Part shown: positions 1 to 64,000 of the stretch, piece by piece
Layout: every line of letters starts with the position of its first letter
Numbering within the stretch: position 1 is the stretch's first letter
IMG/VR virus record: IMGVR_UViG_3300037400_005125
Coordinates: 25,721 to 89,720 of that record
Length of the DNA stretch: 64,000 nucleotides
Source of the DNA: a virus
Lineage: Duplodnaviria; Caudoviricetes
Reading direction: 5' to 3' (one strand)
Notes under the pieces: generated by a model
Seen by the model: only the letters and a program-made list of their open reading frames with translations
Databases searched by the model: none
Told to the model about the DNA's origin: nothing
Made by a program: the position numbers and the translations under genes

Positions 1-1
1 C

Positions 2-472
2 ATAGTCAAAACGGAGCGTAATCTGTATTGTTGCAAGCTCGTCTGAGCTGTAATCAAGTTCACCAAAGTCTGCTGCTGTACACATGGTATTCTTAAGAAT
101 CCACTTTGACACAACAACACCTGTTGGGTCAAGCATTTCAAGCTCTACATCACGCTTATAACCTGCTGCGTAACCCTGTCTACCAGATACAGACTCAGAG
201 TGAAGACGAACCCACTCCATAACTGCCTGTGAAGCAGAAGGTCCGATTGGGTCACGAAGAGTAATCTGCATTTCATCCCATGTATAACGACCAACAACAT
301 ACGTCTCAGTGTTAAGGAACTGGATTGGCTTACCCTCCTGCTTGATAGCTGGACGATGCGCTGTCTGACACCACCACTCCTGGATTCCCAAGTCTGCTGG
401 GAATCTGAGCAACCATCTATTTTTTCTCAGTGGCTCATAATTAAGCGGCATTTTCAAAAGTAAATCACTCAT
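2..472 (-). CDS. Tail tube protein (T4 gp19-like), 3' end runs off the window
   Basis: Not in the ORF track. My translation from ATG 472 gives MSDLLLKMPLNYEPLRKNRWLLRFPADLGIQEWW...WDEMQITLRDPIGPSASQAVMEW...LEMLDPTGVVVSKWILK...FGELDYSSDELATIQITLRFDY, open to the edge. It lies downstream of the sheath gene on the same strand. Confidence 0.85.
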   Translation of the reverse strand, partial: MSDLLLKMPLNYEPLRKNRWLLRFPADLGIQEWWCQTAHRPAIKQEGKPIQFLNTETYVVGRYTWDEMQITLRDPIGPSASQAVMEWVRLHSESVSGRQGYAAGYKRDVELEMLDPTGVVVSKWILKNTMCTAADFGELDYSSDELATIQITLRFDY

Positions 473-566
473 TTTTCAAATATTTTTTAATCTAGATTAT
501 TTTAATATAAATACACACTTTTTTAATTTTTAACATAAAAAACTTGTTTTTCTGGAAAAAAATACA

Positions 567-574
567 TATATTTG
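567..574 (+). promoter_or_regulatory. Bacteroidota sigma70-type -7 element TATATTTG (near-leaderless transcript)
   Basis: Matches TAnnTTTG 4 nt before ATG 579. The same element occurs at 1682, 10676, 12166, 14422, 35514, 49970 and 52382 before + strand early/replication genes. Confidence 0.75.
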
Positions 575-578
575 CGCA

Positions 579-956
579 ATGATAGAAATATTTTTACTTA
601 TGATACTTGCACACGTGGTGGATGACTTCGTGTTGCAACTAGCGTGTTTATCCAAGCTTAAACAAAAGTCTTGGTGGGAAACACAGGATGGTTACAAGCC
701 ACTATATAATAATGACTATAAGATGGCACTACTTATGCATTCAATGTCATGGTCAATTATGATATTACTCCCAGTAATAATCACAAACGACATACCTGGA
801 ATAGTGTTGTTTAGCACTTTCATTGTCAACACACTAATACATTATTATATAGATGACATGAAAGCGAATAAAGGTAAAATAAACCTTATGGTTGACCAAT
901 TCGTACACATAATGCAAATAATAACCACATGGATTGCAATATGCCAATGGATATAA
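579..956 (+). CDS. DUF3307-like small membrane protein
   Basis: LAHVVDDFVLQ and HYYID..HI motifs; hydrophobic segments. Confidence 0.65.
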   Translation: MIEIFLLMILAHVVDDFVLQLACLSKLKQKSWWETQDGYKPLYNNDYKMALLMHSMSWSIMILLPVIITNDIPGIVLFSTFIVNTLIHYYIDDMKANKGKINLMVDQFVHIMQIITTWIAICQWI

Positions 957-960
957 TGAA

Positions 961-990
961 AATGGAGATAGAGCCGAATCTATCTCCATT
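961..990. terminator. Bidirectional intrinsic terminator
   Basis: AATGGAGATAGA-gccgaa-TCTATCTCCATT 12-bp stem between convergent genes. Confidence 0.75.
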
Positions 991-995
991 ATTTA

Positions 996-1202
996 TTAGC
1001 CCCTCTGTAAGGCATCCAAAACATCTGGATTAACGTCGCCAGGATAATGTACGTCCTCATCACCTGGAGGAATATCACCAGGACGACTTTTTTCAACACT
1101 TAGCCTTGGATAATCATCTTTAACTTCTTTTAATATTCTCTGTACAGACTCTTTCACAATCCTGTGAAGGTCACTCTCTGTTAATCTAATAACATGCTTC
1201 AT
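996..1202 (-). CDS. Small protein with ESDLH leader motif
   Basis: MKHVIRLTESDLHRIVKESVQRILKE. Confidence 0.75.
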   Translation of the reverse strand: MKHVIRLTESDLHRIVKESVQRILKEVKDDYPRLSVEKSRPGDIPPGDEDVHYPGDVNPDVLDALQRG

Positions 1203-1208
1203 ATCTAA

Positions 1209-1601
1209 TTACTTTTTACCTCCAGTATCAGTTAATACCTTATCTGACTCCAAGAATACCTTCTTGAAGAACTCATACAATGAGCTTGTTGGGTGGTCTG
1301 AATATTTCTTCAAGCCCTCAATTGCCGTTTCTCTAATCTTACCTATAATTGGCTCATGCTGGATAACCTCCTGAGCATGCATTGCAATTTCTTCCTCAGA
1401 ATCTCCCTGCCCCATCATAGCCTGTGGATTCTGCTGAACAAGTGCTGGGTCTGGCTGCTCCTGATACATATGACCTTGCATATGGTCTCCTTGCATCATT
1501 CCTGGATTACCCATTTCTCCCATTTCAAATATAAATTTCTCTGAGAGTTGATTCTTGAGCTGGTTCAACTCTTCTATCAATTTCTTTGTCTTATTATCCA
1601 T
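1209..1601 (-). CDS. Hypothetical protein
   Basis: 130-aa ORF preceded by TATTTATA motif on the coding strand. Confidence 0.7.
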   Translation of the reverse strand: MDNKTKKLIEELNQLKNQLSEKFIFEMGEMGNPGMMQGDHMQGHMYQEQPDPALVQQNPQAMMGQGDSEEEIAMHAQEVIQHEPIIGKIRETAIEGLKKYSDHPTSSLYEFFKKVFLESDKVLTDTGGKK

Positions 1602-1710
1602 AATAAACGTTTATTTTCTATATAAATATTAAATAAGGTTAAAAAATAGACATAAACCTTGGTAGTTTCGCTGATTTTGTCTATATTTGCACCAGAATTT
1701 TAAAGGTAAA

Positions 1711-2259
1711 ATGATGAAACATAAAGAACTTCTAACAGTTAAGGGAAAGGAACTTGCATTCCTGCTACGCCATGACAAGGAAAGCTATGAGAAAGGACTA
1801 ATAGACGGCAACGGATGGCGAAACGTATCAGAACTCATTGAGAAGTACGGATATTCCTCTGAACTCCTTGAGGAAATTGTTGAAACAAACAACAAGAAAC
1901 GATACGAGTTCAACGAAGACCACACGAAGATACGTGCGAGACAGGGTCACTCTATTAACGTCGATGTTGGTCTCTCTGAGGCTGAACCCCCAGCAATTCT
2001 CTATCACGGCACTTCGAGTGATGTAATTGAAGCTATATTAAAGGAAGGTATAAAGAAGGGCAGCAGACTCTACGTACACCTCTCCAAGGACACTGAGACA
2101 GCAACCAACGTTGGGTCAAGACACGGTACGCCATGTCTCCTCAGCATTGATACCAAGAAGATGTATGAGGACGGTGTGAAGTTCTACCTGTCGAACAACG
2201 GTGTATGGCTGACTGAATTCGTAGACCCTAAGTACATAAAAAAAGAGGAAGATTGCTAG
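1711..2259 (+). CDS. kptA: RNA 2'-phosphotransferase (KptA/Tpt1 family)
   Basis: LAFLLRH, RARQGHS, LYHGT, RLYVHLS and NNGVWLT motifs; TATATTTG promoter at 1682; start placed at ATG 1711. Confidence 0.9.
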   Translation: MMKHKELLTVKGKELAFLLRHDKESYEKGLIDGNGWRNVSELIEKYGYSSELLEEIVETNNKKRYEFNEDHTKIRARQGHSINVDVGLSEAEPPAILYHGTSSDVIEAILKEGIKKGSRLYVHLSKDTETATNVGSRHGTPCLLSIDTKKMYEDGVKFYLSNNGVWLTEFVDPKYIKKEEDC

Positions 2260-2276
2260 TCTTCCTCTTCTTTTTT
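2238..2276. terminator. Bidirectional intrinsic terminator
   Basis: A-tract, AAGAGGAAGA...TCTTCCTCTT stem, T-tract between convergent kptA and sheath genes. Confidence 0.75.
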
Positions 2277-2286
2277 ATAGAGTTAT

Positions 2287-5200
2287 TTAAATATCGTCGA
2301 ATGAAACCCCCTCTGGTGTGAGGATGAAATCGATTACGATGTATTCAAGAGCATTGTAAGGCTTGAAGTAAATCTTCACTGGAAGTTCTCTTCTCTCACG
2401 TGACTCGATTGTATCGTTAATCTCAATCCTATAGTCAGAGATACCTCTGTTGCTTCTGATACTATCCATGATTGGAGTTACAGTTGACAAGAATGACTGT
2501 TTTGTAGTTGGGTCATTAGGCTCGAAGATAAGCCCAATGCAAGAGATTGCAACAAGCTTTCTCATTCTAAGAAGCAATCTACGTACTGCGATTCTGTTAA
2601 GCTGTGACTCATTAATCTGAAGGTTCTTCTGACCCCAAATCTTAGGTCCATCCTGTGCAAATGTCTTGATTGGGTTGATTCTACCATCATAAAGAACGTC
2701 CTCGTCTCCAATCTTGGTGATGAAGTGTGCTCTTACACAGTCAACATTACCTCTCTCGATACCAGCAGGTGCAAACCAAGGATATGCTGTATTGTCAGTC
2801 TGTGCGAAGTTACGAACTGCGTCCTTCGTAGCTGGCAAATAGATATACTGGTTATTATCCTGGTCAAGGTATTTAACCCAAGGATAGTAAGTACATGTGT
2901 AGTTAGAGTCAATCTCTGTATCCTCAAGGTTCGTTACAGCCTCTTCTGGTGTGTACATTTCATCAACATAGTCACCAGCACCACTTGGCTTGTCAGGAGT
3001 TGTTACAACATAGATAGAATCGGCTCTCTCTTCCTCAATCATCTCAATCGCCTCCTCAACAAGGAGCTTCTGGTTAACGTAGTCAATACCTGGAGTTGCG
3101 AATACATTGATATCTGATGCCTCTGGGTTAGCAAACTGACGGATACCACTTAAATATGCATACCAGTCAGATGTAATACCATTCTGATTCAACTGAAGCA
3201 AGTCTGGATTTTTAATCTTATTGAATGCATATCCTTCACCACTACCCTGATTGACATATCCTCTGTACTGAGACATCTTATATTCGTCGGTGTTGGTTCT
3301 TTCATCTCTGTAGTCATCCCATCCATCAAATCCACCATAGAAATATACAGTGAACTTACGAAGGTTAACATACTCGTAAATTGAGCCATACATTTCTTCT
3401 TCAGTTCCGATTACAGGTGGCTCAGAAAGTGTTGAAGTTCTAGAATCAGTTGATACACACTCGAAATTATAACCCTTATCACCATCAACTGTAAGACCAC
3501 TATACGCAGTGCCACCACCCTTATTATAGTCAATTCTTGAATCAAGGTGGAAACCGCTAGTCAAGAATGCAGGGTTGTCAATATATGCCTTGTTACCCTT
3601 GAATGTGAAATTATCTATATCAACACCAACCCAAGAAGAAAGACCGAAGTACTGTTTTCTATTCTTGATATCTGGGTCAAAGTATCTATTGTAAGCCAAG
3701 GTTGGGAACTTTATACCAGTCTTAGCATCACCAGTTATAGGAGTACCACTGTACTGAGGTATTGGATATCCCAAGAAACCTGCTGGAACTGACGTTCTAG
3801 CTGCTGTAGAATCATTTACCTCAACTGTAATATACTTAGACTTAGCCTCATACACACCATCAAATGAACCAATCTTGAATGCAATATATCCACTATCACC
3901 AGGTATCATTGTACAATGTGTGAATCTTTCAAGTATTACAGGACTCTCATCACTGTCAAATACGTTACGTACAACCACATCGAATGTACCAGCATCAGGT
4001 CTTACATTTTCAATAGAGACCTTAATTTCGTAGTTGGAATTGCTACCATCTGAAATAGTATGGAATCTAAACAATCTGTTAACCTCTACTTGCTCGTAGT
4101 CACCCTTCAAGTTAGATACTATCCAAGGAGTTGAAGCATATCTGTAAGCTGACTTATAATCGTTAAGGTCAAGTGTAACAGGAGTTATATTTTGTGTTAC
4201 ATCTGTATCTTCTTCTTTAATTGTCCTCATTTTATAATAAAGTCCATCAGCGTTGTTGAGAACAAGTGTTGCCCACTTAGCATTAACACCGATGTTAGGA
4301 TATTCTCTTTCAATTCCTCCATTCATACCACCATGTCCACCAGTAAGAAGGTTTCCATACATATTTGTTGGGTCAAGCTGCTTTCCTTTTCCTTCATCAG
4401 CATCATTATATGTCTTACAAACATTATTAACTGAGCCTGGTGAATAGAATCCATAATAGTAATGCCTCTTACCGTCCTGAGTTGTGTATTGCCTTACAGT
4501 GTAAATTTGTCCAGCAGCCATCTTAAAAATTGCTGGTATGGCGTTTGCTACTTTCTTGTCATCTTTACTAAGACCACTGAAAGAATTAAGCATAGTAGTA
4601 GATATTGCAGCTTTTGTAAAAGCAGTATTTTCCACAACGTTTCCACTATCATTAATCATACCAAGCATGTAAGGTTGACCAGTTGAATAGTCGTAAGCAA
4701 CAGAAGTGAATGCACTATCAGTTGTAGTTGCACTGTCAGCAAGGAATCTCATACCTACATGCTTTCTCTTAAGAGCAGCCTGTGGAATTGTCATGATAGC
4801 ACTAACTGGTTCATGGTGGCAATAGTCTGCTGTATAATAAACCTGGTAACCAGTAAGTTCATCATCAATCTTGGTAAGAGTTCCATCTACAATACCCTGG
4901 TCGAGTGCTACATCGTAGAGTGACTCAACGAATACATATGCGTCACCATCGTATGGCTTTGTACCAAGTACATTGAGAATGTATTCCTTATCACTTGGGT
5001 TAAGTGATACTGCGTACTCGAAATAACCAGCAACAGCCGCCTTAGCATCCTCATATGCCTTTTTAGCTACTGCAATCTGTTCTTCTGTACTTGCTGTATT
5101 ACTCAATACTGACTTATAGTTATCCCTTGCTTCTCTAACAGGTTCTAACTCAGATTCTTCATGAGAGTCTTTCCATCCAACAATCTTAAATCTTCCATGA

Positions 5201-5820
5201 TTGTATTGTGAGATATCCATATTTCCAATACCGCCATCAAGTTTATACCCCTGGCATTCATCACCGTTTGAATTGATTGGAATGTATGGTTCAATCATCA
5301 ATGCGTCAAGATTATACCCTAATTTTGAGCAATCACTAGTACCACCAGATGCACTAGCTTCACCAACATAGAATTTTAAAGTATCGTACTTTGAAGACTC
5401 ACAAGTACATGCGGTGGTAGCGCCAGTCTCAAAAGACTTATAGCTGCCACGTGAACGAAGTAGAGCAACAGCCTGTCCATTTGCTGTAACAAGCCAAGCA
5501 GGACCTGCATTATAACCACTCAAACCAAGAACACGAACAACCTTAAGTTGCTCTGACTCGCTCAAGTAAGACTTAGCGATATAAGGCAACTCGTATTTAG
5601 GGTACTGGCTTCCCTTGTATTTCTCCGTACTTGTTCCACCGAATATATCCTGGAACTCACGCCAATTGGCGATATCCATTACCTGGAAAGCAGGACCTTT
5701 CTGGGTCTCACCAACAAGACCAAGTGTTGTAATACCAAGGCTACGAACTGCGTAGTTAAGGTCTATTTCCCTTGAATAGATACCAGGTGAAACATGTATT
5801 CCTCTTGCATTATCTGCCAT
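2287..5820 (-). CDS. Contractile tail sheath protein, unusually long (1177 aa)
   Basis: N-terminal SPGIYSREIDL..GLVGETQKGP; C-terminal YPWFAPAG..RG, RINPI, WGQKNL, LNRIAVRRLL, FEPND, IYFKP..ALEYIVIDF. Confidence 0.93.
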   Translation of the reverse strand: MADNARGIHVSPGIYSREIDLNYAVRSLGITTLGLVGETQKGPAFQVMDIANWREFQDIFGGTSTEKYKGSQYPKYELPYIAKSYLSESEQLKVVRVLGLSGYNAGPAWLVTANGQAVALLRSRGSYKSFETGATTACTCESSKYDTLKFYVGEASASGGTSDCSKLGYNLDALMIEPYIPINSNGDECQGYKLDGGIGNMDISQYNHGRFKIVGWKDSHEESELEPVREARDNYKSVLSNTASTEEQIAVAKKAYEDAKAAVAGYFEYAVSLNPSDKEYILNVLGTKPYDGDAYVFVESLYDVALDQGIVDGTLTKIDDELTGYQVYYTADYCHHEPVSAIMTIPQAALKRKHVGMRFLADSATTTDSAFTSVAYDYSTGQPYMLGMINDSGNVVENTAFTKAAISTTMLNSFSGLSKDDKKVANAIPAIFKMAAGQIYTVRQYTTQDGKRHYYYGFYSPGSVNNVCKTYNDADEGKGKQLDPTNMYGNLLTGGHGGMNGGIEREYPNIGVNAKWATLVLNNADGLYYKMRTIKEEDTDVTQNITPVTLDLNDYKSAYRYASTPWIVSNLKGDYEQVEVNRLFRFHTISDGSNSNYEIKVSIENVRPDAGTFDVVVRNVFDSDESPVILERFTHCTMIPGDSGYIAFKIGSFDGVYEAKSKYITVEVNDSTAARTSVPAGFLGYPIPQYSGTPITGDAKTGIKFPTLAYNRYFDPDIKNRKQYFGLSSWVGVDIDNFTFKGNKAYIDNPAFLTSGFHLDSRIDYNKGGGTAYSGLTVDGDKGYNFECVSTDSRTSTLSEPPVIGTEEEMYGSIYEYVNLRKFTVYFYGGFDGWDDYRDERTNTDEYKMSQYRGYVNQGSGEGYAFNKIKNPDLLQLNQNGITSDWYAYLSGIRQFANPEASDINVFATPGIDYVNQKLLVEEAIEMIEEERADSIYVVTTPDKPSGAGDYVDEMYTPEEAVTNLEDTEIDSNYTCTYYPWVKYLDQDNNQYIYLPATKDAVRNFAQTDNTAYPWFAPAGIERGNVDCVRAHFITKIGDEDVLYDGRINPIKTFAQDGPKIWGQKNLQINESQLNRIAVRRLLLRMRKLVAISCIGLIFEPNDPTTKQSFLSTVTPIMDSIRSNRGISDYRIEINDTIESRERRELPVKIYFKPYNALEYIVIDFILTPEGVSFDDI

Positions 5821-5888
5821 AATTCTTAAAATATTTAATTTTTATTAGTTATTTTCGTTATATATAAATATTTAATGGTTTCCAAAGA

Positions 5889-6221
5889 TTACTTCCAAAA
5901 CTTAATTTCTGATACAATATTTACAAATTCTTCGTCCCCATGTATCATATAAACATAGTCTATAAACTTTTTAATATCAGTACAGTCAAACTCAATTTCA
6001 TTCTTCATAATTTCATTATGATATTCCTTAAGTTTTTCTATGTCACCATATTTCTTATGAAATTCATCCTGTAACAAAAACGCATAAGAAGTAATTCTTC
6101 CAACCTCTTTTAGATAGTTATAAAGCTTCAGAGCGTTCCCAAAGTCAAGATTAAATTTAAATCTAGCATCTATTTCAAGAAGTATTCTCTCAAGCGTCAT
6201 TAAATCTTTGAGTTTAATCAT
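5889..6221 (-). CDS. Hypothetical protein
   Basis: 110-aa ORF with TATTTATT motif upstream. Confidence 0.65.
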   Translation of the reverse strand: MIKLKDLMTLERILLEIDARFKFNLDFGNALKLYNYLKEVGRITSYAFLLQDEFHKKYGDIEKLKEYHNEIMKNEIEFDCTDIKKFIDYVYMIHGDEEFVNIVSEIKFWK

Positions 6222-6429
6222 AACAATTTGTTTTTATTATTAATAAATATCGCCAAATTTTTGAAAAGACATAAAAAAAAAAGGGAACGATATACTTGTT
6301 GACACAAAATAACGTTCTTACATAAGTATACAATAAATGAGGAATTATTTCAATACAGTTCATCATTTTTTTATTTAACATCAATATTTATTTAAAGAAA
6401 TAACTTAATAAATAACAAACAAAACATAT

Positions 6430-7803
6430 ATGAAATACTTAAAAAAATTCAGTACTCACTCTGAGTATGAGACATACATTAACGGTAGTGGAGCAATTCT
6501 ACCAAATGTATCAATCTGTACAACTGAAGGTGATGTGCATTATAATCCAACCGTTGCTGTAACAGGTGTATCACTTAATAAAAGTGAGTTAAGCCTTAAT
6601 AAAGGTGATTCTGAAATCTTGATAGCCACTGTATTACCAAGTAATGCAAGTAATAAATCAGTAACTTGGTCATCAAGTGATGATAGTGTATTCACTGTTA
6701 GTAATAATGGTCTTGTAACTGCTGTAGGCGATAGTGGAAATGCTAATGTAATAGCAACAACAGTTGATGGCGGATTCACAGCACAATGTGTTGCAAACAT
6801 CACACATGACTATTCACAAGACTACTTCACAATGGTGGTAACAAGTGGTGGTGATATTAAATTCAGTGGCTCAACAACAGCAAATACGCTGTCTTATTCA
6901 AAGGATAACGGTGCTAATTGGTCATCTGTAACAATTGCAGATACAATATCTGTTGTTGAAGGTGATAAGGTTCTATGGAAAGGAACGCCAACACCACAAC
7001 CATCTAAAGGTATTGGTAAGTTCATTGGTGGTACTGATGTTAGATATTCAGTAGAAGGTAATGCAATGTCATTACTGTTTGGTGATGACTTTAAAGACCA
7101 AATAAGTCTTAGTGGTAAGAATTATGCATTATATGGTTTATTCAGGGGCAACACCAATGTAACAAGTGCTGAAAACTTATCATTACTTGCAACAACGTCG
7201 ACAACTTCCTGTTATAGCTATATGTTCAGAAGTTGTACAAGTCTAACGACAGCACCTGAGTTACCTGCAACAATGTTAGCAAATGAGTGTTATAACGGTA
7301 TGTTCTATGATTGTACAAATCTAACGACAGCACCTTCTGTGTTACCTGCTACAACGTTGGCAAATAACTGTTATACCCAAATGTTTTGTGGTTGTACAAG
7401 TCTAAGGACAGCCCCTGAGTTACCAGCAACAACATTGGCAAATAACTGTTATAGCTTTATGTTCAATGGTTGTACAAGTCTAACGACAGCACCTGAGTTG
7501 CCTGCAACAATGTTAGCAAATGAGTGTTATCAAAATATGTTCCAAGATTGTACAAGTCTAACGACAGCACCTGAGTTACCCGCAACAACGTTGGTAATTA
7601 GCTGTTATAGCTTTATGTTCAGTGGTTGTACAAGTCTAAGTTCAATTAAGTGTCTTGCAACAAGCATTAGTGCACGTAACTGTACATATGATTGGGTAAA
7701 TGGTGTTGCAGCAAGTGGTACATTTACTAAGGCAGCAAGTATGAGAAGTTGGACAAAAGGTATTAGTGGTATTCCAACCAATTGGACTGTGAAAAATGCA
7801 TAG
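6430..7803 (+). CDS. Adhesin-like protein: conserved N-terminal module, Ig-like (Big_2-type) domain, about six 26-aa LRR-like repeats
   Basis: MKYLKKFSTHSEYETYING..LPNVS..VHYNP N-terminus; VTGVSLNKSELSL..VTWSSSD..VTAVG Ig motif; LTTAPELPATxLAxxCYxxMFxxCTS repeats. Confidence 0.8.
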   Translation: MKYLKKFSTHSEYETYINGSGAILPNVSICTTEGDVHYNPTVAVTGVSLNKSELSLNKGDSEILIATVLPSNASNKSVTWSSSDDSVFTVSNNGLVTAVGDSGNANVIATTVDGGFTAQCVANITHDYSQDYFTMVVTSGGDIKFSGSTTANTLSYSKDNGANWSSVTIADTISVVEGDKVLWKGTPTPQPSKGIGKFIGGTDVRYSVEGNAMSLLFGDDFKDQISLSGKNYALYGLFRGNTNVTSAENLSLLATTSTTSCYSYMFRSCTSLTTAPELPATMLANECYNGMFYDCTNLTTAPSVLPATTLANNCYTQMFCGCTSLRTAPELPATTLANNCYSFMFNGCTSLTTAPELPATMLANECYQNMFQDCTSLTTAPELPATTLVISCYSFMFSGCTSLSSIKCLATSISARNCTYDWVNGVAASGTFTKAASMRSWTKGISGIPTNWTVKNA

Positions 7804-7816
7804 TAAAATATTATAT

Positions 7817-7850
7817 AAGAGGGATAGTTCAAGTGGACTATCCTTTTATT
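7817..7850 (+). terminator. Intrinsic terminator of the cassette 1 cargo gene
   Basis: GGATAGTTC-aagt-GGACTATCC stem followed by TTTTATT. Confidence 0.65.
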
Positions 7851-8029
7851 ATGCCACTTTGTTATGTGCATACCAATGATAGTATACATCACGCTTGAAC
7901 ATCATATATTCAATATCCACAACAGTAGATAGTGACAATGCATCATAAGTTGCTGAAAGTTTTGTCCTTTCAGCAACTTTGTATATTTATTCAAAAGGAA
8001 CGACTTGTGTCAACAAGTATATCGTTCCC

Positions 8030-8059
8030 AAAAAAAAAGAGCAACCATTACAGTTGCTC
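8030..8059 (-). terminator. Intrinsic terminator of gene 8048-9445; its U-tract is the cassette 1 insertion site
   Basis: Minus strand GAGCAAC-tgtaatg-GTTGCTC-T9, directly followed by the GGGAAC TIR. Confidence 0.8.
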
Positions 8060-9445
8060 CTCATCTTCATTAGGGTTAATCAATATATGTTCTTCCTCTA
8101 TTTGTTCATCAAGCGACGATTCTGGTATATTTTCAAGGTCTATAACTGTTTCTGGGTCATAACCTATTAGAACCACACCAGACTCCGAATGAAGGTCATC
8201 CCTTGTTATTTTAACGGTTATTTCATCGTCTTTCAAAAATTTTATTTCATTATCAAGACTCATTACCTCCCCATTAACTATAAGGCTAAAATCGTGAACA
8301 TTATCAGTCTCTACTGAATCAAGAACCATATCCTTGTCAATTGTAAATGAAAGCTCAAGTGTACAATCATCAAATCTCATAAATACTTTCATTACTTTAT
8401 ACTTATATCTGTTCTCTGGGGGAACACAGCAATCATCGTTTGATTCCACTAGTTCAGCAATTTCTGGTGGAGGTGGTACTTTTTCACCAATTACTGGTAC
8501 TTCACATAACTCTGTTTTGTCTACCATAGTACTAAGGTAATGCCCCTTATGCTTTTCTGGTTCAAACATTACATCTTCTTTTGAAACCCACCAGTCTGGT
8601 TTACCTGGGTGCATACCACCTTCAGGGGCTGTTATAAACTGAACCCTTTCGTCTGGTCTCCTATTCTTTCCTCTCCTATTTATTATACCAGTTGCATCAG
8701 AATCGTGAGAAGACATAATTAGTCTTGAAGGTATTCTCTCAACCTTGTAATCTTCTCTCCTTATTATATATCCCTTCAGCTTAATCTTAAATGTCTGAGA
8801 GTAATACTTACGGTCATCAATGGTATATTCTGACTGGTCTGATATATCCTCAAGAGTCAATGGCATAGGGTGGTCATTAGGCGAAACATACACATTAATT
8901 GCGCTGAATTCATAGTGCATAAGTTCATTCATTTCATTAAGCAACTCCATCTTATTAGTGATAATAGACACAGAATACATGAAATTAACTGAGAATGGTT
9001 GTTTCATTGTGTACTTATCATATGCCTCTGTTCCATTCTCTTGTAGTACAGGAACATAAAACATTGCAAAATCCTTATGACCTGGTATGTTGAAATAACT
9101 AGACTGGTTTTCTCCCTTCTGTGGATTATTCTCACGAGTAATGGTCTTGAAATTCATTATCATGTTACCATAATCATCAGTCTGACTCCAGGTTTGTGTA
9201 TATTCGCTAAGTCTTTGCGTTGAATACAGCTTATATGTTGGAAGTCTAACACCGTCATACTCAAGGTTGAATTTCTTGTCAACCCAATTGTACATTTCCT
9301 GGTCTATGTCAGAGTACTCAATAGGTTTTGGAAATGGCGTTCCATTCTCCAATATGAGCTTTGACATGTTCCTCCTTCTTTCAACACCATATGCGTGGTG
9401 TCTTAGTCTGAGTTTATCCCTATATGGTTTTGGCTGTATTAACAT
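8048..9445 (-). CDS. Probable tail terminator / sheath-completion protein (T4 gp15-like) with C-terminal extension
   Basis: DIDQEM..W, P.SVNFMYSVSIIT.KM..LN and Y.QTFKIKLKGY pattern; near the sheath gene; family assignment from memory of the motif. Confidence 0.5.
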   Translation of the reverse strand: MLIQPKPYRDKLRLRHHAYGVERRRNMSKLILENGTPFPKPIEYSDIDQEMYNWVDKKFNLEYDGVRLPTYKLYSTQRLSEYTQTWSQTDDYGNMIMNFKTITRENNPQKGENQSSYFNIPGHKDFAMFYVPVLQENGTEAYDKYTMKQPFSVNFMYSVSIITNKMELLNEMNELMHYEFSAINVYVSPNDHPMPLTLEDISDQSEYTIDDRKYYSQTFKIKLKGYIIRREDYKVERIPSRLIMSSHDSDATGIINRRGKNRRPDERVQFITAPEGGMHPGKPDWWVSKEDVMFEPEKHKGHYLSTMVDKTELCEVPVIGEKVPPPPEIAELVESNDDCCVPPENRYKYKVMKVFMRFDDCTLELSFTIDKDMVLDSVETDNVHDFSLIVNGEVMSLDNEIKFLKDDEITVKITRDDLHSESGVVLIGYDPETVIDLENIPESSLDEQIEEEHILINPNEDEEQL

Positions 9446-9504
9446 ATTTTATTATATTTTTTTATCTTCTATAAATATTTATATTATATAAAAATAGATA
9501 TATT

Positions 9505-9732
9505 ATGAGGCAGATTATAAGACTTACAGAAAGTGACCTTCACAAGATTGTCAAGGAATCGGTAAACAAAATACTTAAAGAAGCAAATTGGTCAAATGCA
9601 TACGACGATGATTTCATGGGCCCTAACGCAAGACTAGAAGATTTATATCCAGACGAATATCCAGAAGAGGATGAAGAAGACCCATTAACAATTGCGCATA
9701 ACTGGAAAGAAGACCATCGTGGAGAAATATAA
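9505..9732 (+). CDS. Small acidic protein with ESDLH leader motif
   Basis: MRQIIRLTESDLHKIVKESVNKILKE; TATTTATA upstream. Confidence 0.75.
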   Translation: MRQIIRLTESDLHKIVKESVNKILKEANWSNAYDDDFMGPNARLEDLYPDEYPEEDEEDPLTIAHNWKEDHRGEI

Positions 9733-9759
9733 AAAGGACTCAGCGTGAGTCCTTTTTTT
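9731..9759. terminator. Bidirectional intrinsic terminator
   Basis: AAAAAGGACTCA-gcg-TGAGTCCTTTTTTT. Confidence 0.8.
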
Positions 9760-10597
9760 ATGCGTTTTCCTTTTTCAGTATTTTTATATCTTTAGCATTG
9801 AAAATAACGTAATTTTTAAATGTTTCCCCTGTATTAGTATTCTCACATTTAAGAAATAGCCCAGTGTACCCTATTCTGTATAAGAACTCGCTGGTATCTT
9901 TTTCATTTCCTAAAAAAGACTTCAAAGTGCCATAAACACATCCACCATCATAACAATCGCCAATATATTTACACTCATATTCCCAGAAATCATTCTCGTG
10001 CCCTTTATATGCTTCTCTACCATACTCGTTTTCTGTCATGTAGTACTTGAAAAACTTCTTTGCTATTGTCATTGCCTCAGATTTTCTAATTTTATCGTAG
10101 TTAAGGTATTTTCCGTCAGGAACTTCTACCGTATATATGTTTTTACCTTGACAATATGCTCTTGCTGTTTCAACACTTGTGGTAAGATAAACCCCATATC
10201 CATGACTTTGCTGACCAAATCCAGTTGATAAATATGCCAAATCAAACTCATTAAAATTGTGTGGCGAACCATGAAATAGTTCAAGTTCATCAATTGCTTC
10301 ACGTATAATTTTACTGAATTTACTTTCTGGAACATAAAACCTTGGATTCCTATCTGGCTCTATAAACTTATCCGCATTATAATCTGGATTTGAAAGATAA
10401 CACCTCTTAAAAGTATCAGGGTCTTGGGCTATTGCCGTCTTAATGTTCTCAGTATATCCCCTTAACCCACCAGCACGTTTAAAACCAAAACCCTTAGCCT
10501 TTGCAAATCTGTGTATTACAACAGGTGGTGGTGGCTTAGGTAAATTATATGCTTTTGCTATGTCTCTTGCAATTGTTTTTACATCTAAAATCCTCAT
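9758..10597 (-). CDS. ADP-ribosyltransferase-like protein (ART-PolyVal type)
   Basis: LFHGSPHNFNEFD..G.G.Q.HGYGVYLT..A..Y..IYTVEVP..GY.G..NYVIFN; preceded by ESKFSKIIREAIDE leader-like segment. Confidence 0.7.
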   Translation of the reverse strand: MRILDVKTIARDIAKAYNLPKPPPPVVIHRFAKAKGFGFKRAGGLRGYTENIKTAIAQDPDTFKRCYLSNPDYNADKFIEPDRNPRFYVPESKFSKIIREAIDELELFHGSPHNFNEFDLAYLSTGFGQQSHGYGVYLTTSVETARAYCQGKNIYTVEVPDGKYLNYDKIRKSEAMTIAKKFFKYYMTENEYGREAYKGHENDFWEYECKYIGDCYDGGCVYGTLKSFLGNEKDTSEFLYRIGYTGLFLKCENTNTGETFKNYVIFNAKDIKILKKENA

Positions 10598-10709
10598 TTA
10601 CTTCTATTTCTCCATAAATATATCCAAATTAACGTTATTTAACAGTATTTTCTTTATCAGGTGAATTTTTTTCCATAATTTTGCAAAGTAAACATAAACA
10701 TATAATAAA

Positions 10710-10937
10710 ATGGCAGATAGTAATAAATGTTATTGGAAATGTGAATTTGAAGCCAACGACGGTAGTACTGTGTGTAAAACTATTTTTGCAAAATCCACTA
10801 GAGGAGCTTTTAAGCATTCATTCGAAATGGGTGTTAGAATAGGCATGACACCAAAGTACGAAACACTTAGAAACGCAACTGCACAGGATGTGAAAGAGTT
10901 TAAAAAAATGATAAAAGAAAGAACTAGTGCGCACTAA
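10710..10937 (+). CDS. Hypothetical protein (early)
   Basis: 75-aa ORF downstream of TAATTTTG (10676-10683). Confidence 0.65.
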   Translation: MADSNKCYWKCEFEANDGSTVCKTIFAKSTRGAFKHSFEMGVRIGMTPKYETLRNATAQDVKEFKKMIKERTSAH

Positions 10938-10942
10938 ACTTT

Positions 10943-12097
10943 TTATGTTAATGATATGTGGTTGTTAGCCCTTTTACCATTTCTTAATCTTTCCATACCA
11001 CGTTCACGTCTATTTTGTATTCCTTTTTCATCATAAGGAACTTCTACATTTTTTAATGGGTAGTTATTGATATTCCCTCTAGCCCTTTCAATGGCATTTT
11101 TAGATGTAGGAAAAACATCATAGCTCAAATCTTCATCATCGACAGGGTTTCTTCTACCCCTACCTTTAACATCTTGACCAACAAAATCAGTTAAGCTTTT
11201 ATTCCTCATTCCACCCATAAATGGCTTAATCTCACTAGTGCCAAACTCTTGTGGCACAACGAACGTTCCATTTATTTTTTCAAGTTTAACAACATTTGAG
11301 GTATTTTCTTCTGTATTTGGTCTTCTATCAATTCTATTCCCAGAATTGTCAGTGTGGAAAGAACTATTGAATATCATCCAGGCTTCATCAATATCTGAAC
11401 TATGATTTCTCAATATTTCAGGAACTGTAGTGTTCTTTTTATCACCAGAATTTTTATATAAACCGTTATGAGCGTTGTGGAAAGCATCGTCAGGAACAAA
11501 CCTGCTCCTGCTCATCATACTTGCATATGCCACCTTTCTATTAGCCACAACCCACACAAGGCTTACTTTATAGCCACCAACCTTTTTCAGAAAACTAAAT
11601 ATCTTATTTATTGTTGACAAATTTCTGCCTGCGGTGTCAAAAATAAGGTTTGGTAATCTATCTTTATTATTGTTTGACTTGAGAAAATTATTCAATTGCC
11701 TATCATAAAATCCAAGTTCCCCAGCAGTCCTATTTATTTGTGCAGCCTGCCTACTGTTTCTTAAATCCCAAACCACATCTTTGTTAGATGATTTTTTTTC
11801 ACCATTTACATATGGGTCTTTAACTGAAAACGTTTTTTTGCCATTAAAACCTGGCATATTTTCCATATTTACTATATCAGCATAGGCCTCCTTAAAATAA
11901 TCTGTAGAAATAATTTTTCCATGTATTGGTAAGTTTCTTCTCAAAGAAGTTGTTTTTCCAACACCAGGTCCGCCACACATAATTACAGCCCACCCATATG
12001 TAGGTGACGCTACACCCCCAAATGTGACGGTTTTATCTTCATTCAATAAAGAATTAATAGACTCCCTGATTATTTTTCTTATCGTATTATCATCCAT
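10943..12097 (-). CDS. P-loop kinase, zeta-toxin/AAA_33-like
   Basis: AVIMCGGPGVGKTT Walker A, IISTD, LIFDTAG, GYKVSLVWV..R; start moved to ATG 12097 (MDDNTIRKIIRESINSLLNE) behind TATTTATT. Confidence 0.7.
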   Translation of the reverse strand: MDDNTIRKIIRESINSLLNEDKTVTFGGVASPTYGWAVIMCGGPGVGKTTSLRRNLPIHGKIISTDYFKEAYADIVNMENMPGFNGKKTFSVKDPYVNGEKKSSNKDVVWDLRNSRQAAQINRTAGELGFYDRQLNNFLKSNNNKDRLPNLIFDTAGRNLSTINKIFSFLKKVGGYKVSLVWVVANRKVAYASMMSRSRFVPDDAFHNAHNGLYKNSGDKKNTTVPEILRNHSSDIDEAWMIFNSSFHTDNSGNRIDRRPNTEENTSNVVKLEKINGTFVVPQEFGTSEIKPFMGGMRNKSLTDFVGQDVKGRGRRNPVDDEDLSYDVFPTSKNAIERARGNINNYPLKNVEVPYDEKGIQNRRERGMERLRNGKRANNHISLT

Positions 12098-12188
12098 TAT
12101 GAATAAATATCTTGTGGAAAGCATAAAAAATGGTTTTTTTTCTTGTTTTTCTCAAAAAAAATATGTAACTTTGCAAAAAAAATATAAA

Positions 12189-12443
12189 ATGGGAAAACTA
12201 CTAACAAAAGAAAAATTCATTGAGACATATCTAGATGATATGACAGTGGCTGAAATTATCGAAAACCTTGGTCAAGATGTGGATGATGACGAAGATTACG
12301 ATAAATTAGTATCAATGATAAATGATGCATACTCAGAAGCAATTGATAGATTTGCTGGAGATGATGGATTTATACATAACGTTAATTTCAGAACGCTTAA
12401 CGAAGATTTAATGTATAAACTAAATAAAAAAATAGGCAGTTGA
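12189..12443 (+). CDS. Hypothetical acidic protein (early)
   Basis: ATG 12189 follows TAACTTTG (12166-12173). Confidence 0.65.
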   Translation: MGKLLTKEKFIETYLDDMTVAEIIENLGQDVDDDEDYDKLVSMINDAYSEAIDRFAGDDGFIHNVNFRTLNEDLMYKLNKKIGS

Positions 12444-12461
12444 GGTACTGCCTATATTTTT
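12427..12461. terminator. Bidirectional intrinsic terminator
   Basis: ATAGGCAGT-tgaggt-ACTGCCTAT flanked by A- and T-tracts. Confidence 0.7.
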
Positions 12462-14359
12462 ATCCCATTAACCAAACAAGTTATCTGACTGTCATTTATA
12501 AATGTCTTTCTAGGTCTTCCAGGACCTCTCTTATCCAAAAATCCACACTCAAGTTCCTTTTCTTTTAAGGCATTTATGAGGTAGTAAAGAGTAGCGCCAG
12601 AATCCATATCTTCATCAACTATCAAAAAGCGTTTATTAGCTAGACTAGCCCTTAGTTTATCAACGACACCATTTTTGTTATGTGCCATTTCTGGGTCAGC
12701 TACTACATAGAAGTCTTTCAAATAAGGTCTTACCTTTTTATCTATGTCAACAGCCTTAAGTTTTTTACCGTTTGATATCTTCATACCACTACTAAGCAAA
12801 ATTTCTTCGTAATGTGTTATTATACTATCAATGTTTGCCAAAAGCATTTGATATTTTTTGCTCAATCTTGTTCTAATTATTTCGGTAATTACTTTAGTTA
12901 TGTGTTGTACGTCATATTTAGTACTTCTACTCAAACCATTGGTATATTCTGAGAAGTGATTAACTAGGTATTTATAAAGGTTTGTAACGTCAGGGCTTTC
13001 TTTTTTAAGATTAACCAATCCATAAAATGACAACTCCCTCAGCATATCTACAATTAGTGGCTTACTAACCTTTTCTCTACTAGATTTAGTGAGAGATATG
13101 TAATTAAAATAAGAATAATTTTCTTCAACAAATATTTCTACACACTCATTAAGGTATGAGCCTATCTCTTTGATGGCAGCATCCTTTATAGCTTCCTTTG
13201 CTCTACCAATCATCGCATTACTAAAACCGTTTTTTCTCATTTTTTCTTCATCTACGCTAACATTTAGCATATTTCTTTTGAAAAAACCTTGTCTATACTC
13301 TATTCCTGTTTTATTTGCCAAATTAATACAATAATAATGGTTGAAATTACTTGATGAAGGTGCATCGATTATATAATCAGCATCTATACCCTCCTTTTTG
13401 AGAGCATATGCTGCGCCCATTATAGATTTATCCATAAACTGGGCAACAGATGTGTAATTTTCATCATTATACCCATACTGCTGCTTATAATGCCCATTAT
13501 TCTTATACGCATCAAATGGATTTGTGTGAATGCCACTAAGTGAAAAATTGCTAGCAACATCTGGTTCTATTCCATTATCATAGGTAATGCTAGTTTTTTC
13601 TTTCTGATTAGCACCTTTCCCAAGTTTATCTATGTTTAAAGCCTTTTCTCCAGTAAATTCTTCAACCCAATCGTTAGTACGCATGTTTCCATTCTTGATA
13701 GCATCACTGAAATTGAAGTCATACAATCTAAACAAAGCAATTAACTTCACATTTGTGTTAGGAACTTTACCAAGAGTATATCTAGGAAGCATTGCGTCAT
13801 CAGAAACTCTAGCAGGTCTTCCTGGTTTGCCAGTTCTAACTTTAGAGTTTATTCTATCATAAGTACCCTGTAAAATGTTCAGCTTATTCATTGCTTTTTG
13901 TAAACTAGCAGAAAGTTTTCTTACCTTCATTTCTTTTGGTAATTCTGAAAATACTATTCTTTTTGCACCAGCTAAAACTGTGCCCAGCACTGGTTGTATT
14001 GATGTTAAAAGCTGCTCAGCATTGGTGTACCATCCATGCTGAACTATTCTTATTGCAGTTTGATATAATTTAACTTGAGAATACGTTTTTGTATATTCGT
14101 CTTCAAAATTCTGATAAGCATTCTTTGTTCCTGGCTTATAACTTCCATCACCAAACGCAATATCTCCCCTTTTGCCAAAAAATCTTGTGTCAGCAAAAAA
14201 CCTATTTCCGTTATCTGACGCATCATTATTAACAGAAAACATTATAGAACCTCCATTACTCCTAGCGATATTTACCCCTTCGTAAATAATGTCTAGTTTA
14301 TTTTCATTAACATATATTTTCTTAGGCTTTCCCTCGTTTATATCCAAAATCATATTCAC
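12452..14359 (-). CDS. Protein with type I phosphoribosyltransferase (PRTase) domain and AT-hook-like motifs
   Basis: DYIIDAPSSS..N and RFLIVDEDMDSGATL PRPP-binding loop; KPGRPAR and RGPGRPRK. Confidence 0.7.
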   Translation of the reverse strand: MNMILDINEGKPKKIYVNENKLDIIYEGVNIARSNGGSIMFSVNNDASDNGNRFFADTRFFGKRGDIAFGDGSYKPGTKNAYQNFEDEYTKTYSQVKLYQTAIRIVQHGWYTNAEQLLTSIQPVLGTVLAGAKRIVFSELPKEMKVRKLSASLQKAMNKLNILQGTYDRINSKVRTGKPGRPARVSDDAMLPRYTLGKVPNTNVKLIALFRLYDFNFSDAIKNGNMRTNDWVEEFTGEKALNIDKLGKGANQKEKTSITYDNGIEPDVASNFSLSGIHTNPFDAYKNNGHYKQQYGYNDENYTSVAQFMDKSIMGAAYALKKEGIDADYIIDAPSSSNFNHYYCINLANKTGIEYRQGFFKRNMLNVSVDEEKMRKNGFSNAMIGRAKEAIKDAAIKEIGSYLNECVEIFVEENYSYFNYISLTKSSREKVSKPLIVDMLRELSFYGLVNLKKESPDVTNLYKYLVNHFSEYTNGLSRSTKYDVQHITKVITEIIRTRLSKKYQMLLANIDSIITHYEEILLSSGMKISNGKKLKAVDIDKKVRPYLKDFYVVADPEMAHNKNGVVDKLRASLANKRFLIVDEDMDSGATLYYLINALKEKELECGFLDKRGPGRPRKTFINDSQITCLVNGIKI

Positions 14360-14494
14360 ACATTATTTATCCATAAATACATTTTCTTTTGTTAAAATTT
14401 GGATTTTTGAATTATTTAACATATCTTTGCACTAAGAAGCGATGACTGTTTTGGTACAGCCTACAACTTCAACACTAACTTAACAATTTTTTTT

Positions 14495-17400
14495 ATGGGT
14501 AAAATCATTTCTACAGAGGTCGTTAATACTTTCCTGTCTGGACATGACCCTATGGAACACATTATTACTATAGAATGTGACTACCAGGAAGACAAGGTGA
14601 GTATTATTTATGTTAACGACAAAGGACAAAAAAGGGTCAAATTAGACGATTTCAAGCCATTTATTTGGTGTAAGAACAGCGCAGCCATCAGACTGTACGA
14701 CGGTGACAGGCAGAAACTCATTAAGGCAATGAGAACCTACGGAATCAACTGCAAGAAGCTGAAAACCACTGAGGAAGGACAGAAAGAGGTAAGCGAAAGA
14801 CTTGAAAATGGCTATAAGTACATGTTCTACGCCACCAGAAGAATGAGTTATCAGACTTTCCTCAAATTCTTCAAAGAGGCTGGAGTTCCAGTCCATGATA
14901 ACAAAAAAAACTCACAAGGGGAATCCAACAGAGAATTTATGGGTGTAACGCCAGTTGAACAATATATGATTCAAACTGGTAAGAGATTGTTCAAGGGTTA
15001 TGACAACTATAACGACTTGAACAGATTCACGTTTGACCTTGAAACTGAGGGTCTTAACCCAAGAGTACACAGAATCAGCCAGATTGGTCTCAGAAACAAC
15101 AGAGGTGTTAAAAAGATTATTTCAATCACTGGAAGTACAAAGGAAGAACTTGATAAAAATGAAATTAGTGCAATTGAGTTATTTCTTTATATTCTTTCTA
15201 TTGTTAAACCTGATACAGTTGTAGGTCATAACTCAGAGAACTTTGACTGGGATTTCTTTATTGTAAGGTGTGAGGAACTTGGTCTTTCTTTCAAAGACCT
15301 TAGTCTAAAATACTTCAAGCACCCTATCTTCAAGAAGCAGAAAGAGGCGGTTTTAAAGCTCGGTGGTGAGGTTGAATACTATAAACCTACAGTTATGTGG
15401 GGACACATTATTCTCGACTCCCTACACGCTGCTAGAAGGGCGCAGGCACTTGATTCAAACATGAAGAAATCTGGTTTGAAGTATGTAACACAATATCTCG
15501 AACTAAAAAAGCCTAACCGTGTCTATGTACCTGGTGATAAAATCAATAAAACATGGGCTATCACAGACGAAATATTCGGTTTCTGTGAAGAAGATGGTGA
15601 CTGGTACACTGTCACTGAGAAACGTCCATTGTTACCTGGTTACGAACTAAAATCTGGTAGATATATTGTGGAAAGATATCTACTAGATGACTTGTGGGAA
15701 ACTGAAAAGGTAGAGGAAAAGTTAAATGAGTCTAACTTCCTTGTAGGTAAAATGCTACCTACAACCTTTACAAGGGCTTGTACTATGGGTACAGCAGGTA
15801 TATGGAAGCTCATAATGCTTGCATGGGGTTATGAGAATGGTCTTGCAATACCAGCAGCAGCTCCTAGTAAGAGGTTTACTGGTGGTCTTTCCAGACTGTT
15901 GAAGACTGGATTCGTTGACCGTATTGTTAAGCTTGACTACAATTCGCTTTATCCATCAATTATCCTTACATGGCATGTATCAACACCTATTGATATAATG
16001 AACGTCATGCTTTCATTCCTAGAATATATTCTCACACAGCGTGAGAAATATAAGGATTTGAAGGGGGCTGCTGGTGCAAAGGCTGATGAATTGAAGAAAC
16101 AGCTAGAGGAATACGAGGGGATGGATGATACTTTCAAGAAGAAACTTGCAGAAGAAATTCAGAAATGGAAGATTGAAAAGACTGGTAATGATAAAAAACA
16201 GTTACCATTGAAGATTCTTGCAAACTCATTCTTTGGTAGTTATGGTGCTCCTAACATATTCCCATATGGTGATGTTATTGCTGCTGAGAAGACAACCTGT
16301 ATTGGTCGTATGTCATTGAGACTTATGATTTACCACTTCACACAGATTGGTTATACTCCTATCGTTGGTGATAGTGTTACATATGACACACCTATCTTGA
16401 TTAGAAGAGAAGATAAAAGAATAAATATTGTGCCAATTTGCGACATATTCAATAATAACGAAGCAATTGAGTTTGGTGAAGAGCAATACAGGGATTTCTC
16501 ACATAAAAATTATGAGGTTCTTACTAGAAACGGTTGGAAACCAATCGAATATGTGTACAAACATAAAACCACTAAGCAACTAAAAAGAGTTGAAACTAAA
16601 AATGGGGTAATAGATTGTACGGAAGACCATTCGTTGTTCGATAATAGTGGTAATGAAGTAAAACCATCTACGCTTGTTCGTGGTGACAAAATCGAAATAT
16701 ACAATAATGACATTGATTATTTTGCTAGTTCAACCGTAACAGATAGGGAAGCCTGGTTATTTGGGTTCTTTATGGCAGATGGCAGTTCTGTTTATTGCGA
16801 CAGAACACAGAGATATTTCTCCAAACGTAAGGGTGAATATGTCATACATATGGGCAAAAGAGCTAACTGGAAGATTTCCAATAAATCTCTTGACAGACTC
16901 AATAAGGCAAAAGAAATAATGGAAAATAGTTTCTGTTTAAAAGCATCCATAAAAGACCATAGAACATCATCAAACGTATATAACCTTGTTGTGGAAAATG
17001 CTGAAAACGCTAAGTTTTTCTCTAATAATTTCTATACATCATACAGATATAAAAAAGTACCAGAATTCATATTAAACGCTTCTAAGGAGGTTAAGAAGGC
17101 ATTTCTCGATGGTTTCTGCTGTGGTGATGGTCAAAATGACACTATAGATGAATGTATTGAATTTGGGCAAAAGTCAAAGGTTGCAATGGCTGGATTGTAT
17201 TTCATTATGAAAGAATTAGGGTATAACTTCCGTTGTCACAATAGAAACGATAAACCAGAGTTTATAAGTTTCAGACTTAGGAATCATCACGGAAATCTTC
17301 TCAACGAGAATTATTCTGAGAGAAAAGAAGATGAAGTGTGGAATTGTTCTAACATTACAAGTAAATCAGAATATGTATATGATATTTCTTCTGATGGAAC

Positions 17401-18880
17401 GTTTGTTAATGCGCTTGGTATGGTTGTTTGCCACAATACTGATGGTTTCAACTTCCAAATGCCTCCTGAGGATAAATTCAGATATACAGACGAGCATCCT
17501 TATATAGGTAAAGGTCTTGGGCGTAACGTTAAGGCTGGTAAATCTTATACAAAGGTAGAGGCTGACGTTGCTGAGTTCGAGGATTTGTACATGGCACAGG
17601 CTTATAATGGTGGTATCAATAAGATGGGTCTTGGTATTGATGAATACTGTGACGCTACCATCAACTTCGCAAGAAAGAACTATGCCGACCTTATGCCTAA
17701 CGGTAAGACAAAGAAGGTAGGTAACACAATTAAATCAAGAAAAATGTCTGGATACCTAGAGAAATTCATTGATGAAGGTGTTGACCTATTACTTCATAAT
17801 AACGGTTACAAGTTCCTTAACAATTACTATGATTATATAGAGAAAATTTATAACTATCAAATTCCTATTAAGGATATTGCCTCAAAGGGTAACATCAAAA
17901 AATCATTAAAGGAATATATTGCTGATTGTCAAACTCTTACAAAGGCAGGTAGCAAGAAATCAAGACAGGCTTGGTATGAACTTGCAATCAAGGAAGGTCT
18001 TACACCAAATGTCAGTGATACAATCTATTATATCAATACAGGTACTAAGAAAGGACACTCAGATGTTAAACGTGTAACTCATTTCTATTACTATAATGAT
18101 AGTGGAGAAAAGGTAGAGGTTTCAAAGGAAGTAGAAAAATTCTATAAGAACATGACAGATGAGGAAAAATCACAAAAGCTTACAAGACTTGACCTTGCTA
18201 AAAAGAATTATGGCGAAAAGGCATTTGATGAAGATGAAATCATTCTCAATTGTAAGTTAGTTCCTAACGAAATAGTTGACAGTGAAGAAGATGCACTTTG
18301 CAGTGATTACGAAGGGCTTGAATATAATGTTGATAAGTATATTGACCAATTCAACAAAAGAATCACTCCATTGCTTGTGTGCTTTCATCCTGATATAAGA
18401 AATAAAATTCTTGTCACAGACCCTAAGGATAAAATGTTCTTCACAGAGGCTCAATCTAAGCTCGTCAGTGGCTTCCCTAACAAGGAGGGTGACCAAGATA
18501 CCTTCGAGGCACTTATGACACCTGAGAGAAAAGAAATCGAGTTCTGGACTTCTATCAATGAAGTTCCACCATTTGTGAAAGAATGTAATATAGATTGGGA
18601 TAAATTAGTTGCAGATTATAAGGCAGAAATTGAGAAAGAAAAAGATGAAATATTCCAAATAGAGAATAAAAAATATATAGATGCACTTAATAATCTGACT
18701 GATGCTGATATTGAGGCTTTTGAAGAAGAGGGTAAACTTCCAGCATCGTTTACGTCTATAGTAACACTTGGTTCTGATATGAGACTTTATTTTAAGAAAA
18801 TACCTGATAAAACGCCATCAACTGGTGGATTTGTCTTTGACGATATCATGTACAGTTTCATTGAAACAAATGAAGGATAA
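14495..18880 (+). CDS. polB: Family B DNA polymerase with one intein
   Basis: FDLETEG (ExoI), GHNSENFDW (ExoII), DYNSLYPS, KQLPLKILANSFFG, GD|TDG split by the intein, RKNY; TATCTTTG promoter at 14422. Confidence 0.93.
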   Translation: MGKIISTEVVNTFLSGHDPMEHIITIECDYQEDKVSIIYVNDKGQKRVKLDDFKPFIWCKNSAAIRLYDGDRQKLIKAMRTYGINCKKLKTTEEGQKEVSERLENGYKYMFYATRRMSYQTFLKFFKEAGVPVHDNKKNSQGESNREFMGVTPVEQYMIQTGKRLFKGYDNYNDLNRFTFDLETEGLNPRVHRISQIGLRNNRGVKKIISITGSTKEELDKNEISAIELFLYILSIVKPDTVVGHNSENFDWDFFIVRCEELGLSFKDLSLKYFKHPIFKKQKEAVLKLGGEVEYYKPTVMWGHIILDSLHAARRAQALDSNMKKSGLKYVTQYLELKKPNRVYVPGDKINKTWAITDEIFGFCEEDGDWYTVTEKRPLLPGYELKSGRYIVERYLLDDLWETEKVEEKLNESNFLVGKMLPTTFTRACTMGTAGIWKLIMLAWGYENGLAIPAAAPSKRFTGGLSRLLKTGFVDRIVKLDYNSLYPSIILTWHVSTPIDIMNVMLSFLEYILTQREKYKDLKGAAGAKADELKKQLEEYEGMDDTFKKKLAEEIQKWKIEKTGNDKKQLPLKILANSFFGSYGAPNIFPYGDVIAAEKTTCIGRMSLRLMIYHFTQIGYTPIVGDSVTYDTPILIRREDKRINIVPICDIFNNNEAIEFGEEQYRDFSHKNYEVLTRNGWKPIEYVYKHKTTKQLKRVETKNGVIDCTEDHSLFDNSGNEVKPSTLVRGDKIEIYNNDIDYFASSTVTDREAWLFGFFMADGSSVYCDRTQRYFSKRKGEYVIHMGKRANWKISNKSLDRLNKAKEIMENSFCLKASIKDHRTSSNVYNLVVENAENAKFFSNNFYTSYRYKKVPEFILNASKEVKKAFLDGFCCGDGQNDTIDECIEFGQKSKVAMAGLYFIMKELGYNFRCHNRNDKPEFISFRLRNHHGNLLNENYSERKEDEVWNCSNITSKSEYVYDISSDGTFVNALGMVVCHNTDGFNFQMPPEDKFRYTDEHPYIGKGLGRNVKAGKSYTKVEADVAEFEDLYMAQAYNGGINKMGLGIDEYCDATINFARKNYADLMPNGKTKKVGNTIKSRKMSGYLEKFIDEGVDLLLHNNGYKFLNNYYDYIEKIYNYQIPIKDIASKGNIKKSLKEYIADCQTLTKAGSKKSRQAWYELAIKEGLTPNVSDTIYYINTGTKKGHSDVKRVTHFYYYNDSGEKVEVSKEVEKFYKNMTDEEKSQKLTRLDLAKKNYGEKAFDEDEIILNCKLVPNEIVDSEEDALCSDYEGLEYNVDKYIDQFNKRITPLLVCFHPDIRNKILVTDPKDKMFFTEAQSKLVSGFPNKEGDQDTFEALMTPERKEIEFWTSINEVPPFVKECNIDWDKLVADYKAEIEKEKDEIFQIENKKYIDALNNLTDADIEAFEEEGKLPASFTSIVTLGSDMRLYFKKIPDKTPSTGGFVFDDIMYSFIETNEG
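16373..17437 (+). mobile_element. Intein with LAGLIDADG homing endonuclease (355 aa) in the polymerase D-T-D catalytic motif
   Basis: Starts SVTYDTP after IVGD and ends VVCHN before TDG; block B DCTEDHSLF; LAGLIDADG blocks WLFGFFMADG and AFLDGFCCGDG. Confidence 0.92.
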
Positions 18881-18915
18881 AAAAAGGGGGCTAGATTGTT
18901 TCTAGCCTCCTTTTT
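18880..18915. terminator. Bidirectional intrinsic terminator
   Basis: GGGGCTAGA-ttgtt-TCTAGCCTCC with A- and T-tracts between convergent genes. Confidence 0.7.
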
Positions 18916-18926
18916 ATTTAAATTAG

Positions 18927-21900
18927 TTATCTTACGTTATTATTATAATTATAACTTCTTGCACTACTTGACTCATCTGTTGAATAATTGGTATTATATC
19001 CAGCAGCTTGTGCTCTTAGTTTAGCTTCCTGGTCTGCTGGTGTTCCTTCGTCGTAATACAAGCCACAATCCCAAACATTACTTAAATATATACCGTTCTG
19101 TTTGGTGTCAACTGAAGGTGTAACACCGCTTGGTCCTTCCTCTAGGCAAACTATTCTAAGTGCATTTGTATCTGTGAATTCTGTATTAGTTGGGTCGATG
19201 TAGTCACCAGACATATCAACTGTATACAAATCTTCATCAGTCATTGTTGCAAACTTACCATGAGAAAGTCTTGTATCAACCTGAAGTTTTCTATTAGCAC
19301 CATCCTCAACCCATGTAGATTCATTGGTACATGTTATACCGCTTACCCACATTGTCAACAATTCACAAATCTGGTCGTTAAGCAATTGGTCAGCCTCCAT
19401 GAATGATGTAGCACCACTGATTATACATGCTCCCTGATATGGCTGATATGTAGCACCACTTCCACATTGTGGCATTGGAGAAGCATTTGTATAGAGCATT
19501 GCATATAATGCATCAGTTTTAGAATCTATGCAGTCAATTTCTTCTTCTATGTCATCAGATTTGTCCTCAACTCTCTTAAGATTTAAATCAAGGATATAAT
19601 CTGCACTAGCAAATGAAGTTGCACTATTAATATAAGCTCCAAACTGATTTGGCTCATATGTATAGCCACTACCGCAATCCTCTGCTATTATATGCCCAAT
19701 AACAGCCATTTCTACTGCTCTAAGCTCATTCTTAGTACATTCTGCTGTTTCTACTGCCCCACTAATTGAAGAACCATCAACATAAAGTCCGTTGTTCCTT
19801 ATTTCAATGGCGTTATCACTTCCTTGGTCTGGCTTACCGTCACCGTCGTGGTCATCAGTAATCAACACTTTAGCAGATAATTGGTCTTCGCCAAGAGGTC
19901 CTGTACTGTCAGTAAGTGTAAGCTCAATTGCACTATTCACACTTGGATTGTTTGGTAGCCAAGGATTAAACAAATCTTCAACACTAACTCTTGTTTCCCT
20001 TGGTGTCTGAGGGTCATCTGTTGAGTGCCATCTGATTACAAGTTCCTTAGTGTCAGAATCATATGTAATAGCGTCAATCAGAGAGCCAGCATTAAGTGTG
20101 ATTGTATCATATGATTTTCCACTTACACTACTACCATCAGTCTTCTCAAGAATCAATTGGTTAGTTGCTGCATTATAATCAAGCCTTACATATGCTTTAA
20201 CGCCTTCATCAACAATAATAATGTTATTGTTTTTTGGAACGATTACATCAGTTGTAACAACATTACCAGTAGTTTTATTCATCTTGGTTGTTACCGTATT
20301 GTCGAAAGTAAGAGCTGCATCACGTATTGCTTGTGCCAACTCAGCATCACCTTGTTCTCTGTCTTCTATCTCTTGCTGAAGTGCTGCAATGATTTGCTCG
20401 TCCTTTGCTGCCAACTCTGCTTCCTTACCAGTTGCTCTTTCTATTTCACTAGTAATTGTAATATTTAAACCAGATTCAGCATTTATAGCACGGCTAATCT
20501 CTCTATCAATTGTTCCTTGAAGAATTGTATCACCACTAATTCTTCTTTCTGCTTCATCTTCAATTGAATGAGAAAGATTATTCTCTACTGTTCTAACATA
20601 AGTTGCCTCATTGTTAATAGCTGTTCTTATATCAGTTTCAGCGCTAGTTGCCCTTGTTAGCTCAGCAGCAATAGCATCTAACAACTCCTGGTCTTTATCA
20701 GTTGAGCGAGTAATCTCATTATTAAGTTTAGTCTCAATTCTCTGTTCCTCTCCTGTTGCACGACTAACCTCACTCTGTATATTACTCTGTGCTGTAGTAA
20801 GGTCGCTTCTTAAACCAGTTTCTGCGCTAGTAGCACGAGTTACTTCTTCATTAAGGCTATTCTCAAGAGCATCAATATCGCCCTCAGCAGTTGCTAATCT
20901 GCCATCCAAAACCTCTTCTGCTGCCTTTGCTCTAGCCTCTTCCTCATCAACATCAGCAATTCTATCTACAATCTCTTGTTCTATAGCTGCTGTATTTGCT
21001 GAAATCTGAGCACCAGATACGTAAAGAGAACCATCATCCATTACCAAGATGTTATCATCATGGTCATCTGTGATAATTACAGATGCCTTAAGAACATCTT
21101 GTTCACTTGTACCACTTGCAACTCTAACTTTTTCAAGCTGAACAGCATGTGGGTGTCCATCTTCAACTCTCCACTCGTTAATTAAATCACCAACAGGTAT
21201 AACAACGTCTGGCATTCTATGACCATTTACAGTATATTCGATGATAATTGCTTCCCTTGATGGGTCGTAATAAATCTTATCTACTACCGAATTTGTTTTA
21301 AGGTCATATGTCTTAGTTCCGTTAGTTGTTTTGAAAATAAGTTGATTTGTTCCAACTTCTTCATTAAACTCATAGATAAGGTCTACTCCTGCATATAATC
21401 CATCTGCGTTAAGCTTAATGATATTTGGTTTATCATCCTCAGCCTCTTCACTTAAATTAACCTTAAGAACTTTGATTGTTGGTTTACCATTTTCATCATT
21501 TCTTGTCTCGACATCAATTGATTCATCTTCGTTGATAACGTCTGTTAATCTCATTGATGTATCTGCGCTAACAGCATCAATATCACTCTGAAGATTATCA
21601 ATTTCATCCCTTACAGTATTTCTAGGACCGAATCCTTCACCAATCTCTGCATCAATTGCATCAAGTCTACCATCATGTTCTTCGTCTGTTGTTTTTGAAC
21701 GGTCAATCTCTCTCTGAAGTTTTGCAGCCTCTTCATTAACCTGGTTCTGTAACTGGTCAAACTTATAGGTAACTGTCTCATGAGCGTCAGTTGTGAAACC
21801 AGAACCAATTGTAGCATCTATTCTATCAATAGCTTCGTCGTGTTCATTGTCCTTATTTGTAGAACGCTCTATTTCATCATCAAGTTTGTTGTTGATTCTC

Positions 21901-23705
21901 TCATCCTCACTAATAGAACGCTCAATTTCTGCGTCTGTTTTTGCACTTAAAGCCTCAAACTTAAATGTTACATTGTCATGAGGGTCATCTGTAAAACCAG
22001 TTCCAATCTTATTAGTAAGAACTTCCTCAGCAGCCTCAGCACGTTCTGTTTCAGCTTCAATCTTTTCATCAAGTGCCTGTTCAGAAGCCTTAGCCCTCTC
22101 GATTTCCTCGTCAATTCTAGTATTGATTGCTGCATCCTCAGCCTTTAACTCATCAAGAACATCCTTAACTGTTGTGTCACCAGTAGGAAGATACTTAATA
22201 TTGTCAGCCTCACCACGAACATAAAGTGAGTGGTTAGTGTCTGTTAAAATGTTGTTATGACCTTCGAAAATCTTTACATCTGCTGAAAGCTTGTCATTAC
22301 CAGATATATTCCTAGTTTTAACCAACTTAACATCGTGTCCTTCATTCTGAACTTCCCACTCCCAATCACGAATCATTTCACCAATTGGAATTTCAACAAA
22401 CTGTGTTTTACCCTTATTATCCTTATATGTAACAATAAGAGCTTCCTTTGTTGAGTCGTAGTAAATATGTTCAAAAAGTTCAACACTATTAAGCTGGATT
22501 ACAGTATCTTCCTGGCCGCTAGCCTTAAACACAAGCTTATTATCTTTTGAAACATATTCAAGTTTTGTTGAAGCAAAGAATCCATCAGTTTTTTCAACAA
22601 TTATATTATCATTGTCTGGTGAAAGTCTAATATTACTAAGTCTATCAAGAGCGTTCTTAACAGTTGTTTTATTTTGTTCTTCCTCTGTCAGGTCACTGAA
22701 CATAAATCTATTCCAGTAAAGTATATTACTTGCTTTACCATCAACATAAAGATATCTTCCGTCACCTGTTCTTTCTAGAATATTAGTAGAATCTGGGTCT
22801 TTCACATACTTTCCAGTAATAGCATCTTTCTCTTCATCCTTTATTCTAACGTCTGCACGAAGAACATCCTGCCAAGGTTCTACATGGTTGTGTTCATCTG
22901 TGTGGTCATAATCAACTTCCTCTCTTGTAAGAATAATAGGAGTTAATGAACCCTCACCTTCAACGCCCCATTCGGCAATAAGGTCTTCACAGTCAACAAC
23001 AATCTCTTCACCTTCCTTCATTGTAAATACAAGTGATTCAATTGTCTTGTCGTAAATACCACTTACCAAGTAATTATTAGGCATCTTAACAGTTGTTTCA
23101 GTTATAGTACCATCACCATTACTAATAGTAAATGTAAAGGTATCGTTTTCTTTATCCCATGTTAGATTAACATATATGAAAAGTCCCTCTGGAGTAACCA
23201 TGAGGTTATTATTTCTCTTGATGTCATCGTCAAACACATGTGTATCGGCAACCTTAACATCACCACTCATGAATGTACCGTCATCGGTTTTATCAGCATA
23301 CAAGTTCAATGTATCTGAATTCAATGCAATAACAGTAAGACTCTTTATAGCCTTCTCAACTTCCTCAGCAAGGTCAGCAATCTCCTGTTCTGTCTTATCT
23401 ATATCAATAATACAGAACCTGTTATCACTATACTGTCCATGACCAGTTTCAACACCCTCTACATTTGTCTTAGAACCAATTGCGAAGATAAGGTGTGGGT
23501 CAAGTTCCCCAGTTTCATCATCTTCTGTAATATTCTTATACAGAAGTACAGTAGGTTCAGCAAGCAAAGAATATCCAAGTGCCTTGTTATCTATTGCAAG
23601 ACCATCATCAGCAAATCTAATCTGACTATAGATATAATCAATGGCATCCTGTCTGGTATCGAATACCTCGTCGTGCTTTCTAAATTGCAATCTATTTAAA
23701 ATCAT
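18927..23705 (-). CDS. Giant fibre-like virion protein (1592 aa)
   Basis: Coiled-coil repeats (E..RA..AE..L) alternate with four copies of a beta-rich unit (I.YD...E.L....IP..DLI.EW....D.LSA.V.I); two Cys-containing C-terminal repeats (CGSG.TY.P). Confidence 0.6.
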   Translation of the reverse strand: MILNRLQFRKHDEVFDTRQDAIDYIYSQIRFADDGLAIDNKALGYSLLAEPTVLLYKNITEDDETGELDPHLIFAIGSKTNVEGVETGHGQYSDNRFCIIDIDKTEQEIADLAEEVEKAIKSLTVIALNSDTLNLYADKTDDGTFMSGDVKVADTHVFDDDIKRNNNLMVTPEGLFIYVNLTWDKENDTFTFTISNGDGTITETTVKMPNNYLVSGIYDKTIESLVFTMKEGEEIVVDCEDLIAEWGVEGEGSLTPIILTREEVDYDHTDEHNHVEPWQDVLRADVRIKDEEKDAITGKYVKDPDSTNILERTGDGRYLYVDGKASNILYWNRFMFSDLTEEEQNKTTVKNALDRLSNIRLSPDNDNIIVEKTDGFFASTKLEYVSKDNKLVFKASGQEDTVIQLNSVELFEHIYYDSTKEALIVTYKDNKGKTQFVEIPIGEMIRDWEWEVQNEGHDVKLVKTRNISGNDKLSADVKIFEGHNNILTDTNHSLYVRGEADNIKYLPTGDTTVKDVLDELKAEDAAINTRIDEEIERAKASEQALDEKIEAETERAEAAEEVLTNKIGTGFTDDPHDNVTFKFEALSAKTDAEIERSISEDERINNKLDDEIERSTNKDNEHDEAIDRIDATIGSGFTTDAHETVTYKFDQLQNQVNEEAAKLQREIDRSKTTDEEHDGRLDAIDAEIGEGFGPRNTVRDEIDNLQSDIDAVSADTSMRLTDVINEDESIDVETRNDENGKPTIKVLKVNLSEEAEDDKPNIIKLNADGLYAGVDLIYEFNEEVGTNQLIFKTTNGTKTYDLKTNSVVDKIYYDPSREAIIIEYTVNGHRMPDVVIPVGDLINEWRVEDGHPHAVQLEKVRVASGTSEQDVLKASVIITDDHDDNILVMDDGSLYVSGAQISANTAAIEQEIVDRIADVDEEEARAKAAEEVLDGRLATAEGDIDALENSLNEEVTRATSAETGLRSDLTTAQSNIQSEVSRATGEEQRIETKLNNEITRSTDKDQELLDAIAAELTRATSAETDIRTAINNEATYVRTVENNLSHSIEDEAERRISGDTILQGTIDREISRAINAESGLNITITSEIERATGKEAELAAKDEQIIAALQQEIEDREQGDAELAQAIRDAALTFDNTVTTKMNKTTGNVVTTDVIVPKNNNIIIVDEGVKAYVRLDYNAATNQLILEKTDGSSVSGKSYDTITLNAGSLIDAITYDSDTKELVIRWHSTDDPQTPRETRVSVEDLFNPWLPNNPSVNSAIELTLTDSTGPLGEDQLSAKVLITDDHDGDGKPDQGSDNAIEIRNNGLYVDGSSISGAVETAECTKNELRAVEMAVIGHIIAEDCGSGYTYEPNQFGAYINSATSFASADYILDLNLKRVEDKSDDIEEEIDCIDSKTDALYAMLYTNASPMPQCGSGATYQPYQGACIISGATSFMEADQLLNDQICELLTMWVSGITCTNESTWVEDGANRKLQVDTRLSHGKFATMTDEDLYTVDMSGDYIDPTNTEFTDTNALRIVCLEEGPSGVTPSVDTKQNGIYLSNVWDCGLYYDEGTPADQEAKLRAQAAGYNTNYSTDESSSARSYNYNNNVR

Positions 23706-23729
23706 TTTATTAAAATATTTTCGATGTTA

Positions 23730-26045
23730 TTAAATACTTCCGAAATTAGCATCAAAGTCAGCTCTGATAAAGTGCTCTTCTATACCATCCTTCGTTTTGA
23801 ATACGATATTATTTTCATCTTTCTTAACTGCTGCTGTGAAAGTGAATGGTACAAGCCTCCAGTCAATAAGTTGTCCGTCAATCTCATTCTCTCTAGCGGT
23901 TGCACGTTCAATTTCAGCATTGAGTGCTCCCCAAAGTTGTGCTTCAACTTCCTGTGCTCTTGCGGTCTCTCCGTTGATGCCTTCCCAAAGTTGTCTCTCA
24001 ACTTCCTGTGCTCTAGCAGTTTCTGCATTTATAGCATCCCAAAGCAAGTTATCAGTTGTCTCTCTTGCCTCTGCTTCAGCATTAATTGCAGCCCACATTT
24101 GAGCATCAACGTCAAGTCTAGCCTGAATTTCATTGTTAAGGGCAGACCAAATCTGATTATCAACATCAGTCCTTGCAGAAGCCTCCTGAGCAATAGCATC
24201 CCAAAGCTGGTTGTCAACATCAGTCCTTGCAGAAGCCTCCTGAGCAATAGCATCCCAAAGCTGGTTGTCAACGTCTGTTCTTGCAGAAGCCTCTTGTGAA
24301 ATGGCTTCCCAAAGTTCCGTATCACCTGAGATTCTTTCATCACGCTCTGTTTCAATTGCCCCAGAAAGTACTGCATCTGCCTCGATTCTTTCCTCACGCT
24401 CTTTTTCAAGCATTGGAACTATAATCTGTACAACTCTTTCAACAACAAGGTCATCAGTATTTACAAGAATCTTGTTACATCCACCATCCTCTGTAAACAC
24501 CCTGTATTCAATGTTGCTCTGTGCAGCCTTTGGAATCTCAATATCAATACAGTGAGATACGTGGTCTTTATCCATCCAGCATACATTTGTGGTTGTTCCA
24601 GTTCCCTGGTCGAAGCATGGGTTTTCAACAACAATTGTGTCACCCTCATGCATTATCTTCTTTTCCCAGTAGTAACCATTCCACTCATTGATAAACATTT
24701 CAACTCTCTTCTCAAGAACCTCTCCATTGTTTACTTCAACGATTTCAGGTGTTTCTCCACCTTGAACATACTCAATAAAGCCTTCCTTGTCAGCATAGTT
24801 TGAAGCAAGCCAAATCTGTCCGCTTTCAGGGAATAGAATTGTTTTATAAAGTACTCCGTCGATATACTCACTATCATAATAGTTGCTACCATCGTAATCC
24901 TTGACAAGCCTTACTGAATAATATGGCTTTGGACATTCAGCTACCTGAGAAACCCCACACTTATTCCAATCAAAAATCTTTGCATACACATCCTGGTCAC
25001 TATCGCCATAAACGTGTGTTGAAGTCCAAAATATTGCCTGTTCCTTAAATGAAGCTGACTGTGGTCTTCCAAATGTATCAAGTGTTGAAAGTCCTGCTGG
25101 AAGAATTGATAAACCATATTTATCAATACCAACACAAGAATCTTCATTATATGATGGAGTTGCTGGTTCTTCATCAATATACCCATCTTCATTGTATGAA
25201 CACCCAGTGTTAGGCTTTGTTACAGTACATTCACACTCTGGCTGACCAAGCCAACCACATTCAGACTTAAAATATTTACCAGCAACTTTACCAAGTTCTA
25301 CGTGGCATTTGGAAGAATTGTGATTCTGGTACTCACATGGTTCTACTGAATTAAGAAGTGCATCCCAATCTGCCTTTGATGGAATTCTCCATCCATAGCG
25401 CCTCTCGTTAGTCTGATGACTCTTGCTTTTCTGGGAATATCTTTCATCAAGTTTTTCCTGAATCTTATCAACACCAGCACCGTTATAAAGATAGCCGTAA
25501 TCATTTACATATTCTTTGGTAATATATCTAGTACCAAGTTTTGCAACTTCTGGAAGTGTACCGCCAGTAGTAAGGTCAAATACCTCCAATACTGGTGCAA
25601 AAGAACCTGTCTTCTCAACTCCAGTAATACCAAGCGGAGCATCAATTGTTCCATTTCCTCTAAGAGTACCGTCAGTGATTACCTTGGTAAGTATATCACT
25701 ACCAATAACATCCATAAGATTGTCAGCAGTAAGAATATTTGGTATAACCACATCTTTTTTGCCAAATTCTCCATCATATGAAATAGTCAAAGTAGTTCCA
25801 CTTTCACCGCATTCAGCATCCACATTGAGATTGTATGCAATGTCGTTCAAAGGAACTATTAACTTCTCGTCGTTGTTTCTTGTAAGTACAAGTGTCTTTT
25901 CCTCCCTAACGAACTCAGCACTCTTAATGTCATTGTCCTTTAAGGTCAAGAAGTTACTGTCAATCTCATTTATGGTAAGCTTACAATTTTTTGTAACGTC
26001 CTCTTTGTAAGGACTTACTAACTTATAGTAGTATAATCCAACCAT
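23730..26045 (-). CDS. Fibre-like virion protein with Fib_succ_major-like domain and 18-aa coiled-coil repeats
   Basis: GYLYN, GWRIPSKADWDAL, KSECGW, YGLSILPAG, FWTST, SVRLVKD; start moved to ATG 26045 (MVGLYYYKL) behind TATTTATT. Confidence 0.65.
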   Translation of the reverse strand: MVGLYYYKLVSPYKEDVTKNCKLTINEIDSNFLTLKDNDIKSAEFVREEKTLVLTRNNDEKLIVPLNDIAYNLNVDAECGESGTTLTISYDGEFGKKDVVIPNILTADNLMDVIGSDILTKVITDGTLRGNGTIDAPLGITGVEKTGSFAPVLEVFDLTTGGTLPEVAKLGTRYITKEYVNDYGYLYNGAGVDKIQEKLDERYSQKSKSHQTNERRYGWRIPSKADWDALLNSVEPCEYQNHNSSKCHVELGKVAGKYFKSECGWLGQPECECTVTKPNTGCSYNEDGYIDEEPATPSYNEDSCVGIDKYGLSILPAGLSTLDTFGRPQSASFKEQAIFWTSTHVYGDSDQDVYAKIFDWNKCGVSQVAECPKPYYSVRLVKDYDGSNYYDSEYIDGVLYKTILFPESGQIWLASNYADKEGFIEYVQGGETPEIVEVNNGEVLEKRVEMFINEWNGYYWEKKIMHEGDTIVVENPCFDQGTGTTTNVCWMDKDHVSHCIDIEIPKAAQSNIEYRVFTEDGGCNKILVNTDDLVVERVVQIIVPMLEKEREERIEADAVLSGAIETERDERISGDTELWEAISQEASARTDVDNQLWDAIAQEASARTDVDNQLWDAIAQEASARTDVDNQIWSALNNEIQARLDVDAQMWAAINAEAEARETTDNLLWDAINAETARAQEVERQLWEGINGETARAQEVEAQLWGALNAEIERATARENEIDGQLIDWRLVPFTFTAAVKKDENNIVFKTKDGIEEHFIRADFDANFGSI
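23890..24350 (-). repeat. 54-bp tandem repeat (LWDAIAQEASARTDVDNQ), near-perfect core at about 24150-24310 with degenerate flanks
   Basis: ACATCAGTCCTTGCAGAAGCCTCCTGAGCAATAGCATCCCAAAGCTGGTTGTCA recurs at 54-nt period. Confidence 0.85.
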
Positions 26046-26155
26046 AATTTTATAAACTGTTTTTCTTATAATTTTCTTAAAAATAAATATCCTACACACA
26101 TTGTTTATTTGCAGTTTATATATATTTATTAGTATAAACAAAACAATATATTATT

Positions 26156-27411
26156 ATGAGACACTGTAAGAACTATTGGAAAAATAAAAACAATGTATTT
26201 GAGGAGTCAAAAAAATATACTTCAAGGTCATCGTTTAACAAGCATTCAAGAAAGGCATATGATGAGGCAAGAAAAAATAATTGGCTTGATGAAATGACAT
26301 GGCTTATCAGTAAAAATGTGTTTGTTGATAAAGTAGATAATATTTACAGATATTATTTCAAAAATGAAAATGCTATATACATTGGTAGGACAATCTATCC
26401 AGAATTAAGGGATTATCAACATAGGACTACAGTTAACGATACTGTTTATAAATTTGCTAGTAAGAATTCCACTACCATACCACAGATGGAAGTCATAGAA
26501 ACAAACATAACAGTTCCGCAAGGTTCAAGAAAAGAAATATTTTGGGAACAGTATTATAGAGACAATGGGTATATAGTGTTAAACAAAAAAAAATGTGGTG
26601 GGGTAGGTTCTATATCAACTGGAAAATGGAGTAAATCAAAGTGCATAGAAGAATCAAAAAAATATAAAACTAGAAGTGAGTTCTCAACTGGAAATAGTAA
26701 TGCATACCAAAAATCAATAAAAGAAGGTTGGATAAATGAAATGATTTGGTTAAATAATAATAGAAAATATCCTAAAGGATTTTGGACAATAAAAGAAAAC
26801 GTGTTGGAAGAAGCAAAAAAATATAACTCAAAAAAAGAATTTGAAAAGAAAAACATTAGTGCATTTTTAGCTGCATATAGATATGGATTTATTAAAGATA
26901 TGAATTGGCTTGTAAAGCAAAAACAACACAAGAAAAATCATTGGAACGAAACTGAACTTAAATCAGAGTCAAAAAAATATTCAACTAGAACTGAATTTTC
27001 TATCAAAAACAGGGCAGCATACAATGCCGCTAAAAAACTTAGCATACTTGATGAATTATTTCCAAAACAAGAAAAAAAAAAGTTGTTGAGAGACACCCAA
27101 AAGGCTACTGGAAAAACAGGGAAAACATGATGAATGAAGCTATGAAATATTCAACCAAAGAAGAATTCCAAAAAGGAAATCTTTCTGCTTTTCTTGCAGC
27201 TCATAAATACGGCTACATAGATGAAATGTATTGGCTTGTTAAACAGAAACAACATAAAAAAGGATATTGGACTTACAAGCACATTGAAGAGGAGGCGCTA
27301 AAGTACAATACCAAGACTGAATTCTTCAAAGGAAACCAGACAGCATACCGTGCTGCATTGAAAATGGGAGTAATTGATGACTTCTTCGTTATGAATGACT
27401 ATGTGCAATAA
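26156..27411 (+). pseudogene. GIY-YIG endonuclease with tandem repeats, split by a frameshift at an A10 run (ORFs 26156-27130 and 27127-27411)
   Basis: NIYRYY..IYIGRT..R..QH..E..LN GIY-YIG motif; EAKKY..R.EF.K.N..AY..A...GW repeats continue across the shift (..ELFPKQEKK/VVERHPKGYWKNRENMMNEAMKY). Confidence 0.7.
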
Positions 27412-27443
27412 ATGAGCAACCGTGATTGGCTGCTCATTTTTTT
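27412..27443 (+). terminator. Intrinsic terminator
   Basis: AAATGAGCAACC-gtgatt-GGCTGCTCATTT followed by T-tract. Confidence 0.7.
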
Positions 27444-27466
27444 GTATATCTATACACTATTGATAT

Positions 27467-27492
27467 TTAGAGTCAACAGGTATATAGTTCCC
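27467..27492 (-). repeat. Orphan, diverged copy of the cassette terminal inverted repeat
   Basis: Minus strand GGGAACTATATACCTGTTGACTCTAA, 22/26 identical to the cassette 2 TIR at 49916; abuts the stop codon of gene 27493-28008. Confidence 0.7.
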
Positions 27493-28008
27493 TTAAAAAT
27501 TATATTTTCGTCTAAGTTCCATATATACTGCATCTGCAATTTTCATTCTCAGAGGTATTGACATAATCTGTTTGAATATCTGGGGGCATCTTGAAATAAA
27601 TTCTTCTTTCCTCCATTTTAACTGCTGATTTTGCGTCCCTCCTGGGAACATCAAAAGTCGAGGATGAAAGCAAGAAAGAGCTTCTTCCGATAATTTTTCA
27701 TCATTCATTACTGTATCAACAACGTTCTTGATGATTTCGTCGTTCCTGCCTTCCGATAATATCTTGTTTACAGATTCTTTCACAATTCTGTGAAGGTCAC
27801 TCTCTGTTAGCCTAATGATGGTTTGTTCCTCAACTTTTTCTGGAAGTCCCTTATGTTTTGTCTCGGCAAAATCCTTTACATCATCCATCGACATTCCTTT
27901 TGCAGCTTTCTTTATCTTGCTGCTTGCATTCTTCATTTCGCCCTTCTTGTATGCATCTACCATACCAAAGAACCTCTGTTGTTCTTTACTTTTACTTTTA
28001 CTTGGCAT
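27493..28008 (-). CDS. DUF3008-like N-terminus plus internal ESDLH motif
   Basis: SKSKEQQRFFGMV..KKG..MS..DVKDFAETKHKGLPEKV then IIRLTESDLHRIVKESVNKILSE. Confidence 0.65.
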   Translation of the reverse strand: MPSKSKSKEQQRFFGMVDAYKKGEMKNASSKIKKAAKGMSMDDVKDFAETKHKGLPEKVEEQTIIRLTESDLHRIVKESVNKILSEGRNDEIIKNVVDTVMNDEKLSEEALSCFHPRLLMFPGGTQNQQLKWRKEEFISRCPQIFKQIMSIPLRMKIADAVYMELRRKYNF

Positions 28009-28032
28009 ATTAATATATGTTATTACCTATAA

Positions 28033-28641
28033 TTATTTCAATTTAACTCTTGATAAAAAATCTTTTAAACAAGCATCCTCATCATAGTTTATATCTCTAA
28101 CTATTGAATATAAATCATCACAGTCCAAATTCTGTGTCTTCAAGAATTCAACGTCTTCATCATCACCATTTCCAAATGCCCTCTTTAGTTTCCTATTAAA
28201 TGCATTTCCATATGTAGGTATATACCCTCTGAAACGTTTTCCATCCCAATATATAAAAAACAATATAGGACACTCCCAATCACCGCCAGCATAGCATTTC
28301 AGATATGTTATACCTTTCCGTGTTTCAACTTTACCGATTGCACCAAGATTTTCGCAATCATAGTCTATCTTAGATATATCGTCCAGCAATGTTGACAATT
28401 CTTTTGGCTTTTCCTTATTGTAATTGTTACAAAAGGTATATACAAAACTATCTAGAGAAAAACGCCTTTCATTGTTCTTTTCATAAATAGATTTCATTTT
28501 CTCCTCAAATTCTTTTGGTGAAATCTTTGCTGCTGTTCTACCAGTTTTAGGAAGTTCAACATCTAAGTTAACAATATATCTTTTTTTCCCTCCTTCTATA
28601 ATTAATCTCAACTGAGATTCATTTAACATTATTTTTTTCAT
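28033..28641 (-). CDS. Hypothetical protein with leader-like MKKIMLNESQLRLIIE
   Basis: ORF track; start moved to ATG 28641. Confidence 0.65.
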   Translation of the reverse strand: MKKIMLNESQLRLIIEGGKKRYIVNLDVELPKTGRTAAKISPKEFEEKMKSIYEKNNERRFSLDSFVYTFCNNYNKEKPKELSTLLDDISKIDYDCENLGAIGKVETRKGITYLKCYAGGDWECPILFFIYWDGKRFRGYIPTYGNAFNRKLKRAFGNGDDEDVEFLKTQNLDCDDLYSIVRDINYDEDACLKDFLSRVKLK

Positions 28642-30592
28642 ACCTATAATTATTCTCAATTATCAGTTGTTCCATAAAACAGTTATATATCTTGAATGAC
28701 TTGATATACCCTATGAAACTACCAGCAAAGTTCTTCTCAATAGGATAGACCCTGGTAGGATTCAACATATAGTTCTGTTGTATTGTCTCCGCAAGACCTT
28801 GTGTTCCACCACCAAGTGATATATTGTATGGGACACCTTCTTGCTTCTCATAAAGCTCATGTAATGCCTTCATATTAAGTTCTGGAAGGTCTTTTGTAAT
28901 ATAAACAAGCTTACCGTTAACATAGAACATGATTTTCATCTTACCCATAAAGAACTGAAGTCTTGCCATTACTGTAACCCACTCACAATCAGGTATTACA
29001 TTTTCGAATGAATAGCCTTCTTCAATACTTGACTTATCCCTTCCTTCTTTACTACAATCCATCGTAAGAAATCTATATCCAATTTCACCATTATCAGTAA
29101 TCCTGAATGCAAGAGCATTATTGTATATATCATTATAAGGGTTATAGTTGTTAGCAGACTGGTCTCTAAGCTCATCAATAGTGTTTACAGTATATCCTGT
29201 CTTTGTCCTATTCATAAGGATAAATAAGTTTCCTGTAAACTGACTTCTCCTACCATAATACATTATCTGAGTACCTTCAACCCAATCCTTGATTGTATGA
29301 CCTTTCTTAGTCCTGTCAAATATCATGAATTTATTATCAGTATAGAAGTAATACTGATTTGCCTCGAACAGATTAAACCCATTGTCAGTATAATATTCAA
29401 AATCAGATATATCAAGTTCTGCCTCTATATAATCAGTAGCCTCATCAACAGACAATAACTCACTTGTATCTACTATATAATCATCACCGAATTCAGTTCC
29501 CATCTTCAGTGGATTTGGGTCAAATGTATCTTTATCCTTCTTTACCTTTTTATATGATATAGGGCATCCGCATCCTTTAAAGAACGGCATTAACGTATAA
29601 TCTGGGTCTCCTATTTCATTACAACACCAAGTAAGAACTGTATGTGATGCACTTTCGTCTATTATTTTTGGTTTTTTCTCTGAAGGTATCTCAAGGTAAT
29701 CATACATATCATTCCAATCACAGTAATCATCAGCATACAAATCATCATTGTAGTAACTGTAATTCGTATAATCACCAAGTTCAAATGGGTCATACCCATC
29801 GAAGTCTATTACTGGAGTGCCGAAGTTGCCTATTATATGGTCTTTCTTATCAATTTCTCCGTCTTCGACAAAATCATCAACACCAAGTTCATAGCAAGCC
29901 TCAAGACCATCTACATCATCTTTGTCATAAGCATAAATCCACTTATTCTCAGACCTAGTTCCAATGTAAAAGAAAATACCCTTATTCTCTGGGTACTTAT
30001 CATTAAGCGTTTTATCTGACTCAGGCTCAAGGTCACATTTCTTCAGGCTAAACTCGAAATATATATTATCACCACTTTCGAAATTTGATGGTAATACCTG
30101 ATACTTATCACATTCAGTCTTGAAAAAACCCTGGAAAAAGCCACCATTAAATTTAGTTTGGCATTCCTCAATAGTTAAAGGATATTCATATTGTAATGTA
30201 CTCCCACTTACAGCGTGAAGTTTAAGCCTAGTATCACCTTCTGGTATTTCATATTTGTTACTCTGAAATATCTTCACAAAATCTTTATTAGATATTCTAT
30301 CCTTCCTAAATGAGAATAAACCATTATCAACACCAGTGTATGTTATGTTATGAAGTGTATACCCACTTGCAAGTGCTTTATCCCAACTATATGCGTTTTT
30401 ACTATAAACCCACTCTGAGCCATCAGTGCATTCTTTATCACACATATCTATATAAGAGATAAGACAATCATCGTATAACCCATTCAGTTTTGTTAAACCG
30501 AAAGAGTCTTTATTAACGAAGAAATCCCAATATTCATCCCTGTTAATTCTCAGTTTTAGGTTATGATAGTTATTTACCTTTAAATTTGCCAT
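28619..30592 (-). CDS. Putative virion protein with C-terminal LamG/concanavalin-like segment
   Basis: EWVTVMARL..KIMFYVNGKLV..ISLGGG..FIGYIKSFKIYN; late-type motif upstream. Confidence 0.5.
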   Translation of the reverse strand: MANLKVNNYHNLKLRINRDEYWDFFVNKDSFGLTKLNGLYDDCLISYIDMCDKECTDGSEWVYSKNAYSWDKALASGYTLHNITYTGVDNGLFSFRKDRISNKDFVKIFQSNKYEIPEGDTRLKLHAVSGSTLQYEYPLTIEECQTKFNGGFFQGFFKTECDKYQVLPSNFESGDNIYFEFSLKKCDLEPESDKTLNDKYPENKGIFFYIGTRSENKWIYAYDKDDVDGLEACYELGVDDFVEDGEIDKKDHIIGNFGTPVIDFDGYDPFELGDYTNYSYYNDDLYADDYCDWNDMYDYLEIPSEKKPKIIDESASHTVLTWCCNEIGDPDYTLMPFFKGCGCPISYKKVKKDKDTFDPNPLKMGTEFGDDYIVDTSELLSVDEATDYIEAELDISDFEYYTDNGFNLFEANQYYFYTDNKFMIFDRTKKGHTIKDWVEGTQIMYYGRRSQFTGNLFILMNRTKTGYTVNTIDELRDQSANNYNPYNDIYNNALAFRITDNGEIGYRFLTMDCSKEGRDKSSIEEGYSFENVIPDCEWVTVMARLQFFMGKMKIMFYVNGKLVYITKDLPELNMKALHELYEKQEGVPYNISLGGGTQGLAETIQQNYMLNPTRVYPIEKNFAGSFIGYIKSFKIYNCFMEQLIIENNYRYEKNNVK

Positions 30593-30653
30593 ACACTTGT
30601 CATATTATTTCTCATAAATAAATATTTATTTAATAATAAAACCAGAGAATTAT

Positions 30654-30914
30654 ATGAAGATAATTGCTTTAAATGAGTCACAGTATAAAAGGCTATTTGA
30701 AATTGATTCCTTTGTAAGAAGTGGTGGTGATGAAAACCAGACACCTACATCTGATTTCCACACAAAGGATGAAATTACAACAACGGCAAAAATAAATGGA
30801 AAAGACGGTAACGTAAAAGACTCTCTTCCACCAGGAGGAATTGGAACTAATGACCCACGTCAGCAAGTTCCAGGTGACACATTATATACTATACACGGTA
30901 GAGGATTTAAATAA
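30654..30914 (+). CDS. Small protein with leader-like MKIIALNESQYKRLFE
   Basis: ORF track; TATTTATT upstream. Confidence 0.65.
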   Translation: MKIIALNESQYKRLFEIDSFVRSGGDENQTPTSDFHTKDEITTTAKINGKDGNVKDSLPPGGIGTNDPRQQVPGDTLYTIHGRGFK

Positions 30915-31507
30915 TGGCGCTTATATTTGAACTTCAGAACCAGGACAACAAGGTTCACATATCTAAATATGATGCAGACTTCTTCAAAGGTGTGAAGAAT
31001 TCTCCTACATTTGATGCCCTTCTATCACAGGGCATCCCTGGAACACGTATAGTTAAGAAACTTGGTGCTGATGATAAAAAATATAATGACAAATCATCAA
31101 AGAATGATGACAAACAACCAGAGCTTTCAAAAAATTCAACACCTGAAATAACAGCGACAGATGCTTCAACTAACCTTCAGAGAATAAAGGACGCAAAAAA
31201 CAAATATGGTGATTCTCCAAAAAATTCAATTATAAACTCTCCTGCTGGAAAGAAAATGGAGGATATATTTAAAAACGTTCTAAAAATAACTTCAAGAAAA
31301 AACAGGCAAGTTCAACCCGTTAAACCAGTAAAGCCAACTGCAAACGGTGGAACTAAAGTTGAACCAGCGAAGGCAAAGGAAATTGAAATGCCAAAAGGAA
31401 CTATACGACTTGCAGCATCAGTAGAACCAAAGAAAGTGATGGATGAGGGTAAAAAAATCTATCTGTCTGAGGAACAGCTACTTAAAATAAAAGGACAAAT
31501 AGAATAG
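30914..31507 (+). CDS. Hypothetical basic protein
   Basis: Coupled to previous gene (TAATG); ends KKIYLSEEQLLKIK. Confidence 0.65.
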   Translation: MALIFELQNQDNKVHISKYDADFFKGVKNSPTFDALLSQGIPGTRIVKKLGADDKKYNDKSSKNDDKQPELSKNSTPEITATDASTNLQRIKDAKNKYGDSPKNSIINSPAGKKMEDIFKNVLKITSRKNRQVQPVKPVKPTANGGTKVEPAKAKEIEMPKGTIRLAASVEPKKVMDEGKKIYLSEEQLLKIKGQIE

Positions 31508-31511
31508 AGTT

Positions 31512-31955
31512 ATGGCAAAAAATCCAATAGAAAGAACACTTGATAATATTGGCAATGTTGTACAGGATATATTCAATGGTACTACAGAACCATCGACAAC
31601 TAGTAGCAGAGTTACAACTGGTCAGACTTGTCTTGAAAAAATGGGTATGACTCTTAGGGCACAACACCTTAGGCAAAATATGTGGAGAAAGAATGATATT
31701 GAATATTCAAAGCCACTAGTTCTAGCAGAGTATGCTGTTCAAACAGAGTTTAAAGTTAGCACTGCTGATGAAATGCTTGAAGAAAGAAAAGAAAGGTTAG
31801 AGGAAAAGGAAGCAAAAGCTGCTGCTAAGAAAGAGGAAAAAAGAAAAAAGAAGGAAGAAAAGCTCAAGAAAAAGCAAGAAAGTGTTGCTGGTGTTCCGAA
31901 AGAACAACAGCCAGGTGGTAACAAAACATTAACTGAACCAGTTGAAAAAACTTAA
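31512..31955 (+). CDS. Hypothetical protein, partial paralog of 32022-32441
   Basis: Shared GQTCLEK.GM motif; Lys/Glu-rich tail. Confidence 0.65.
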   Translation: MAKNPIERTLDNIGNVVQDIFNGTTEPSTTSSRVTTGQTCLEKMGMTLRAQHLRQNMWRKNDIEYSKPLVLAEYAVQTEFKVSTADEMLEERKERLEEKEAKAAAKKEEKRKKKEEKLKKKQESVAGVPKEQQPGGNKTLTEPVEKT

Positions 31956-32021
31956 TAATAGCATAATTTATTCTAGAAACTATTTATAAGAAAAATAAAA
32001 TATTTAAAATTTATAGAGAAT

Positions 32022-32441
32022 ATGGCAACAGTAGAAAACGGACAGACCTGTCTTGAGAAGAGGGGTATGGAAGAAAGACACCAGGAAATTACACGTAGTG
32101 ATTATAACATAGAGAATCAGTACGGTGCTACTCACCCAGATGCAATTAGCGACGGTGATGCACAGGGTAAGGGCACTGGTCACGGTGGTCACACCCATTT
32201 CCTTCCAGACTGTACAAAACCAACAACAACCATCAACTACAGCAACTTCGATTCTGAGAATGGTGGTGGATACTACGACATTGAAGGTAGAAATGGCATT
32301 AGTGGTCGTAAAAGAGCAATGGCTACTTCACTTTACAATAAAGAGGCACAGTACGGTCCAACCCTTGTTGATACAAGCGCAAACGTGGCAGACGGACAGT
32401 ATTATGTTGGTCAGCAGATAGGTCAGAAAACAACAAAATAA
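32022..32441 (+). CDS. Hypothetical (probable virion) protein
   Basis: GQTCLEKRGM motif; TATTTATA upstream. Confidence 0.7.
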   Translation: MATVENGQTCLEKRGMEERHQEITRSDYNIENQYGATHPDAISDGDAQGKGTGHGGHTHFLPDCTKPTTTINYSNFDSENGGGYYDIEGRNGISGRKRAMATSLYNKEAQYGPTLVDTSANVADGQYYVGQQIGQKTTK

Positions 32442-32461
32442 TCTGTAATTAAACAGACGAA

Positions 32462-33379
32462 ATGAGGCATATAGACCTATCATTATCTTCAGTGCTTGAT
32501 AGACTCCTGAACGAAGATATGGTCAAGAGAAGTAACAAACCTGTTGGAAACTATTATTCAACAGTTACCGAACGACTCAAAGACGCTATCAAGTTCAGGC
32601 GTTTTATTAGCTTAAACTACGATGACAGAAAGGGTGATAAGGGTACTGTAAGAAACCCTGATGGTTCTCCTAAATGGGGAAACCCTAGAGCATATCGTAG
32701 ACTGATACCTTATGCCCTTTATATAAGTAACCAAAACGGAGAATTGACTCTAAGATGTTTTCATTATAGTAGTAACCATACAAAAAGAGGACCTGAAAGA
32801 TGGAAAGAAATGGTTGTTAATAAAATGAAGAACGTAAGAATACTAAAAGCTGAATTCAGTGAAGAAGACCTCCCAAGTAATATTAACAAAGAAGGTGATA
32901 AGCATGCTGCTCATCTAATAACGATGGTTGATTTCAGGAGGAATCCACAATCTGAAGAGGATGTATTTATTTCTCCACTTGAAAGGGAAAGAATGAGATA
33001 TAGAAATGATAAGAAAGGTTTCTCATCTGAAGATTTATATACAAATCAGCAAGGTCCTGTAAAACAGGTTGTTCCAAATGTCAAGACTGGCAGAAACTTG
33101 AAAACAATGAGAAATCTAGGAAAACCAGGGAAAATTGATTACTCAAAAGCTTACGACGCTTTCAAAAACTCAAATGGAAGTAATGCATTAAGAGACTGGG
33201 ATAGAGCTGAAGCTGAAAGGGCTGTTGAAAGAAATGACCAACAAACACAGCAAAACAGACCTGTAACGCCAGTACAAAACAATTCTGGACCTGTAAATAC
33301 TAGAAGAAACGTTAACGATAACGAAGACGAAGAAAACTGGGATGAATATTTAAATAGACCAAACAATAATAATTTCTAA
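32462..33379 (+). CDS. WYL-domain-like protein with disordered C-terminus
   Basis: LKDAIK.RR.ISLNYD..R.LIPYAL....L.C....W+.M.V.KM.NVRIL pattern. Confidence 0.5.
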   Translation: MRHIDLSLSSVLDRLLNEDMVKRSNKPVGNYYSTVTERLKDAIKFRRFISLNYDDRKGDKGTVRNPDGSPKWGNPRAYRRLIPYALYISNQNGELTLRCFHYSSNHTKRGPERWKEMVVNKMKNVRILKAEFSEEDLPSNINKEGDKHAAHLITMVDFRRNPQSEEDVFISPLERERMRYRNDKKGFSSEDLYTNQQGPVKQVVPNVKTGRNLKTMRNLGKPGKIDYSKAYDAFKNSNGSNALRDWDRAEAERAVERNDQQTQQNRPVTPVQNNSGPVNTRRNVNDNEDEENWDEYLNRPNNNNF

Positions 33380-33391
33380 ATAAGATAAAAA

Positions 33392-34030
33392 ATGGCAATA
33401 AACGCAGAAGAGAGAAAAGCCAGGATTGCAGCAGCAAGAAATAACTCCCTTAGGCTTATGAAAATGGATGCAAATGGCACGCTAGATAAGCTTATGGAAG
33501 GTAGGGCTGACGATATAAACAATTCACTAATGAGCGACGATGCAAATCTCACCAGTGAAAGCCTTATGAGGGTTAAAAGAAATACTAGTAGCGAAGGAAT
33601 TCCTACTGGTAAGATGGGTGTCGCAGCAGCTAATGTTCCGTCAATAATCAGAGAATCATTCAGTAAGAATCCACCAGTTAGTGAAGAAACAGTAACTTCA
33701 TCGGTTCTTGATGATATGTTCGGACTTATGGATGTAGAGCCTAAGCAACAAAGGCAACAGATTAGAGAACAAGCTGCACCAGTACAACAAAGTTACGCAA
33801 GTAACGGTGGTGGCGTAGATTACCCAATGATTAGGACTATTGTTGAAGATATTGTTAGAAAATATTCTCAGTCACTAAAAAAGAACATCATAACAGAAAA
33901 CAAAGGAACTGAAATTAACACAATAGCATTGGGTAAAAATTTCAAATTCTTGGCAAATGATGGGTCAATATACGAATGTACAATGAAAAAAGTTGGTAAT
34001 ATAAACAATAAGAAGAACGTTAACGGATAA
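33392..34030 (+). CDS. Hypothetical protein
   Basis: 212-aa ORF followed by terminator at about 34013-34045. Confidence 0.7.
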   Translation: MAINAEERKARIAAARNNSLRLMKMDANGTLDKLMEGRADDINNSLMSDDANLTSESLMRVKRNTSSEGIPTGKMGVAAANVPSIIRESFSKNPPVSEETVTSSVLDDMFGLMDVEPKQQRQQIREQAAPVQQSYASNGGGVDYPMIRTIVEDIVRKYSQSLKKNIITENKGTEINTIALGKNFKFLANDGSIYECTMKKVGNINNKKNVNG

Positions 34031-34119
34031 CGTTCTTTTTTTTTATAATTTCTATTTACTAAACATTTATATCTTTTATTTTTTCTAAAAACGATAATAA
34101 AATTTTTAATATATTAGAA

Positions 34120-35337
34120 ATGGATAAGAAGATTAAAATGTTGGTAATTCCTTCCGACAGGACAGGAGTTGGTAAGTTTAGGTCAGTTGACCCTCACGTT
34201 TACATTGGTGAACATTATGCTGATGAATTTGACGTGGATATTGTTTATGACATGCCAAAAGGCAATCTTGAGGATTTCCTAAAGCAATATGACCTCATAC
34301 ACATACATAAACAGCTTGATAGTCAATGTAAGGTTATTGACCTTATAAAGTTTCTTGGTATTCCAGTAATCATTGATATTGATGACCACTTCAAACTTGG
34401 AGAAGACCATCCAATGTCTATTACAGCAAAGAAAGAAAGATGGCATGAGCCAATAGTTAACCACCTGAAAAGAGCTGATTACGTAACAACAACTACACCT
34501 ATTTTCGCCAATGTATTGAAGAAGATAAACAAGAATGTTATGGTATTCCCTAATGCCATTAATCCAGAAGAACCTCAATACGCAGTTTCAAAGAATCAGG
34601 GTGATGATAGACTAAGGGTTGGTATCATCTGTGGTTCTTCTCACTTGAAGGATTTACAACTTATGGATGGTGTTGCAAAAAAAGTTAATTTGAACAAGGT
34701 ACAGTTCGTACTCTGTGGGTTCGATACAAGGGGCAATAGAACAATCTATAATCAGCAAACTGGTGAAAAGACAACAAGACCAATCCTTCCAGAGGAAAGT
34801 GTTTGGTGTGATTATGAAAGGATTTTCACTGATAACTATAAGACGATATCACCAGAGCATAAGGACTTCCTTATGAAGTATATGGCTAATGTCGATGACC
34901 CATTCACAAATGAACCATATCGTAGAATGTGGACTAGAGATATTAACAACTATGCGACTCATTATCAGAATGTTGATGTACTAGTAGCACCACTTAAGGA
35001 GAATGAATTTAATGGAGTTAAGTCTGAGTTGAAGGAAATAGAATGTGGTTTTACACACACAGCGTTCATAGGGCAGAACTTTGGAGCTTATACAATCAAT
35101 CTAGTACCAATGATTGAGAAGGGTGGAAAAATTAATGAGGAAGGCACTGCACTACTGGTAGATTCATCGAAGAACCATAAGCAGTGGGCTAAATACATCA
35201 ATAAGCTTGCAGATGATAGGGATATGTTGAAGAAGTTACAGGATAACCTATATAACTTTGTAAAGGATAGATACTCACTTGCTGAGATTTGTAAGAAGAG
35301 GGTTGAATTTTATAAAAAAATTGTTGGTGCTGAATAA
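34120..35337 (+). CDS. Glycosyltransferase, GT-B fold (GT4-like)
   Basis: IIDIDDHF, ADYVTTTTP, VFPNAIN, DVLVAPL..NEFN.VKSELK.IE. Confidence 0.8.
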   Translation: MDKKIKMLVIPSDRTGVGKFRSVDPHVYIGEHYADEFDVDIVYDMPKGNLEDFLKQYDLIHIHKQLDSQCKVIDLIKFLGIPVIIDIDDHFKLGEDHPMSITAKKERWHEPIVNHLKRADYVTTTTPIFANVLKKINKNVMVFPNAINPEEPQYAVSKNQGDDRLRVGIICGSSHLKDLQLMDGVAKKVNLNKVQFVLCGFDTRGNRTIYNQQTGEKTTRPILPEESVWCDYERIFTDNYKTISPEHKDFLMKYMANVDDPFTNEPYRRMWTRDINNYATHYQNVDVLVAPLKENEFNGVKSELKEIECGFTHTAFIGQNFGAYTINLVPMIEKGGKINEEGTALLVDSSKNHKQWAKYINKLADDRDMLKKLQDNLYNFVKDRYSLAEICKKRVEFYKKIVGAE

Positions 35338-35550
35338 TAAAAATGGAGGTAGAATTTCTACCTCCTTATTGTTTTTATTGATAAATATTATATAATTACT
35401 AAATAATAATATATTAAATAATATTAATATATGGCCTATATTATATAATATATATTAAATATTTTCTATTTTAAAAAATTAGTATATTACTTGTTTTTTT
35501 AATATTTTTTATATATCTTTGCACAAGTAGAGACGAAAATTAACTTTTTT

Positions 35551-36291
35551 ATGGAATTAAAACCACTTAAACACTACTACAGCAAGGAACTTAAAGATTG
35601 CCTTCGTGATGGCGATAACAAATACATAAAGGAATATACCACAAATGGATTTAAGAAATCTTACCAGATGTGGAATGATTATTCTCATGAATCTATTGAT
35701 AAGTTCTTCAGCGATTTTATTAAAGAATATCCAGAGGAATATCTAATTGAGAATTGTAAGAAATGTCATCAGGTGATGAGTCATGTAAACTTCAACAATC
35801 TATTTGATATTTTACTCAGAAGACTTGTTATAGATGCTTTCATTGGGTTCAAAGCTGAAGATGTTGTAAGGGAGAATCTTATGAAACATGGTAAAAAAAT
35901 TCATGATTATAAAATTTTATCAAGGAAAAATGAAATTGAACTTGATACAAAATATGGTATCGATATGATGACATTCAATGATAATGGGGTTGAAGCATTT
36001 TTCCAGGTTAAAAATACATCTACATTCAGTCATGATGGAAATTACATAAAAGGAATAAGAAAAGAGTTCTTTGATAAGGAGTATCAGGCTAACCAGTACT
36101 TTGGTGGTGAAAAGTATAAAATGTTAATTTTTTATATATACGACAAGGACGCATTCATAAACGATGGAGAGTTCAGGTTTTTTATTAACCCAGCTGTTGA
36201 TAGATGTGGTTTCTTCCTAGACCATTTAATCAGAAGGGACGGGAGTTTAAAATTGAATGTAAAACAATTAAAATCAAAGGTATTATCATGA
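35551..36291 (+). CDS. Hypothetical protein, possible PD-(D/E)xK nuclease
   Basis: G.KAE..V..LD.KYGIDMM..FFQVK; TATCTTTG promoter at 35514. Confidence 0.45.
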   Translation: MELKPLKHYYSKELKDCLRDGDNKYIKEYTTNGFKKSYQMWNDYSHESIDKFFSDFIKEYPEEYLIENCKKCHQVMSHVNFNNLFDILLRRLVIDAFIGFKAEDVVRENLMKHGKKIHDYKILSRKNEIELDTKYGIDMMTFNDNGVEAFFQVKNTSTFSHDGNYIKGIRKEFFDKEYQANQYFGGEKYKMLIFYIYDKDAFINDGEFRFFINPAVDRCGFFLDHLIRRDGSLKLNVKQLKSKVLS

Positions 36292-36854
36292 TTACAGATG
36301 AAATTAGAGAAAAAAATTATGCATTGTTTTTGAAAAAGCTTTCACAGTTGGGAATTGATACAAAAGCTCTTGATGAAACAATAGGTGATAAATTAAAGAA
36401 CGGAAGCTTCTCGAACATTAATGATTTCGGTAACGCTTATCCAGGTTCTCTCATTGAGATTGTGCTGAAGGTTCTTACACCATATGCAGTAAAACTTAAT
36501 GAATTGCTTCCAGACGAGCAAAAGGTTGATAAAAACACATTAGTTAAGATTTGCTTATTGCACCACATAGCAAAGGCTATAAGATTAGTTCCTAATGATA
36601 ATGAATGGGAGGTTGAAAAACGTGGGATGGTATACAAGTATGACAGTGGTCAGCCATCTATTAGAACTGGGCTTCATTCACTTATAATAGCTCAGAACGC
36701 TGGAATACCTTTCACAGCAGAAGAGGCAGAGGCAATGACAACTAATGACAGAGATTTGACAGATGACCAGTCAAGATGGCACTCAAGCGTTATGTCAACA
36801 ATCGTTAGACAGGCTAACGAATTAACTTATATTCAGATTAATCAGAAAAAATAA
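36288..36854 (+). CDS. HD-domain-like phosphohydrolase with degenerate motif
   Basis: AYPGSLIE.V, KICLLHHIAK (HDIGK-like), AEAM, L..ANEL; start at ATG 36288 overlapping the upstream stop. Confidence 0.55.
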   Translation: MITDEIREKNYALFLKKLSQLGIDTKALDETIGDKLKNGSFSNINDFGNAYPGSLIEIVLKVLTPYAVKLNELLPDEQKVDKNTLVKICLLHHIAKAIRLVPNDNEWEVEKRGMVYKYDSGQPSIRTGLHSLIIAQNAGIPFTAEEAEAMTTNDRDLTDDQSRWHSSVMSTIVRQANELTYIQINQKK

Positions 36855-37495
36855 TGGAAAATAACGATAGAGAGATAATACATGGGGATGACAGAAAGGA
36901 CTTCATGACTCTTGTGAAAGAGGCAATTGGTCAAGCTATATTTGAAGTCAAATTCAAGAAACTTAGAGAAGATGCTGTAATTCCCAAATATGCACATGAA
37001 GGTGATGTTGGAATGGACTTAACAGCAGTAGATGTTGAATATGATGCTGATAATGATGTTTATGTGTATCACACTGGTCTCGCATTTGAAACAGATTTAC
37101 ATTATGGCATATTTTTATTTCCAAGAAGTTCAAATAGAAAAACAGAGGCATATCTAGCAAATCACGTTGGTATTGATGATTCAGCAACATATAGAGGTGA
37201 AATAATGCTTTGTTTCAAAAATAGGACTTCATTGAGGCAGGTTGCACTTGAGAGTAGAATGATATCGTTCTGGAACGCAATCGAAGATGGAAAAAGCGTT
37301 GAAGAAGCAACTAAAGAAAGTATTAAAGCATGGACTGAAGCAATGAATAACCCAATGTTATTTGCTCCATACAAAGTTGGTGACAGAGTAGCACAAATGG
37401 TTGCATTTGCTTATCCTAACGTTAGGCTTATTCAGAGAGATGAATTGTCCGATACTGCCAGGGGCACAGGTGGATTTGGTTCAACAGGAAATTAA
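36854..37495 (+). CDS. dut: Trimeric dUTPase
   Basis: GMDL, FPRSS, GIDDSATYRGEI, GDRVAQ and RGTGGFGSTG motifs. Confidence 0.93.
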   Translation: MENNDREIIHGDDRKDFMTLVKEAIGQAIFEVKFKKLREDAVIPKYAHEGDVGMDLTAVDVEYDADNDVYVYHTGLAFETDLHYGIFLFPRSSNRKTEAYLANHVGIDDSATYRGEIMLCFKNRTSLRQVALESRMISFWNAIEDGKSVEEATKESIKAWTEAMNNPMLFAPYKVGDRVAQMVAFAYPNVRLIQRDELSDTARGTGGFGSTGN

Positions 37496-37504
37496 TATAA
37501 TAAT

Positions 37505-38032
37505 ATGACACCATTACAAGTATTTTTATCTTATGCCAAAATAAGAGGCATAATGCCAGAGTTAATAAAGATTGGTTCTAGGGAAGCAGTAGACTTTTAC
37601 AAATATTCAGGAGTAACAGGAAGATACGAAAGGGTTAATGCAAAGTTCCGTGATGTATTTGACAATCATTTTAAAAATCACGGATTTGGCTGGACTCTAT
37701 TCAATTCATTACTTTACAATTTCCGTAATGTAGATACAACATGGGATGATAAATTGGAAAAAGCGCATAGGTTATGGTCTGGGTTTGTAAGAAACAATAC
37801 ATATCTTGACAATATGAAAGTTGGTGATAAAGTAAAGTTTGTGTCCTGGAACAATGAAAGAGAAGGCACAATTCTTGATATATCAAAAGATTATTCCAGG
37901 ATAAAAGTTGCTTTTGATGTTGGTAGTAGTATTACATTTATAAATTTTGGTAATATTACTGAAATTAACGGAGAAGCGTTTGAGCCATGCTTTCATATAA
38001 AATGGAAAGGAAAAGAATATGGTATTAAGTAA
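37505..38032 (+). CDS. Hypothetical protein
   Basis: 175-aa ORF followed by terminator at about 38039-38070. Confidence 0.65.
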   Translation: MTPLQVFLSYAKIRGIMPELIKIGSREAVDFYKYSGVTGRYERVNAKFRDVFDNHFKNHGFGWTLFNSLLYNFRNVDTTWDDKLEKAHRLWSGFVRNNTYLDNMKVGDKVKFVSWNNEREGTILDISKDYSRIKVAFDVGSSITFINFGNITEINGEAFEPCFHIKWKGKEYGIK

Positions 38033-38093
38033 AATTATATGGTTAAGAGTTGATTCTTAACCATTTTTTTTTATTTTTTAAACAAAAAGTGTT

Positions 38094-38783
38094 ATGGAGA
38101 CAAATATTGGAGTAATTTTCTGTTCTAAGGAAAAAGATAACGAGAAATTTATAAACCACATTAAGGATACTTGTGGTTGCGATTGCCATGTATATTCGAT
38201 ACATAATCCAGAAGGTGTTAGCCTTTCTAAGATTTATTCTGATATGCTTAAGTCACCTGATATTCATGAGAATGTAGTGATATTCATTCATGATGATATT
38301 GAATTCCTTAGGAAAAACTGGGGTAAAGAAATACTAAGATTATTCAACGAGCATGAAGATTATGGAATTATAGGTGTTGCTGGCTCAGCACAATTTGATG
38401 CCAATGCAGCATGGTGGAATTATGATAAGAAATTTGGTCAGGTTTTACACAGAAGCGAAGGAAATTCATGGCTTACAGCATTCTCACCTCTTCTTGATAA
38501 GGACCTTCAGGAAGTTGTTGTAATAGATGGACTCTTTATTGCAATACAGAAAGATAGAGTGTCTGAGAATTTCAGTGCTGATTTGGAAGGATTTGATTTT
38601 TATGACATATATTTTTGTCTATCAAATTATTTTTCAAAGAATAAAAAGAGTAAGATTGGTGTGACCACAAATATAAGGGTTGCACACAATTCTATTGGTA
38701 AACTTAAACCAACATGGTACACTAATAGGAACATTATAAATGAGCTTTTTGGTGAGCATTATCCTATTGATATATTAAAATAA
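38094..38783 (+). CDS. Glycosyltransferase, GT-A fold (Glyco_tranf_2_5/StrF-like)
   Basis: IFIHDDIEF, GIIGVAG, VVVIDGLFIA, FDFYDI.FCL. Confidence 0.75.
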   Translation: METNIGVIFCSKEKDNEKFINHIKDTCGCDCHVYSIHNPEGVSLSKIYSDMLKSPDIHENVVIFIHDDIEFLRKNWGKEILRLFNEHEDYGIIGVAGSAQFDANAAWWNYDKKFGQVLHRSEGNSWLTAFSPLLDKDLQEVVVIDGLFIAIQKDRVSENFSADLEGFDFYDIYFCLSNYFSKNKKSKIGVTTNIRVAHNSIGKLKPTWYTNRNIINELFGEHYPIDILK

Positions 38784-38789
38784 TAAGTT

Positions 38790-38805
38790 TGGCACGATTT
38801 TTGCT
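38790..38805 (+). promoter_or_regulatory. Sigma54-type -24/-12 promoter consensus
   Basis: TGGCACGATTTTTGCT matches TGGCAC-N5-TTGC(A/T) exactly, in a short intergenic gap. Confidence 0.6.
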
Positions 38806-39057
38806 ATGAAATTAAAGGACATGAGTTTGGAACAGTTGTTTACTTTGTATAATGTTGCAACTGATATATGTAGGGAATATTCCAAGATGACAGACGGATA
38901 TATTCTTGCTACTGGGGATAATGTTTTAGACCCATTGAATTCAATACCATTTGAAATGCAGAATACGATTAATGAAAGGCAAGAGTATTTTGCGATAAAG
39001 GACAGATTGACTAATGAACTTAAGAATAGGTTACTTACAGAAATTGAATATGAATAA
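38806..39057 (+). CDS. Hypothetical protein (start may be ATG 38821)
   Basis: ORF track; ATG 38806 abuts the -12 box. Confidence 0.6.
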   Translation: MKLKDMSLEQLFTLYNVATDICREYSKMTDGYILATGDNVLDPLNSIPFEMQNTINERQEYFAIKDRLTNELKNRLLTEIEYE

Positions 39058-40051
39058 ACTGAAGAAATATCTCCTTAACATATGGTATGGTCTACCATTT
39101 GGTATGAAAGCTGCTAGTGATGAAATCATCGGTGCTGGTAATTCACTTGATAATGATACAACCATATCTCAGGAAGTTAGTGACAAGAGGGTTGCTAAAC
39201 ACCTTCTAAAAGGTGAAATAACACAAGAGGTAGAGGAATTAAGGTATAGGAATTATAAAGTGGCTGGAGAGGCTGAAAACTATGAATATCTAGGCAATGG
39301 CGTTGCAGTTAAGAAAGAAGGAAATTCTCTTCCAAAAGATGATAGTTTAAAATTCAAATTTTCCCAGGAAAACGGACTTATGGTTACATCAGTTTTAGAT
39401 GAATTACAGAGAGTTGATGACTATGGTGTTGACAAATACAGACTTGAGATTACATACGATTCAACAGTTAGGTTCAAAATTGAACAGTTTGCTACCATGA
39501 TTGATGTAAATATCGACGTAAGAAAAACCACTAATCCAGTAGTAATGGACACTACTTTGCATTTCGAAAAGCAGCCAGACCCATATAACGCTAAATCTAA
39601 ACCATTTATAAATGAGTTAGCTAAACTCAAACAAGTAAAAAACGATTATGAAATTTCAAGGAATGAGATAGCATCATCAGTAAAAACTATTTCATTCACA
39701 ACATATAAGGCAACTAATGAAAAGGATTTTACCAACTATTCATTTGTTGAAGGTTGTAAATTTAAGAAGTTCGAAGAAAACGAACATGAATATCTTCTTA
39801 CATTCTCCTGGGATGGTTATATAAGGTTACCACTTAATCTTGAGAGTAAATACTATTCAAAGAGCATGGATGAGAAATACCAGAAGAAAGAGAAAAAGGA
39901 TGTCGCACCAGAAATGATTGAAGGTGAAAGAAAAGCATATTGTTCTGCATGTGGCAGTGAAATGCCAGCTTATGATGCTGATATTATGAGAGCAAACGGT
40001 CAACAGCCGATATGTAAAAATTGTCTTGAAAAAGCCTTGAATAGCAAATAA
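39050..40051 (+). CDS. Hypothetical protein with C-terminal CxxC..CxxC zinc finger
   Basis: YCSACG..PICKNC; start at ATG 39050. Confidence 0.7.
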   Translation: MNKLKKYLLNIWYGLPFGMKAASDEIIGAGNSLDNDTTISQEVSDKRVAKHLLKGEITQEVEELRYRNYKVAGEAENYEYLGNGVAVKKEGNSLPKDDSLKFKFSQENGLMVTSVLDELQRVDDYGVDKYRLEITYDSTVRFKIEQFATMIDVNIDVRKTTNPVVMDTTLHFEKQPDPYNAKSKPFINELAKLKQVKNDYEISRNEIASSVKTISFTTYKATNEKDFTNYSFVEGCKFKKFEENEHEYLLTFSWDGYIRLPLNLESKYYSKSMDEKYQKKEKKDVAPEMIEGERKAYCSACGSEMPAYDADIMRANGQQPICKNCLEKALNSK

Positions 40052-40078
40052 AAAAACTTATTTTTTAATAAAAGCAAA

Positions 40079-40687
40079 ATGATTACAATAGGAGTAGAAC
40101 TTAATCACGTTGTCAGAAATATCAACAGGCAATTATTGAAATATTATCAGAAGGAGTTCGACCCATCACTTGATGTTGATGAAATTGATGATAGGGTTGA
40201 TGTCATTGGAAAATATATGAAGTTCAGGAGTAAGAAAGAGAAGAGTGACTTTATATATATTGATTACCCTTATGAAATATTCGGTTGCGCTGGAACTTCT
40301 GAGAAGAAACTAGCAGTAAAGATTACAAACTGGCTTGTAAACGTTTCAAATATTGAGGATGAAGATATTAGAATTGTATTTTACAGTCTTAATGAGGAGG
40401 CAATAGCTATTCAATCAACATTTTTCTTCCTTAGTAAAATCGGAGCAAGAGTAAGAAAGGTTTTCTTCCCAAAGAATGTAAAAGAAGTATGGGATGAATG
40501 CGACGTGGTAATTACAGCAAACAACCAGATGTTTGAAGAGGAAATACCAGAAAATAAGAAGATTATTCTCATAAACAGAGAGTTTAATGAAAAAAATAAA
40601 GACAAAGCATTCCTCACGTATGATAATCTGAGTGATGTGATTGACGATAATAATTTCTTTAACAATTTTATACATGCAGAAGGGTGA
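40079..40687 (+). CDS. HAD-fold 5'(3')-deoxyribonucleotidase-like protein with degenerate catalytic motif
   Basis: IGVELNHVVRN at the position of the NT5C-type IGIDxDGVL motif. Confidence 0.45.
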   Translation: MITIGVELNHVVRNINRQLLKYYQKEFDPSLDVDEIDDRVDVIGKYMKFRSKKEKSDFIYIDYPYEIFGCAGTSEKKLAVKITNWLVNVSNIEDEDIRIVFYSLNEEAIAIQSTFFFLSKIGARVRKVFFPKNVKEVWDECDVVITANNQMFEEEIPENKKIILINREFNEKNKDKAFLTYDNLSDVIDDNNFFNNFIHAEG

Positions 40688-41015
40688 TACTAATTTAATT
40701 TTTGACATCAATAAAATCTCGGAGTTTGTATTCGGAGACCCGAATAAGAGAAACAGTGAAGTTGAAATTACAGAGCACTTCGTTTATGATAAGGAGCAGG
40801 ATAAGATGATTCCTAACACAAGGGAGGTAAAGGAAGTGAAGGTAACTGATTTCACAGGTCAAAACACAATCAAGTATGATATGATTAAAATGTTCATTGA
40901 CATTCTTGATTCAATTGAAGACTTAAAAGTGATGACACTTGGTCAAAGTGTAACCCTCAATACACTTGAGGCATATGAACTAATAAAAGACCCAAAACAG
41001 GATAGCGATGAATGA
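40674..41015 (+). CDS. Hypothetical protein
   Basis: ORF track; start moved to ATG 40674. Confidence 0.6.
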   Translation: MQKGDTNLIFDINKISEFVFGDPNKRNSEVEITEHFVYDKEQDKMIPNTREVKEVKVTDFTGQNTIKYDMIKMFIDILDSIEDLKVMTLGQSVTLNTLEAYELIKDPKQDSDE

Positions 41016-42090
41016 TAAGAATAAGAAAGTTATTGAAAACATAGAAAGAGAACTTTCAAGAATTGATAAGAAGGAAAATAAAGTTTATTTCTTCGTGATT
41101 GATACAAAGGGAGTGGCAAGTGGAAGCCTTGAGTATATTTACAACCTTGCCTTGATTGCTAAGGAGGAGGGCTACGACGTGGCTATGCTACACACTGAGG
41201 ATGAGTTTGAGGGTGTTGAATCATGGCTCGGTAAAGAATATTCTGAACTCCCTCATTATAACGTTAATAAAGGAGAAGTTGGTACTTCGCCTTCAGACAT
41301 CCTCTTTATTCCTGAGATTTTCTCCCAGGTGATGAATCAGACAAAGCAATTGCCATGCAAGAGAGTTGTTATTCTCCAGAATTATGACTTTGTTGTTGAG
41401 CAAATGCCATATGCAGCACAATGGGGTGATTTTGGTATTATGGAAGGTATTACCAATTCAGATTACCAAGCAGCACAGATTAATGAAGTATTCCCATATG
41501 TAAAGTTAACAAAGGTTACTCCATATATTTCAAAGATATTTGGTAGTACTATTGCCCCTAAGAATATGGTTATTAACGTGATTGCAAAAGACCAGTCTGA
41601 CATCAAGAAAATTGTAAAGCCTTTCTACTGGAAGTATAATCACCTTAGATGGGTATCATTTAAGGAACTTAGAAATCTTTCAAAGGAGGAGTTTGCAAAG
41701 GCACTTCGTGATAATGCTGTAACGATAATCGTTGATGAAGACGCAAGCTTTATGTATTCAGCACTTGAGGCAATGAAGAGTGGAAGCTTGGTTATGGTTA
41801 AAGTACCTAACACAGAAGTTGAATGGGCTAATGGTGAGGAACTTCCAAACTGTTGTGTATGGTTCAGTGATTACGACACACTTCACAAGCAGATTGCTAG
41901 TGTTGTACGTGCTTGGATTACTGATAAAGTTCCACCAGTGCTTGCTGACGAAGCAAAGAAGACCGTAGAACATTATACCAGGGAAAATACAAAGAAGGAA
42001 TTTGTTGACTATCTTACATCTGTTATTGATAGAAGAAAGAAGGAAATGGAAGAACTACTAATACAAGTTAAAAAGCAGGAGGAAGAGTAA
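41008..42090 (+). CDS. Glycosyltransferase-like protein (GT-B fold)
   Basis: GSLEYIY.LA..L..GY.V, DILFIPE, KRVVILQN, LEAMKSG.LV. Confidence 0.6.
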   Translation: MNDKNKKVIENIERELSRIDKKENKVYFFVIDTKGVASGSLEYIYNLALIAKEEGYDVAMLHTEDEFEGVESWLGKEYSELPHYNVNKGEVGTSPSDILFIPEIFSQVMNQTKQLPCKRVVILQNYDFVVEQMPYAAQWGDFGIMEGITNSDYQAAQINEVFPYVKLTKVTPYISKIFGSTIAPKNMVINVIAKDQSDIKKIVKPFYWKYNHLRWVSFKELRNLSKEEFAKALRDNAVTIIVDEDASFMYSALEAMKSGSLVMVKVPNTEVEWANGEELPNCCVWFSDYDTLHKQIASVVRAWITDKVPPVLADEAKKTVEHYTRENTKKEFVDYLTSVIDRRKKEMEELLIQVKKQEEE

Positions 42091-42887
42091 TGAAGGAACT
42101 GGCAGTGATAATACCAATGCATGAATTTGGTAAAGATAATATAGAACTTCTGAATAATGCAATTTATTCAGTACCAGAGGGTATTGTGATATATCTTTCA
42201 GTACCAAAGGGTACTACAGCAGCTAAGGTTAAGGGTAAATCAGACCGTGCAACATTGGTTGTATCTGAGGAAGACGGAACAAGTTTTGCAGACCTGGTTA
42301 ATAGTGCTGTTAAGAAGCTTGGTGATGATATTAAATGGTTCTCAATTCTTGAGTATGATGATACATATACACCAATCTGGCTCGACAATGTTAAGAGATA
42401 CATTGACTTTATGCCTAACACAAGTGTATTTATGTGCCTTGAGGATATAACGGACTTCAACGATGGTAAGTATATTGGCTTCGGTAACGCTGAAGTTTGG
42501 GCTAGCGCATTCTCAAACGAGATTGGATACATTGATATAGATAGTTTGCAAAACTATTTTGATTTCTATTTAACTGGTTCTGTATTTAACAAGGCTGACT
42601 GGAATGATATAGGGGGGCTTAAGCCACAAATTAAGTTAACGTTCTGGTATGAATGGATGCTAAGGGCAACAAATAAAAGCAAAAAGATTTTTGTTATTCC
42701 AAAAGTTGGATATAATCACAATCTAAATAGAAAAGGCTCACTTGTTAATAAATATAGAGAGTCCATGTCTAAAGAAGAGGTACAATGGCATTTTGACATG
42801 GCTAAAAGAGAATATCTATATCACCCAAATGTTAAAAGAGAGCCATCTAAATTTGAATATAAATCTAATGAAGAGGATAACAACTGA
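42090..42887 (+). CDS. Glycosyltransferase family 2-like
   Basis: AVIIP, WFSILEYDD.Y.P.WL, VF.K.DW..IGGL, EWMLRA. Confidence 0.7.
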   Translation: MKELAVIIPMHEFGKDNIELLNNAIYSVPEGIVIYLSVPKGTTAAKVKGKSDRATLVVSEEDGTSFADLVNSAVKKLGDDIKWFSILEYDDTYTPIWLDNVKRYIDFMPNTSVFMCLEDITDFNDGKYIGFGNAEVWASAFSNEIGYIDIDSLQNYFDFYLTGSVFNKADWNDIGGLKPQIKLTFWYEWMLRATNKSKKIFVIPKVGYNHNLNRKGSLVNKYRESMSKEEVQWHFDMAKREYLYHPNVKREPSKFEYKSNEEDNN

Positions 42888-43812
42888 AGAATTTAAAAAT
42901 AGGGTAGTTTTAGTTCATAAAGGTAAATATACTTATGATAAAACAGATTTGGAACATCGAGATGATAAAGGAAAAGTAATTATTACTTGTCCAATACATG
43001 GTGATTTTTTACAAACGCCTAAAAATCATCTTCATGGTCAAGGATGTCCGCTATGTAATCATAGGTCTATTAAATATACTATCAATGAAATTAAAGAAAA
43101 AATACTTAATAAATATGGAGATAATTATGATGTTTCTTTAATTAAAGAATATAATTGTAATACCCAGAAATTGCCATTGCTATGTAAGGAGCATGGATAT
43201 TTTGAAGCAACTTGGAATGATTTAGACCATAATCATGGATGCCAAATTTGTGGAAAAATAAAAAATCATAATAACACAAGAAAAAGTAGTGAAAAGTTCA
43301 TTGAGGAATCAAAAATTATTCATGGTGACAAATATGATTACTCACTTGTAAACTACAAATCTGCACATTCTCATATTACATTAATTTGTAAAAAATGTGG
43401 TAAAATATTTAAAATTACTCCGCATGAACATCTTAGAGGTAAAGGATGTCCAAGGTGTAATGAAAGTATATTAGAAAATGAAGTGAGAATGTTTCTGGAT
43501 AATAATAATATAAGGTATATTGAAAGATGTAGAAATAATATTTTACCTTGGATAGGGAGGCAGCATCTTGATTTTTATTTACCAGATTATAAAATCGCAA
43601 TAGAATGTCAAGGTGAACAACATTTTGAGCCAATTGGGTATTTTGGCGGTGAAGCTGGCTTTATTAAAAGACAAGAACTTGATATTAAAAAGAAAGAACT
43701 TTGCGAAAATAATGGCACTTTACTACTTTATTACTCTAAAAATAAAAGTAAAAAAATGTTGGGTAATAAAATATACCATTCATTTAATGAATTAATGAAC
43801 GCCATTAAATAA
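42868..43812 (+). CDS. Free-standing homing-endonuclease-like protein (zinc-ribbon repeats plus DUF559/Vsr-like nuclease)
   Basis: Three repeats of KY.Y....I.C..HG.F...P..HL.G.GCP.C; C-terminal LDFYLPDYKIAIECQGEQH..D..K; start at ATG 42868. Confidence 0.75.
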   Translation: MKRITTEEFKNRVVLVHKGKYTYDKTDLEHRDDKGKVIITCPIHGDFLQTPKNHLHGQGCPLCNHRSIKYTINEIKEKILNKYGDNYDVSLIKEYNCNTQKLPLLCKEHGYFEATWNDLDHNHGCQICGKIKNHNNTRKSSEKFIEESKIIHGDKYDYSLVNYKSAHSHITLICKKCGKIFKITPHEHLRGKGCPRCNESILENEVRMFLDNNNIRYIERCRNNILPWIGRQHLDFYLPDYKIAIECQGEQHFEPIGYFGGEAGFIKRQELDIKKKELCENNGTLLLYYSKNKSKKMLGNKIYHSFNELMNAIK

Positions 43813-44027
43813 ACCTATTGCATATATTTATTTTGTTATTTTCAATGGCATTAATTACGATGGTTAATGCCATTTTTTAAGTACATCAACAAGGCACACG
43901 AAGATTCTCGTTTGGGAATGTGAAAGAAAGTGTGTTTAATTTACGCAGAATTGCCTTTGGTGTGATATTTAGTAGTATAAATAATAATAACTGGGGCATA
44001 TCCCCACAAATATAAATATTATCACAA

Positions 44028-44798
44028 ATGTCAGAAGTTTGCGTAACTGAAGAAAAAGTAAAGAAAAAAAGGGGTAGAAAGCCTTCAAAGGAAAGAAAAG
44101 GTTACTTCTATGAGCGTGAGGAACAAGCTGTTGTAGATTACATTGCTACAAATGATGAAAAGGAAAAAAATAGGATTTACAACACAATACTTCGACCAGC
44201 GTTTACCAAGATGGTAGAATCGATTATTAGGAGATACAACCTGTATCCACCTGATGAAGAATTCCAGGAAACATTTGATGACACAATATCATTTCTTATG
44301 ACAAAATTATCCTGTTTCAGACCAGAATCAGGATATAAGGCTTATTCATATTGCGGTACAATATGCAAAAACTATCTCTATTATAAAATCAACCAATTTA
44401 TTAAGAATCAGAAAAGAAACGCATCATATGACAATCCAGCAGAGGAATCATTAAATGTAAATGACAGCATGAAGTTTTCGTATAATGATAATGATGCTGC
44501 CAGGACTTTTATATCTGAACTTACTGGCTCTACAGTAGATAATATACAAAACATTCTCAATGATGCTGATAAGTTCAAACTTAATGAGAATGAGAAGAGA
44601 GTTGGTTCTGCATTGGTTAATCTTATGACAAACTGGGAGGAGTTATTCGCCCAGATGGGTAGTGACAAATTTAATAAAAGTTCAATTCTTCTTTTCCTTA
44701 AAGAAACCACTATGCTAAATACTAAAGAGATAAGAGATGCCATGAGGATTTATAAGAAAAAATATTATGATGTTAAGTGGGAACTTATTAACGAATAA
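44028..44798 (+). CDS. Phage sigma factor, T4 gp55-like (late transcription)
   Basis: AFTKMVESIIRRY, DDTISFLMTKL..F.PE.G.KAYSY.GTI.KNYL (sigma region 2-like). Confidence 0.65.
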   Translation: MSEVCVTEEKVKKKRGRKPSKERKGYFYEREEQAVVDYIATNDEKEKNRIYNTILRPAFTKMVESIIRRYNLYPPDEEFQETFDDTISFLMTKLSCFRPESGYKAYSYCGTICKNYLYYKINQFIKNQKRNASYDNPAEESLNVNDSMKFSYNDNDAARTFISELTGSTVDNIQNILNDADKFKLNENEKRVGSALVNLMTNWEELFAQMGSDKFNKSSILLFLKETTMLNTKEIRDAMRIYKKKYYDVKWELINE

Positions 44799-44829
44799 AT
44801 CCAAAATAATCTATTTATAACAAAAAACT

Positions 44830-45231
44830 ATGGGAAAACTTAAGATAGAACTTAATGATATTCAGAATATAAGAGACCTTTTGCAAGAGACATATAGGCT
44901 GGCTGATGAACAAATTGTGCAATCACAGAATGAAATTAACAAATTAGCCACTGCTACTAGCCTACAAGATGAGGCAATGGACGCTAAGGCAAAATACGCT
45001 AAAGCAATTAATGACTACATGTCAATGAAGGACAAGGCGATTGCTAAAAAACTTGATATTGCAAAACTTTTAACTGACATTTATCATCATAATGGTGACG
45101 TTAAAGGTGCTCTTGAGAATGGAGAAGCAGCAAAGAACATGTCATTTGATTTTGATGACATAAGAAAAATTGTTGATGATTCACTCAATGAGCAAGAAAA
45201 AACTAAGACAATTCAGCTTAATAAGAAGTAA
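44830..45231 (+). CDS. Hypothetical helical protein
   Basis: TATTTATA upstream. Confidence 0.65.
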   Translation: MGKLKIELNDIQNIRDLLQETYRLADEQIVQSQNEINKLATATSLQDEAMDAKAKYAKAINDYMSMKDKAIAKKLDIAKLLTDIYHHNGDVKGALENGEAAKNMSFDFDDIRKIVDDSLNEQEKTKTIQLNKK

Positions 45232-47483
45232 TGGCTAATTTAAAGAAGATGGAAGCAGAGACGGTGGCAACCATCGATACTGCGAAAGCTATGATTGATA
45301 AAGTGTTGACCATAATGGAGATTATGGTTAACATGCCATCTTTGTCTGCTACTTTCTCAGTTAGTCCTATGGAGTTTTTGCTGAAACTCTTGGAACATGC
45401 TGGAGTAACATATGAAGACTTGAAATTATGGTTAACAGACTTCTTAATTTACACACTACCAGCTCTTGAGGTTGGTGTAAAGGCAGTCCTTCTTACAAAC
45501 TTGAAGAACATGGTTTCTTGCTCAATAGACCCAAGAATACCAGAGAAATATAGAAAGTTACACAAAGAAATTACTAATATTAATACGCCTAACGAATATG
45601 GTATTGATATTGACATAGAATCAATAGATTTCCTTGATAAATTGTCAGTAAGTCCATTATCTGATTTTGGACGTGATATGTATTTCGGTCAAAACGGTGT
45701 CGATGATGTTTATAAGTTTGCAAGGGCTGATGACTTCGATGCATTCCTTTGGTTTGTAATGCACAAGGGCAAATTCCCTATGCCATCAGATGTTACTATA
45801 AGTGGTAGTACTTTTGGTGATGATGTGCATGGTATTGGTATTTACACAGTAGCACCTGAGGGTGGCACACTTTTACAGGAACTTAAACTCACACCATCTG
45901 GTGAACAAGCGTCATCCATTCTTCCAGGAAACACTTTTAAATACACAACTAAGGCAGGTACTAGTTCTTCTTCTCCTGGCGTTCTTTCAATGTGTATTGA
46001 TGCTACAAGAAATAGTAGCGGAGATATTGTAAGTAATACCCTTGTTCCAGTATCAGATGACCTTACTAGTGTTAACTGGTACATAAGGAGAAAAGACCAG
46101 CTTGGCGATAATATCGTAGGGAGTTATGCAGCAGGAAAACCTGAAAAAACATATGTCAAAGGTAAATACAAGACCACTGGCGTTAAAACAAAAAACAAAT
46201 CAAGGGATTATTCTAAAGAGAAAGCAATATGTAATCTTCAATACATAGACAATTCATCAGCAGGCTCTAGAATCAGTGGGCTTGCAAGCAACAAATTCAG
46301 ATTCACAATATTACCTAAGCCATATATACATATACCATCAGTAGCAGATGGAGAACCAGCATGGAGATTTAAAAAGTTGTTGTTCGACGCTAATGGTAAT
46401 TATGACCCAAACGGTAAATATACAATACCATTAACAGCTACTGAAGGTAGTAAAATTGATGATTATATACCAGTGACAATAGGTAGTGCAATTATAAAGA
46501 TAAATGTTAAATCTGGTAACGTTGAAGTTGAAGACACCAAAAAGTTAATTCCTAATCTTATTGAATGTTATCCTGGACTAACTGTTTATGAGTTCAATTA
46601 CGACTATGTAATGGGTATGAAGCTATTTGATGCTAAAGTTATGGCATCTACGCTTCTGCAAACTCTCGTAAACACCAAGCTTGGTATTAATCTTACACTT
46701 GCTCAGAAACAACAGGAAGCACAGGAAAGAATAGTAAGCATTGTAAAAAATATTGTAAACACTGACGAATCTGAATCAAATGAGTGTTATTTTTCTTTTG
46801 ATAACGCAAAATATGATGATTTATTAAAAAGGGCAGAACAGAAAAGGGCTAAAAGGCAAGCATTTGGCAATGTAACCAGGGACGCTGGTGTTTTCACTGA
46901 TGTTAATAAGATACTTGAAGAATATGATTCTGCAACTGAACTACATGAAAAGAAGGAAATTCTTAGTAGAGCAATTGATAGAGCTGCTGCAACTGTAAGC
47001 GAAGGAAGCGATGGAGAAGATAAATACAATGTACAATTTTCTTTTGTCCTAGACCTTATAGAGAATCTTGTTATGGCGCTTATTAATGCCGTAATGTCTC
47101 CAAAAGTTCTCATGCTTCTTGAAGTCAATGAGAGACTTATGGGTGGGTCTTGGAAGAAGTTTACAGTAGAAGACCTTCTTAAGGCAATGATGAATATCAT
47201 AAACGCACTTGTAAAGGAAGTGCGTGACCTGTTGATTCAAGAGTTATTGAAACTTCTAATGAAATACTTACATCCTATTATTGAATTGATGGGTAGTATA
47301 ATCGTTAGAGAAAAACTTGATGCTTATGCTGAATTGATAGACAATATCATTAAGAATTGTCCTCTTATATGGTTCAGATTTGGTAATCAGGACCTTGAAA
47401 CTAAGCTTGATACGGTTGATTATGCTGATATTGATGTAAGTTCAACTAGAGCAGGAGATAAACCATCAACTAATAACTGTTAA
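45231..47483 (+). CDS. Large hypothetical protein, probably baseplate-associated
   Basis: 750-aa ORF in the operon leading to the gp5-like gene. Confidence 0.6.
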   Translation: MANLKKMEAETVATIDTAKAMIDKVLTIMEIMVNMPSLSATFSVSPMEFLLKLLEHAGVTYEDLKLWLTDFLIYTLPALEVGVKAVLLTNLKNMVSCSIDPRIPEKYRKLHKEITNINTPNEYGIDIDIESIDFLDKLSVSPLSDFGRDMYFGQNGVDDVYKFARADDFDAFLWFVMHKGKFPMPSDVTISGSTFGDDVHGIGIYTVAPEGGTLLQELKLTPSGEQASSILPGNTFKYTTKAGTSSSSPGVLSMCIDATRNSSGDIVSNTLVPVSDDLTSVNWYIRRKDQLGDNIVGSYAAGKPEKTYVKGKYKTTGVKTKNKSRDYSKEKAICNLQYIDNSSAGSRISGLASNKFRFTILPKPYIHIPSVADGEPAWRFKKLLFDANGNYDPNGKYTIPLTATEGSKIDDYIPVTIGSAIIKINVKSGNVEVEDTKKLIPNLIECYPGLTVYEFNYDYVMGMKLFDAKVMASTLLQTLVNTKLGINLTLAQKQQEAQERIVSIVKNIVNTDESESNECYFSFDNAKYDDLLKRAEQKRAKRQAFGNVTRDAGVFTDVNKILEEYDSATELHEKKEILSRAIDRAAATVSEGSDGEDKYNVQFSFVLDLIENLVMALINAVMSPKVLMLLEVNERLMGGSWKKFTVEDLLKAMMNIINALVKEVRDLLIQELLKLLMKYLHPIIELMGSIIVREKLDAYAELIDNIIKNCPLIWFRFGNQDLETKLDTVDYADIDVSSTRAGDKPSTNNC

Positions 47484-47495
47484 AAAATAATAACT

Positions 47496-47870
47496 ATGGG
47501 TATATCACAAATTTGCCAGAGTATTAAAAATTATTTTTCAGATACAAGACCGCCAGCACAACAGTTACCTAGGTTGTTATTGGTATGTTCTTTAATTAAA
47601 AGACCTGGTCTGTCTGTTATAACATCAACATCTAACATTGTGAAAGATTTGAATATGATGGGAATTCCTACAGGTCCAATGCCAGATGGTAGTCCTAACC
47701 TTACAGTTGCTCATGCGTTTGCAACAACAAAGGAAATATTCAGGGCATTGAAATTGGATGCGGTTGTTCAGGTTGGTATGGCCCCAGGTACGTTGAACAT
47801 TCAGGTAGGACCTGCTATGGGTACTAACCTTAATTGTGGAAATGAAACACTTAATGGAACTGTAGTATAA
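47496..47870 (+). CDS. Hypothetical protein
   Basis: ORF track. Confidence 0.65.
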   Translation: MGISQICQSIKNYFSDTRPPAQQLPRLLLVCSLIKRPGLSVITSTSNIVKDLNMMGIPTGPMPDGSPNLTVAHAFATTKEIFRALKLDAVVQVGMAPGTLNIQVGPAMGTNLNCGNETLNGTVV

Positions 47871-48061
47871 TGAAAAAGAAAGTTGATTTTTCAAAGTTAT
47901 CTAATGCTGAGATAAACTTGAAGATAATGGGTTATGAAAACGAATACAACGTTAAAAAAGATAAAATAATATCTTTAGTTGGTGATTTACAAGAATTAGA
48001 TGACTTGTTTATAAAAGCTAATGAAGAACTTAAAAAAAGGGGTGTTTTGAGCAATGGGTAA
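47870..48061 (+). CDS. Small hypothetical protein
   Basis: Translationally coupled on both sides. Confidence 0.6.
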   Translation: MKKKVDFSKLSNAEINLKIMGYENEYNVKKDKIISLVGDLQELDDLFIKANEELKKRGVLSNG

Positions 48062-48980
48062 GGTTTTAATGAAAATAGGAAAGGTAATAGAGGTTGAAGA
48101 CAAATTTTCAAAAGACTATGCCAATGGACTTAGAGTACGTGCAAAACTTGATATAGACAAACAGAAACAGAAGATAAATGAGCTTATTCCTTGGGCTTTT
48201 CCATTGCTTCCTAAGTCATTGCAGGTAGTTCCTAAGGTTGGAGAAGCTGTATTAATTATTGCCGACGAAACTGGTGAATTTTCTTCAGCACAGAGGTATT
48301 ACATAGGACCGCTTATATCGCAGCCACAATATAATACGTTCTGTTCTTCAGAGGATGCCACAACCCTTTTACAAAATTCTGAGAGAAATCCCATGCCAGC
48401 TATTGAATGGAATAGCAATACTAATGGTTCATTCCCTGATTCTAGTGACATTGCCGTTGTTGGTAGAGGTTCTGAGGATGTCATACTCAAATATGATGAC
48501 AAATCAAAGACAAGTGAAGTAGATATAAGAGCTGGTATAAGAGGTGATGCTGGTTCTGGGTTAGTAGAAAACGGTATTGTAGGTAATGTTATATTCAATG
48601 GTACTGACCCAGCATATATACAATTGAAATATAAAAAGGGTATAGCAACTGGTGAAAAGAATATGGCTAACAGTCTTATTAATATAGTGGCTAATAGAAT
48701 TAATATAATGAGTAATAGAGATTCTGAAGTTAGTCATGACTTAATGGATAGAGATACATTAGTTAAGGAAGAGGAAATGGATAATATAATGGATAGGCTT
48801 CATCAAGTTCCTAAAGGAGACAAACTAGTAGAACTACTTGAACTTATGAAGGGAGCTATTCTTCATCATGTACACCCTTGGGCTGGTATGGAACAATGTG
48901 GAGATAAGCCAGGATTCATTAATCAACTTAAGGATTATGATATGCAAAAGATTCTGTCTGAGTATGTTAGAATATCATAA
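48054..48980 (+). CDS. Baseplate hub/spike protein, gp5/VgrG-like OB-fold
   Basis: IGKVIEVED..RVRA..PWAFPLLP..VPKVGEAV.I..RYYIGP; C-terminal HHVHP metal-binding motif. Confidence 0.7.
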   Translation: MGKVLMKIGKVIEVEDKFSKDYANGLRVRAKLDIDKQKQKINELIPWAFPLLPKSLQVVPKVGEAVLIIADETGEFSSAQRYYIGPLISQPQYNTFCSSEDATTLLQNSERNPMPAIEWNSNTNGSFPDSSDIAVVGRGSEDVILKYDDKSKTSEVDIRAGIRGDAGSGLVENGIVGNVIFNGTDPAYIQLKYKKGIATGEKNMANSLINIVANRINIMSNRDSEVSHDLMDRDTLVKEEEMDNIMDRLHQVPKGDKLVELLELMKGAILHHVHPWAGMEQCGDKPGFINQLKDYDMQKILSEYVRIS

Positions 48981-48984
48981 AGAG

Positions 48985-49014
48985 AATGCGGTCACTGTTG
49001 ACTGCATTTTTTTT
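48985..49014 (+). terminator. Intrinsic terminator of the gp5-like gene; its U-tract is the cassette 2 insertion site
   Basis: ATGCGGTCA-ctgt-TGACTGCAT stem with T8 (49007-49014), directly followed by the GGGAA TIR. Confidence 0.8.
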
Positions 49015-49042
49015 GGGAATGATATACTTGTTGGCACTAAAA

Positions 49043-49070
49043 ATGGGTGAGCCTTAATTGGTTCACCCAT
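49043..49070 (-). terminator. Terminator of the cassette 2 cargo gene
   Basis: Minus strand ATGGGTGAACC-aattaa-GGCTCACCCAT followed by T-tract running into the TIR. Confidence 0.75.
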
Positions 49071-49082
49071 ATATTTTGTTTT

Positions 49083-49802
49083 TTAATAGCCTTTATAATT
49101 ATCGTATACATAATCGCAAAAAGATGCCCAAGCCCTTTTAAAACCACCTTCATCAGCGTTTGCAGTACTGCCATCGTAGAATAAATTTAACTCCTTATAT
49201 ATTTTATTAGCATAAATTTGGAAAAACATCCAACCAGGCATTTTACCGTTGTCATAACAATAAATAATATATTCTCCCAAATTTTTACAACCGCATTTAT
49301 ATAATCTTTCTTTTGTATATGAATCTCCTTTATACCTTAATACAATTTTTGCATGTGATTTAAGCCAGTTTAATGCATAGTCATAAATCTCGTCTTTACT
49401 CATAACATTCTCTTTAGCATCTTTATCAGCAAGTGATTGATAAATTTCTGATTCTGATTTTCTTTTTGTTTTCCCTTTTCTTGCTAATTCTGAATTTCTT
49501 AATTTTTCATCCATTTCAGCATAAGAACCTTTGTCAAATGCCGATGAACCATCAATACTTTTAGTGTTATTATCATATGCATATTTTTGAATTGGTTTGG
49601 CTGCATTATATGCTTTGCTATATCTTTCTTCATCTTTATCATCAGCAGCAGCAAGTTCATTATTGTATTTTCTACGCCAAAGTTTTCCAAGCATATATTG
49701 TCCCCTTCTTGTATCACCAATTTCATTGATTATTGTACTTATTGACTCTTTTATAATATTGTGTAAATCACTTTCAGTGAGTCTAATTTGTTTCTTATTC
49801 AT
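49083..49802 (-). CDS. Cassette 2 cargo: hypothetical protein with ESDLH leader
   Basis: MNKKQIRLTESDLHNIIKESISTIINE; TATTTATA upstream, inside the TIR. Confidence 0.75.
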   Translation of the reverse strand: MNKKQIRLTESDLHNIIKESISTIINEIGDTRRGQYMLGKLWRRKYNNELAAADDKDEERYSKAYNAAKPIQKYAYDNNTKSIDGSSAFDKGSYAEMDEKLRNSELARKGKTKRKSESEIYQSLADKDAKENVMSKDEIYDYALNWLKSHAKIVLRYKGDSYTKERLYKCGCKNLGEYIIYCYDNGKMPGWMFFQIYANKIYKELNLFYDGSTANADEGGFKRAWASFCDYVYDNYKGY

Positions 49803-50029
49803 ATTTTGAATACGTATTTATTCTATTATTTTCTATATAAATACCAGAAGATATAGAAAAACGCATCATTTTCTAACTACATTTTATAATTTAGTGCCAA
49901 CAAGTATATCGTTCCCTTTTTTTTTGTAATTTTGTTAATAGAAAATTTGCTTTTTTAACTTTTTTTATATATCTTTGCATTACAAAACGAGAGAACAAAA
50001 GAGATTGTTTAACTTAATTAATTTTATTA

Positions 50030-50854
50030 ATGGAAACAAAAGATTACAAAGAAGAGAGATTCGAGTTTACGCTTTTTGTAAACGACAACATCATTTGCAA
50101 AAGGAATTTCAGAATTTACAATTTTATCGAGGGTAGCATGGGTACTATCGATTTCAAGGAAAAAGTTGATGAAATTGTCAACTTAATTGATGATGACTTG
50201 AAATCAAAGAGTAGGGTGTATACATGGTATTATTTCAATCCAAAAGAGCCAGATGCTTTTGAGGAATTTGCTGGTCAGCCACTAGAGCCTTGGGCTTGCA
50301 CGTTCAAGTTCGTTGTATCGGACAATAAACGTGACGTGATAACAAAGATTTGGGATGGGTATGCGTATCCAAAGCCAATACGTGAAAAGGTTGACCTCAG
50401 TAACAAAAACGTGAAGGTTACAAACAAGGATGGGCAGACATTCTCCTACGATAAGGAGACGTTTTTCAAGGCAAATGAAGGAAGACTTAGTTTTGAACAC
50501 GAGGTGTTAAAAGCAATGATTTTGGATAAACCAGATGTATTGCTTCAGATTACTAAGAAGATTTGTGAGGCTTGTTCCCCAAGCAGAGAGGAAATCAAGG
50601 AGGCTGGTCGCTTTAATCCGAAGGATTCATCCAAATACCTTACTGGATACACAACATCAGAAGATTATTACCCAGGAAGTGAAACAACAACCAAGACTGA
50701 TGAAAATGGAGAAACAATAAAGGTTTCCAAAAAAATAGGAAAACCAAGAAGATATGCCTACAGTCTTGCCCTTGCAAATAAGAGGGTTGAAAATGCATGG
50801 GGACGTGTAGTAGCTGAGAAAACAAAAAATTACATGAAGTCACTTTATTTTTAA
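50030..50854 (+). CDS. Hypothetical protein (early)
   Basis: TATCTTTG at 49970. Confidence 0.7.
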   Translation: METKDYKEERFEFTLFVNDNIICKRNFRIYNFIEGSMGTIDFKEKVDEIVNLIDDDLKSKSRVYTWYYFNPKEPDAFEEFAGQPLEPWACTFKFVVSDNKRDVITKIWDGYAYPKPIREKVDLSNKNVKVTNKDGQTFSYDKETFFKANEGRLSFEHEVLKAMILDKPDVLLQITKKICEACSPSREEIKEAGRFNPKDSSKYLTGYTTSEDYYPGSETTTKTDENGETIKVSKKIGKPRRYAYSLALANKRVENAWGRVVAEKTKNYMKSLYF

Positions 50855-50870
50855 TGGAGGGTAGTGGTAA

Positions 50871-52280
50871 ATGGCTCAGAGAAACAGAGAAAATTTAGGT
50901 TATCTTGGAGAAGATTTCCAGTATAAACTTGCTCACGAGTTCATGGCTAACCACGCTTTCTTCGAGGACTTAAGCCCAATTATAGACCAAAATATGTTCA
51001 CAGACCCCAACCTTAAAACACTGGTTGGGGTTATGAAAAACTACTATGACGTATATGGTAATGTACCAGATTATGACGTACTTGGTATTGAATTAAGGGA
51101 TTTGTCACACTCTGAGAAAGAGACAGAGACATACCTTGCAGTCCTTGAAAAAGTAAAGGAAACTAATTCTTCTGGCGTTGAAAGCACTAGGGTAAAGGCT
51201 GAGAAGTTTTTCCGTCAGCAGAACATTGTGAAGACTGCTAACGAAATACTCAAAATAGCAGAAAAAGGCGCTGATGACCAATATGACAGGTGTGTTGGGC
51301 TTCTGAATGAAGCAATGGCAATGGGAGTACATAATGATTTCGGAGAGGGCTTGTTTGACCATATTAACGAAACACTGTCAGATGACTATAGAACGCCAAT
51401 CCCAACAGGTATTGATAAGATTGATGAAGTGCTTGAAGGTGGACTTGGTAAGGGTGAACTTGGTGTAATAATCGGTCCTACTTCATTCGGTAAAACCAGT
51501 CTTACTACAGCAATGGCTTCACATGCAGCTTGTAGTAATTTCAAGGTTCTACAGATTGTATTTGAAGATAGAATCAAGCAAATACAGAGAAAACACCTTG
51601 GTAGGATTACAGGAATCGAGGCTAGAGACCTATCCAAGCCTGAAAACATCGAACTGGTTAAAAAAACCATCGAACAATTCCCAGACAAGGAGAAATTGGA
51701 GAAAAACCTCAGAATTGTAAAATTCCCAAGCGGTGAAAAGACAGCTAGGCAAATAAAGAGGTTTATCCAAAAACTTATTAACACAGGATTCAAACCAGAC
51801 CTGGTAATCATAGACTATTTTGAATGTCTTGAGCATGAGGCTGATAAATCTATTACAAATGAGTTTGAAAAGGAAGGTAAGACCATGCGACTCTTCGAGG
51901 CAATGGCAGGTGAACTTGACATAGCCATTTGGATTCCTTCACAAGGTACTAAGGATTCTATCAACCTCGAACTTGTAACAATGGATAAAATTGGCGGTTC
52001 TGTGAAGAAAGCCCAAATTGCCCATGTAATTATGTCTATAGCTAGAACAGTTGACGATATAGCAAACAACAAGGCTACAATCGCCATATTAAAGAACAGA
52101 GCAGGTAAGAGTGGTAAGGTGTTCAATGGTGTAGAGTTCAACAATGGTACGTGTAGGATTAGTACTGAAAACGTGGATGAACTCAACAGTATCTACGAAA
52201 TGAAAGAGAAAAGAAAAGAAGAGCAACTTAAGACACAAGAAGAGATTATGAGGCAGTTGAAGAAAACGGAAAATATATAA
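50871..52280 (+). CDS. dnaB: Replicative DNA helicase (DnaB/T4 gp41-like)
   Basis: PTGI..ID..L.GG..KGEL.VI.GPTSFGKT, LVIIDYFE, PSQG, KNRAG. Confidence 0.85.
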   Translation: MAQRNRENLGYLGEDFQYKLAHEFMANHAFFEDLSPIIDQNMFTDPNLKTLVGVMKNYYDVYGNVPDYDVLGIELRDLSHSEKETETYLAVLEKVKETNSSGVESTRVKAEKFFRQQNIVKTANEILKIAEKGADDQYDRCVGLLNEAMAMGVHNDFGEGLFDHINETLSDDYRTPIPTGIDKIDEVLEGGLGKGELGVIIGPTSFGKTSLTTAMASHAACSNFKVLQIVFEDRIKQIQRKHLGRITGIEARDLSKPENIELVKKTIEQFPDKEKLEKNLRIVKFPSGEKTARQIKRFIQKLINTGFKPDLVIIDYFECLEHEADKSITNEFEKEGKTMRLFEAMAGELDIAIWIPSQGTKDSINLELVTMDKIGGSVKKAQIAHVIMSIARTVDDIANNKATIAILKNRAGKSGKVFNGVEFNNGTCRISTENVDELNSIYEMKEKRKEEQLKTQEEIMRQLKKTENI

Positions 52281-52490
52281 AAAAATCGTGGTATTTTTTT
52301 TATTTGAATGGAGGAACTTGGCTATCAATAGGTTACAACTTTGGTAGCCATTTTTTTTCCAAAATGGTCAATTTTTTTACATATATTTGCACAATTTGGT
52401 ATATTTATTTTTTGCATCGATGATATAAAAACAGACAATAAAAGGTTGACCGAAAATGAAAATAACTAATTAAAAAATTAACTTTTGTTT

Positions 52491-54701
52491 ATGCAGGTAA
52501 TTAAACGTGACAAAACAGAAGAGTTGTTCCAAATTCAAAAAATAGAAAGAGCCATAGAGAAGGCATTTGAATCGTGTGGAAAGCCAGCAGACTACAGTGT
52601 AATAGACTGTATGAGAAAGATTTACAACATTCAATCAGATGAAACTGTACATGTTGAGGATATCCAGGACAATGTAGAAAAATGCCTTATGGATATTGAC
52701 AAGGAAGTTGCTAAAGCATACATTATATACAGGTACAATCATAAGCTGATAAGAGAGAATAAAGACAAACTTTACAAGGATATTACAAAGAAGCTTCTTG
52801 CTACTGATATACAAAACCAGAATGCAAATGTTGACGAGCATTCCTTTGGTGGAAGAATGGGTGAAGTAAACAGGCTTGTATTGAAGGATTATGCACTCAA
52901 ATACTGTATGTCTAGAAAGTCAAGAAACAATCACCTTAATAACGAGATTTACATTCACGACCTTGATAGTTATGCTGCTGGAATGCATAACTGTCTGTCA
53001 GTTCCATTTGATGACCTACTTGCAAATGGCTTCAACACGAGACAGACAGATGTAAGACCAGCAAACAGCATTAACACAGCATTCCAGTTGGTTGCAGTGT
53101 TGTTCCAGCTACAGAGTCTTCAGCAATTTGGTGGAGTAAGCGCCACACACCTGGATTGGACAATGGTCCCATATGTTCGCAAATCTTTCTATAAACATTT
53201 CAAGAGTGGAGCAAAATATATTGAAGGAGTAAAGTTACCAATTGAAGAGTTCAATGACGACATGTCAATTGAAGATGAGAAATATAAATCAAGCGGAAAT
53301 GTATATACATACGCCATAAATCAGACAACAAAGGAGCTTAAACAGGCAGTAGAGGGTATGTATCATAACCTGAATACACTTCAAAGCAGGTCTGGAAACC
53401 AGTTACCATTCACATCAATCAATTATGGAACTTGCACACTACCTGAGGGTAGAATGGTAATCAAGGCAATCCTTGAAGGTTCTATAAATGGAGTTGGAAA
53501 GTTTAAGAAAACCCCTATTTTCCCATGCGGAATTTTCCAGATGATGAGTGGGGTGAATAGAAAGGAAGGAGAGCCTAACTATGATTTATTCAAACTTGCG
53601 TTGAAATCAACATCACAGAGGCTTTATCCTAATTATGCAAACTGTGACTGGAGTGGAAATGCTGGATATGACCCAAATGACCCAAAGACTTATTTTAGCA
53701 CAATGGGTTGTAGGACCGCCAATGGATTTGATATTAACGGATTTGGTCAATTAAAGGACGGTAGAGGCAATATTTGCCCTGTGACTATAATTATGCCAAC
53801 CCTGGCAATGGAAGCCAAGGAGAAGGCTTTAAATACCGAAATAAGTGATTCTGAGAGTCTACAGGAGATTGTGGAAAAAGAGTTCTTCAAGTTACTTACG
53901 AAAAAGCTTGATGAAGCAAAGGATATGCTTATTGAGAGATTCGAATGGATATGCAGCCAGTCTCCTGCTTCAGCTAAGTTTATGTGGGAAAATAATACAA
54001 TGGCTGGATATGTTCCTGAGGAAGGTATTCGTTCAGCATTGAAGCACGGAACACTTGCTCTTGGACAGCTTGGACTTGCAGAAACTCTTCAGGTTCTTAT
54101 CGGTAAAGACCACACCACAGATGAAGGTATGGAACTTGCAAAGAAGATTGAGGGCTTATTTAGTGAGAAGATTAAAGGATACAAAGAGAAATATAAGCTT
54201 AACTTTGGAGTATACTTCACACCAGCAGAGAATCTTTGCCACACAGCTTTAAAGAAGTTCAGAGATAAGTATGGTGTTATTGAGAATGTGTCAGACAGAG
54301 AATACTTTACAAACTCAATGCACGTTCCAGTATGGCATAAGATGAGTCCTTTCCAGAAGATTGACATTGAATCAAAACTAACAAGTTACTCTACAGCAGG
54401 ATGTATCACATATGTTGAATTACCAAGTACTACAAAGAACAACCTTGAAGCACTTGAGGCGATAGTTCAATATGCAATGGATAAAGATATACCTTACTTC
54501 GCAATCAATGTTCCAAATGACACGTGTAATGAATGCGGATATACTGATGAAATGGGTGATACTTGTCCAGTTTGTGGTAGCAAGAATATCAGCAGGCTTA
54601 GAAGAGTTACTGGATATTTAACAGGTGACTACACTACAGCATTTAACTTTGGAAAACAGGAAGAGGTTAAAGATAGAGTAAAACACATAGAAAAATTTTA
54701 A
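52491..54701 (+). CDS. nrdD: Anaerobic (class III) ribonucleoside-triphosphate reductase with ATP cone
   Basis: MQVIKRD ATP cone, IHDLD, HNC, GCRT, FTNS, CxxC..CxxC, RRVTGYL. Confidence 0.95.
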   Translation: MQVIKRDKTEELFQIQKIERAIEKAFESCGKPADYSVIDCMRKIYNIQSDETVHVEDIQDNVEKCLMDIDKEVAKAYIIYRYNHKLIRENKDKLYKDITKKLLATDIQNQNANVDEHSFGGRMGEVNRLVLKDYALKYCMSRKSRNNHLNNEIYIHDLDSYAAGMHNCLSVPFDDLLANGFNTRQTDVRPANSINTAFQLVAVLFQLQSLQQFGGVSATHLDWTMVPYVRKSFYKHFKSGAKYIEGVKLPIEEFNDDMSIEDEKYKSSGNVYTYAINQTTKELKQAVEGMYHNLNTLQSRSGNQLPFTSINYGTCTLPEGRMVIKAILEGSINGVGKFKKTPIFPCGIFQMMSGVNRKEGEPNYDLFKLALKSTSQRLYPNYANCDWSGNAGYDPNDPKTYFSTMGCRTANGFDINGFGQLKDGRGNICPVTIIMPTLAMEAKEKALNTEISDSESLQEIVEKEFFKLLTKKLDEAKDMLIERFEWICSQSPASAKFMWENNTMAGYVPEEGIRSALKHGTLALGQLGLAETLQVLIGKDHTTDEGMELAKKIEGLFSEKIKGYKEKYKLNFGVYFTPAENLCHTALKKFRDKYGVIENVSDREYFTNSMHVPVWHKMSPFQKIDIESKLTSYSTAGCITYVELPSTTKNNLEALEAIVQYAMDKDIPYFAINVPNDTCNECGYTDEMGDTCPVCGSKNISRLRRVTGYLTGDYTTAFNFGKQEEVKDRVKHIEKF

Positions 54702-54703
54702 TT

Positions 54704-55192
54704 ATGAGAATACATAACATTACGTACCCAGACGTGGAGAATGGAATCGGGTTCAGAGTTACCATTTGGGTGTCTGGGTGCGTACACCACTGCAAAGGGT
54801 GTCATAATCAGGAGACCTGGGATTTTAACAGTGGCAGAGAGTTTACCGAAGAGGATAAGAAAAAGGTTTTTGAAGAGCTTGAGAAGCCATTTATGAAAGG
54901 TGTGACATTCTCAGGAGGAGACCCACTTTGTTCATACAAAGATGTATTGGCTTTCTCCAAGGAACTTAAAGAAAAATACCCTGAGAAGGATATTTGGATT
55001 TACACAGGTTTTACCTTTGAACATGTAAAGGAACATTTAAGTGAAATTTTACAGTATGCTGACTGGATTGTAGATGGAAAATTTGAGATAGAAAAGAAAG
55101 ACCTATCATTGCCTTTTAGAGGTTCTAGTAACCAGAGAGTTTGGAAAAAAGAGAAAGAGACGGGGAAATTTAAAGAATTCAATTTTGAATAA
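54704..55192 (+). CDS. nrdG: NrdD-activating radical SAM enzyme
   Basis: GCVHHCKGCHN, GVTFSGGDP, FRGSSNQR. Confidence 0.95.
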   Translation: MRIHNITYPDVENGIGFRVTIWVSGCVHHCKGCHNQETWDFNSGREFTEEDKKKVFEELEKPFMKGVTFSGGDPLCSYKDVLAFSKELKEKYPEKDIWIYTGFTFEHVKEHLSEILQYADWIVDGKFEIEKKDLSLPFRGSSNQRVWKKEKETGKFKEFNFE

Positions 55193-55228
55193 GAAAAAAG
55201 AGTGAGATTCGCTTTCTCACTCTTTTTG
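55193..55228. terminator. Bidirectional intrinsic terminator
   Basis: AAAAAGAGTGAGA..TCTCACTCTTTTT. Confidence 0.75.
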
Positions 55229-56167
55229 CTTGATATTTACCCAATTACAATATCTTTTTAATCCTTCTTCCAGGGTAATTTTACAATAGAACCCAAAATC
55301 ATTCCTGAGTCCACTAGCCCAGGCTGTTGTTAACTTTGCGTCATATGGCTTCTCACCTTCATATATCAGTTTATTATAATCTTCCCTATGTAATATCTTC
55401 TTTATAATATCAATCAATTCCAACAAACTGTATGGTTTGCCATTGCCCACATCGTATACCTTTCCATTGTGTTTTGACTCTGATTCCATTACAACCTTGA
55501 ATGCTTCTGTTACATCATCAATATATGTGAAATCCCTGTATATTCTACCATTACCGAATATATGAATTTCCTCATCATCATATATTGCCTTAGTGAACTT
55601 TGCAATCGCAAGGTCTGGTCTCATTCTTTCTCCATAGACGGTATAAAGACGAAGACCAGTTATTTGCATATCACCAAATAACTTTGCGTACATTCTCCCC
55701 TGAGCCTCATTTGTAGCTTTTGTAACGCCATAAGGTGACTTCTGTTCATAAATTCCATCATGGTCTCCTAAAACGGTGCTGGAAGAGGCGTAAATGAATT
55801 GACTAACGCCATTCTGATGTGATAGTCTTATAACAATGTCAAACCCTTTTATATTGGTGTCTATCACCTCCAATGGATATTCTATTGAATAACCAACCCC
55901 AGCTTGTGCTGCAAGATGAATAACAGTATTGAAATTATATTTGTCGAATACCCTTGTTCTCATCATGTATTCATCTGTAATGTCAGCAAATACAAATTCA
56001 AATCTATTGTTTCTGTTTGATTGTATGTTCTCATCCTTAATTTTAACGTCATAATATGGACTGAGATTATCAACACCAACAATGAAATTATTCTTGTCTT
56101 TAAGTAATTTTGCAATAAGATTTGTGCCTATAAATCCTGCACAACCTGTAACTAATATATTCCTCAT
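55217..56167 (-). CDS. NAD-dependent nucleotide-sugar epimerase/dehydratase (UDP-glucuronate 4-epimerase-like)
   Basis: LVTGCAGFIG, HLAAQAGV.YS, YASSS, YGVTK, RLYTVYG..RPD, RDFTYIDD. Confidence 0.88.
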   Translation of the reverse strand: MRNILVTGCAGFIGTNLIAKLLKDKNNFIVGVDNLSPYYDVKIKDENIQSNRNNRFEFVFADITDEYMMRTRVFDKYNFNTVIHLAAQAGVGYSIEYPLEVIDTNIKGFDIVIRLSHQNGVSQFIYASSSTVLGDHDGIYEQKSPYGVTKATNEAQGRMYAKLFGDMQITGLRLYTVYGERMRPDLAIAKFTKAIYDDEEIHIFGNGRIYRDFTYIDDVTEAFKVVMESESKHNGKVYDVGNGKPYSLLELIDIIKKILHREDYNKLIYEGEKPYDAKLTTAWASGLRNDFGFYCKITLEEGLKRYCNWVNIKQKE

Positions 56168-56649
56168 TTTTTTCCGAATTTATCTAACAATATTTTCTTT
56201 TTCTCTTCAAATGGTTTCGAAACAATATACATAAAATCATCCTTATGTTTCTCCCTATATTCATCCAATGTACATATTGGTTTGCATGGAACTCCTGTTG
56301 CAACTGTGTTTGAAGGAATATTTTTATTTACAATGCTTCCAGCTCCGATAATACAATTATCACCAATTGTAACACCTGGAAGAATGACTGTTCTACACCC
56401 TATAAAACAATTGTTTCCTATGTTAATTGGAGCATAGATTACCGTTTCTTTATTTCCATCTGGTAGATTTCTTATAACCTTTGTAGCAGCGTCATGTGTT
56501 ACGAACGCACAATCAAAAGAAATTGTAGTATTATCTCCTATTGTTATAAGATATGGTTCTGAGCCAAAATTAGCTTTACCGACAATATTCACATTTTTAC
56601 CCAAATTAGGTTTCCCGTATTTATCACTAGCTATATACATATTACTCAT
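56164..56649 (-). CDS. Hexapeptide-repeat (LbH) sugar O/N-acyltransferase
   Basis: ITIGDNT.IS..FVTHD, IGNNCFIG..ILPGVTIGDNCIIGAGSIV..GVPCK. Confidence 0.85.
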   Translation of the reverse strand: MSNMYIASDKYGKPNLGKNVNIVGKANFGSEPYLITIGDNTTISFDCAFVTHDAATKVIRNLPDGNKETVIYAPINIGNNCFIGCRTVILPGVTIGDNCIIGAGSIVNKNIPSNTVATGVPCKPICTLDEYREKHKDDFMYIVSKPFEEKKKILLDKFGKK

Positions 56650-56706
56650 ATATAAAATATAAAAAAAAAGAGCAACTATTCAAATAGTTACTCCTTTTTA
56701 CTGTTA

Positions 56707-57777
56707 TTACTGTTCTACCTTTGTCCAGTTATACTTTCCTAAGTAATAATTACCTGTTCCCATCCAAGTATCATATCCACTACTACCTATTGGCACTGTT
56801 AATGTACCACCTGTTTCGACATTTTGGAACGTATTACTCTGTATTGTAGGTGCTGTTGTTGCATTAGATACTATACTTGTAAGTTCGCTACAATCTCTGA
56901 AAGCACCAATACCAATACTTGTAACGCCACTACCTATGGTACAACTTGTCATACCACTACACAATTGGAAAGCATAATTATCAATACTTGTAACACTATC
57001 TGGTATTGTTACACTTGTAAGGCTCTCACAATAATAGAAAGCATATTCACCAATACTTGTAACACCACTACCTATAGTGCAACTTATAAAACCACAACCA
57101 TAGAAAGTATAGCCACCAATACTTGTAACACCACTTGGTATGTCTATACTTGTAAGGCTATTACAATTATAGAAAGCACCATAATCAATACTTGTAACAC
57201 TATCAGGTATAGTTACACTTGTAAGACCACTACAATTTTGGAAAGCAGCGCCACCAATACTTGTAACACTATCTGGTATATCTATACTTGTAAGACTACT
57301 ACAATCCATGAAAGCGGTATCACCAATACTTGTAACACCACTACCTATTGTACAACTTGTAAGACCTTTACAATAATAGAAAGCATGACTACCAATACTT
57401 GTAACACCATCTTTTAAGTCTAGTGTAACGGTGTGTTCATTTGTATCTCCAAAATCATATGTACTTACAACTGATTGCTGTTCAACACCATCAATTTTCA
57501 TTGATTCAATTGATTCAATGAACTCGTCAGAAAATAATTGTGTTGAATTTCCCTCTCCAGAACCATTACCTGAGCCACTACCTGAACCTCCACCTGTTGG
57601 AACATATACACAAGTTAATGTTGCTGTCTGTGGTGTTGGTGGTACGGGTGTACTTGGATTATAACGTACTGTATTATTCTCCACTGTAAGTGATACATTA
57701 GGTAGTATTACCCCACTACCATTAATGTAGGTTTCGTACTCAGCATTAGTGCTGAATTTCTTTAAATACTTTGCCAT
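56707..57777 (-). CDS. BspA/LRR_5 adhesin paralog A (8 LRRs, C-cap type GNYYLG.YNWTKVEQ)
   Basis: MAKYLKKFSTNAEYETYING N-module; 23-aa VTSIGxxAFxxCxxLTSxxIPD repeats. Confidence 0.85.
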   Translation of the reverse strand: MAKYLKKFSTNAEYETYINGSGVILPNVSLTVENNTVRYNPSTPVPPTPQTATLTCVYVPTGGGSGSGSGNGSGEGNSTQLFSDEFIESIESMKIDGVEQQSVVSTYDFGDTNEHTVTLDLKDGVTSIGSHAFYYCKGLTSCTIGSGVTSIGDTAFMDCSSLTSIDIPDSVTSIGGAAFQNCSGLTSVTIPDSVTSIDYGAFYNCNSLTSIDIPSGVTSIGGYTFYGCGFISCTIGSGVTSIGEYAFYYCESLTSVTIPDSVTSIDNYAFQLCSGMTSCTIGSGVTSIGIGAFRDCSELTSIVSNATTAPTIQSNTFQNVETGGTLTVPIGSSGYDTWMGTGNYYLGKYNWTKVEQ

Positions 57778-57781
57778 TTTT

Positions 57782-59365
57782 CTATTGTTTATTTTTAATT
57801 ATTATTTTTAATTCATCCTCAAGTTCTTTGCTCCACCCTTCAACGCTGTTGCACATAAACTTGATGTTTGGGTCATCAACCGCCTTTTGGAACTCATTCT
57901 TGAATATTGCTTTATTCCATATACCCAATCTTATCTCACTATCCAATATTGGTTCTTCGTGCTGGAAATAATTGAAATACACATCTTCCAATACATAACT
58001 TTCATTACGCATATTGAATTTATCCCATATCTCCTTTAATTTTTTAAATTCAAAATAGCATGGATAATGTGTGGTATAATTATAATGTGGTAAATTTTCC
58101 CTATCCAATAATTGCCTTGTTTTCCATTTATCATGATTCCAGTATGATGTAGGTTGGTCTTGCCTTCCAATAAAATTTTGTGAATGATAATGTATATCAG
58201 TTATATCTTTTAATACGAATGGCTTTATTGCATAATTATCATCAACCATCCATATAAACTCGTCATATATTTTATTATATTTTTTCATAACAAATTCCAT
58301 ACAATATTGTACGTTTAAATGTTGATTAAATTGGTTTTCTTTTTTAATAAAAGCTGGACAATCTATAAATTCAACCCAAGGGAATTCAATCTTCAGTGAG
58401 TCATCGAATTCACCGATAACAATAAAATGGTATTTAAAATTACAAAACTTTCTCCAACCATTCAAAGCAATTTTAATTTCATTACCTTGAGAACCATTTT
58501 GTTTATAAGGTAAAACAACTAGTATCTCTCTTTTTAATTCTGTAATAAGTTCTTCTTTAATATTCATCATATCTTGATTTATTGTAAAGAATGCATCACA
58601 TGTTCTTGTTTTTCCGAAAAAATACCCACGTGTTTTCATCTTCCACACGTATTCTTCCCATGATTTTGTTATATAGTGCCTTATATAGATTTTATCGTAT
58701 ATTGGTGTGTTTCTATCTCTTTCGAAATTAGTTCTACAAAAATTAGATTCTTTGCTTGGCTGATGTGTATATAAAAAATAATTTTCTTGGTATGTTCTTA
58801 GATTATAACATGTCTTTGAAAGTGATTGTGGTGTTGCTGTAGGCACGTGACCTTGTATTTCTTTGGTATATGTTTCAACAATGCCTTTATTGGTATAATC
58901 TGGTTTCTTAATTAATCCATTTGCGCCATAGCATTTCCATTGCATAATGAATGCATCATATCCATCGAACAAAGATATAACATCATTTAAATTATCATTA
59001 TTATTTTCAAGCGTTATAAATTCATCATTGTCAATAACAAAGCACCAATCATAATCATTTATAGTTTTTAAATATGTTAAACCTTTTCTAATATAAATGT
59101 ATTGAGGGCTATCATTATGGTTGTCACTTTTATTTTTTTTAAGTTCTATTACCCTTTTTTTATTTTCATCATCAAGTGCTGATAATATACTATTTAGAGT
59201 AACTCTATCACCATATTTGTCACATATTTCTTTATGCGAATCGCTATCAATATCCTCAAAGACGAATATATGGTCAATACCTAAATCGAGGTGATATTTT
59301 ATCCATTCATCTAGGTATTCATGTTCGTTTTTTATAACAGTTAATATACAAGATTTCATAAACAT
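57782..59365 (-). CDS. Two-domain glycosyltransferase (GT2/GT92-like N-domain plus second GT-A-like domain)
   Basis: IKNEHEYLDEWIKYHLDLGIDHIF, WCFVIDNDEF; second half NEIKIAL..W..FIWMVDDNY. Confidence 0.7.
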   Translation of the reverse strand: MFMKSCILTVIKNEHEYLDEWIKYHLDLGIDHIFVFEDIDSDSHKEICDKYGDRVTLNSILSALDDENKKRVIELKKNKSDNHNDSPQYIYIRKGLTYLKTINDYDWCFVIDNDEFITLENNNDNLNDVISLFDGYDAFIMQWKCYGANGLIKKPDYTNKGIVETYTKEIQGHVPTATPQSLSKTCYNLRTYQENYFLYTHQPSKESNFCRTNFERDRNTPIYDKIYIRHYITKSWEEYVWKMKTRGYFFGKTRTCDAFFTINQDMMNIKEELITELKREILVVLPYKQNGSQGNEIKIALNGWRKFCNFKYHFIVIGEFDDSLKIEFPWVEFIDCPAFIKKENQFNQHLNVQYCMEFVMKKYNKIYDEFIWMVDDNYAIKPFVLKDITDIHYHSQNFIGRQDQPTSYWNHDKWKTRQLLDRENLPHYNYTTHYPCYFEFKKLKEIWDKFNMRNESYVLEDVYFNYFQHEEPILDSEIRLGIWNKAIFKNEFQKAVDDPNIKFMCNSVEGWSKELEDELKIIIKNKQ

Positions 59366-59441
59366 ATTTTTTAACTATAAATATAATTTATAAGATAAAA
59401 AGAGCAACCGTTGCTGATTGCTCTTTTATATATTTACTTGT

Positions 59442-61175
59442 TTAAGGTATTGCTTGTATTCTACTTTCATAATCACTCCAAACACTTGCTGCCTTATATG
59501 CATCTACGCTACCACTTGGAACATAGATTGGACAGTCATTAGAGGTAGCAAATACGCCATCTCCTAATGTTGGTGGTGTTGTTGCGTTAACAGTTACACT
59601 TGTAAGACTAGTACAATCATAGAAAGCATAAGTACCAATACTTGTAACGCCACTACCTATAGTTATACTTGTAAGACCACTACAATTTTGGAAAGCACTC
59701 TGACCAATACTCGTAACACTATCAGGGATGGTTACACTTGTAAGACCACTACAATATTGGAAAGCATTATAACCAATACTTGTAACACTATCAGGTATGG
59801 TTATGCTTGTAAGACCACTACATCCATAGAAAGCACTCTCACCAATCCATTTCGTGTTACTCTTTAATGAATATGTAGTTAAATTTTTGTCAACTGCTTT
59901 AACAGCATAAATATCAGCATATCTTATATTATTTTCAATTGGTAAACTTTCACAACCACTGAAAGCAAAATCACCAATAGTTGTTACACTATTTGGAATA
60001 ACTATACTTGTAAGACCAGTACAATTATAGAAAGCCTCACCACCAATACTTGTAACACTATCAGGTATGGTTACACTTGTAAGACTAGTACAAAACATGA
60101 AAGCACTTCTACCAATACTTGTAACACTATCAGGTATGGTTACACTTGTAAGACTACTACAATCCATGAAAGCACTACCACCGATGCTTACGGTTCCTTC
60201 TCTGAATGTGCAAGATGTAATGCCACTTGATGTTGTTTTATATGCAATATCATTTATATATATGATATTGCCATAACGATGAGAAGTGTCTGCTGAATAA
60301 GTGTTCCACCAAGGTGTTTCATCGAAAGCCCAACCGCCAATACTTGTAACACCACTTGGTATATCTATACTTGTAAGACAACTACAATTTCTGAAAGCCT
60401 CACCACCAATACTTGTAACGCCACTTGGAATATTGAACACTCCATCGGTATCACTATTCAACCTTGTAAGACCACTACAACTACCGAAGGCACTATTACC
60501 AATACTTGTAACACTATCAAGGATGGTTACACTTGTAAGACTAGTACAATAATAGAAAGCATTAGTACCAATACTTGTAATACCATTACCTATGGTAGCA
60601 TTTATGAGGGTACTACAAGTATCGAAAGCTCTATAAGGTATTTCTGATGTGCTTTCTAAAGTGTATTCAACCTCATGTTCGTTCTCATCAGCAAAAGTAT
60701 ACCAACTAGTTACAGTTTCTTTCTCAACTTCAACTCCATCAATTTTTACTGATGTAACAAAATCTATGAAATATGAAGCTTTCTCATATAATTTTGTGTC
60801 TCCACCTCCTGAGCCACTACCAGAGCCACTTCCACCTCCTTGACCAGGAATATAATTACAAGTTAATTTTATCTGTCCAATATATCCACAATCCTCTGAA
60901 TTTGCTTCAACCAATGTTACAGCACTTACAACACCTGTGTCAGTCCATGTTTCTCCGCTATCATTTGACACCTGCTGCTTTTGCTGTGTATACTTATCAT
61001 ATCCAACACAAGTATAACCGTCATCAACCCATCTGTACTGTGATTCTATTTTCTCAAAATAGTGAATCTCAGATGTGTCTTTTGTCATTGATACATGAGG
61101 AGTACTAAAACCAGTTGTTCCTGAAAAACTCAGCAATTCTGCTGTTGTTTGAAAATTACTTATGAATCTTCCCAT
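59442..61175 (-). CDS. BspA/LRR_5 adhesin paralog B (about 13 LRRs, C-cap type CPIYVP..SRIQAIP)
   Basis: Start moved to ATG 61175 (MGRFISNF) behind TATTTATA; GS linker; LRRs with two non-repeat inserts. Confidence 0.85.
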   Translation of the reverse strand: MGRFISNFQTTAELLSFSGTTGFSTPHVSMTKDTSEIHYFEKIESQYRWVDDGYTCVGYDKYTQQKQQVSNDSGETWTDTGVVSAVTLVEANSEDCGYIGQIKLTCNYIPGQGGGSGSGSGSGGGDTKLYEKASYFIDFVTSVKIDGVEVEKETVTSWYTFADENEHEVEYTLESTSEIPYRAFDTCSTLINATIGNGITSIGTNAFYYCTSLTSVTILDSVTSIGNSAFGSCSGLTRLNSDTDGVFNIPSGVTSIGGEAFRNCSCLTSIDIPSGVTSIGGWAFDETPWWNTYSADTSHRYGNIIYINDIAYKTTSSGITSCTFREGTVSIGGSAFMDCSSLTSVTIPDSVTSIGRSAFMFCTSLTSVTIPDSVTSIGGEAFYNCTGLTSIVIPNSVTTIGDFAFSGCESLPIENNIRYADIYAVKAVDKNLTTYSLKSNTKWIGESAFYGCSGLTSITIPDSVTSIGYNAFQYCSGLTSVTIPDSVTSIGQSAFQNCSGLTSITIGSGVTSIGTYAFYDCTSLTSVTVNATTPPTLGDGVFATSNDCPIYVPSGSVDAYKAASVWSDYESRIQAIP

Positions 61176-61270
61176 AATTTTTTTTATTAATTTATTTACA
61201 ATTATTTTTCTTTTTATTTTAATATAAATATTTGCCAAATAGAGTTTGTCATTATTTATTTTTTATTCTG

Positions 61271-62884
61271 TTATGAACAACTTCCTGGTATTGCTTGTAT
61301 TCTACTTGCATAAGTGCTCCAATAACTTGCCTCCTTATATGTATCTACACTGTTACATGGAACATAGATTGGACAATTATTGGTGTAGTCAAATACCCCT
61401 GAACCTAATGTTGGAGGCACTATTGCATTACATATTATGCTTGTAAGACCAGTACAATATTGGAAAACAGCAGTACCGATACTTGTAACACCACTACCTA
61501 TTGTAACACTTGTAAGACTAGTACATCTAATGAAAGCACCACTACCAATACTTGTAACACTATCTGGTATATCTATACTTGTAAGATTATAACAATTAGT
61601 GAAAGCACTAGCACCAATACTTGTTACACCACTACCTATAGTACAACTTGTAAGACCACTACATTGATAGAAAACATAATTACCAATGCTTGTAACACCA
61701 GTACCTATTGTAACGTTTGTAAGTCTAATACAATAAGCGAAAGCATGTTCACCAATACTTGTAACACTATCAGGTATTGTTACACTTGTAAGGCTACTAC
61801 AATAATAGAAAGCATATTCGCCAATACTTGTTACACTATCAGGTATATCTATACTTGTAAGGCCAGTACAACTTTGGAAAGCATAATTTCCGATACTCGT
61901 AACACTATCAGGGATGGTTACACTTGTAAGGCCACTACAACAATAGAAAGCACTACTGCCAATACTTGTAACGCCACTACCTATGGTACAACTTGTCATA
62001 CCACTACACAATTGGAAAGCACTACTACCAATACTTGTAACACTATCAGGTATATCTATACTTGTAAGGCTTCTACAACCACTGAAAGCAATATCACCAA
62101 TACTTGTAACACTATTAGGGATTGTTATACTTGTAAGACCACTACAATCTCTGAAAGCACCATTACCAATGCTTGTAACACTATCTGGGATTGTTATGCT
62201 TGTAAGTCCACTACAATTAGTGAAAGCACTATATCCAATAATTGTTACTCCATCAGGTATAATTACACTTGTAATACTGCTACAACTTTTGAAAGTGCTA
62301 GTATAAATACTTGTTGGGTCTTTTAATGTGTACTTAACTGTATGTTCGCCAGTTGTATTGAATCTATATGTTTTTGGTACACTTTGTTGTCTAACACCAT
62401 CTATCTCAATCTTACTGATATTAGTAGTTGCACTTAAAATTTTTGTTAATTTACTTGTATCCGTCACATTGAACTTAGCAATAAGTCTAGTGTCCTTTGG
62501 TTCTTGCGTCAATGAGTAGGTAATCTCAATGTCATGGTAATAAATGCTACCACTTATTGTTCTGCTATCAGCAGTACTTGGATTTGCACCACATTCAACA
62601 GTTACAGAATCTTCACCTTCTGTTACTGTCTCAGTGCAAGCTGTGTCCGTATCAATCTTTCTGTATCTTATTATAATATCAAATGAAGATGAAGCACCTT
62701 CAATTGTTGAAGGATAAGATGAATCAATAACCTCCCAATTAGTCATTTCCTCGCAGCCAAATGGGTTATAATGAACTTCATCTGGAGTGTCAATACAATA
62801 TGACACATTAGGAAGAATCAACCCACTTTCTACATAACTCTCATATTCAGAATGAGTGTTGAATAATTTAATGTATTTACTCAT
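61271..62884 (-). CDS. BspA/LRR_5 adhesin paralog C (13 LRRs, C-cap type CPIYVP..SRIQAIP)
   Basis: MSKYIKLFNTHSEYESY..LPNVS..VHYNP N-module; 23-aa repeats. Confidence 0.85.
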   Translation of the reverse strand: MSKYIKLFNTHSEYESYVESGLILPNVSYCIDTPDEVHYNPFGCEEMTNWEVIDSSYPSTIEGASSSFDIIIRYRKIDTDTACTETVTEGEDSVTVECGANPSTADSRTISGSIYYHDIEITYSLTQEPKDTRLIAKFNVTDTSKLTKILSATTNISKIEIDGVRQQSVPKTYRFNTTGEHTVKYTLKDPTSIYTSTFKSCSSITSVIIPDGVTIIGYSAFTNCSGLTSITIPDSVTSIGNGAFRDCSGLTSITIPNSVTSIGDIAFSGCRSLTSIDIPDSVTSIGSSAFQLCSGMTSCTIGSGVTSIGSSAFYCCSGLTSVTIPDSVTSIGNYAFQSCTGLTSIDIPDSVTSIGEYAFYYCSSLTSVTIPDSVTSIGEHAFAYCIRLTNVTIGTGVTSIGNYVFYQCSGLTSCTIGSGVTSIGASAFTNCYNLTSIDIPDSVTSIGSGAFIRCTSLTSVTIGSGVTSIGTAVFQYCTGLTSIICNAIVPPTLGSGVFDYTNNCPIYVPCNSVDTYKEASYWSTYASRIQAIPGSCS

Positions 62885-62983
62885 AATTTTCTATTGTTTA
62901 TTTTCTATATAAATATCAGCACAAACAACAAATTATAAAAACGAGCATCAACATAATTTGTCAATGCTCGTTAATATTATAAA

Positions 62984-64000
62984 TTATTGTTCTACCTTTG
63001 TCCAGTTATACAAGCCTAAGTAGTAATTACCCGTACCCATCCATACATCATAGCCACTACTACCACTAGGTACTGTTAATGTACCACCAGTCTTGATATC
63101 ACGGAATGTATTACTCTGTATTGTAGGAGCTGTCGTTGCATTGCATACTATACTTGTAAGACTACTACAATATCGGAAAACACTACCACCAATACTTGTA
63201 ACACTATTTGGTATATCTATACTTGTAAGACTATTACAATTATAGAAAACACTCCAACCAATACTTGTAACACCATCGGGTATTGTTATACTTGTAAGAC
63301 CACTACAATATTGGAAAGCACCACTACCGATACTTGTAACACCACTACCTATAGTACAAGTTGTAAGACCACTACAATTTTGGAAAGCATAATCACCGAT
63401 GCTTGTAACACCATTGCCTATAATAATATTTTGTATACTTGTTTCTCCTGAAAACAAGCCAACAGCAGCATTACTTCCAACAGTTAAATCTCTTATACTA
63501 TCACATCCATAGAAAGCACCAATACCAATACTTGTAACACCACTACCTATTGTACAACTTGTAAGACCTTTACAATTTTTGAAAGCACTCCAACCAATAC
63601 TTGTAACACCATCGGGTATTGTTATACTTGTAAGACCGCTACAGTTTTCGAAAGCACTATCAGCAATAGTTGTTATATTATCAGGTATATCTATACTTGT
63701 AAGACCTTTACAATAATAGAAAGCATAACTACTGATACTTGTAACGCCACTTGGTATAGTTATACTTGTTAAGCCACTACAACAATAGAAAGCATTATTA
63801 CCAATACTTGTTACACCACTACCTATTGTACAAGTTGTAAGACTTTTACAATTATAGAAAGCACTCTCACCAATACTTGTAACACCACTACCTATAGTTA
63901 TACTTGTAAGACCAGTACAATAATAGAAAGCATTACCAGCAATACTTGTAACACTATCAGGTATAGTTATACTTGTAAGACTACTACAGCTACCGAAAGC
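62984..64000 (-). CDS. BspA/LRR_5 adhesin paralog D, 5' part beyond the window
   Basis: I translated 64000 to 63457 and found it open and in frame with the tracked ORF (AFGSCSSLTSITIPDSVTSIAGNAFYYC...); C-cap type GNYYLG.YNWTKVEQ. Confidence 0.88.
   Translation of the reverse strand, partial: AFGSCSSLTSITIPDSVTSIAGNAFYYCTGLTSITIGSGVTSIGESAFYNCKSLTTCTIGSGVTSIGNNAFYCCSGLTSITIPSGVTSISSYAFYYCKGLTSIDIPDNITTIADSAFENCSGLTSITIPDGVTSIGWSAFKNCKGLTSCTIGSGVTSIGIGAFYGCDSIRDLTVGSNAAVGLFSGETSIQNIIIGNGVTSIGDYAFQNCSGLTTCTIGSGVTSIGSGAFQYCSGLTSITIPDGVTSIGWSVFYNCNSLTSIDIPNSVTSIGGSVFRYCSSLTSIVCNATTAPTIQSNTFRDIKTGGTLTVPSGSSGYDVWMGTGNYYLGLYNWTKVEQ

Follow-up and report, generated by a model that had tools for sequence, protein, structure and literature searches.

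The window analysed here is a stretch of 64,000 nucleotides, corresponding to bases 25721 to 89720 of an 89.7-kb viral contig with a CheckV completeness of 24%. A tail sheath of 1177 aa is encoded in the window, and the relatives of the contig by gene sharing measure 363 to 413 kb and are rated 100% complete. The source genome is therefore represented here by a fragment of a jumbo myovirus. The runs containing the contig are metagenomes from the bovine gut and other animal guts. When positions 5800 to 8600 were compared with GenBank phage records by blastn, no match was obtained.

Two ORFs, at 5889-6221 and 8048-9445, flank a unit of 1747 bp, and no recombinase domain was found in either of them by domain searches. 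The unit is bounded by a perfect 25-bp inverted repeat (GGGAACGATATACTTGTTGACACAA), located at 6283-6307 on the plus strand and at 8005-8029 on the minus strand, with a run of A on either side. The initial annotation had reported the repeat and both runs, and its coordinates were exact. When up to 3 mismatches were allowed, the repeat had 4 matches in the window and none over 100 shuffles. Related insertion sequences (ISs) in which the transposase gene is intact are called siblings below. The features of the unit, hereafter cassette 1 (6273-8038), and of its right-hand border are as follows.

6273-6282, no strand: A10 flank; it includes one copy of the target duplication, the 8 bp of which cannot be delimited within the homopolymer
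6283-6307, plus strand: left terminal inverted repeat (IRL), starting with GGG; the same 25-mer ends the transposase-bearing elements in L050 and L039
6337-6372, plus strand: hairpin and T-run just inside IRL, kept in the sibling ISs; one stem mismatch here
6385-6391, plus strand: TATTTAT motif, 45 nt upstream of the passenger ATG
6430-7803, plus strand: passenger gene, 457 aa, with an N-module (about aa 1-42), a Big_2 Ig-like domain and BspA-type LRRs
7822-7843, no strand: hairpin between the convergent passenger and former transposase genes, present in the siblings too
7852-7950, minus strand: remnant of an IS1595 transposase gene, 33 codons, covering residues 308-340 of 340 (64% identity, E 8e-8)
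7947-7979, no strand: hairpin with a 13-bp stem; its counterpart in intact copies separates IRR from the start of the transposase gene
8005-8029, minus strand: right terminal inverted repeat (IRR), the perfect partner of IRL
8030-8038, no strand: A9 flank, carrying the other copy of the duplication; read on the minus strand, it forms the terminator T-tract of ORF 8048-9445
8036-8062, minus strand: hairpin of the intrinsic terminator that serves ORF 8048-9445; the cassette was inserted into the T-tract of this terminator; the same hairpin is found at the empty site in L058

The inside of cassette 1 had been described as a single expression unit without a transposase. The first part of this description was borne out, as the TATTTAT motif is followed by the only long ORF of the cassette (Big_2, E 6e-17; BspA-type LRR_5, E 2e-6) and by the hairpin at 7822-7843. 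The passenger would be transcribed from a TATTTAT-type promoter inside the cassette and would yield an adhesin-like protein. The hairpin at 6337-6372 was read by eye on the aligned leaders and was not called by the terminator scan; it probably blocks read-through from outside. The second part of the description holds for an intact gene, but the C-terminal end of a transposase gene is still present at 7852-7950. Relative to the sibling in L039, about 1.09 kb is missing; the loss took away the leader of the transposase gene along with codons 1 to about 307 and spared the passenger. An alignment with L039 and another sibling, G001, placed the deletion junction at about 7945-7960, just left of the hairpin at 7947-7979. 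A similar cassette in L011 has an independent deletion. Since its breakpoints differ from those in the window, deletions of the transposase gene recur. The terminator of ORF 8048-9445 was left intact by cassette 1, which is inserted in its T-tract. Scans of the window for tRNA genes and Rfam families gave nothing, and a reading of the 25-bp repeat as a small RNA or promoter was dropped for that reason. A scan for sigma-70-type promoters gave hits at chance level only.

Intact siblings and family membership

The initial annotation had placed the unit among IS1595/ISXO2-family elements, in the form of a mobile insertion cassette (MIC), and had proposed a search for a DDE transposase lying between the same repeats. 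This search was successful. In G001 (L050, 5302-7766), L039 and L033, the same 25-bp ends surround an N-module passenger together with a convergent ORF of 339 to 340 aa. The ORF matched PF12762 (DDE_Tnp_IS1595, ISXO2-like) with an E value of 7e-44 over the full model (2-153 of 153), the zinc ribbon PF12760 at residues 24-67 (E 7e-9), and NF033547, the NCBIfam model named "IS1595 family transposase" (E 2e-59; 200.9 bits versus a cutoff of 75). Another element, G002 (L051, ~4749-7324), has the same passenger and transposase content as G001, and its left end is degenerate. The order of features in intact copies is IRL, hairpin, promoter, passenger, shared hairpin, convergent transposase gene with the zinc ribbon at the N terminus of its product, hairpin and IRR.

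Members of the IS1595 family have GG-starting ends, an 8-bp duplication and a DDE_Tnp_IS1595 domain, and the zinc ribbon is absent only in the IS1016 group (PMC8101967). In the present lineage, the terminal inverted repeats start with GG at every end (GGGAAYGATATAC...), a DDE domain and a zinc ribbon are predicted in the siblings, and the duplications are of 8 bp (see below); judged by these sequence features, it is an IS1595 lineage. In cassette 1, the ends of a known IS surround an unrelated gene, and there is no functional transposase, as in a MIC. We conclude that the 1747-bp unit is almost certainly a non-autonomous derivative of a passenger-carrying IS of ~2.0 to 2.6 kb from the IS1595 family. 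The transposase of such an IS would bind the 25-bp ends and insert the element into AT-rich targets of 8 bp, which would be duplicated in the process.

The 19-mer core of the repeat was found in 17 stretches of viral contigs and in more than 120 stretches of metagenome contigs, and wherever two copies lay within a few kb of each other, they faced inward. In genome contigs, the 19-mer gave 18 matches versus ~9 expected by chance according to our own calculation, and matches in Peregrinibacteria, Woesearchaeota, Lachnospiraceae and other groups were set aside because the rest of the 25-mer was absent. The MAG contigs L039 and L033 have one IS copy per genome and no neighbours in common with the present phage. 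Relatives of the transposase numbered more than 2000 at an E value of ≤1e-20, and more than 100 clusters were 74 to 94% identical to it; most were on short contigs, which is typical of repeats that break assemblies. The intact IS is common in rumen and gut metagenomes of the Bacteroidales type and in their jumbo phages. Two elements bearing TnpB (L053, 4978-6327; L170, 1346-2698) also have IS1595-type terminal inverted repeats and 8-bp duplications, and an assignment of these elements to IS200/IS605 was rejected on that account, since IS200/IS605 elements have subterminal hairpins and lack both terminal inverted repeats and target duplications.

Target duplications, empty sites and a second cassette

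Duplications of 8 bp had been cited as typical of the IS family; in the window itself, the flanking runs are homopolymeric. Across the family, 15 of the 21 candidate pairs, which come from independent loci, were identical at 8/8 positions, and 16/21 were identical at 7/8 or more (shuffled-flank mean, 1.9). A further 13 pairs from metagenome contigs also matched at 7/8 or more. The targets were AT-rich with one exception, TAATCCGT.

An alignment of related phages to find the empty site had also been proposed, and empty sites were found. In L058, in which the neighbouring proteins are 84 to 99% identical, the terminator hairpin of the 465-aa gene directly abuts the sequence found beyond the cassette in the window. 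In contigs from three runs belonging to three studies, position 6272 is joined to position 8032, and a single A7 run remains. The terminator-to-promoter junction that removal of the element had been predicted to restore thus exists in near-identical phages. Cassette 1 is also absent, with the two flanking genes adjacent, from L055, L056, L057, L059 and L060, which are more distant than L058. Because its repeats are 100% identical and its site is empty in near-identical phages, the insertion of cassette 1 is judged to be young. In the run that matched the contig best, which may be the sample of origin, contigs break at the repeats, and the depth reached 330 in the repeat bins versus ~14 in the flanks, as expected of a multi-copy element. 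Duplicating 8 bp of the empty alleles, which have A7 in the run contigs and T6AT in L058, would not by itself give the run lengths of the window (A10 and A9), so that some drift in run length has to be assumed.

The same repeat family had been noticed around unrelated cargo at 49015-49916, and this observation was confirmed. The following two features of the window belong to the same repeat family.

27468-27492, minus strand: solo inverted repeat with 4 mismatches, just past the terminator of a plus-strand gene ending at 27411
49007-49925, no strand: second cassette (MIC), consisting of T8, IRL, hairpin, 239-aa ORF, IRR and T9; its site is empty in L074

Cassette 2 measures 902 bp between the outer ends of its IRL (49015-49039, plus strand) and IRR (49892-49916, minus strand), which differ from the cassette 1 pair by 3 and 2 mismatches, respectively, and are flanked by T8 and T9. 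It contains a hairpin at 49043-49070 and, on the minus strand, an ORF of 239 aa (49083-49802) with an LTESDLH leader. This ORF could not be placed in a family of Pfam or PHROG, its atlas matches were all <0.8, and no trace of a transposase was found inside the cassette. Cassette 2 is a second MIC with the same repeat family and other cargo. Like cassette 1, it is located in the T-tract of a terminator, which it has left intact. The hairpin of this terminator (48987-49006) was read by eye and was not called by the terminator scan; our guess is that it was missed because its stem can extend into the T-run. In L074, whose neighbouring genes are 99% identical, the site of cassette 2 is empty and reads GCA-T7-ATAATTTTG, versus GCA-T8-cassette-T9-GTAATTTTG in the window. 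The 89.7-kb record has 5 copies of the repeat, 4 of which are paired. The solo end at 27468-27492 has no partner repeat in the window, and the same arrangement was found in L017.

Competing explanations

A transposase-less form of the element would need the enzyme to be supplied in trans. It might be provided by the host chromosome, by a phage that infects the same cell or by an intact sibling in the remaining ~75% of the genome; in the 89.7-kb record (~24% of the genome), no intact transposase of the lineage was found, the remnant at 7852-7950 being the only trace. A transposase-less MITE of 165 bp was found at three sites with three different duplications, which indicates that trans-mobilisation occurs in this IS family. 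Transposase-less elements of 165 to 400 bp with the same ends and 8-bp duplications were present at several sites, and larger cassettes without transposase but with clean duplications carried ORFs with LTESDLH leaders (L064, L165 and L182), ORFs without an assigned function (L195 and L198) or TnpB (L053 and L170). Cassette 1 itself could have had another history, in which a complete transporter IS landed and then lost its transposase gene by deletion, so that it is now a dead relic that was never trans-mobilised. Such decay in situ competes with the trans-mobilised part of our interpretation and leaves the identity of the element untouched. It fits with the persistence of the transposase remnant, with the deletion of a like kind that arose independently in L011, and with the uniqueness of the deletion junction across the viral and metagenome collections, where a search for a second copy with a junction-specific 22-mer gave 0 matches in viral contigs and 0 in metagenome contigs. 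However, with two ends that have stayed 100% identical, the cassette can still be mobilised, and its transposase-less relatives clearly move. In addition, cassette 2, which has no transposase trace, is missing from a 99%-identical relative, and this is explained more easily by insertion as a MIC. We put the chance that cassette 1 is a relic of this kind at a little under one half, and loss of the transposase after landing and arrival as a MIC are roughly evenly balanced for this copy. Since cassette 2 has no transposase remnant, it more likely arrived as a MIC; a left-end-specific 23-mer revealed no second copy of it in viral contigs.

It had also been suggested that the phage uses the repeats as a shuttle of its own, that is, that a phage lineage moves virion genes of its own with an enzyme dedicated to this task and keeps the repeats for that purpose. 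Phage-type features of the cargo, namely TATTTAT, an N-module that also occurs in the resident adhesin array and the LTESDLH leaders, are in line with this suggestion, as is the presence of several distinct transposase-less cargoes in phage contigs. Nevertheless, the element itself encodes the enzyme, which is an ordinary IS1595 transposase, the complete relatives of 363 to 413 kb have only 1 to 3 ends each, and the element is absent from most relatives at both sites. Moreover, identical units of passenger and transposase were found beside clearly bacterial genes (for an ArsP permease, for a PALP enzyme and in a Z1/DUF4420/methylase island) and beside phage-like ones (T5orf172 and Peptidase_S74). 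The unit with the passenger P0184 has many different neighbours of both kinds, and the passenger P0166 sits within a bacterial Z1/methylase island. The copies in bacterial contexts have the same ends, and each has its own 8-bp duplication. The element is a selfish IS lineage common to bacteria and phages, and ownership by the phage is improbable. An adhesin-type gene bracketed by inverted repeats also recalls an invertible segment, in which the repeats would be the crossover sites of an invertase that switches the adhesin on and off. Mu (G/Gin) and P1 (C/Cin) have such segments in their tail-fibre regions, where inverted repeats bracket genes of the host-recognition type; a serine invertase acts on them, the gene is split at the repeat, and there are no target duplications or empty sites. 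These properties do not apply to the cassette in the window, in which both gene and promoter lie inside the repeats, and the 8-bp duplications and precisely empty sites bear the signature of transposition. Viewed from the sheath gene, the G002 copy has the opposite orientation to the window copy, as inversion would predict, but it lies at another distance from that gene (2.6 kb) and has other neighbours, which points to a separate insertion; G001 and G002 are 84% identical inside, and their flanks cannot be aligned. Among the joints listed, which come from contigs only and so weigh little, none changed strand at the repeats, and the only other allele was the empty one. An invertible segment is thus very improbable, and it is hardly credible that the 25-mers are promoter or operator sites that bracket genes by chance. 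The AT-rich flanks, a TTGACA-like core within the repeat and the conserved sequence after the repeat in some copies would agree with such regulatory sites. Against them stand the inward orientation of all pairs, the target duplications, the empty sites and the enclosed transposase; the sequence adjacent to the repeat varies with the cargo, and unpaired copies before many genes were not seen, 4/5 copies in the 89.7 kb being paired.

Relation to known systems and the passenger genes

The IS1595-derived cassettes belong to a kind of element that is already known; what is unusual is the replicon that hosts them. Insertion sequences are considered rare in the genomes of lytic-type phages. The PeSL cassettes of T4-type phages, which Arbiol et al. 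are said to have described in 2010, resemble the present cassettes in that short conserved repeats surround accessory genes of large phages. In PeSLs, the repeats reportedly flank accessory genes in variable regions and promote their shuffling; they are said to be direct promoter/stem-loop repeats that act via recombination, and there is no transposase or target duplication, unlike here. The element had been thought to represent a new cargo-moving system. This idea was not upheld, as both transporter ISs and MICs have already been described (PMC3129680). According to the same source, transporter ISs with passenger genes are an established category (Siguier, Gagnevin & Chandler 2009, cited in PMC3129680), and MIC231, derived from IS231 of Bacillus cereus, is an established MIC (De Palmenaer et al. 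2004, cited in PMC3129680). The present lineage is like an IS1595 transporter IS in having GG ends of ~25 bp, an 8-bp duplication in AT-rich DNA and a gene inside that is not involved in transposition. It differs in that most intact copies have a modular adhesin-like passenger with a constant N-module of ~40 aa, in that its copies are found both in jumbo phage genomes and in bacterial DNA, and in that the window copy has no transposase. MICs can be mobilised in trans by the cognate enzyme, and, as in MIC231, the ends of a known IS here surround one or more non-transposition genes without a transposase. However, MIC231 belongs to the IS4 family and not to IS1595, the replicon here is a virulent-type jumbo phage, and the origin of cassette 1 is shown directly by its transposase remnant. 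Unlike MITEs, the window cassettes carry complete genes. Merlin transposons have a transposase of the same superfamily, GG-starting repeats and duplications of 8 to 9 bp, but they are eukaryotic and have no zinc ribbon (PMC8101967).

In a literature search combining IS1595 with jumbo phage, BspA, Prevotella or rumen, no account of the present lineage was found, nor was a paper describing IS1595 elements in jumbo phages. The comparisons above demonstrate activity of an IS1595 lineage, and of its derivatives without transposase, in rumen jumbo phages of ~360 to 410 kb. Near-identical phage strains are polymorphic for the presence of the element, and the T-tracts of terminators serve as harmless landing sites. 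Complete adhesin-like genes are moved in this way between phages and bacterial DNA, and this is one concrete way in which large phages can exchange their surface-binding modules. The repeated ends fragment the metagenome assemblies of these phages, and they can be used as markers for accessory gene cassettes.

The N-module of the passenger (residues 1-45) was found in at least 171 protein clusters, in which the C-terminal parts vary (LRR_5, Big_2, Lcl_C, Fib_succ_major, PF26707 and PF26182). The N terminus of the cargo had been regarded as paralogous to the adhesin array at 56.7-64 kb, and its first ~40 aa were indeed 65 to 67% identical to two resident ORFs on the minus strand, at 56707-57777 and 61271-62884, both of which belong to that array. 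In L007, a comparable adhesin array has a cassette immediately at its end. TATTTAT was found within 80 nt upstream of 17 of the 52 genes of the window, versus about 0.03 expected per 80 nt, and in most copies of the IS, also where the context is bacterial, it stands ahead of the passenger. This suggests that the passengers may be built to work in these phages. With an N-module in common with the resident array and TATTTAT before most passengers, the IS1595 lineage might even have become specialised in carrying adhesins for phage virions, a reading that we consider possible but unlikely. If the N-module docks on the virion and TATTTAT is a phage late promoter, copies in phages or in the host chromosome could give virions new binding domains of the LRR, Ig or lectin-like type. 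The IS would then spread through its usefulness to, and packaging in, jumbo phages, and the varied transposase-less cassettes with LTESDLH leaders would add another level to this traffic. In L033 and L046, a TAnnTTTG-like motif, which we take to be the Bacteroidetes-type promoter consensus, occupies the place of TATTTAT.

Promoter-type motifs and an apparent repeat protein region in the window

The motif TATTTAT was strongly enriched in the window at 18 to 55 nt before the start codon, and it was found upstream of 17 of the 52 window genes, minus-strand examples being 5820, 6221, 9445, and 62884. The genes marked in this way were structural and adhesin genes. A different motif, the Bacteroidetes-like TAnnTTTG (tatatctttgca), was present upstream of 35551 and 50030. 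The two motifs suggest that the phage has two promoter classes.

Coding was also found to run on past the listed stop of the ORF at 26156-27130, in the form of repeated modules of about 90 aa. This region (27131-27411, +) looks like a repeat protein that has been divided, either by a stop or by a change of frame.

Cargo leaders and adhesin arrays

The cargo ORFs of several transposase-less cassettes shared an N-terminal leader, M..K.IRLTESDLH.I[IV]KES. L-numbers denote contig stretches with the IS1595-type repeat or related phage loci.

Cargo ORFs with the LTESDLH leader
Window 49083-49802 (-)
L031 603-767
L165 4534-5025
L182 8637-8984
L064 2702-5491

No match for this leader was obtained in Pfam or PHROG. 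The leader was also found on further small proteins of the window phage, at 996-1202 and, internally, at 27493-28008.

In a related phage (L007 3020-7048), a 1,028-bp cassette lies directly after the final gene of an LRR adhesin array resembling that at 56.7-64 kb of the window. Its passenger consists of the N-module (the constant passenger N terminus of about 40 aa) and Lcl_C, and the duplication is ATAAAATA. Arrays of this kind might expand when an IS inserts and its ends subsequently decay.

TnpB-bearing, short, and atypical elements

Several elements between IS1595-type repeats carried a 375-aa TnpB (NF040570, 333 bits) as their sole gene, and a 165-bp MITE with repeats of this family was present at three different sites, each with a distinct 8-bp duplication.

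Elements with IS1595-type repeats
L053 4978-6327 (copy G004), TnpB element
L170 1346-2698, TnpB element
L049 ~1501-2751, TnpB element
L028 4876-5275, 400-bp remnant of a TnpB-bearing element
L021 4535-4699, MITE
L178 1594-1758, MITE
L213 284-448, MITE

This TnpB is a predicted IS200/IS605-type RNA-guided nuclease. The elements bearing it were flanked by 8-bp duplications (TAAATAAT and TTAATAGT), and tnpB had a constant orientation, its 3' end facing one repeat and followed by a conserved stretch of about 40 nt. A DDE-type TIR element, instead of IS605 or IS607, is an unusual carrier of TnpB. Further short forms of the repeat family, of 190 to 690 bp, were found in metagenome contigs.

Element copy G002 had a degenerate left end (L051 ~4749-4773), resembling the repeat only in the inner ~10 nt, and an intact transposase ORF; this copy is probably immobilized. 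One copy of the unit formed by passenger P0184 and an IS1595 transposase (L130 124-2357) was flanked by two unrelated 8-mers, TAAAAAAA and GATTGTTT, as could arise if two copies had recombined or if this short contig were chimeric.

Follow-up and report, generated by a model that had tools for sequence, protein, structure and literature searches.

How does a segment with a single gene come to stand between two core genes of a giant rumen phage, enclosed by an inverted repeat and by a run of T on either side? The question is raised by a 902-bp segment (49015-49916) of the window, by which we mean the whole stretch of 64,000 nucleotides analysed here, part of an 89.7-kb virus record estimated at ~24% of a ~370-kb genome. 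The preliminary description had given this segment, cassette 2 in what follows, a 27-bp inverted repeat with one mismatch and T8/T9 flanks, a promoter-like motif, a 239-aa ORF with an ESDLH leader and a terminator of its own, and we found each of these features where it had been placed (Table 1). The two arms are complementary at 26 of 27 positions (96%), with a T/C pair at position 6 as the sole mismatch, and 848 nt lie between them. The 239-aa cargo, which is without a transposase domain, is the only substantial ORF in this interval. Megablast, run with the locus as query, found no match among GenBank phages.

Table 1 Features of cassette 2, of cassette 1 and of the solo end (window coordinates)
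Feature	Coordinates	Strand	Remarks
Upstream-gene terminator hairpin	48985-49006	+	Terminator of gene 48054-48980; -10.1 kcal/mol, right before T8; its T-tract is the putative insertion target; kept in L037
Left target-duplication copy, T8	49007-49014		Single T7 at the corresponding site of L037
TIR, terminator side	49015-49041	+	First 19 nt differ by 1 mismatch from termini of transposase-bearing elements
Cargo-gene terminator hairpin	49043-49070	-	11-pair stem; T-run overlaps inner TIR end; jointly conserved 3' module
Cargo gene, 239 aa	49083-49802	-	Begins MNKKQIRLTESDLH; all-helical model; function unknown
ESDLH leader codons	49722-49802	-	Residues 1-27, ending IINE; similarity between cassettes ceases after the xE codon
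TATTTATA promoter-like motif	49835-49842	-	41 nt upstream of the cargo ATG
Inward-facing hairpin and T-run, decayed copy	49850-49885	-	Stem substitutions relative to sister cassettes
TIR, promoter side	49890-49916	-	19-nt core identical to the autonomous element of L051
Right target-duplication copy, T9 (8 plus 1)	49917-49925		Direct repeat of the left T8
Cassette 1, 1747 bp, A8 duplication	6283-8029	+	Arms 6283-6307 and 8005-8029, perfect over 25 nt
Cassette 1 cargo, Big_2 plus LRR_5	6430-7803		Within cassette 1
IS1595 transposase remnant, last 33 codons	7852-7950	-	Cassette 1, between cargo stop codon and right TIR
Solo TIR-like end	27474-27492	-	2-3 mismatches; no partner

The outer 19 nt of the arms recur within the window: with ≤3 mismatches allowed, five copies of this terminus are present against 0.07 expected, a number reached in 0/100 shuffles. 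Four of the copies are the ends of cassette 2 and of a second element, cassette 1, while the fifth is solo. This solo end adjoins the terminator of a GIY-YIG-like gene (26156-27411, +), which appears to be split near 27130, and reaches as far as the stop codon of a gene that combines DUF3008 with an ESDLH leader (27493-28008); no partner for it was found upstream.

We then searched for exact copies of the terminus in IMG/VR, in prokaryote genomes (one per species) and in JGI metagenome contigs. When the ends were paired by script, 43 non-redundant elements with lengths of 165 to 3191 bp emerged, all bounded by the same 19-nt terminus, on viral, metagenome and MAG contigs, with up to five termini per phage genome. 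The 8-mers flanking an element are identical at all eight positions in 29 of the 43 and at seven in a further three, compared with 3 identical 8-mers among 1798 mismatched combinations of left and right flanks. These duplicated 8-mers vary from site to site (for example TTTATTTT, ATAAAATA, TAAATAAT and AACATTTA) and are 95% A/T. The proposal that the two ends of an element belong together, put forward because the inner positions of the arms agree within a cassette (GACACAA in cassette 1, GGCACTAAA in cassette 2), holds for the window and for the family, where the 29 elements with perfect duplications show 77% identity at positions 20-26 of the ends within an element and 52% between elements.

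Many TIRs are nevertheless solo, lacking a partner end, and for 11 such TIRs, the one at 27474-27492 included, no partner was found within 9 kb. Together with the 11 of 43 TIR pairs that lack a target duplication, the solo ends indicate that recombination between copies and decay also shape these loci. Some end pairs combine dissimilar inner sequences with a missing target duplication (L062 504-809, L104 826-1039 and L081/L179), and these are probably chimeras that arose by recombination between two elements. The family also has coding-free members of 165-400 bp (L016, L140, L175 and L059). Three of them are 165-bp MITEs, each at a site of its own and each flanked by a perfect 8-bp duplication (L016 4535-4699, L140 1594-1758 and L175 284-448).

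The nature of the machinery follows from what the same ends enclose elsewhere. The preliminary description had spoken of “one mobilising machinery” for the cassettes, and such a machinery was indeed found inside elements with the same termini, in the form of an IS1595-family DDE transposase of 282-340 aa encoded by 21 of the 43 elements (phmmer). The protein has an ISXO2-like DDE domain (PF12762, E 6.6e-44) and a Zn_ribbon_IS1595 domain (PF12760, E 7e-9), and matches NCBIfam NF033547, “IS1595 family transposase”, at E 2.2e-59. In three of the transposase-bearing elements (L051, L070 and L064) a passenger gene adjoins the transposase; the L051 element measures 2465 bp, is flanked by the duplication TTTATTTT and resides in a complete viral genome of 412.5 kb. 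Elements that have these ends and encode the transposase thus occur in related phages of about 410 kb as well as in Prevotella-type chromosomes. Searching IMG/VR with the transposase returned 19 loci, most of them bounded by variants of the same terminus and by 8-bp duplications. Relatives are abundant in metagenomes (2121 protein clusters at E <= 1e-30), and they occur in 6 of 50,697 GenBank phage records, none above 40% identity.

TIRs of 25 bp and direct repeats of 8 bp are the published hallmarks of IS1595-family elements (PMC5704250), a family defined by Siguier, Gagnevin and Chandler in 2009, as cited in that paper. Cassette 2 has TIRs of 27 nt that agree at 26 of 27 positions, where about 25 bp is typical of the family, and an 8-bp direct target duplication, T8 on one side and T8 plus one on the other. 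Unlike a MITE it carries a passenger gene, the 239-aa ORF. No transposase lies between its ends, and an empty site is known. A tblastn search with the transposase found nothing in cassette 2, and no full gene in the 89.7-kb record that holds the window. Since the same ends enclose an IS1595 transposase elsewhere and none in cassette 2, the segment is best described as a mobile insertion cassette, and we are confident that it is a non-autonomous one, derived from a passenger-carrying insertion sequence of the IS1595 family.

How such a cassette loses its transposase can be read from its sister in the window. Between the cargo gene and the right TIR of cassette 1 there remains a stump of 33 codons (TYDALS...HWYAHNKVA) that matches residues 308-340 of the transposase with 64% identity (E 8.1e-8), which is direct evidence that cassettes arise by internal deletion; a second remnant, of 56 aa, is present in L203. 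The two stumps identify the transposase-less cassettes as deletion derivatives of passenger-carrying IS1595 elements. Mobilisation of cassette 2 would then depend on a transposase supplied in trans, which would bind both 27-nt ends and paste the cassette into an A/T-rich 8-mer, duplicating the target; in this case, the target would have been the T-tract of the terminator that follows gene 48054-48980. The source of the enzyme could be an autonomous copy elsewhere in the phage, a co-infecting phage or the host chromosome.

An insertion of this kind predicts relatives in which the site is still empty, and the preliminary description had accordingly called for a precise 902-bp indel ending at the GGG/CCC termini. 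Through the protein upstream of cassette 2 we found contig L037, which is 95.7% identical to the window up to 49013 and 97.5% identical from 49919 onwards. At its junction, the terminator hairpin is followed by T7 and then directly by the right-flank sequence, so that L037 lacks the 902 bp along with one of the T-tracts and keeps a single T-tract, exactly as proposed. Cassette 1 likewise has an empty site, in L221, where the ortholog of gene 8048-9445 is followed by its terminator, T6 and the promoter region that lies to the left of cassette 1 in the window. The unrelated interiors, the different target duplications (A8 and T8) and the separate empty sites of the two cassettes all indicate independent insertions, in agreement with the original suggestion that no duplication of one cassette into the other took place. 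In a more distant relative (L229), another such cassette, at 5324-6370, directly follows the ortholog of gene 8048-9445; it looks like an independent insertion near the cassette 1 site.

The flanking T8 and T9 are present as first noted, but what they stand for is better expressed as the duplication of an 8-bp A/T-rich target site. Cassette 1 is flanked by A10 and A9 where cassette 2 is flanked by T8 and T9, and such A flanks at one cassette and T flanks at the other are direct repeats outside the inverted repeat, as expected of a target-site duplication. In the window, the site occupied by each cassette is the T-tract at the intrinsic terminator of an adjoining gene, and the cargo gene of each converges on that gene. 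Strict targeting of terminators is ruled out as a general rule, given that the duplications are T-tracts of terminator-like hairpins in only 9 of 32 cases across the family. What the family prefers in general is an A/T-rich 8-mer; the tails of terminators provide sites of this kind between genes, where an insertion does no harm.

The empty site could also be read with the opposite polarity, with cassette 2 as the ancestral state and L037 as a lineage that lost it through precise deletion between the T-tracts. Homopolymer repeats of 8-9 nt on both flanks could support slippage or recombinational deletion, and the T-tract lengths do vary (T7, T8 and T9). However, comparison at the DNA level showed nothing similar to the interior of the cassette in the more distant relatives L038-L042, and ends that occur together with a varied 8-bp duplicate at 29 different sites are explicable by insertion only. 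Even if the cassette had been lost in L037, its first arrival would still have been by transposition. We therefore consider this order of events improbable.

Two further explanations do without transposition, and both appear to us highly improbable. In the first, cassette 2 is an invertible segment of the inverton or shufflon type, its repeats being recombination sites at which a site-specific recombinase flips the gene and thereby switches its expression. Invertible segments are common in Bacteroidota, and 27-nt inverted repeats that bracket a gene with its own promoter would suit one. Yet target duplications and empty sites are not products of inversion, a DDE transposase lies within the same repeats elsewhere, and the neighbouring genes on both sides are without a Pfam match; moreover, with promoter, gene and terminator all in one unit, flipping cassette 2 would change little. 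In the second, illegitimate or homologous recombination brought in the segment as an ordinary moron, and what looks like a transposon end is a shared palindrome of regulatory or terminator type. This would account for the frequent solo copies of the repeat and for the phage's own promoter-like motif in the cassettes, and a 91%-identical copy of the cargo lies in L237 with one intact end only. It leaves unexplained, however, why 29 different 8-bp sequences are duplicated exactly, why the same ends enclose a transposase and why there are 165-bp coding-free copies with duplications. An integron cassette is ruled out by ends that are TIRs with a target duplication and by the position of the cassette, alone between two phage core genes.

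We aligned seven cassettes with ESDLH-leader cargo, reading inward from the promoter-side end, and all share the same order of TIR, hairpin with T-run, TATTTAT, about 20-30 nt, ATG and leader. The hairpin stem, GCAGTCA...TGACTGC, is present in most ESDLH cassettes and has decayed in cassette 2, TATTTAT is invariant in 7/7, and the similarity among the cassettes stops directly past the terminal x-Glu codon pair of the leader. From conservation and position, TATTTAT is a candidate phage promoter element, and the inward hairpin may likewise act as an insulator. In the window, TATTTAT is found in the sense orientation at -18 to -55 of 20/58 genes as well as inside both cassettes, and the genes that have it are often the first of a transcription unit (1209-1601, 5889-6221, 8048-9445, 28619-30592 and 61271-62884).

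The opposite end of the cassette is constant as well. In L208, which carries an unrelated protein of 104 aa as its payload, the terminator and the adjoining TIR are almost the same as in cassette 2, and a variant of the same 3' module is common to L127 and L144. Because this terminator occurs a single time in the window, it is a property of the cassette and lies outside the general stock of the phage. A payload swap with resident genes through a shared 3' terminator was considered, and it is unsupported in the window, where the cassette terminator was found once only. Cassette 1 represents a second type with the same design: its first 265 nt, which comprise the TIR, the promoter region and the N-terminus MKYLKKF...PNVS...HYNP, and its last 50-130 nt are 78-98% identical among the window, L051 and L006, and the gene bodies differ. 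With 5' and 3' modules conserved around unrelated payloads, the family behaves like a fixed vector with replaceable payloads, in which different phage genes would be placed behind the same leader. Cassette 2 would thus constitute a self-contained expression unit, made up of TIR, decayed insulating hairpin, TATTTAT as a late-type promoter motif, ESDLH leader, payload, terminator and TIR.

The payloads themselves fall largely behind two leaders. Among the 39 elements with an ORF of >=45 aa, the PNVS leader is found in at least 14, where it is followed by LRR_5, Big_2 or Lcl_C-like domains, and the ESDLH leader in at least 8; two carry TnpB. The proposed enrichment of leader-tagged or adhesin cargo hence holds as a description, with an ESDLH- or PNVS-type leader in at least 22 of 39 ORF-bearing elements, which are related to one another, so that these counts do not represent independent events. 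Outside the cassettes, 4 of 56 window ORFs have a leader of either type. Resident genes in the window that share these leaders and have no TIRs lie at 996-1202 (-), 9505-9732 (+), 27493-28008 (-) and 56707-57777 (-), three with the ESDLH and one with the PNVS leader, and the cassette payloads may come from such genes or recombine with them. The two TnpB proteins, of 375 aa, are IS200/IS605-type RNA-guided nucleases that occupy the place of a phage gene within the same ends and perfect 8-bp duplications (L053 5978-7327, in the 363-kb phage G004, and L132 1346-2698), and thus ride in the cassette of another element.

For the 239-aa cargo of cassette 2, no Pfam, PHROG or NCBIfam family was found. 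Its AlphaFold2 model is all-helical (pLDDT 86); a Foldseek search of this model against PDB and BFVD gave nothing at E <= 0.001, the best hit of a wide VIA-align search had a Z of 5.4, which is within noise for helical models, and a feature search of the Atlas returned no usable match. The protein does have about 10 full-length homologues at 38-90% identity, among which the stretch EIGDTRRGQY directly after the leader is invariant; one of them (P0007) starts with MNEIGDT and lacks the leader altogether. Their settings differ: P0005 lies between diverged TIRs, in a cassette flanked by a 7-8-nt duplication (L076), P0004 is part of an ordinary operon without ends, and the copy in L237, 91% identical to that of cassette 2, has other surroundings and retains an intact end on the terminator side only. 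The occurrence of one homologue in a cassette and another in an ordinary operon suggests a resident phage family that was taken up by cassettes. In a further homologue (P0013), the IRLTESDLH leader appears twice, at the N-terminus and again further inside; within proteins, too, it thus behaves like a module that can be moved.

The capsid-targeting leader of phage T4 is short and N-terminal, and ends in an [LI]-x-E site for the prohead protease. The ESDLH leaders end in INE, LKE, LNE or LSE, an [IL]xE sequence pattern that resembles such a site. One could speculate, from this ending and the modular use of the leader, and from the PNVS leader heading Ig/LRR adhesin-like proteins, that the cassettes constitute a transposon-borne plug-in system for virion cargo, in which payloads behind either leader would be directed into or onto the virion. 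We regard this as doubtful; if it were true, IS1595 transposition would pass virion proteins, whether packaged or displayed, around among giant rumen phages and the Prevotella hosts of these phages.

Mobile insertion cassettes (MICs) are exemplified by MIC231 of IS231 in Bacillus cereus. The qnrD and qnrS2 cassettes are MICs as well (PMC3913671, PMC2600179), and cassette 2 has in common with all of these the inverted repeats of an insertion sequence, the lack of a transposase, few passenger genes, a target duplication and presumed mobilisation in trans. It differs from them in its parent, an element of the IS1595 family, in its residence in a giant phage genome, in its passenger, which is phage-type and leader-tagged where theirs is a resistance or metabolic gene, and in having variable payloads framed by a fixed promoter-leader module on the 5' side and a fixed terminator module on the 3' side. 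Closest to the presumed parents are the passenger-carrying IS1595 elements known as transporter IS, MTnSag1 and tISCpe8 (PMC5704250), which, like L051, L070 and L064, combine a DDE transposase that has an N-terminal zinc ribbon, TIRs of about 25 bp and 8-bp repeats with an adjoining passenger. Their passengers provide lincomycin resistance and mobilisation functions in Firmicutes (PMC5704250), whereas the passengers described here, from rumen Bacteroidota and the phages of these bacteria, are adhesin-like LRR/Ig genes or genes with the ESDLH leader, and cassette 2 no longer has a transposase.

The MITEs reported from phages and hosts are also non-autonomous TIR elements shared by viral and host genomes, but that survey (PMC11602168) is silent on passengers or cargo, whereas the elements here carry expressed-looking genes. 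With phage morons, cassette 2 shares an extra gene with its own promoter and terminator, placed between core genes and missing in a close relative; morons have no defined ends or insertion mechanism, whereas cassette 2 has transposon ends and a target duplication. The resemblance to integron gene cassettes lies in single-gene units of variable content within a conserved frame, but here there is no attC or integrase, movement is by DDE transposition and each cassette has its own promoter. Passenger-carrying IS1595 elements, transposase-less cassettes (PMC5704250, PMC3913671) and phage-host MITEs (PMC11602168) are therefore known already, and what sets the present elements apart is the residence in giant phages, the phage-type, leader-tagged cargo, and the variability of the payloads between promoter-leader and terminator modules that stay fixed.

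The family also extends to bacterial chromosomes. Three autonomous copies lie between housekeeping genes: the copy on the contig of a Prevotella sp. MAG has a C4-dicarboxylate transporter and a phosphoglucomutase as neighbours, and the copies on metagenome contigs neighbour an amidohydrolase, an AraC-type regulator, a 2-hydroxyacid dehydrogenase and an anthranilate synthase. At these chromosomal copies the flanks have a GC content of 47-51%, against 38-39% in the element. The presence of one element family both in such chromosomes and in giant phages points to Prevotella-type Bacteroidota as the likely hosts of these phages.

Phage genomes are reported to hold few insertion sequences, and MITEs were detected in only 0.01% of viral sequences (PMC11602168). 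Against this background, a single IS1595 lineage has established itself both in giant rumen phages and in the bacteria that are their likely hosts, and its termini, shared between the two, offer a host-linking marker for uncultured giant phages. The pair formed by the filled site in the window and the empty site in L037 is a natural experiment on the effect of the cargo. The gene-carrying derivatives provide a concrete and testable route by which single expressed genes may pass between phages, and between host and phage, the cargo classes seen being two, adhesin-like proteins and leader-tagged proteins.

Follow-up and report, generated by a model that had tools for sequence, protein, structure and literature searches.

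The stretch of DNA analysed here (64 kb, referred to as the window) is the final part of an 89.7-kb IMG/VR virus record with a CheckV completeness of about 24%. The window encodes a tail sheath (1177 aa), a DNA polymerase, a DnaB-type helicase and NrdD, and homologs of its conserved genes occur in phage contigs from the rumen that are 240-412 kb long; because of these tail sheath and replication genes and the size of the related contigs, the record is taken to be a fragment of a jumbo myovirus-like phage. Two cassettes bounded by terminal inverted repeats (TIRs) lie directly behind conserved genes in this fragment. The features at and around the two sites are listed below.

2287-5820: tail sheath gene, 1177 aa, near the gene at 8048-9445
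6273-6282, plus strand: A10 (T10 on the minus strand), left copy of the cassette 1 target duplication
6283-8029, plus strand: cassette 1, 1747 bp, with 25-nt perfect TIRs, a cargo gene and a transposase remnant
6430-7803, plus strand: cassette 1 cargo gene, 457 aa, with Big_2 and BspA-type LRR (LRR_5)
8030-8059, minus strand: T9 (8030-8038), containing the right duplication copy, and a terminator-like hairpin (8039-8059)
8048-9445, minus strand: conserved phage gene at cassette 1, 465 aa, found in 19 related viral loci
48054-48980, plus strand: conserved phage gene upstream of cassette 2, 308 aa, taken from the ORF list, with homologs in 7 viral contigs
48985-49014, plus strand: intrinsic-terminator-like hairpin (48985-49008) and T8 (49007-49014)
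49015-49916, minus strand: cassette 2, a predicted non-autonomous IS1595-family element, 902 bp, with 27-nt TIRs, a cargo ORF and its own terminator
49083-49802, minus strand: cassette 2 cargo ORF, 239 aa, with an RLTESDLH-type N-terminus
49917-49925, plus strand: T9, right copy of the 8-bp duplication plus one original T, by direct reading
49935-49979, plus strand: promoter-like motif ending in TATATCTTTGCA, repeat family D13/D17, putatively serving the downstream gene 50030-50854

The names gp5-like (48054-48980) and gp15-like (8048-9445), given to the two conserved genes in the first-pass annotation, find some backing in the ESM Atlas, where neighbours of the former carry Phage_base_V (score 0.92) and those of the latter T4-gp15_tss (score 0.79), both weak leads, but none in Pfam or PHROGs, in which neither gene had a match. 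Searches of both sites against the INPHARED phage collection by blastn also gave no match. The motif to the right of cassette 2 belongs to a set of three conserved copies of ~45 nt ending in TATATCTTTGCA (14387-14431, 35479-35523 and 49935-49979), each ~50 nt upstream of a plus-strand gene, namely the DNA polymerase (14495) and the genes at 35551 and 50030. The motif resembles the Bacteroidetes -7 motif TAnnTTTG, and it is likely a phage early or middle promoter of that type. Insertion of cassette 2 left this promoter-like motif intact, the cassette being placed between the motif and the terminator of the preceding gene.

At the cassette 2 site, the hairpin begins 4 nt past the stop codon (TAA, 48978-48980) and consists of a 10-bp stem with a CTGT loop. 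The segment 48975-49014 folds at -17.6 kcal/mol (z = -6.4), and none of 200 shuffled versions folded as well. The T8 that follows is the left copy of the target duplication and abuts the first TIR (49015-49041), which pairs with 49890-49916 over 27 nt with 1 mismatch. Just inside the cassette a bidirectional terminator is predicted (49043-49070), and the cargo protein had no match in Pfam or PHROGs. The ends of cassette 2 are common to four other copies (L163, L082, L156 and L099), which together with it form a sub-group of 0.5-0.9-kb single-gene copies. At the cassette 1 site, which is read on the minus strand, the stop codon (8048-8050) lies within the hairpin loop; the hairpin (8039-8059) has a folding energy of -16 kcal/mol (z = -5.2), and the TIRs (8005-8029 and 6283-6307) match over 25 nt with no mismatch. 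Both sites thus combine a GC-containing hairpin and a U-tract at a stop codon, and intrinsic termination is predicted for each. The hairpin at 48985-49008 was missed by a first terminator scan, and our own rule-based and ViennaRNA-based detectors were used. Direct reading and folding bear out the order given in the first-pass annotation for both sites (stop codon, hairpin, T8-9, TIR starting GGGAA), as well as its statement that, in each cassette, cargo and upstream gene converge (ORFs 49083-49802 on the minus and 6430-7803 on the plus strand).

Cassette 1 retains traces of a larger element. Comparison with autonomous copies by blastn showed that its first 266 bp, its last 84 bp and ~100 bp of the transposase 3' end align, with ~1.09 kb that holds the transposase ORF in autonomous copies being absent. 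The segment 7841-7945 corresponds to the remnant of the transposase gene 3' end and 7947-8029 to the transposase-side end. Since both ends align and the transposase ORF is gone, cassette 1 is an internal-deletion derivative of a passenger-carrying insertion sequence (IS).

A third, partial cassette is present near 27380-27500, with a solo or degenerate TIR at 27474-27492 (minus strand, 2 mismatches) for which no partner repeat was found. The solo TIR adjoins the stop codon of a converging DUF3008-like gene (27493-28008) with no hairpin outside, and a terminator is predicted just inside it (27414-27447). Related loci give a further view of the intergenic slot at cassette 1. Downstream of most of the homologs of gene 8048-9445 (L186-L198) there is a small gene starting MNKKLIRLTESDLHKIVKESV, a leader also found on the cassette 2 cargo and on the window genes 996-1202, 9505-9732 and 27493-28008. 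In one locus (L191:4812-4910) a TIR-like end with 2 mismatches directly follows the stop codon of a 62% identical homolog, with no hairpin outside, and is followed by a terminator and a 492-aa gene with LRR-type repeats in its DNA; this end may represent an independent, older insertion in the same slot. The slot looks hypervariable.

Empty alleles of both insertions were found among related loci. In one relative (L173), in which the neighbouring protein is 99% identical, the site 2 hairpin is followed by T7 and then directly by the DNA to the right of cassette 2, so that all 902 bp of the cassette plus one T-run are absent. In a second (L183, 84% identical), T6 comes after the hairpin of site 1 and leads into the DNA beyond cassette 1; this comparison rests on direct reading, as MAFFT placed the right flank wrongly. 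Both cassettes accordingly read as true transposition events into a pre-existing terminator T-tract, and their absence from relatives at 99% and 84% identity would imply recent mobility. The empty alleles also confirm the earlier reading that the duplicated sequence is the T-tract itself, with the hairpin and T8-9 preserved. With an 8-bp duplication, the observed flanks T8|T9-G (cassette 2) and T9|T10 (cassette 1) imply target alleles of T9 and T11, respectively; for cassette 2, a target allele GCA-T9-G gives T8|element|T9-G. These inferred tracts exceed the T7 and T6 of the empty relatives, and either longer runs drew the insertions or later slippage lengthened them.

The 19-nt TIR core GGGAAYGATATACTTGTTG occurs 5 times in the window compared with 0.05 expected by chance, the five matches forming two complete inverted pairs and one solo end. 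Exact scans recovered the core from 17 viral loci (17 + 8 more with two common variants), from 18 loci of the genome collection, most of them on MAG contigs of rumen Bacteroidales or Prevotella, and from at least 120 metagenome loci, mostly rumen. About 19 exact matches with GC-rich flanks (e.g., in Peregrinibacteria, Woesearchaeota and soil contigs) were left out as chance or unrelated. Many complete copies of 2.1-3.2 kb hold a transposase ORF of 325-340 aa, and six ORFs inside TIR-bounded copies match DDE_Tnp_IS1595 (PF12762) with E = 1e-41 to 1e-48. The zinc ribbon PF12760 is known from all IS1595 groups except IS1016, and it was found at the N-terminus above cut-off in all six transposases. 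IS1595 family members have repeats starting GG, duplicate 8 bp of the target and encode a DDE transposase with a zinc finger (PMC8101967); AT-rich 8-bp target duplications were established by experiment for ISEc69 (PMC7835479), and transporter IS, which carry passenger genes, are confined to IS1595 and IS66 (bioRxiv 10.1101/2021.05.26.445724). The family described here, with PF12762, PF12760, TIRs of 19-27 nt starting GGGAA, 8-bp duplications and an AT-rich target, belongs on these sequence features to IS1595. The window cassettes, which share the ends of autonomous copies and have no transposase gene inside, are best classified as non-autonomous derivatives. A PF12762 search of the whole 89.7-kb record (~24% of the genome) gave no match, whereas two complete 412-kb jumbo phage genomes (G001, G002) have a PF12762 match between the TIRs.

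The passenger gene of autonomous copies is usually convergent to the transposase. In two copies within 360-kb phages (L018:449-1798 and L087:1346-2698), both with clean 8-bp duplications outside ends of the IS1595 type, the sole gene encodes a 375-aa TnpB (OrfB_IS605 and Cas12f1-like TNB), that is, an RNA-guided-nuclease-type gene as the passenger of an IS1595 cassette. Miniature copies (MITEs) without any gene also occur; they measure 165-190 bp and have 8-bp duplications (L021:4535-4699 and L130:284-448, 165 bp; L103:2107-2296). DNA of the BspA-type LRR repeats matches 14-15 of the 19 positions of the TIR core (e.g., GGGATTGTTATACTTGTAA), as seen at 62118-62136, in the LRR genes at 56707-64000 and at L191:5516-6077, and gives spurious TIR matches at 4-5 mismatches; this resemblance is probably due to chance, although an LRR adhesin is the cargo most often carried by the family.

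To define the target, duplications were read from complete copies and flank composition was computed over 174-193 de-duplicated insertion ends. The 8-bp duplication was perfect in 23 of the 25 complete copies. The majority of duplications mix A and T, as in TAAATAAT and AATATTTT, and are not homopolymers, so homopolymeric T/A as the target choice, as suggested in the first-pass annotation, does not hold as a rule for the family; other examples are ATAAAATA, AACATTTA and TTTTGTTT, and one duplication contains both G and C (TAATCCGT). Flank positions -9 to -1 were at least 93% A/T and the background level (~60-65%) was reached already at -10. Because the A/T enrichment ends there, the requirement is for an A/T-only decamer, and the target is an A/T-only stretch of ~10 bp centred on the 8-bp duplication, with a weak tendency for its 5' half to be A and its 3' half to be T. 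The two sites in the window obey this rule as its homopolymer extreme. Within the rule there is a bias toward A- or T-runs of about 2.6-fold. Duplications with at least 7 of 8 identical bases made up 28% of observed ends and 13% of controls. Perfect homopolymers were only ~2-fold enriched against the A/T-only decamer control (p = 0.10 without the window).

Association with terminators was assessed at 113 A/T-only insertion ends, with intergenic A/T-only decamers of the same loci as controls. The rule-based detector, which requires a hairpin stem that stops 6-11 nt short of the junction and a T-rich tail behind it, identified 9 of 113 ends (8.0%) compared with 236 of 9987 controls (2.4%; p = 0.0017; 7 of 108 without the window, p = 0.015). 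With a folding energy threshold of dG <= -7 kcal/mol, the values were 11 of 113 (9.7%) and 77 of 2000 (3.8%), respectively (p = 0.006; p = 0.04 without the window). Terminator T-tracts thus account for ~8-10% of ends but for 2.4-3.8% of intergenic A/T-only sites taken at random; this 2.5 to 3.5-fold excess is probably inflated by the crude ORF-based intergenic masks, in which small genes are counted as intergenic. Without this window the enrichment was significant or borderline (p = 0.015-0.09). Outside it, eleven further ends abut a terminator, with the junction always 8-11 nt after the stem, and ~90% of the 113 ends have no adjacent hairpin. Of the terminator targeting proposed from the two window sites, a real but modest excess is left, and terminators are not the usual destination of the element. 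A first control, consisting of random intergenic 8-mers with at least 7 A/T, had shown no terminator excess (7.7% vs. 5.5%, p = 0.26); it also overstated the homopolymer bias (25-fold), and was replaced by the A/T-only decamers, which match the observed target rule.

The first-pass annotation had also called for a comparison with other poly-T tracts. Given a T-run of at least 7, hairpin adjacency was found for 8 of 15 ends and 149 of 500 controls (p = 0.08; p = 0.23 without the window). Since hairpin adjacency loses its significance among T-runs, most of the terminator excess can be explained by the run bias alone.

Orientation at terminators was random. Among terminator-abutting ends with a readable first internal gene, 7 were convergent with the upstream gene (both cassettes of the window, L062, L082, L099, L189 and L201) and 6 co-directional, or 5 versus 6 without the window, and the orientation bias proposed for the cargo did not survive this count. 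Five of the co-directional cases (L011, L045, L209, L222 and L225) have an upstream gene ending 33-64 nt away; the short flank of the sixth (L114) yielded no upstream ORF. The two genes of an autonomous copy each read inward from their own end, which makes the gene closest to the terminator co-directional whatever way round the element has inserted. The original transposase gene of cassette 1 likewise adjoined the terminator and was co-directional with the upstream gene, and the convergent appearance of this cassette results from deletion of that terminator-side gene. A comparison of end type (cargo or transposase side) with T-rich flanks, based on 32 versus 19 non-independent ends, gave a trend opposite to the proposed orientation. 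The first-pass annotation had named insertion into AT-rich 8-mers without terminator or orientation bias as the outcome that would contradict it; this is largely what the wider set displays, apart from the modest terminator excess.

We consider it probable (roughly 80%) that the cassettes are derivatives of IS1595 'transporter IS' moved in trans, and that an A/T-only target, a run bias and survival explain their terminator sites with no hairpin recognition needed. A DDE transposase supplied in trans would move both cassettes, its source being perhaps a co-infecting phage, the unsampled three-quarters of the genome or the host. The enzyme would bind the 19-27-bp GGGAAYGATATACTTGTTG ends and cut the target 8 bp apart, and the run bias would be one of its own properties. 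Terminator U-tracts, as some of the commonest A/T runs in intergenic DNA, would then be used. An insertion there is expected to rebuild the T-run beside the hairpin and to leave the promoter of the next gene untouched and with its gene, so such insertions would be harmless and persist. Run bias and harmless persistence together could thus account for two of the three copies in this phage lying in terminator T-tracts. The 2.5 to 3.5-fold excess would combine run preference and purifying selection, which are inseparable in these data. One observation sits less comfortably with this explanation, namely that the excess persists among ends located within 80 nt downstream of a same-strand gene end (7 of 32 vs. 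104 of 1509 controls, p = 0.006; 5 of 29 without the window, p = 0.05), and some direct preference for hairpin-flanked T-runs is possible.

Selection contributes to the observed distribution, given that about half of the A/T-only decamers are in coding DNA (7149 vs. 6319) and yet ~19-20 of 25 reconstructed sites (~80%) are intergenic. The preference of the element might be for A/T-richness only, with insertions in coding DNA, promoters and 5' UTRs being lost from lytic phage populations. Besides the intergenic share, the enrichment of ends within 80 nt downstream of gene ends (28% vs. 15%, p = 3e-4), many of them right at the stop codon, is in line with such survivorship. However, the terminator excess among sites just past gene ends is left over, and the A/T-run bias has no obvious selective reason outside terminators, as illustrated by runs at L092 (adjoining a ribosome-binding site), L133 and L166. 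We therefore regard survivorship acting without any run preference as a tentative and rather doubtful account.

The same residual excess could instead be the diluted trace of a structural preference, in which the phage-borne IS1595-type transposase favours T-runs that follow a GC-rich hairpin, through DNA shape or transient hairpin extrusion. If so, the preference would amount to a built-in non-polar landing strategy by which cargo cassettes spread through dense jumbo-phage genomes. We think this unlikely, somewhat more so than survivorship.

The full proposal of the first-pass annotation, dedicated safe-harbour targeting, supposes that the transposase recognises hairpin plus T-tract and places the element at the 3' edge of the U-tract, invariably oriented so that its cargo points toward the upstream gene. 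The two of three window copies at terminators, the eleven further ends with their narrow spacing past the stem and the enrichment over A/T-only decamers are all compatible with it. As a rule it is nevertheless largely refuted by the ~90% of ends that have no adjacent hairpin, by the mixed A/T composition of most duplications, by the loss of significance once a T-run is required and by the near-even orientation count with its clear co-directional cases, the convergence of cassette 1 being itself a product of transposase gene loss; we hold it to be improbable as a mechanism, although the safe-harbour outcome at the two window sites is real. That the T/A runs belong to the element or were added by the insertion process, a reading allowed by a duplication length that is unreadable in a homopolymer and by flanks (T8/T9 and T9/T10) that are not exactly 8 bp, is scarcely credible, because T7 and T6 already follow the hairpin in the empty alleles, unrelated 8-bp duplications are seen at other copies with the same ends, and the runs are direct and not inverted repeats, which places them outside the TIRs.

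With the trans-moved IS1595 derivatives as the preferred explanation, the question of interest is why cargo-carrying derivatives of this kind persist among the conserved genes of rumen jumbo phages. The answer appears to be mostly ordinary, in that the element needs A/T-only DNA and terminator tails offer harmless sites. The present analysis contributes numbers for the target rule (A/T-only decamer with 8-bp duplication, and a modest run and terminator bias) and a clear negative for orientation; the larger insertion set keeps a pattern seen in two cases from being taken for a new targeting mechanism.

For terminator- and hairpin-homing elements the hairpin is a recognition signal that is both obligatory and oriented; class C group II introns home downstream of terminator stem-loops, and IS1397 and relatives of IS110/IS621 target REP hairpins. 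A minority of the present insertions resembles these in being fixed 8-11 nt after a terminator stem and in being non-polar. Unlike in hairpin-homing elements, however, ~90% of the insertions have no hairpin and orientation is random, so that neither a majority of insertions at the structure nor a fixed orientation was found.

Mobile insertion cassettes (MICs) and MITEs, for instance MIC231 of Bacillus cereus, are non-autonomous IS derivatives that are mobilised in trans. The present cassettes are like them in having no internal transposase and in placing IS-type TIRs and a target duplication around a passenger gene (cassettes 1 and 2) or around almost nothing (L021, L130). They differ from MIC231 in that the parent family is IS1595 and not IS231/IS4, the host replicon is a phage, and mobilisation in trans is here an inference. 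Insertion sequences are thought to be rare in phage genomes.

The closest likeness is to the IS1595/tIS/ISEc69-Tn7052 group, with which the family shares DDE_Tnp_IS1595 and the zinc ribbon in autonomous copies, ends that start GG, an 8-bp AT-rich target duplication and passenger genes carried within the IS. In ISEc69 insertions, too, the outer positions of the 8-mer are almost 100% A/T (PMC7835479). In contrast to described IS1595 elements, which are from bacterial chromosomes and plasmids, the present copies occur in lytic-type rumen jumbo phage genomes, many of them are transposase-less and keep a single cargo gene, the A/T-only requirement reaches one base beyond the duplication on each side, and the family shows a measurable A/T-run bias. 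The family type is therefore a known one, IS1595, and what is unusual is its setting in jumbo phages.
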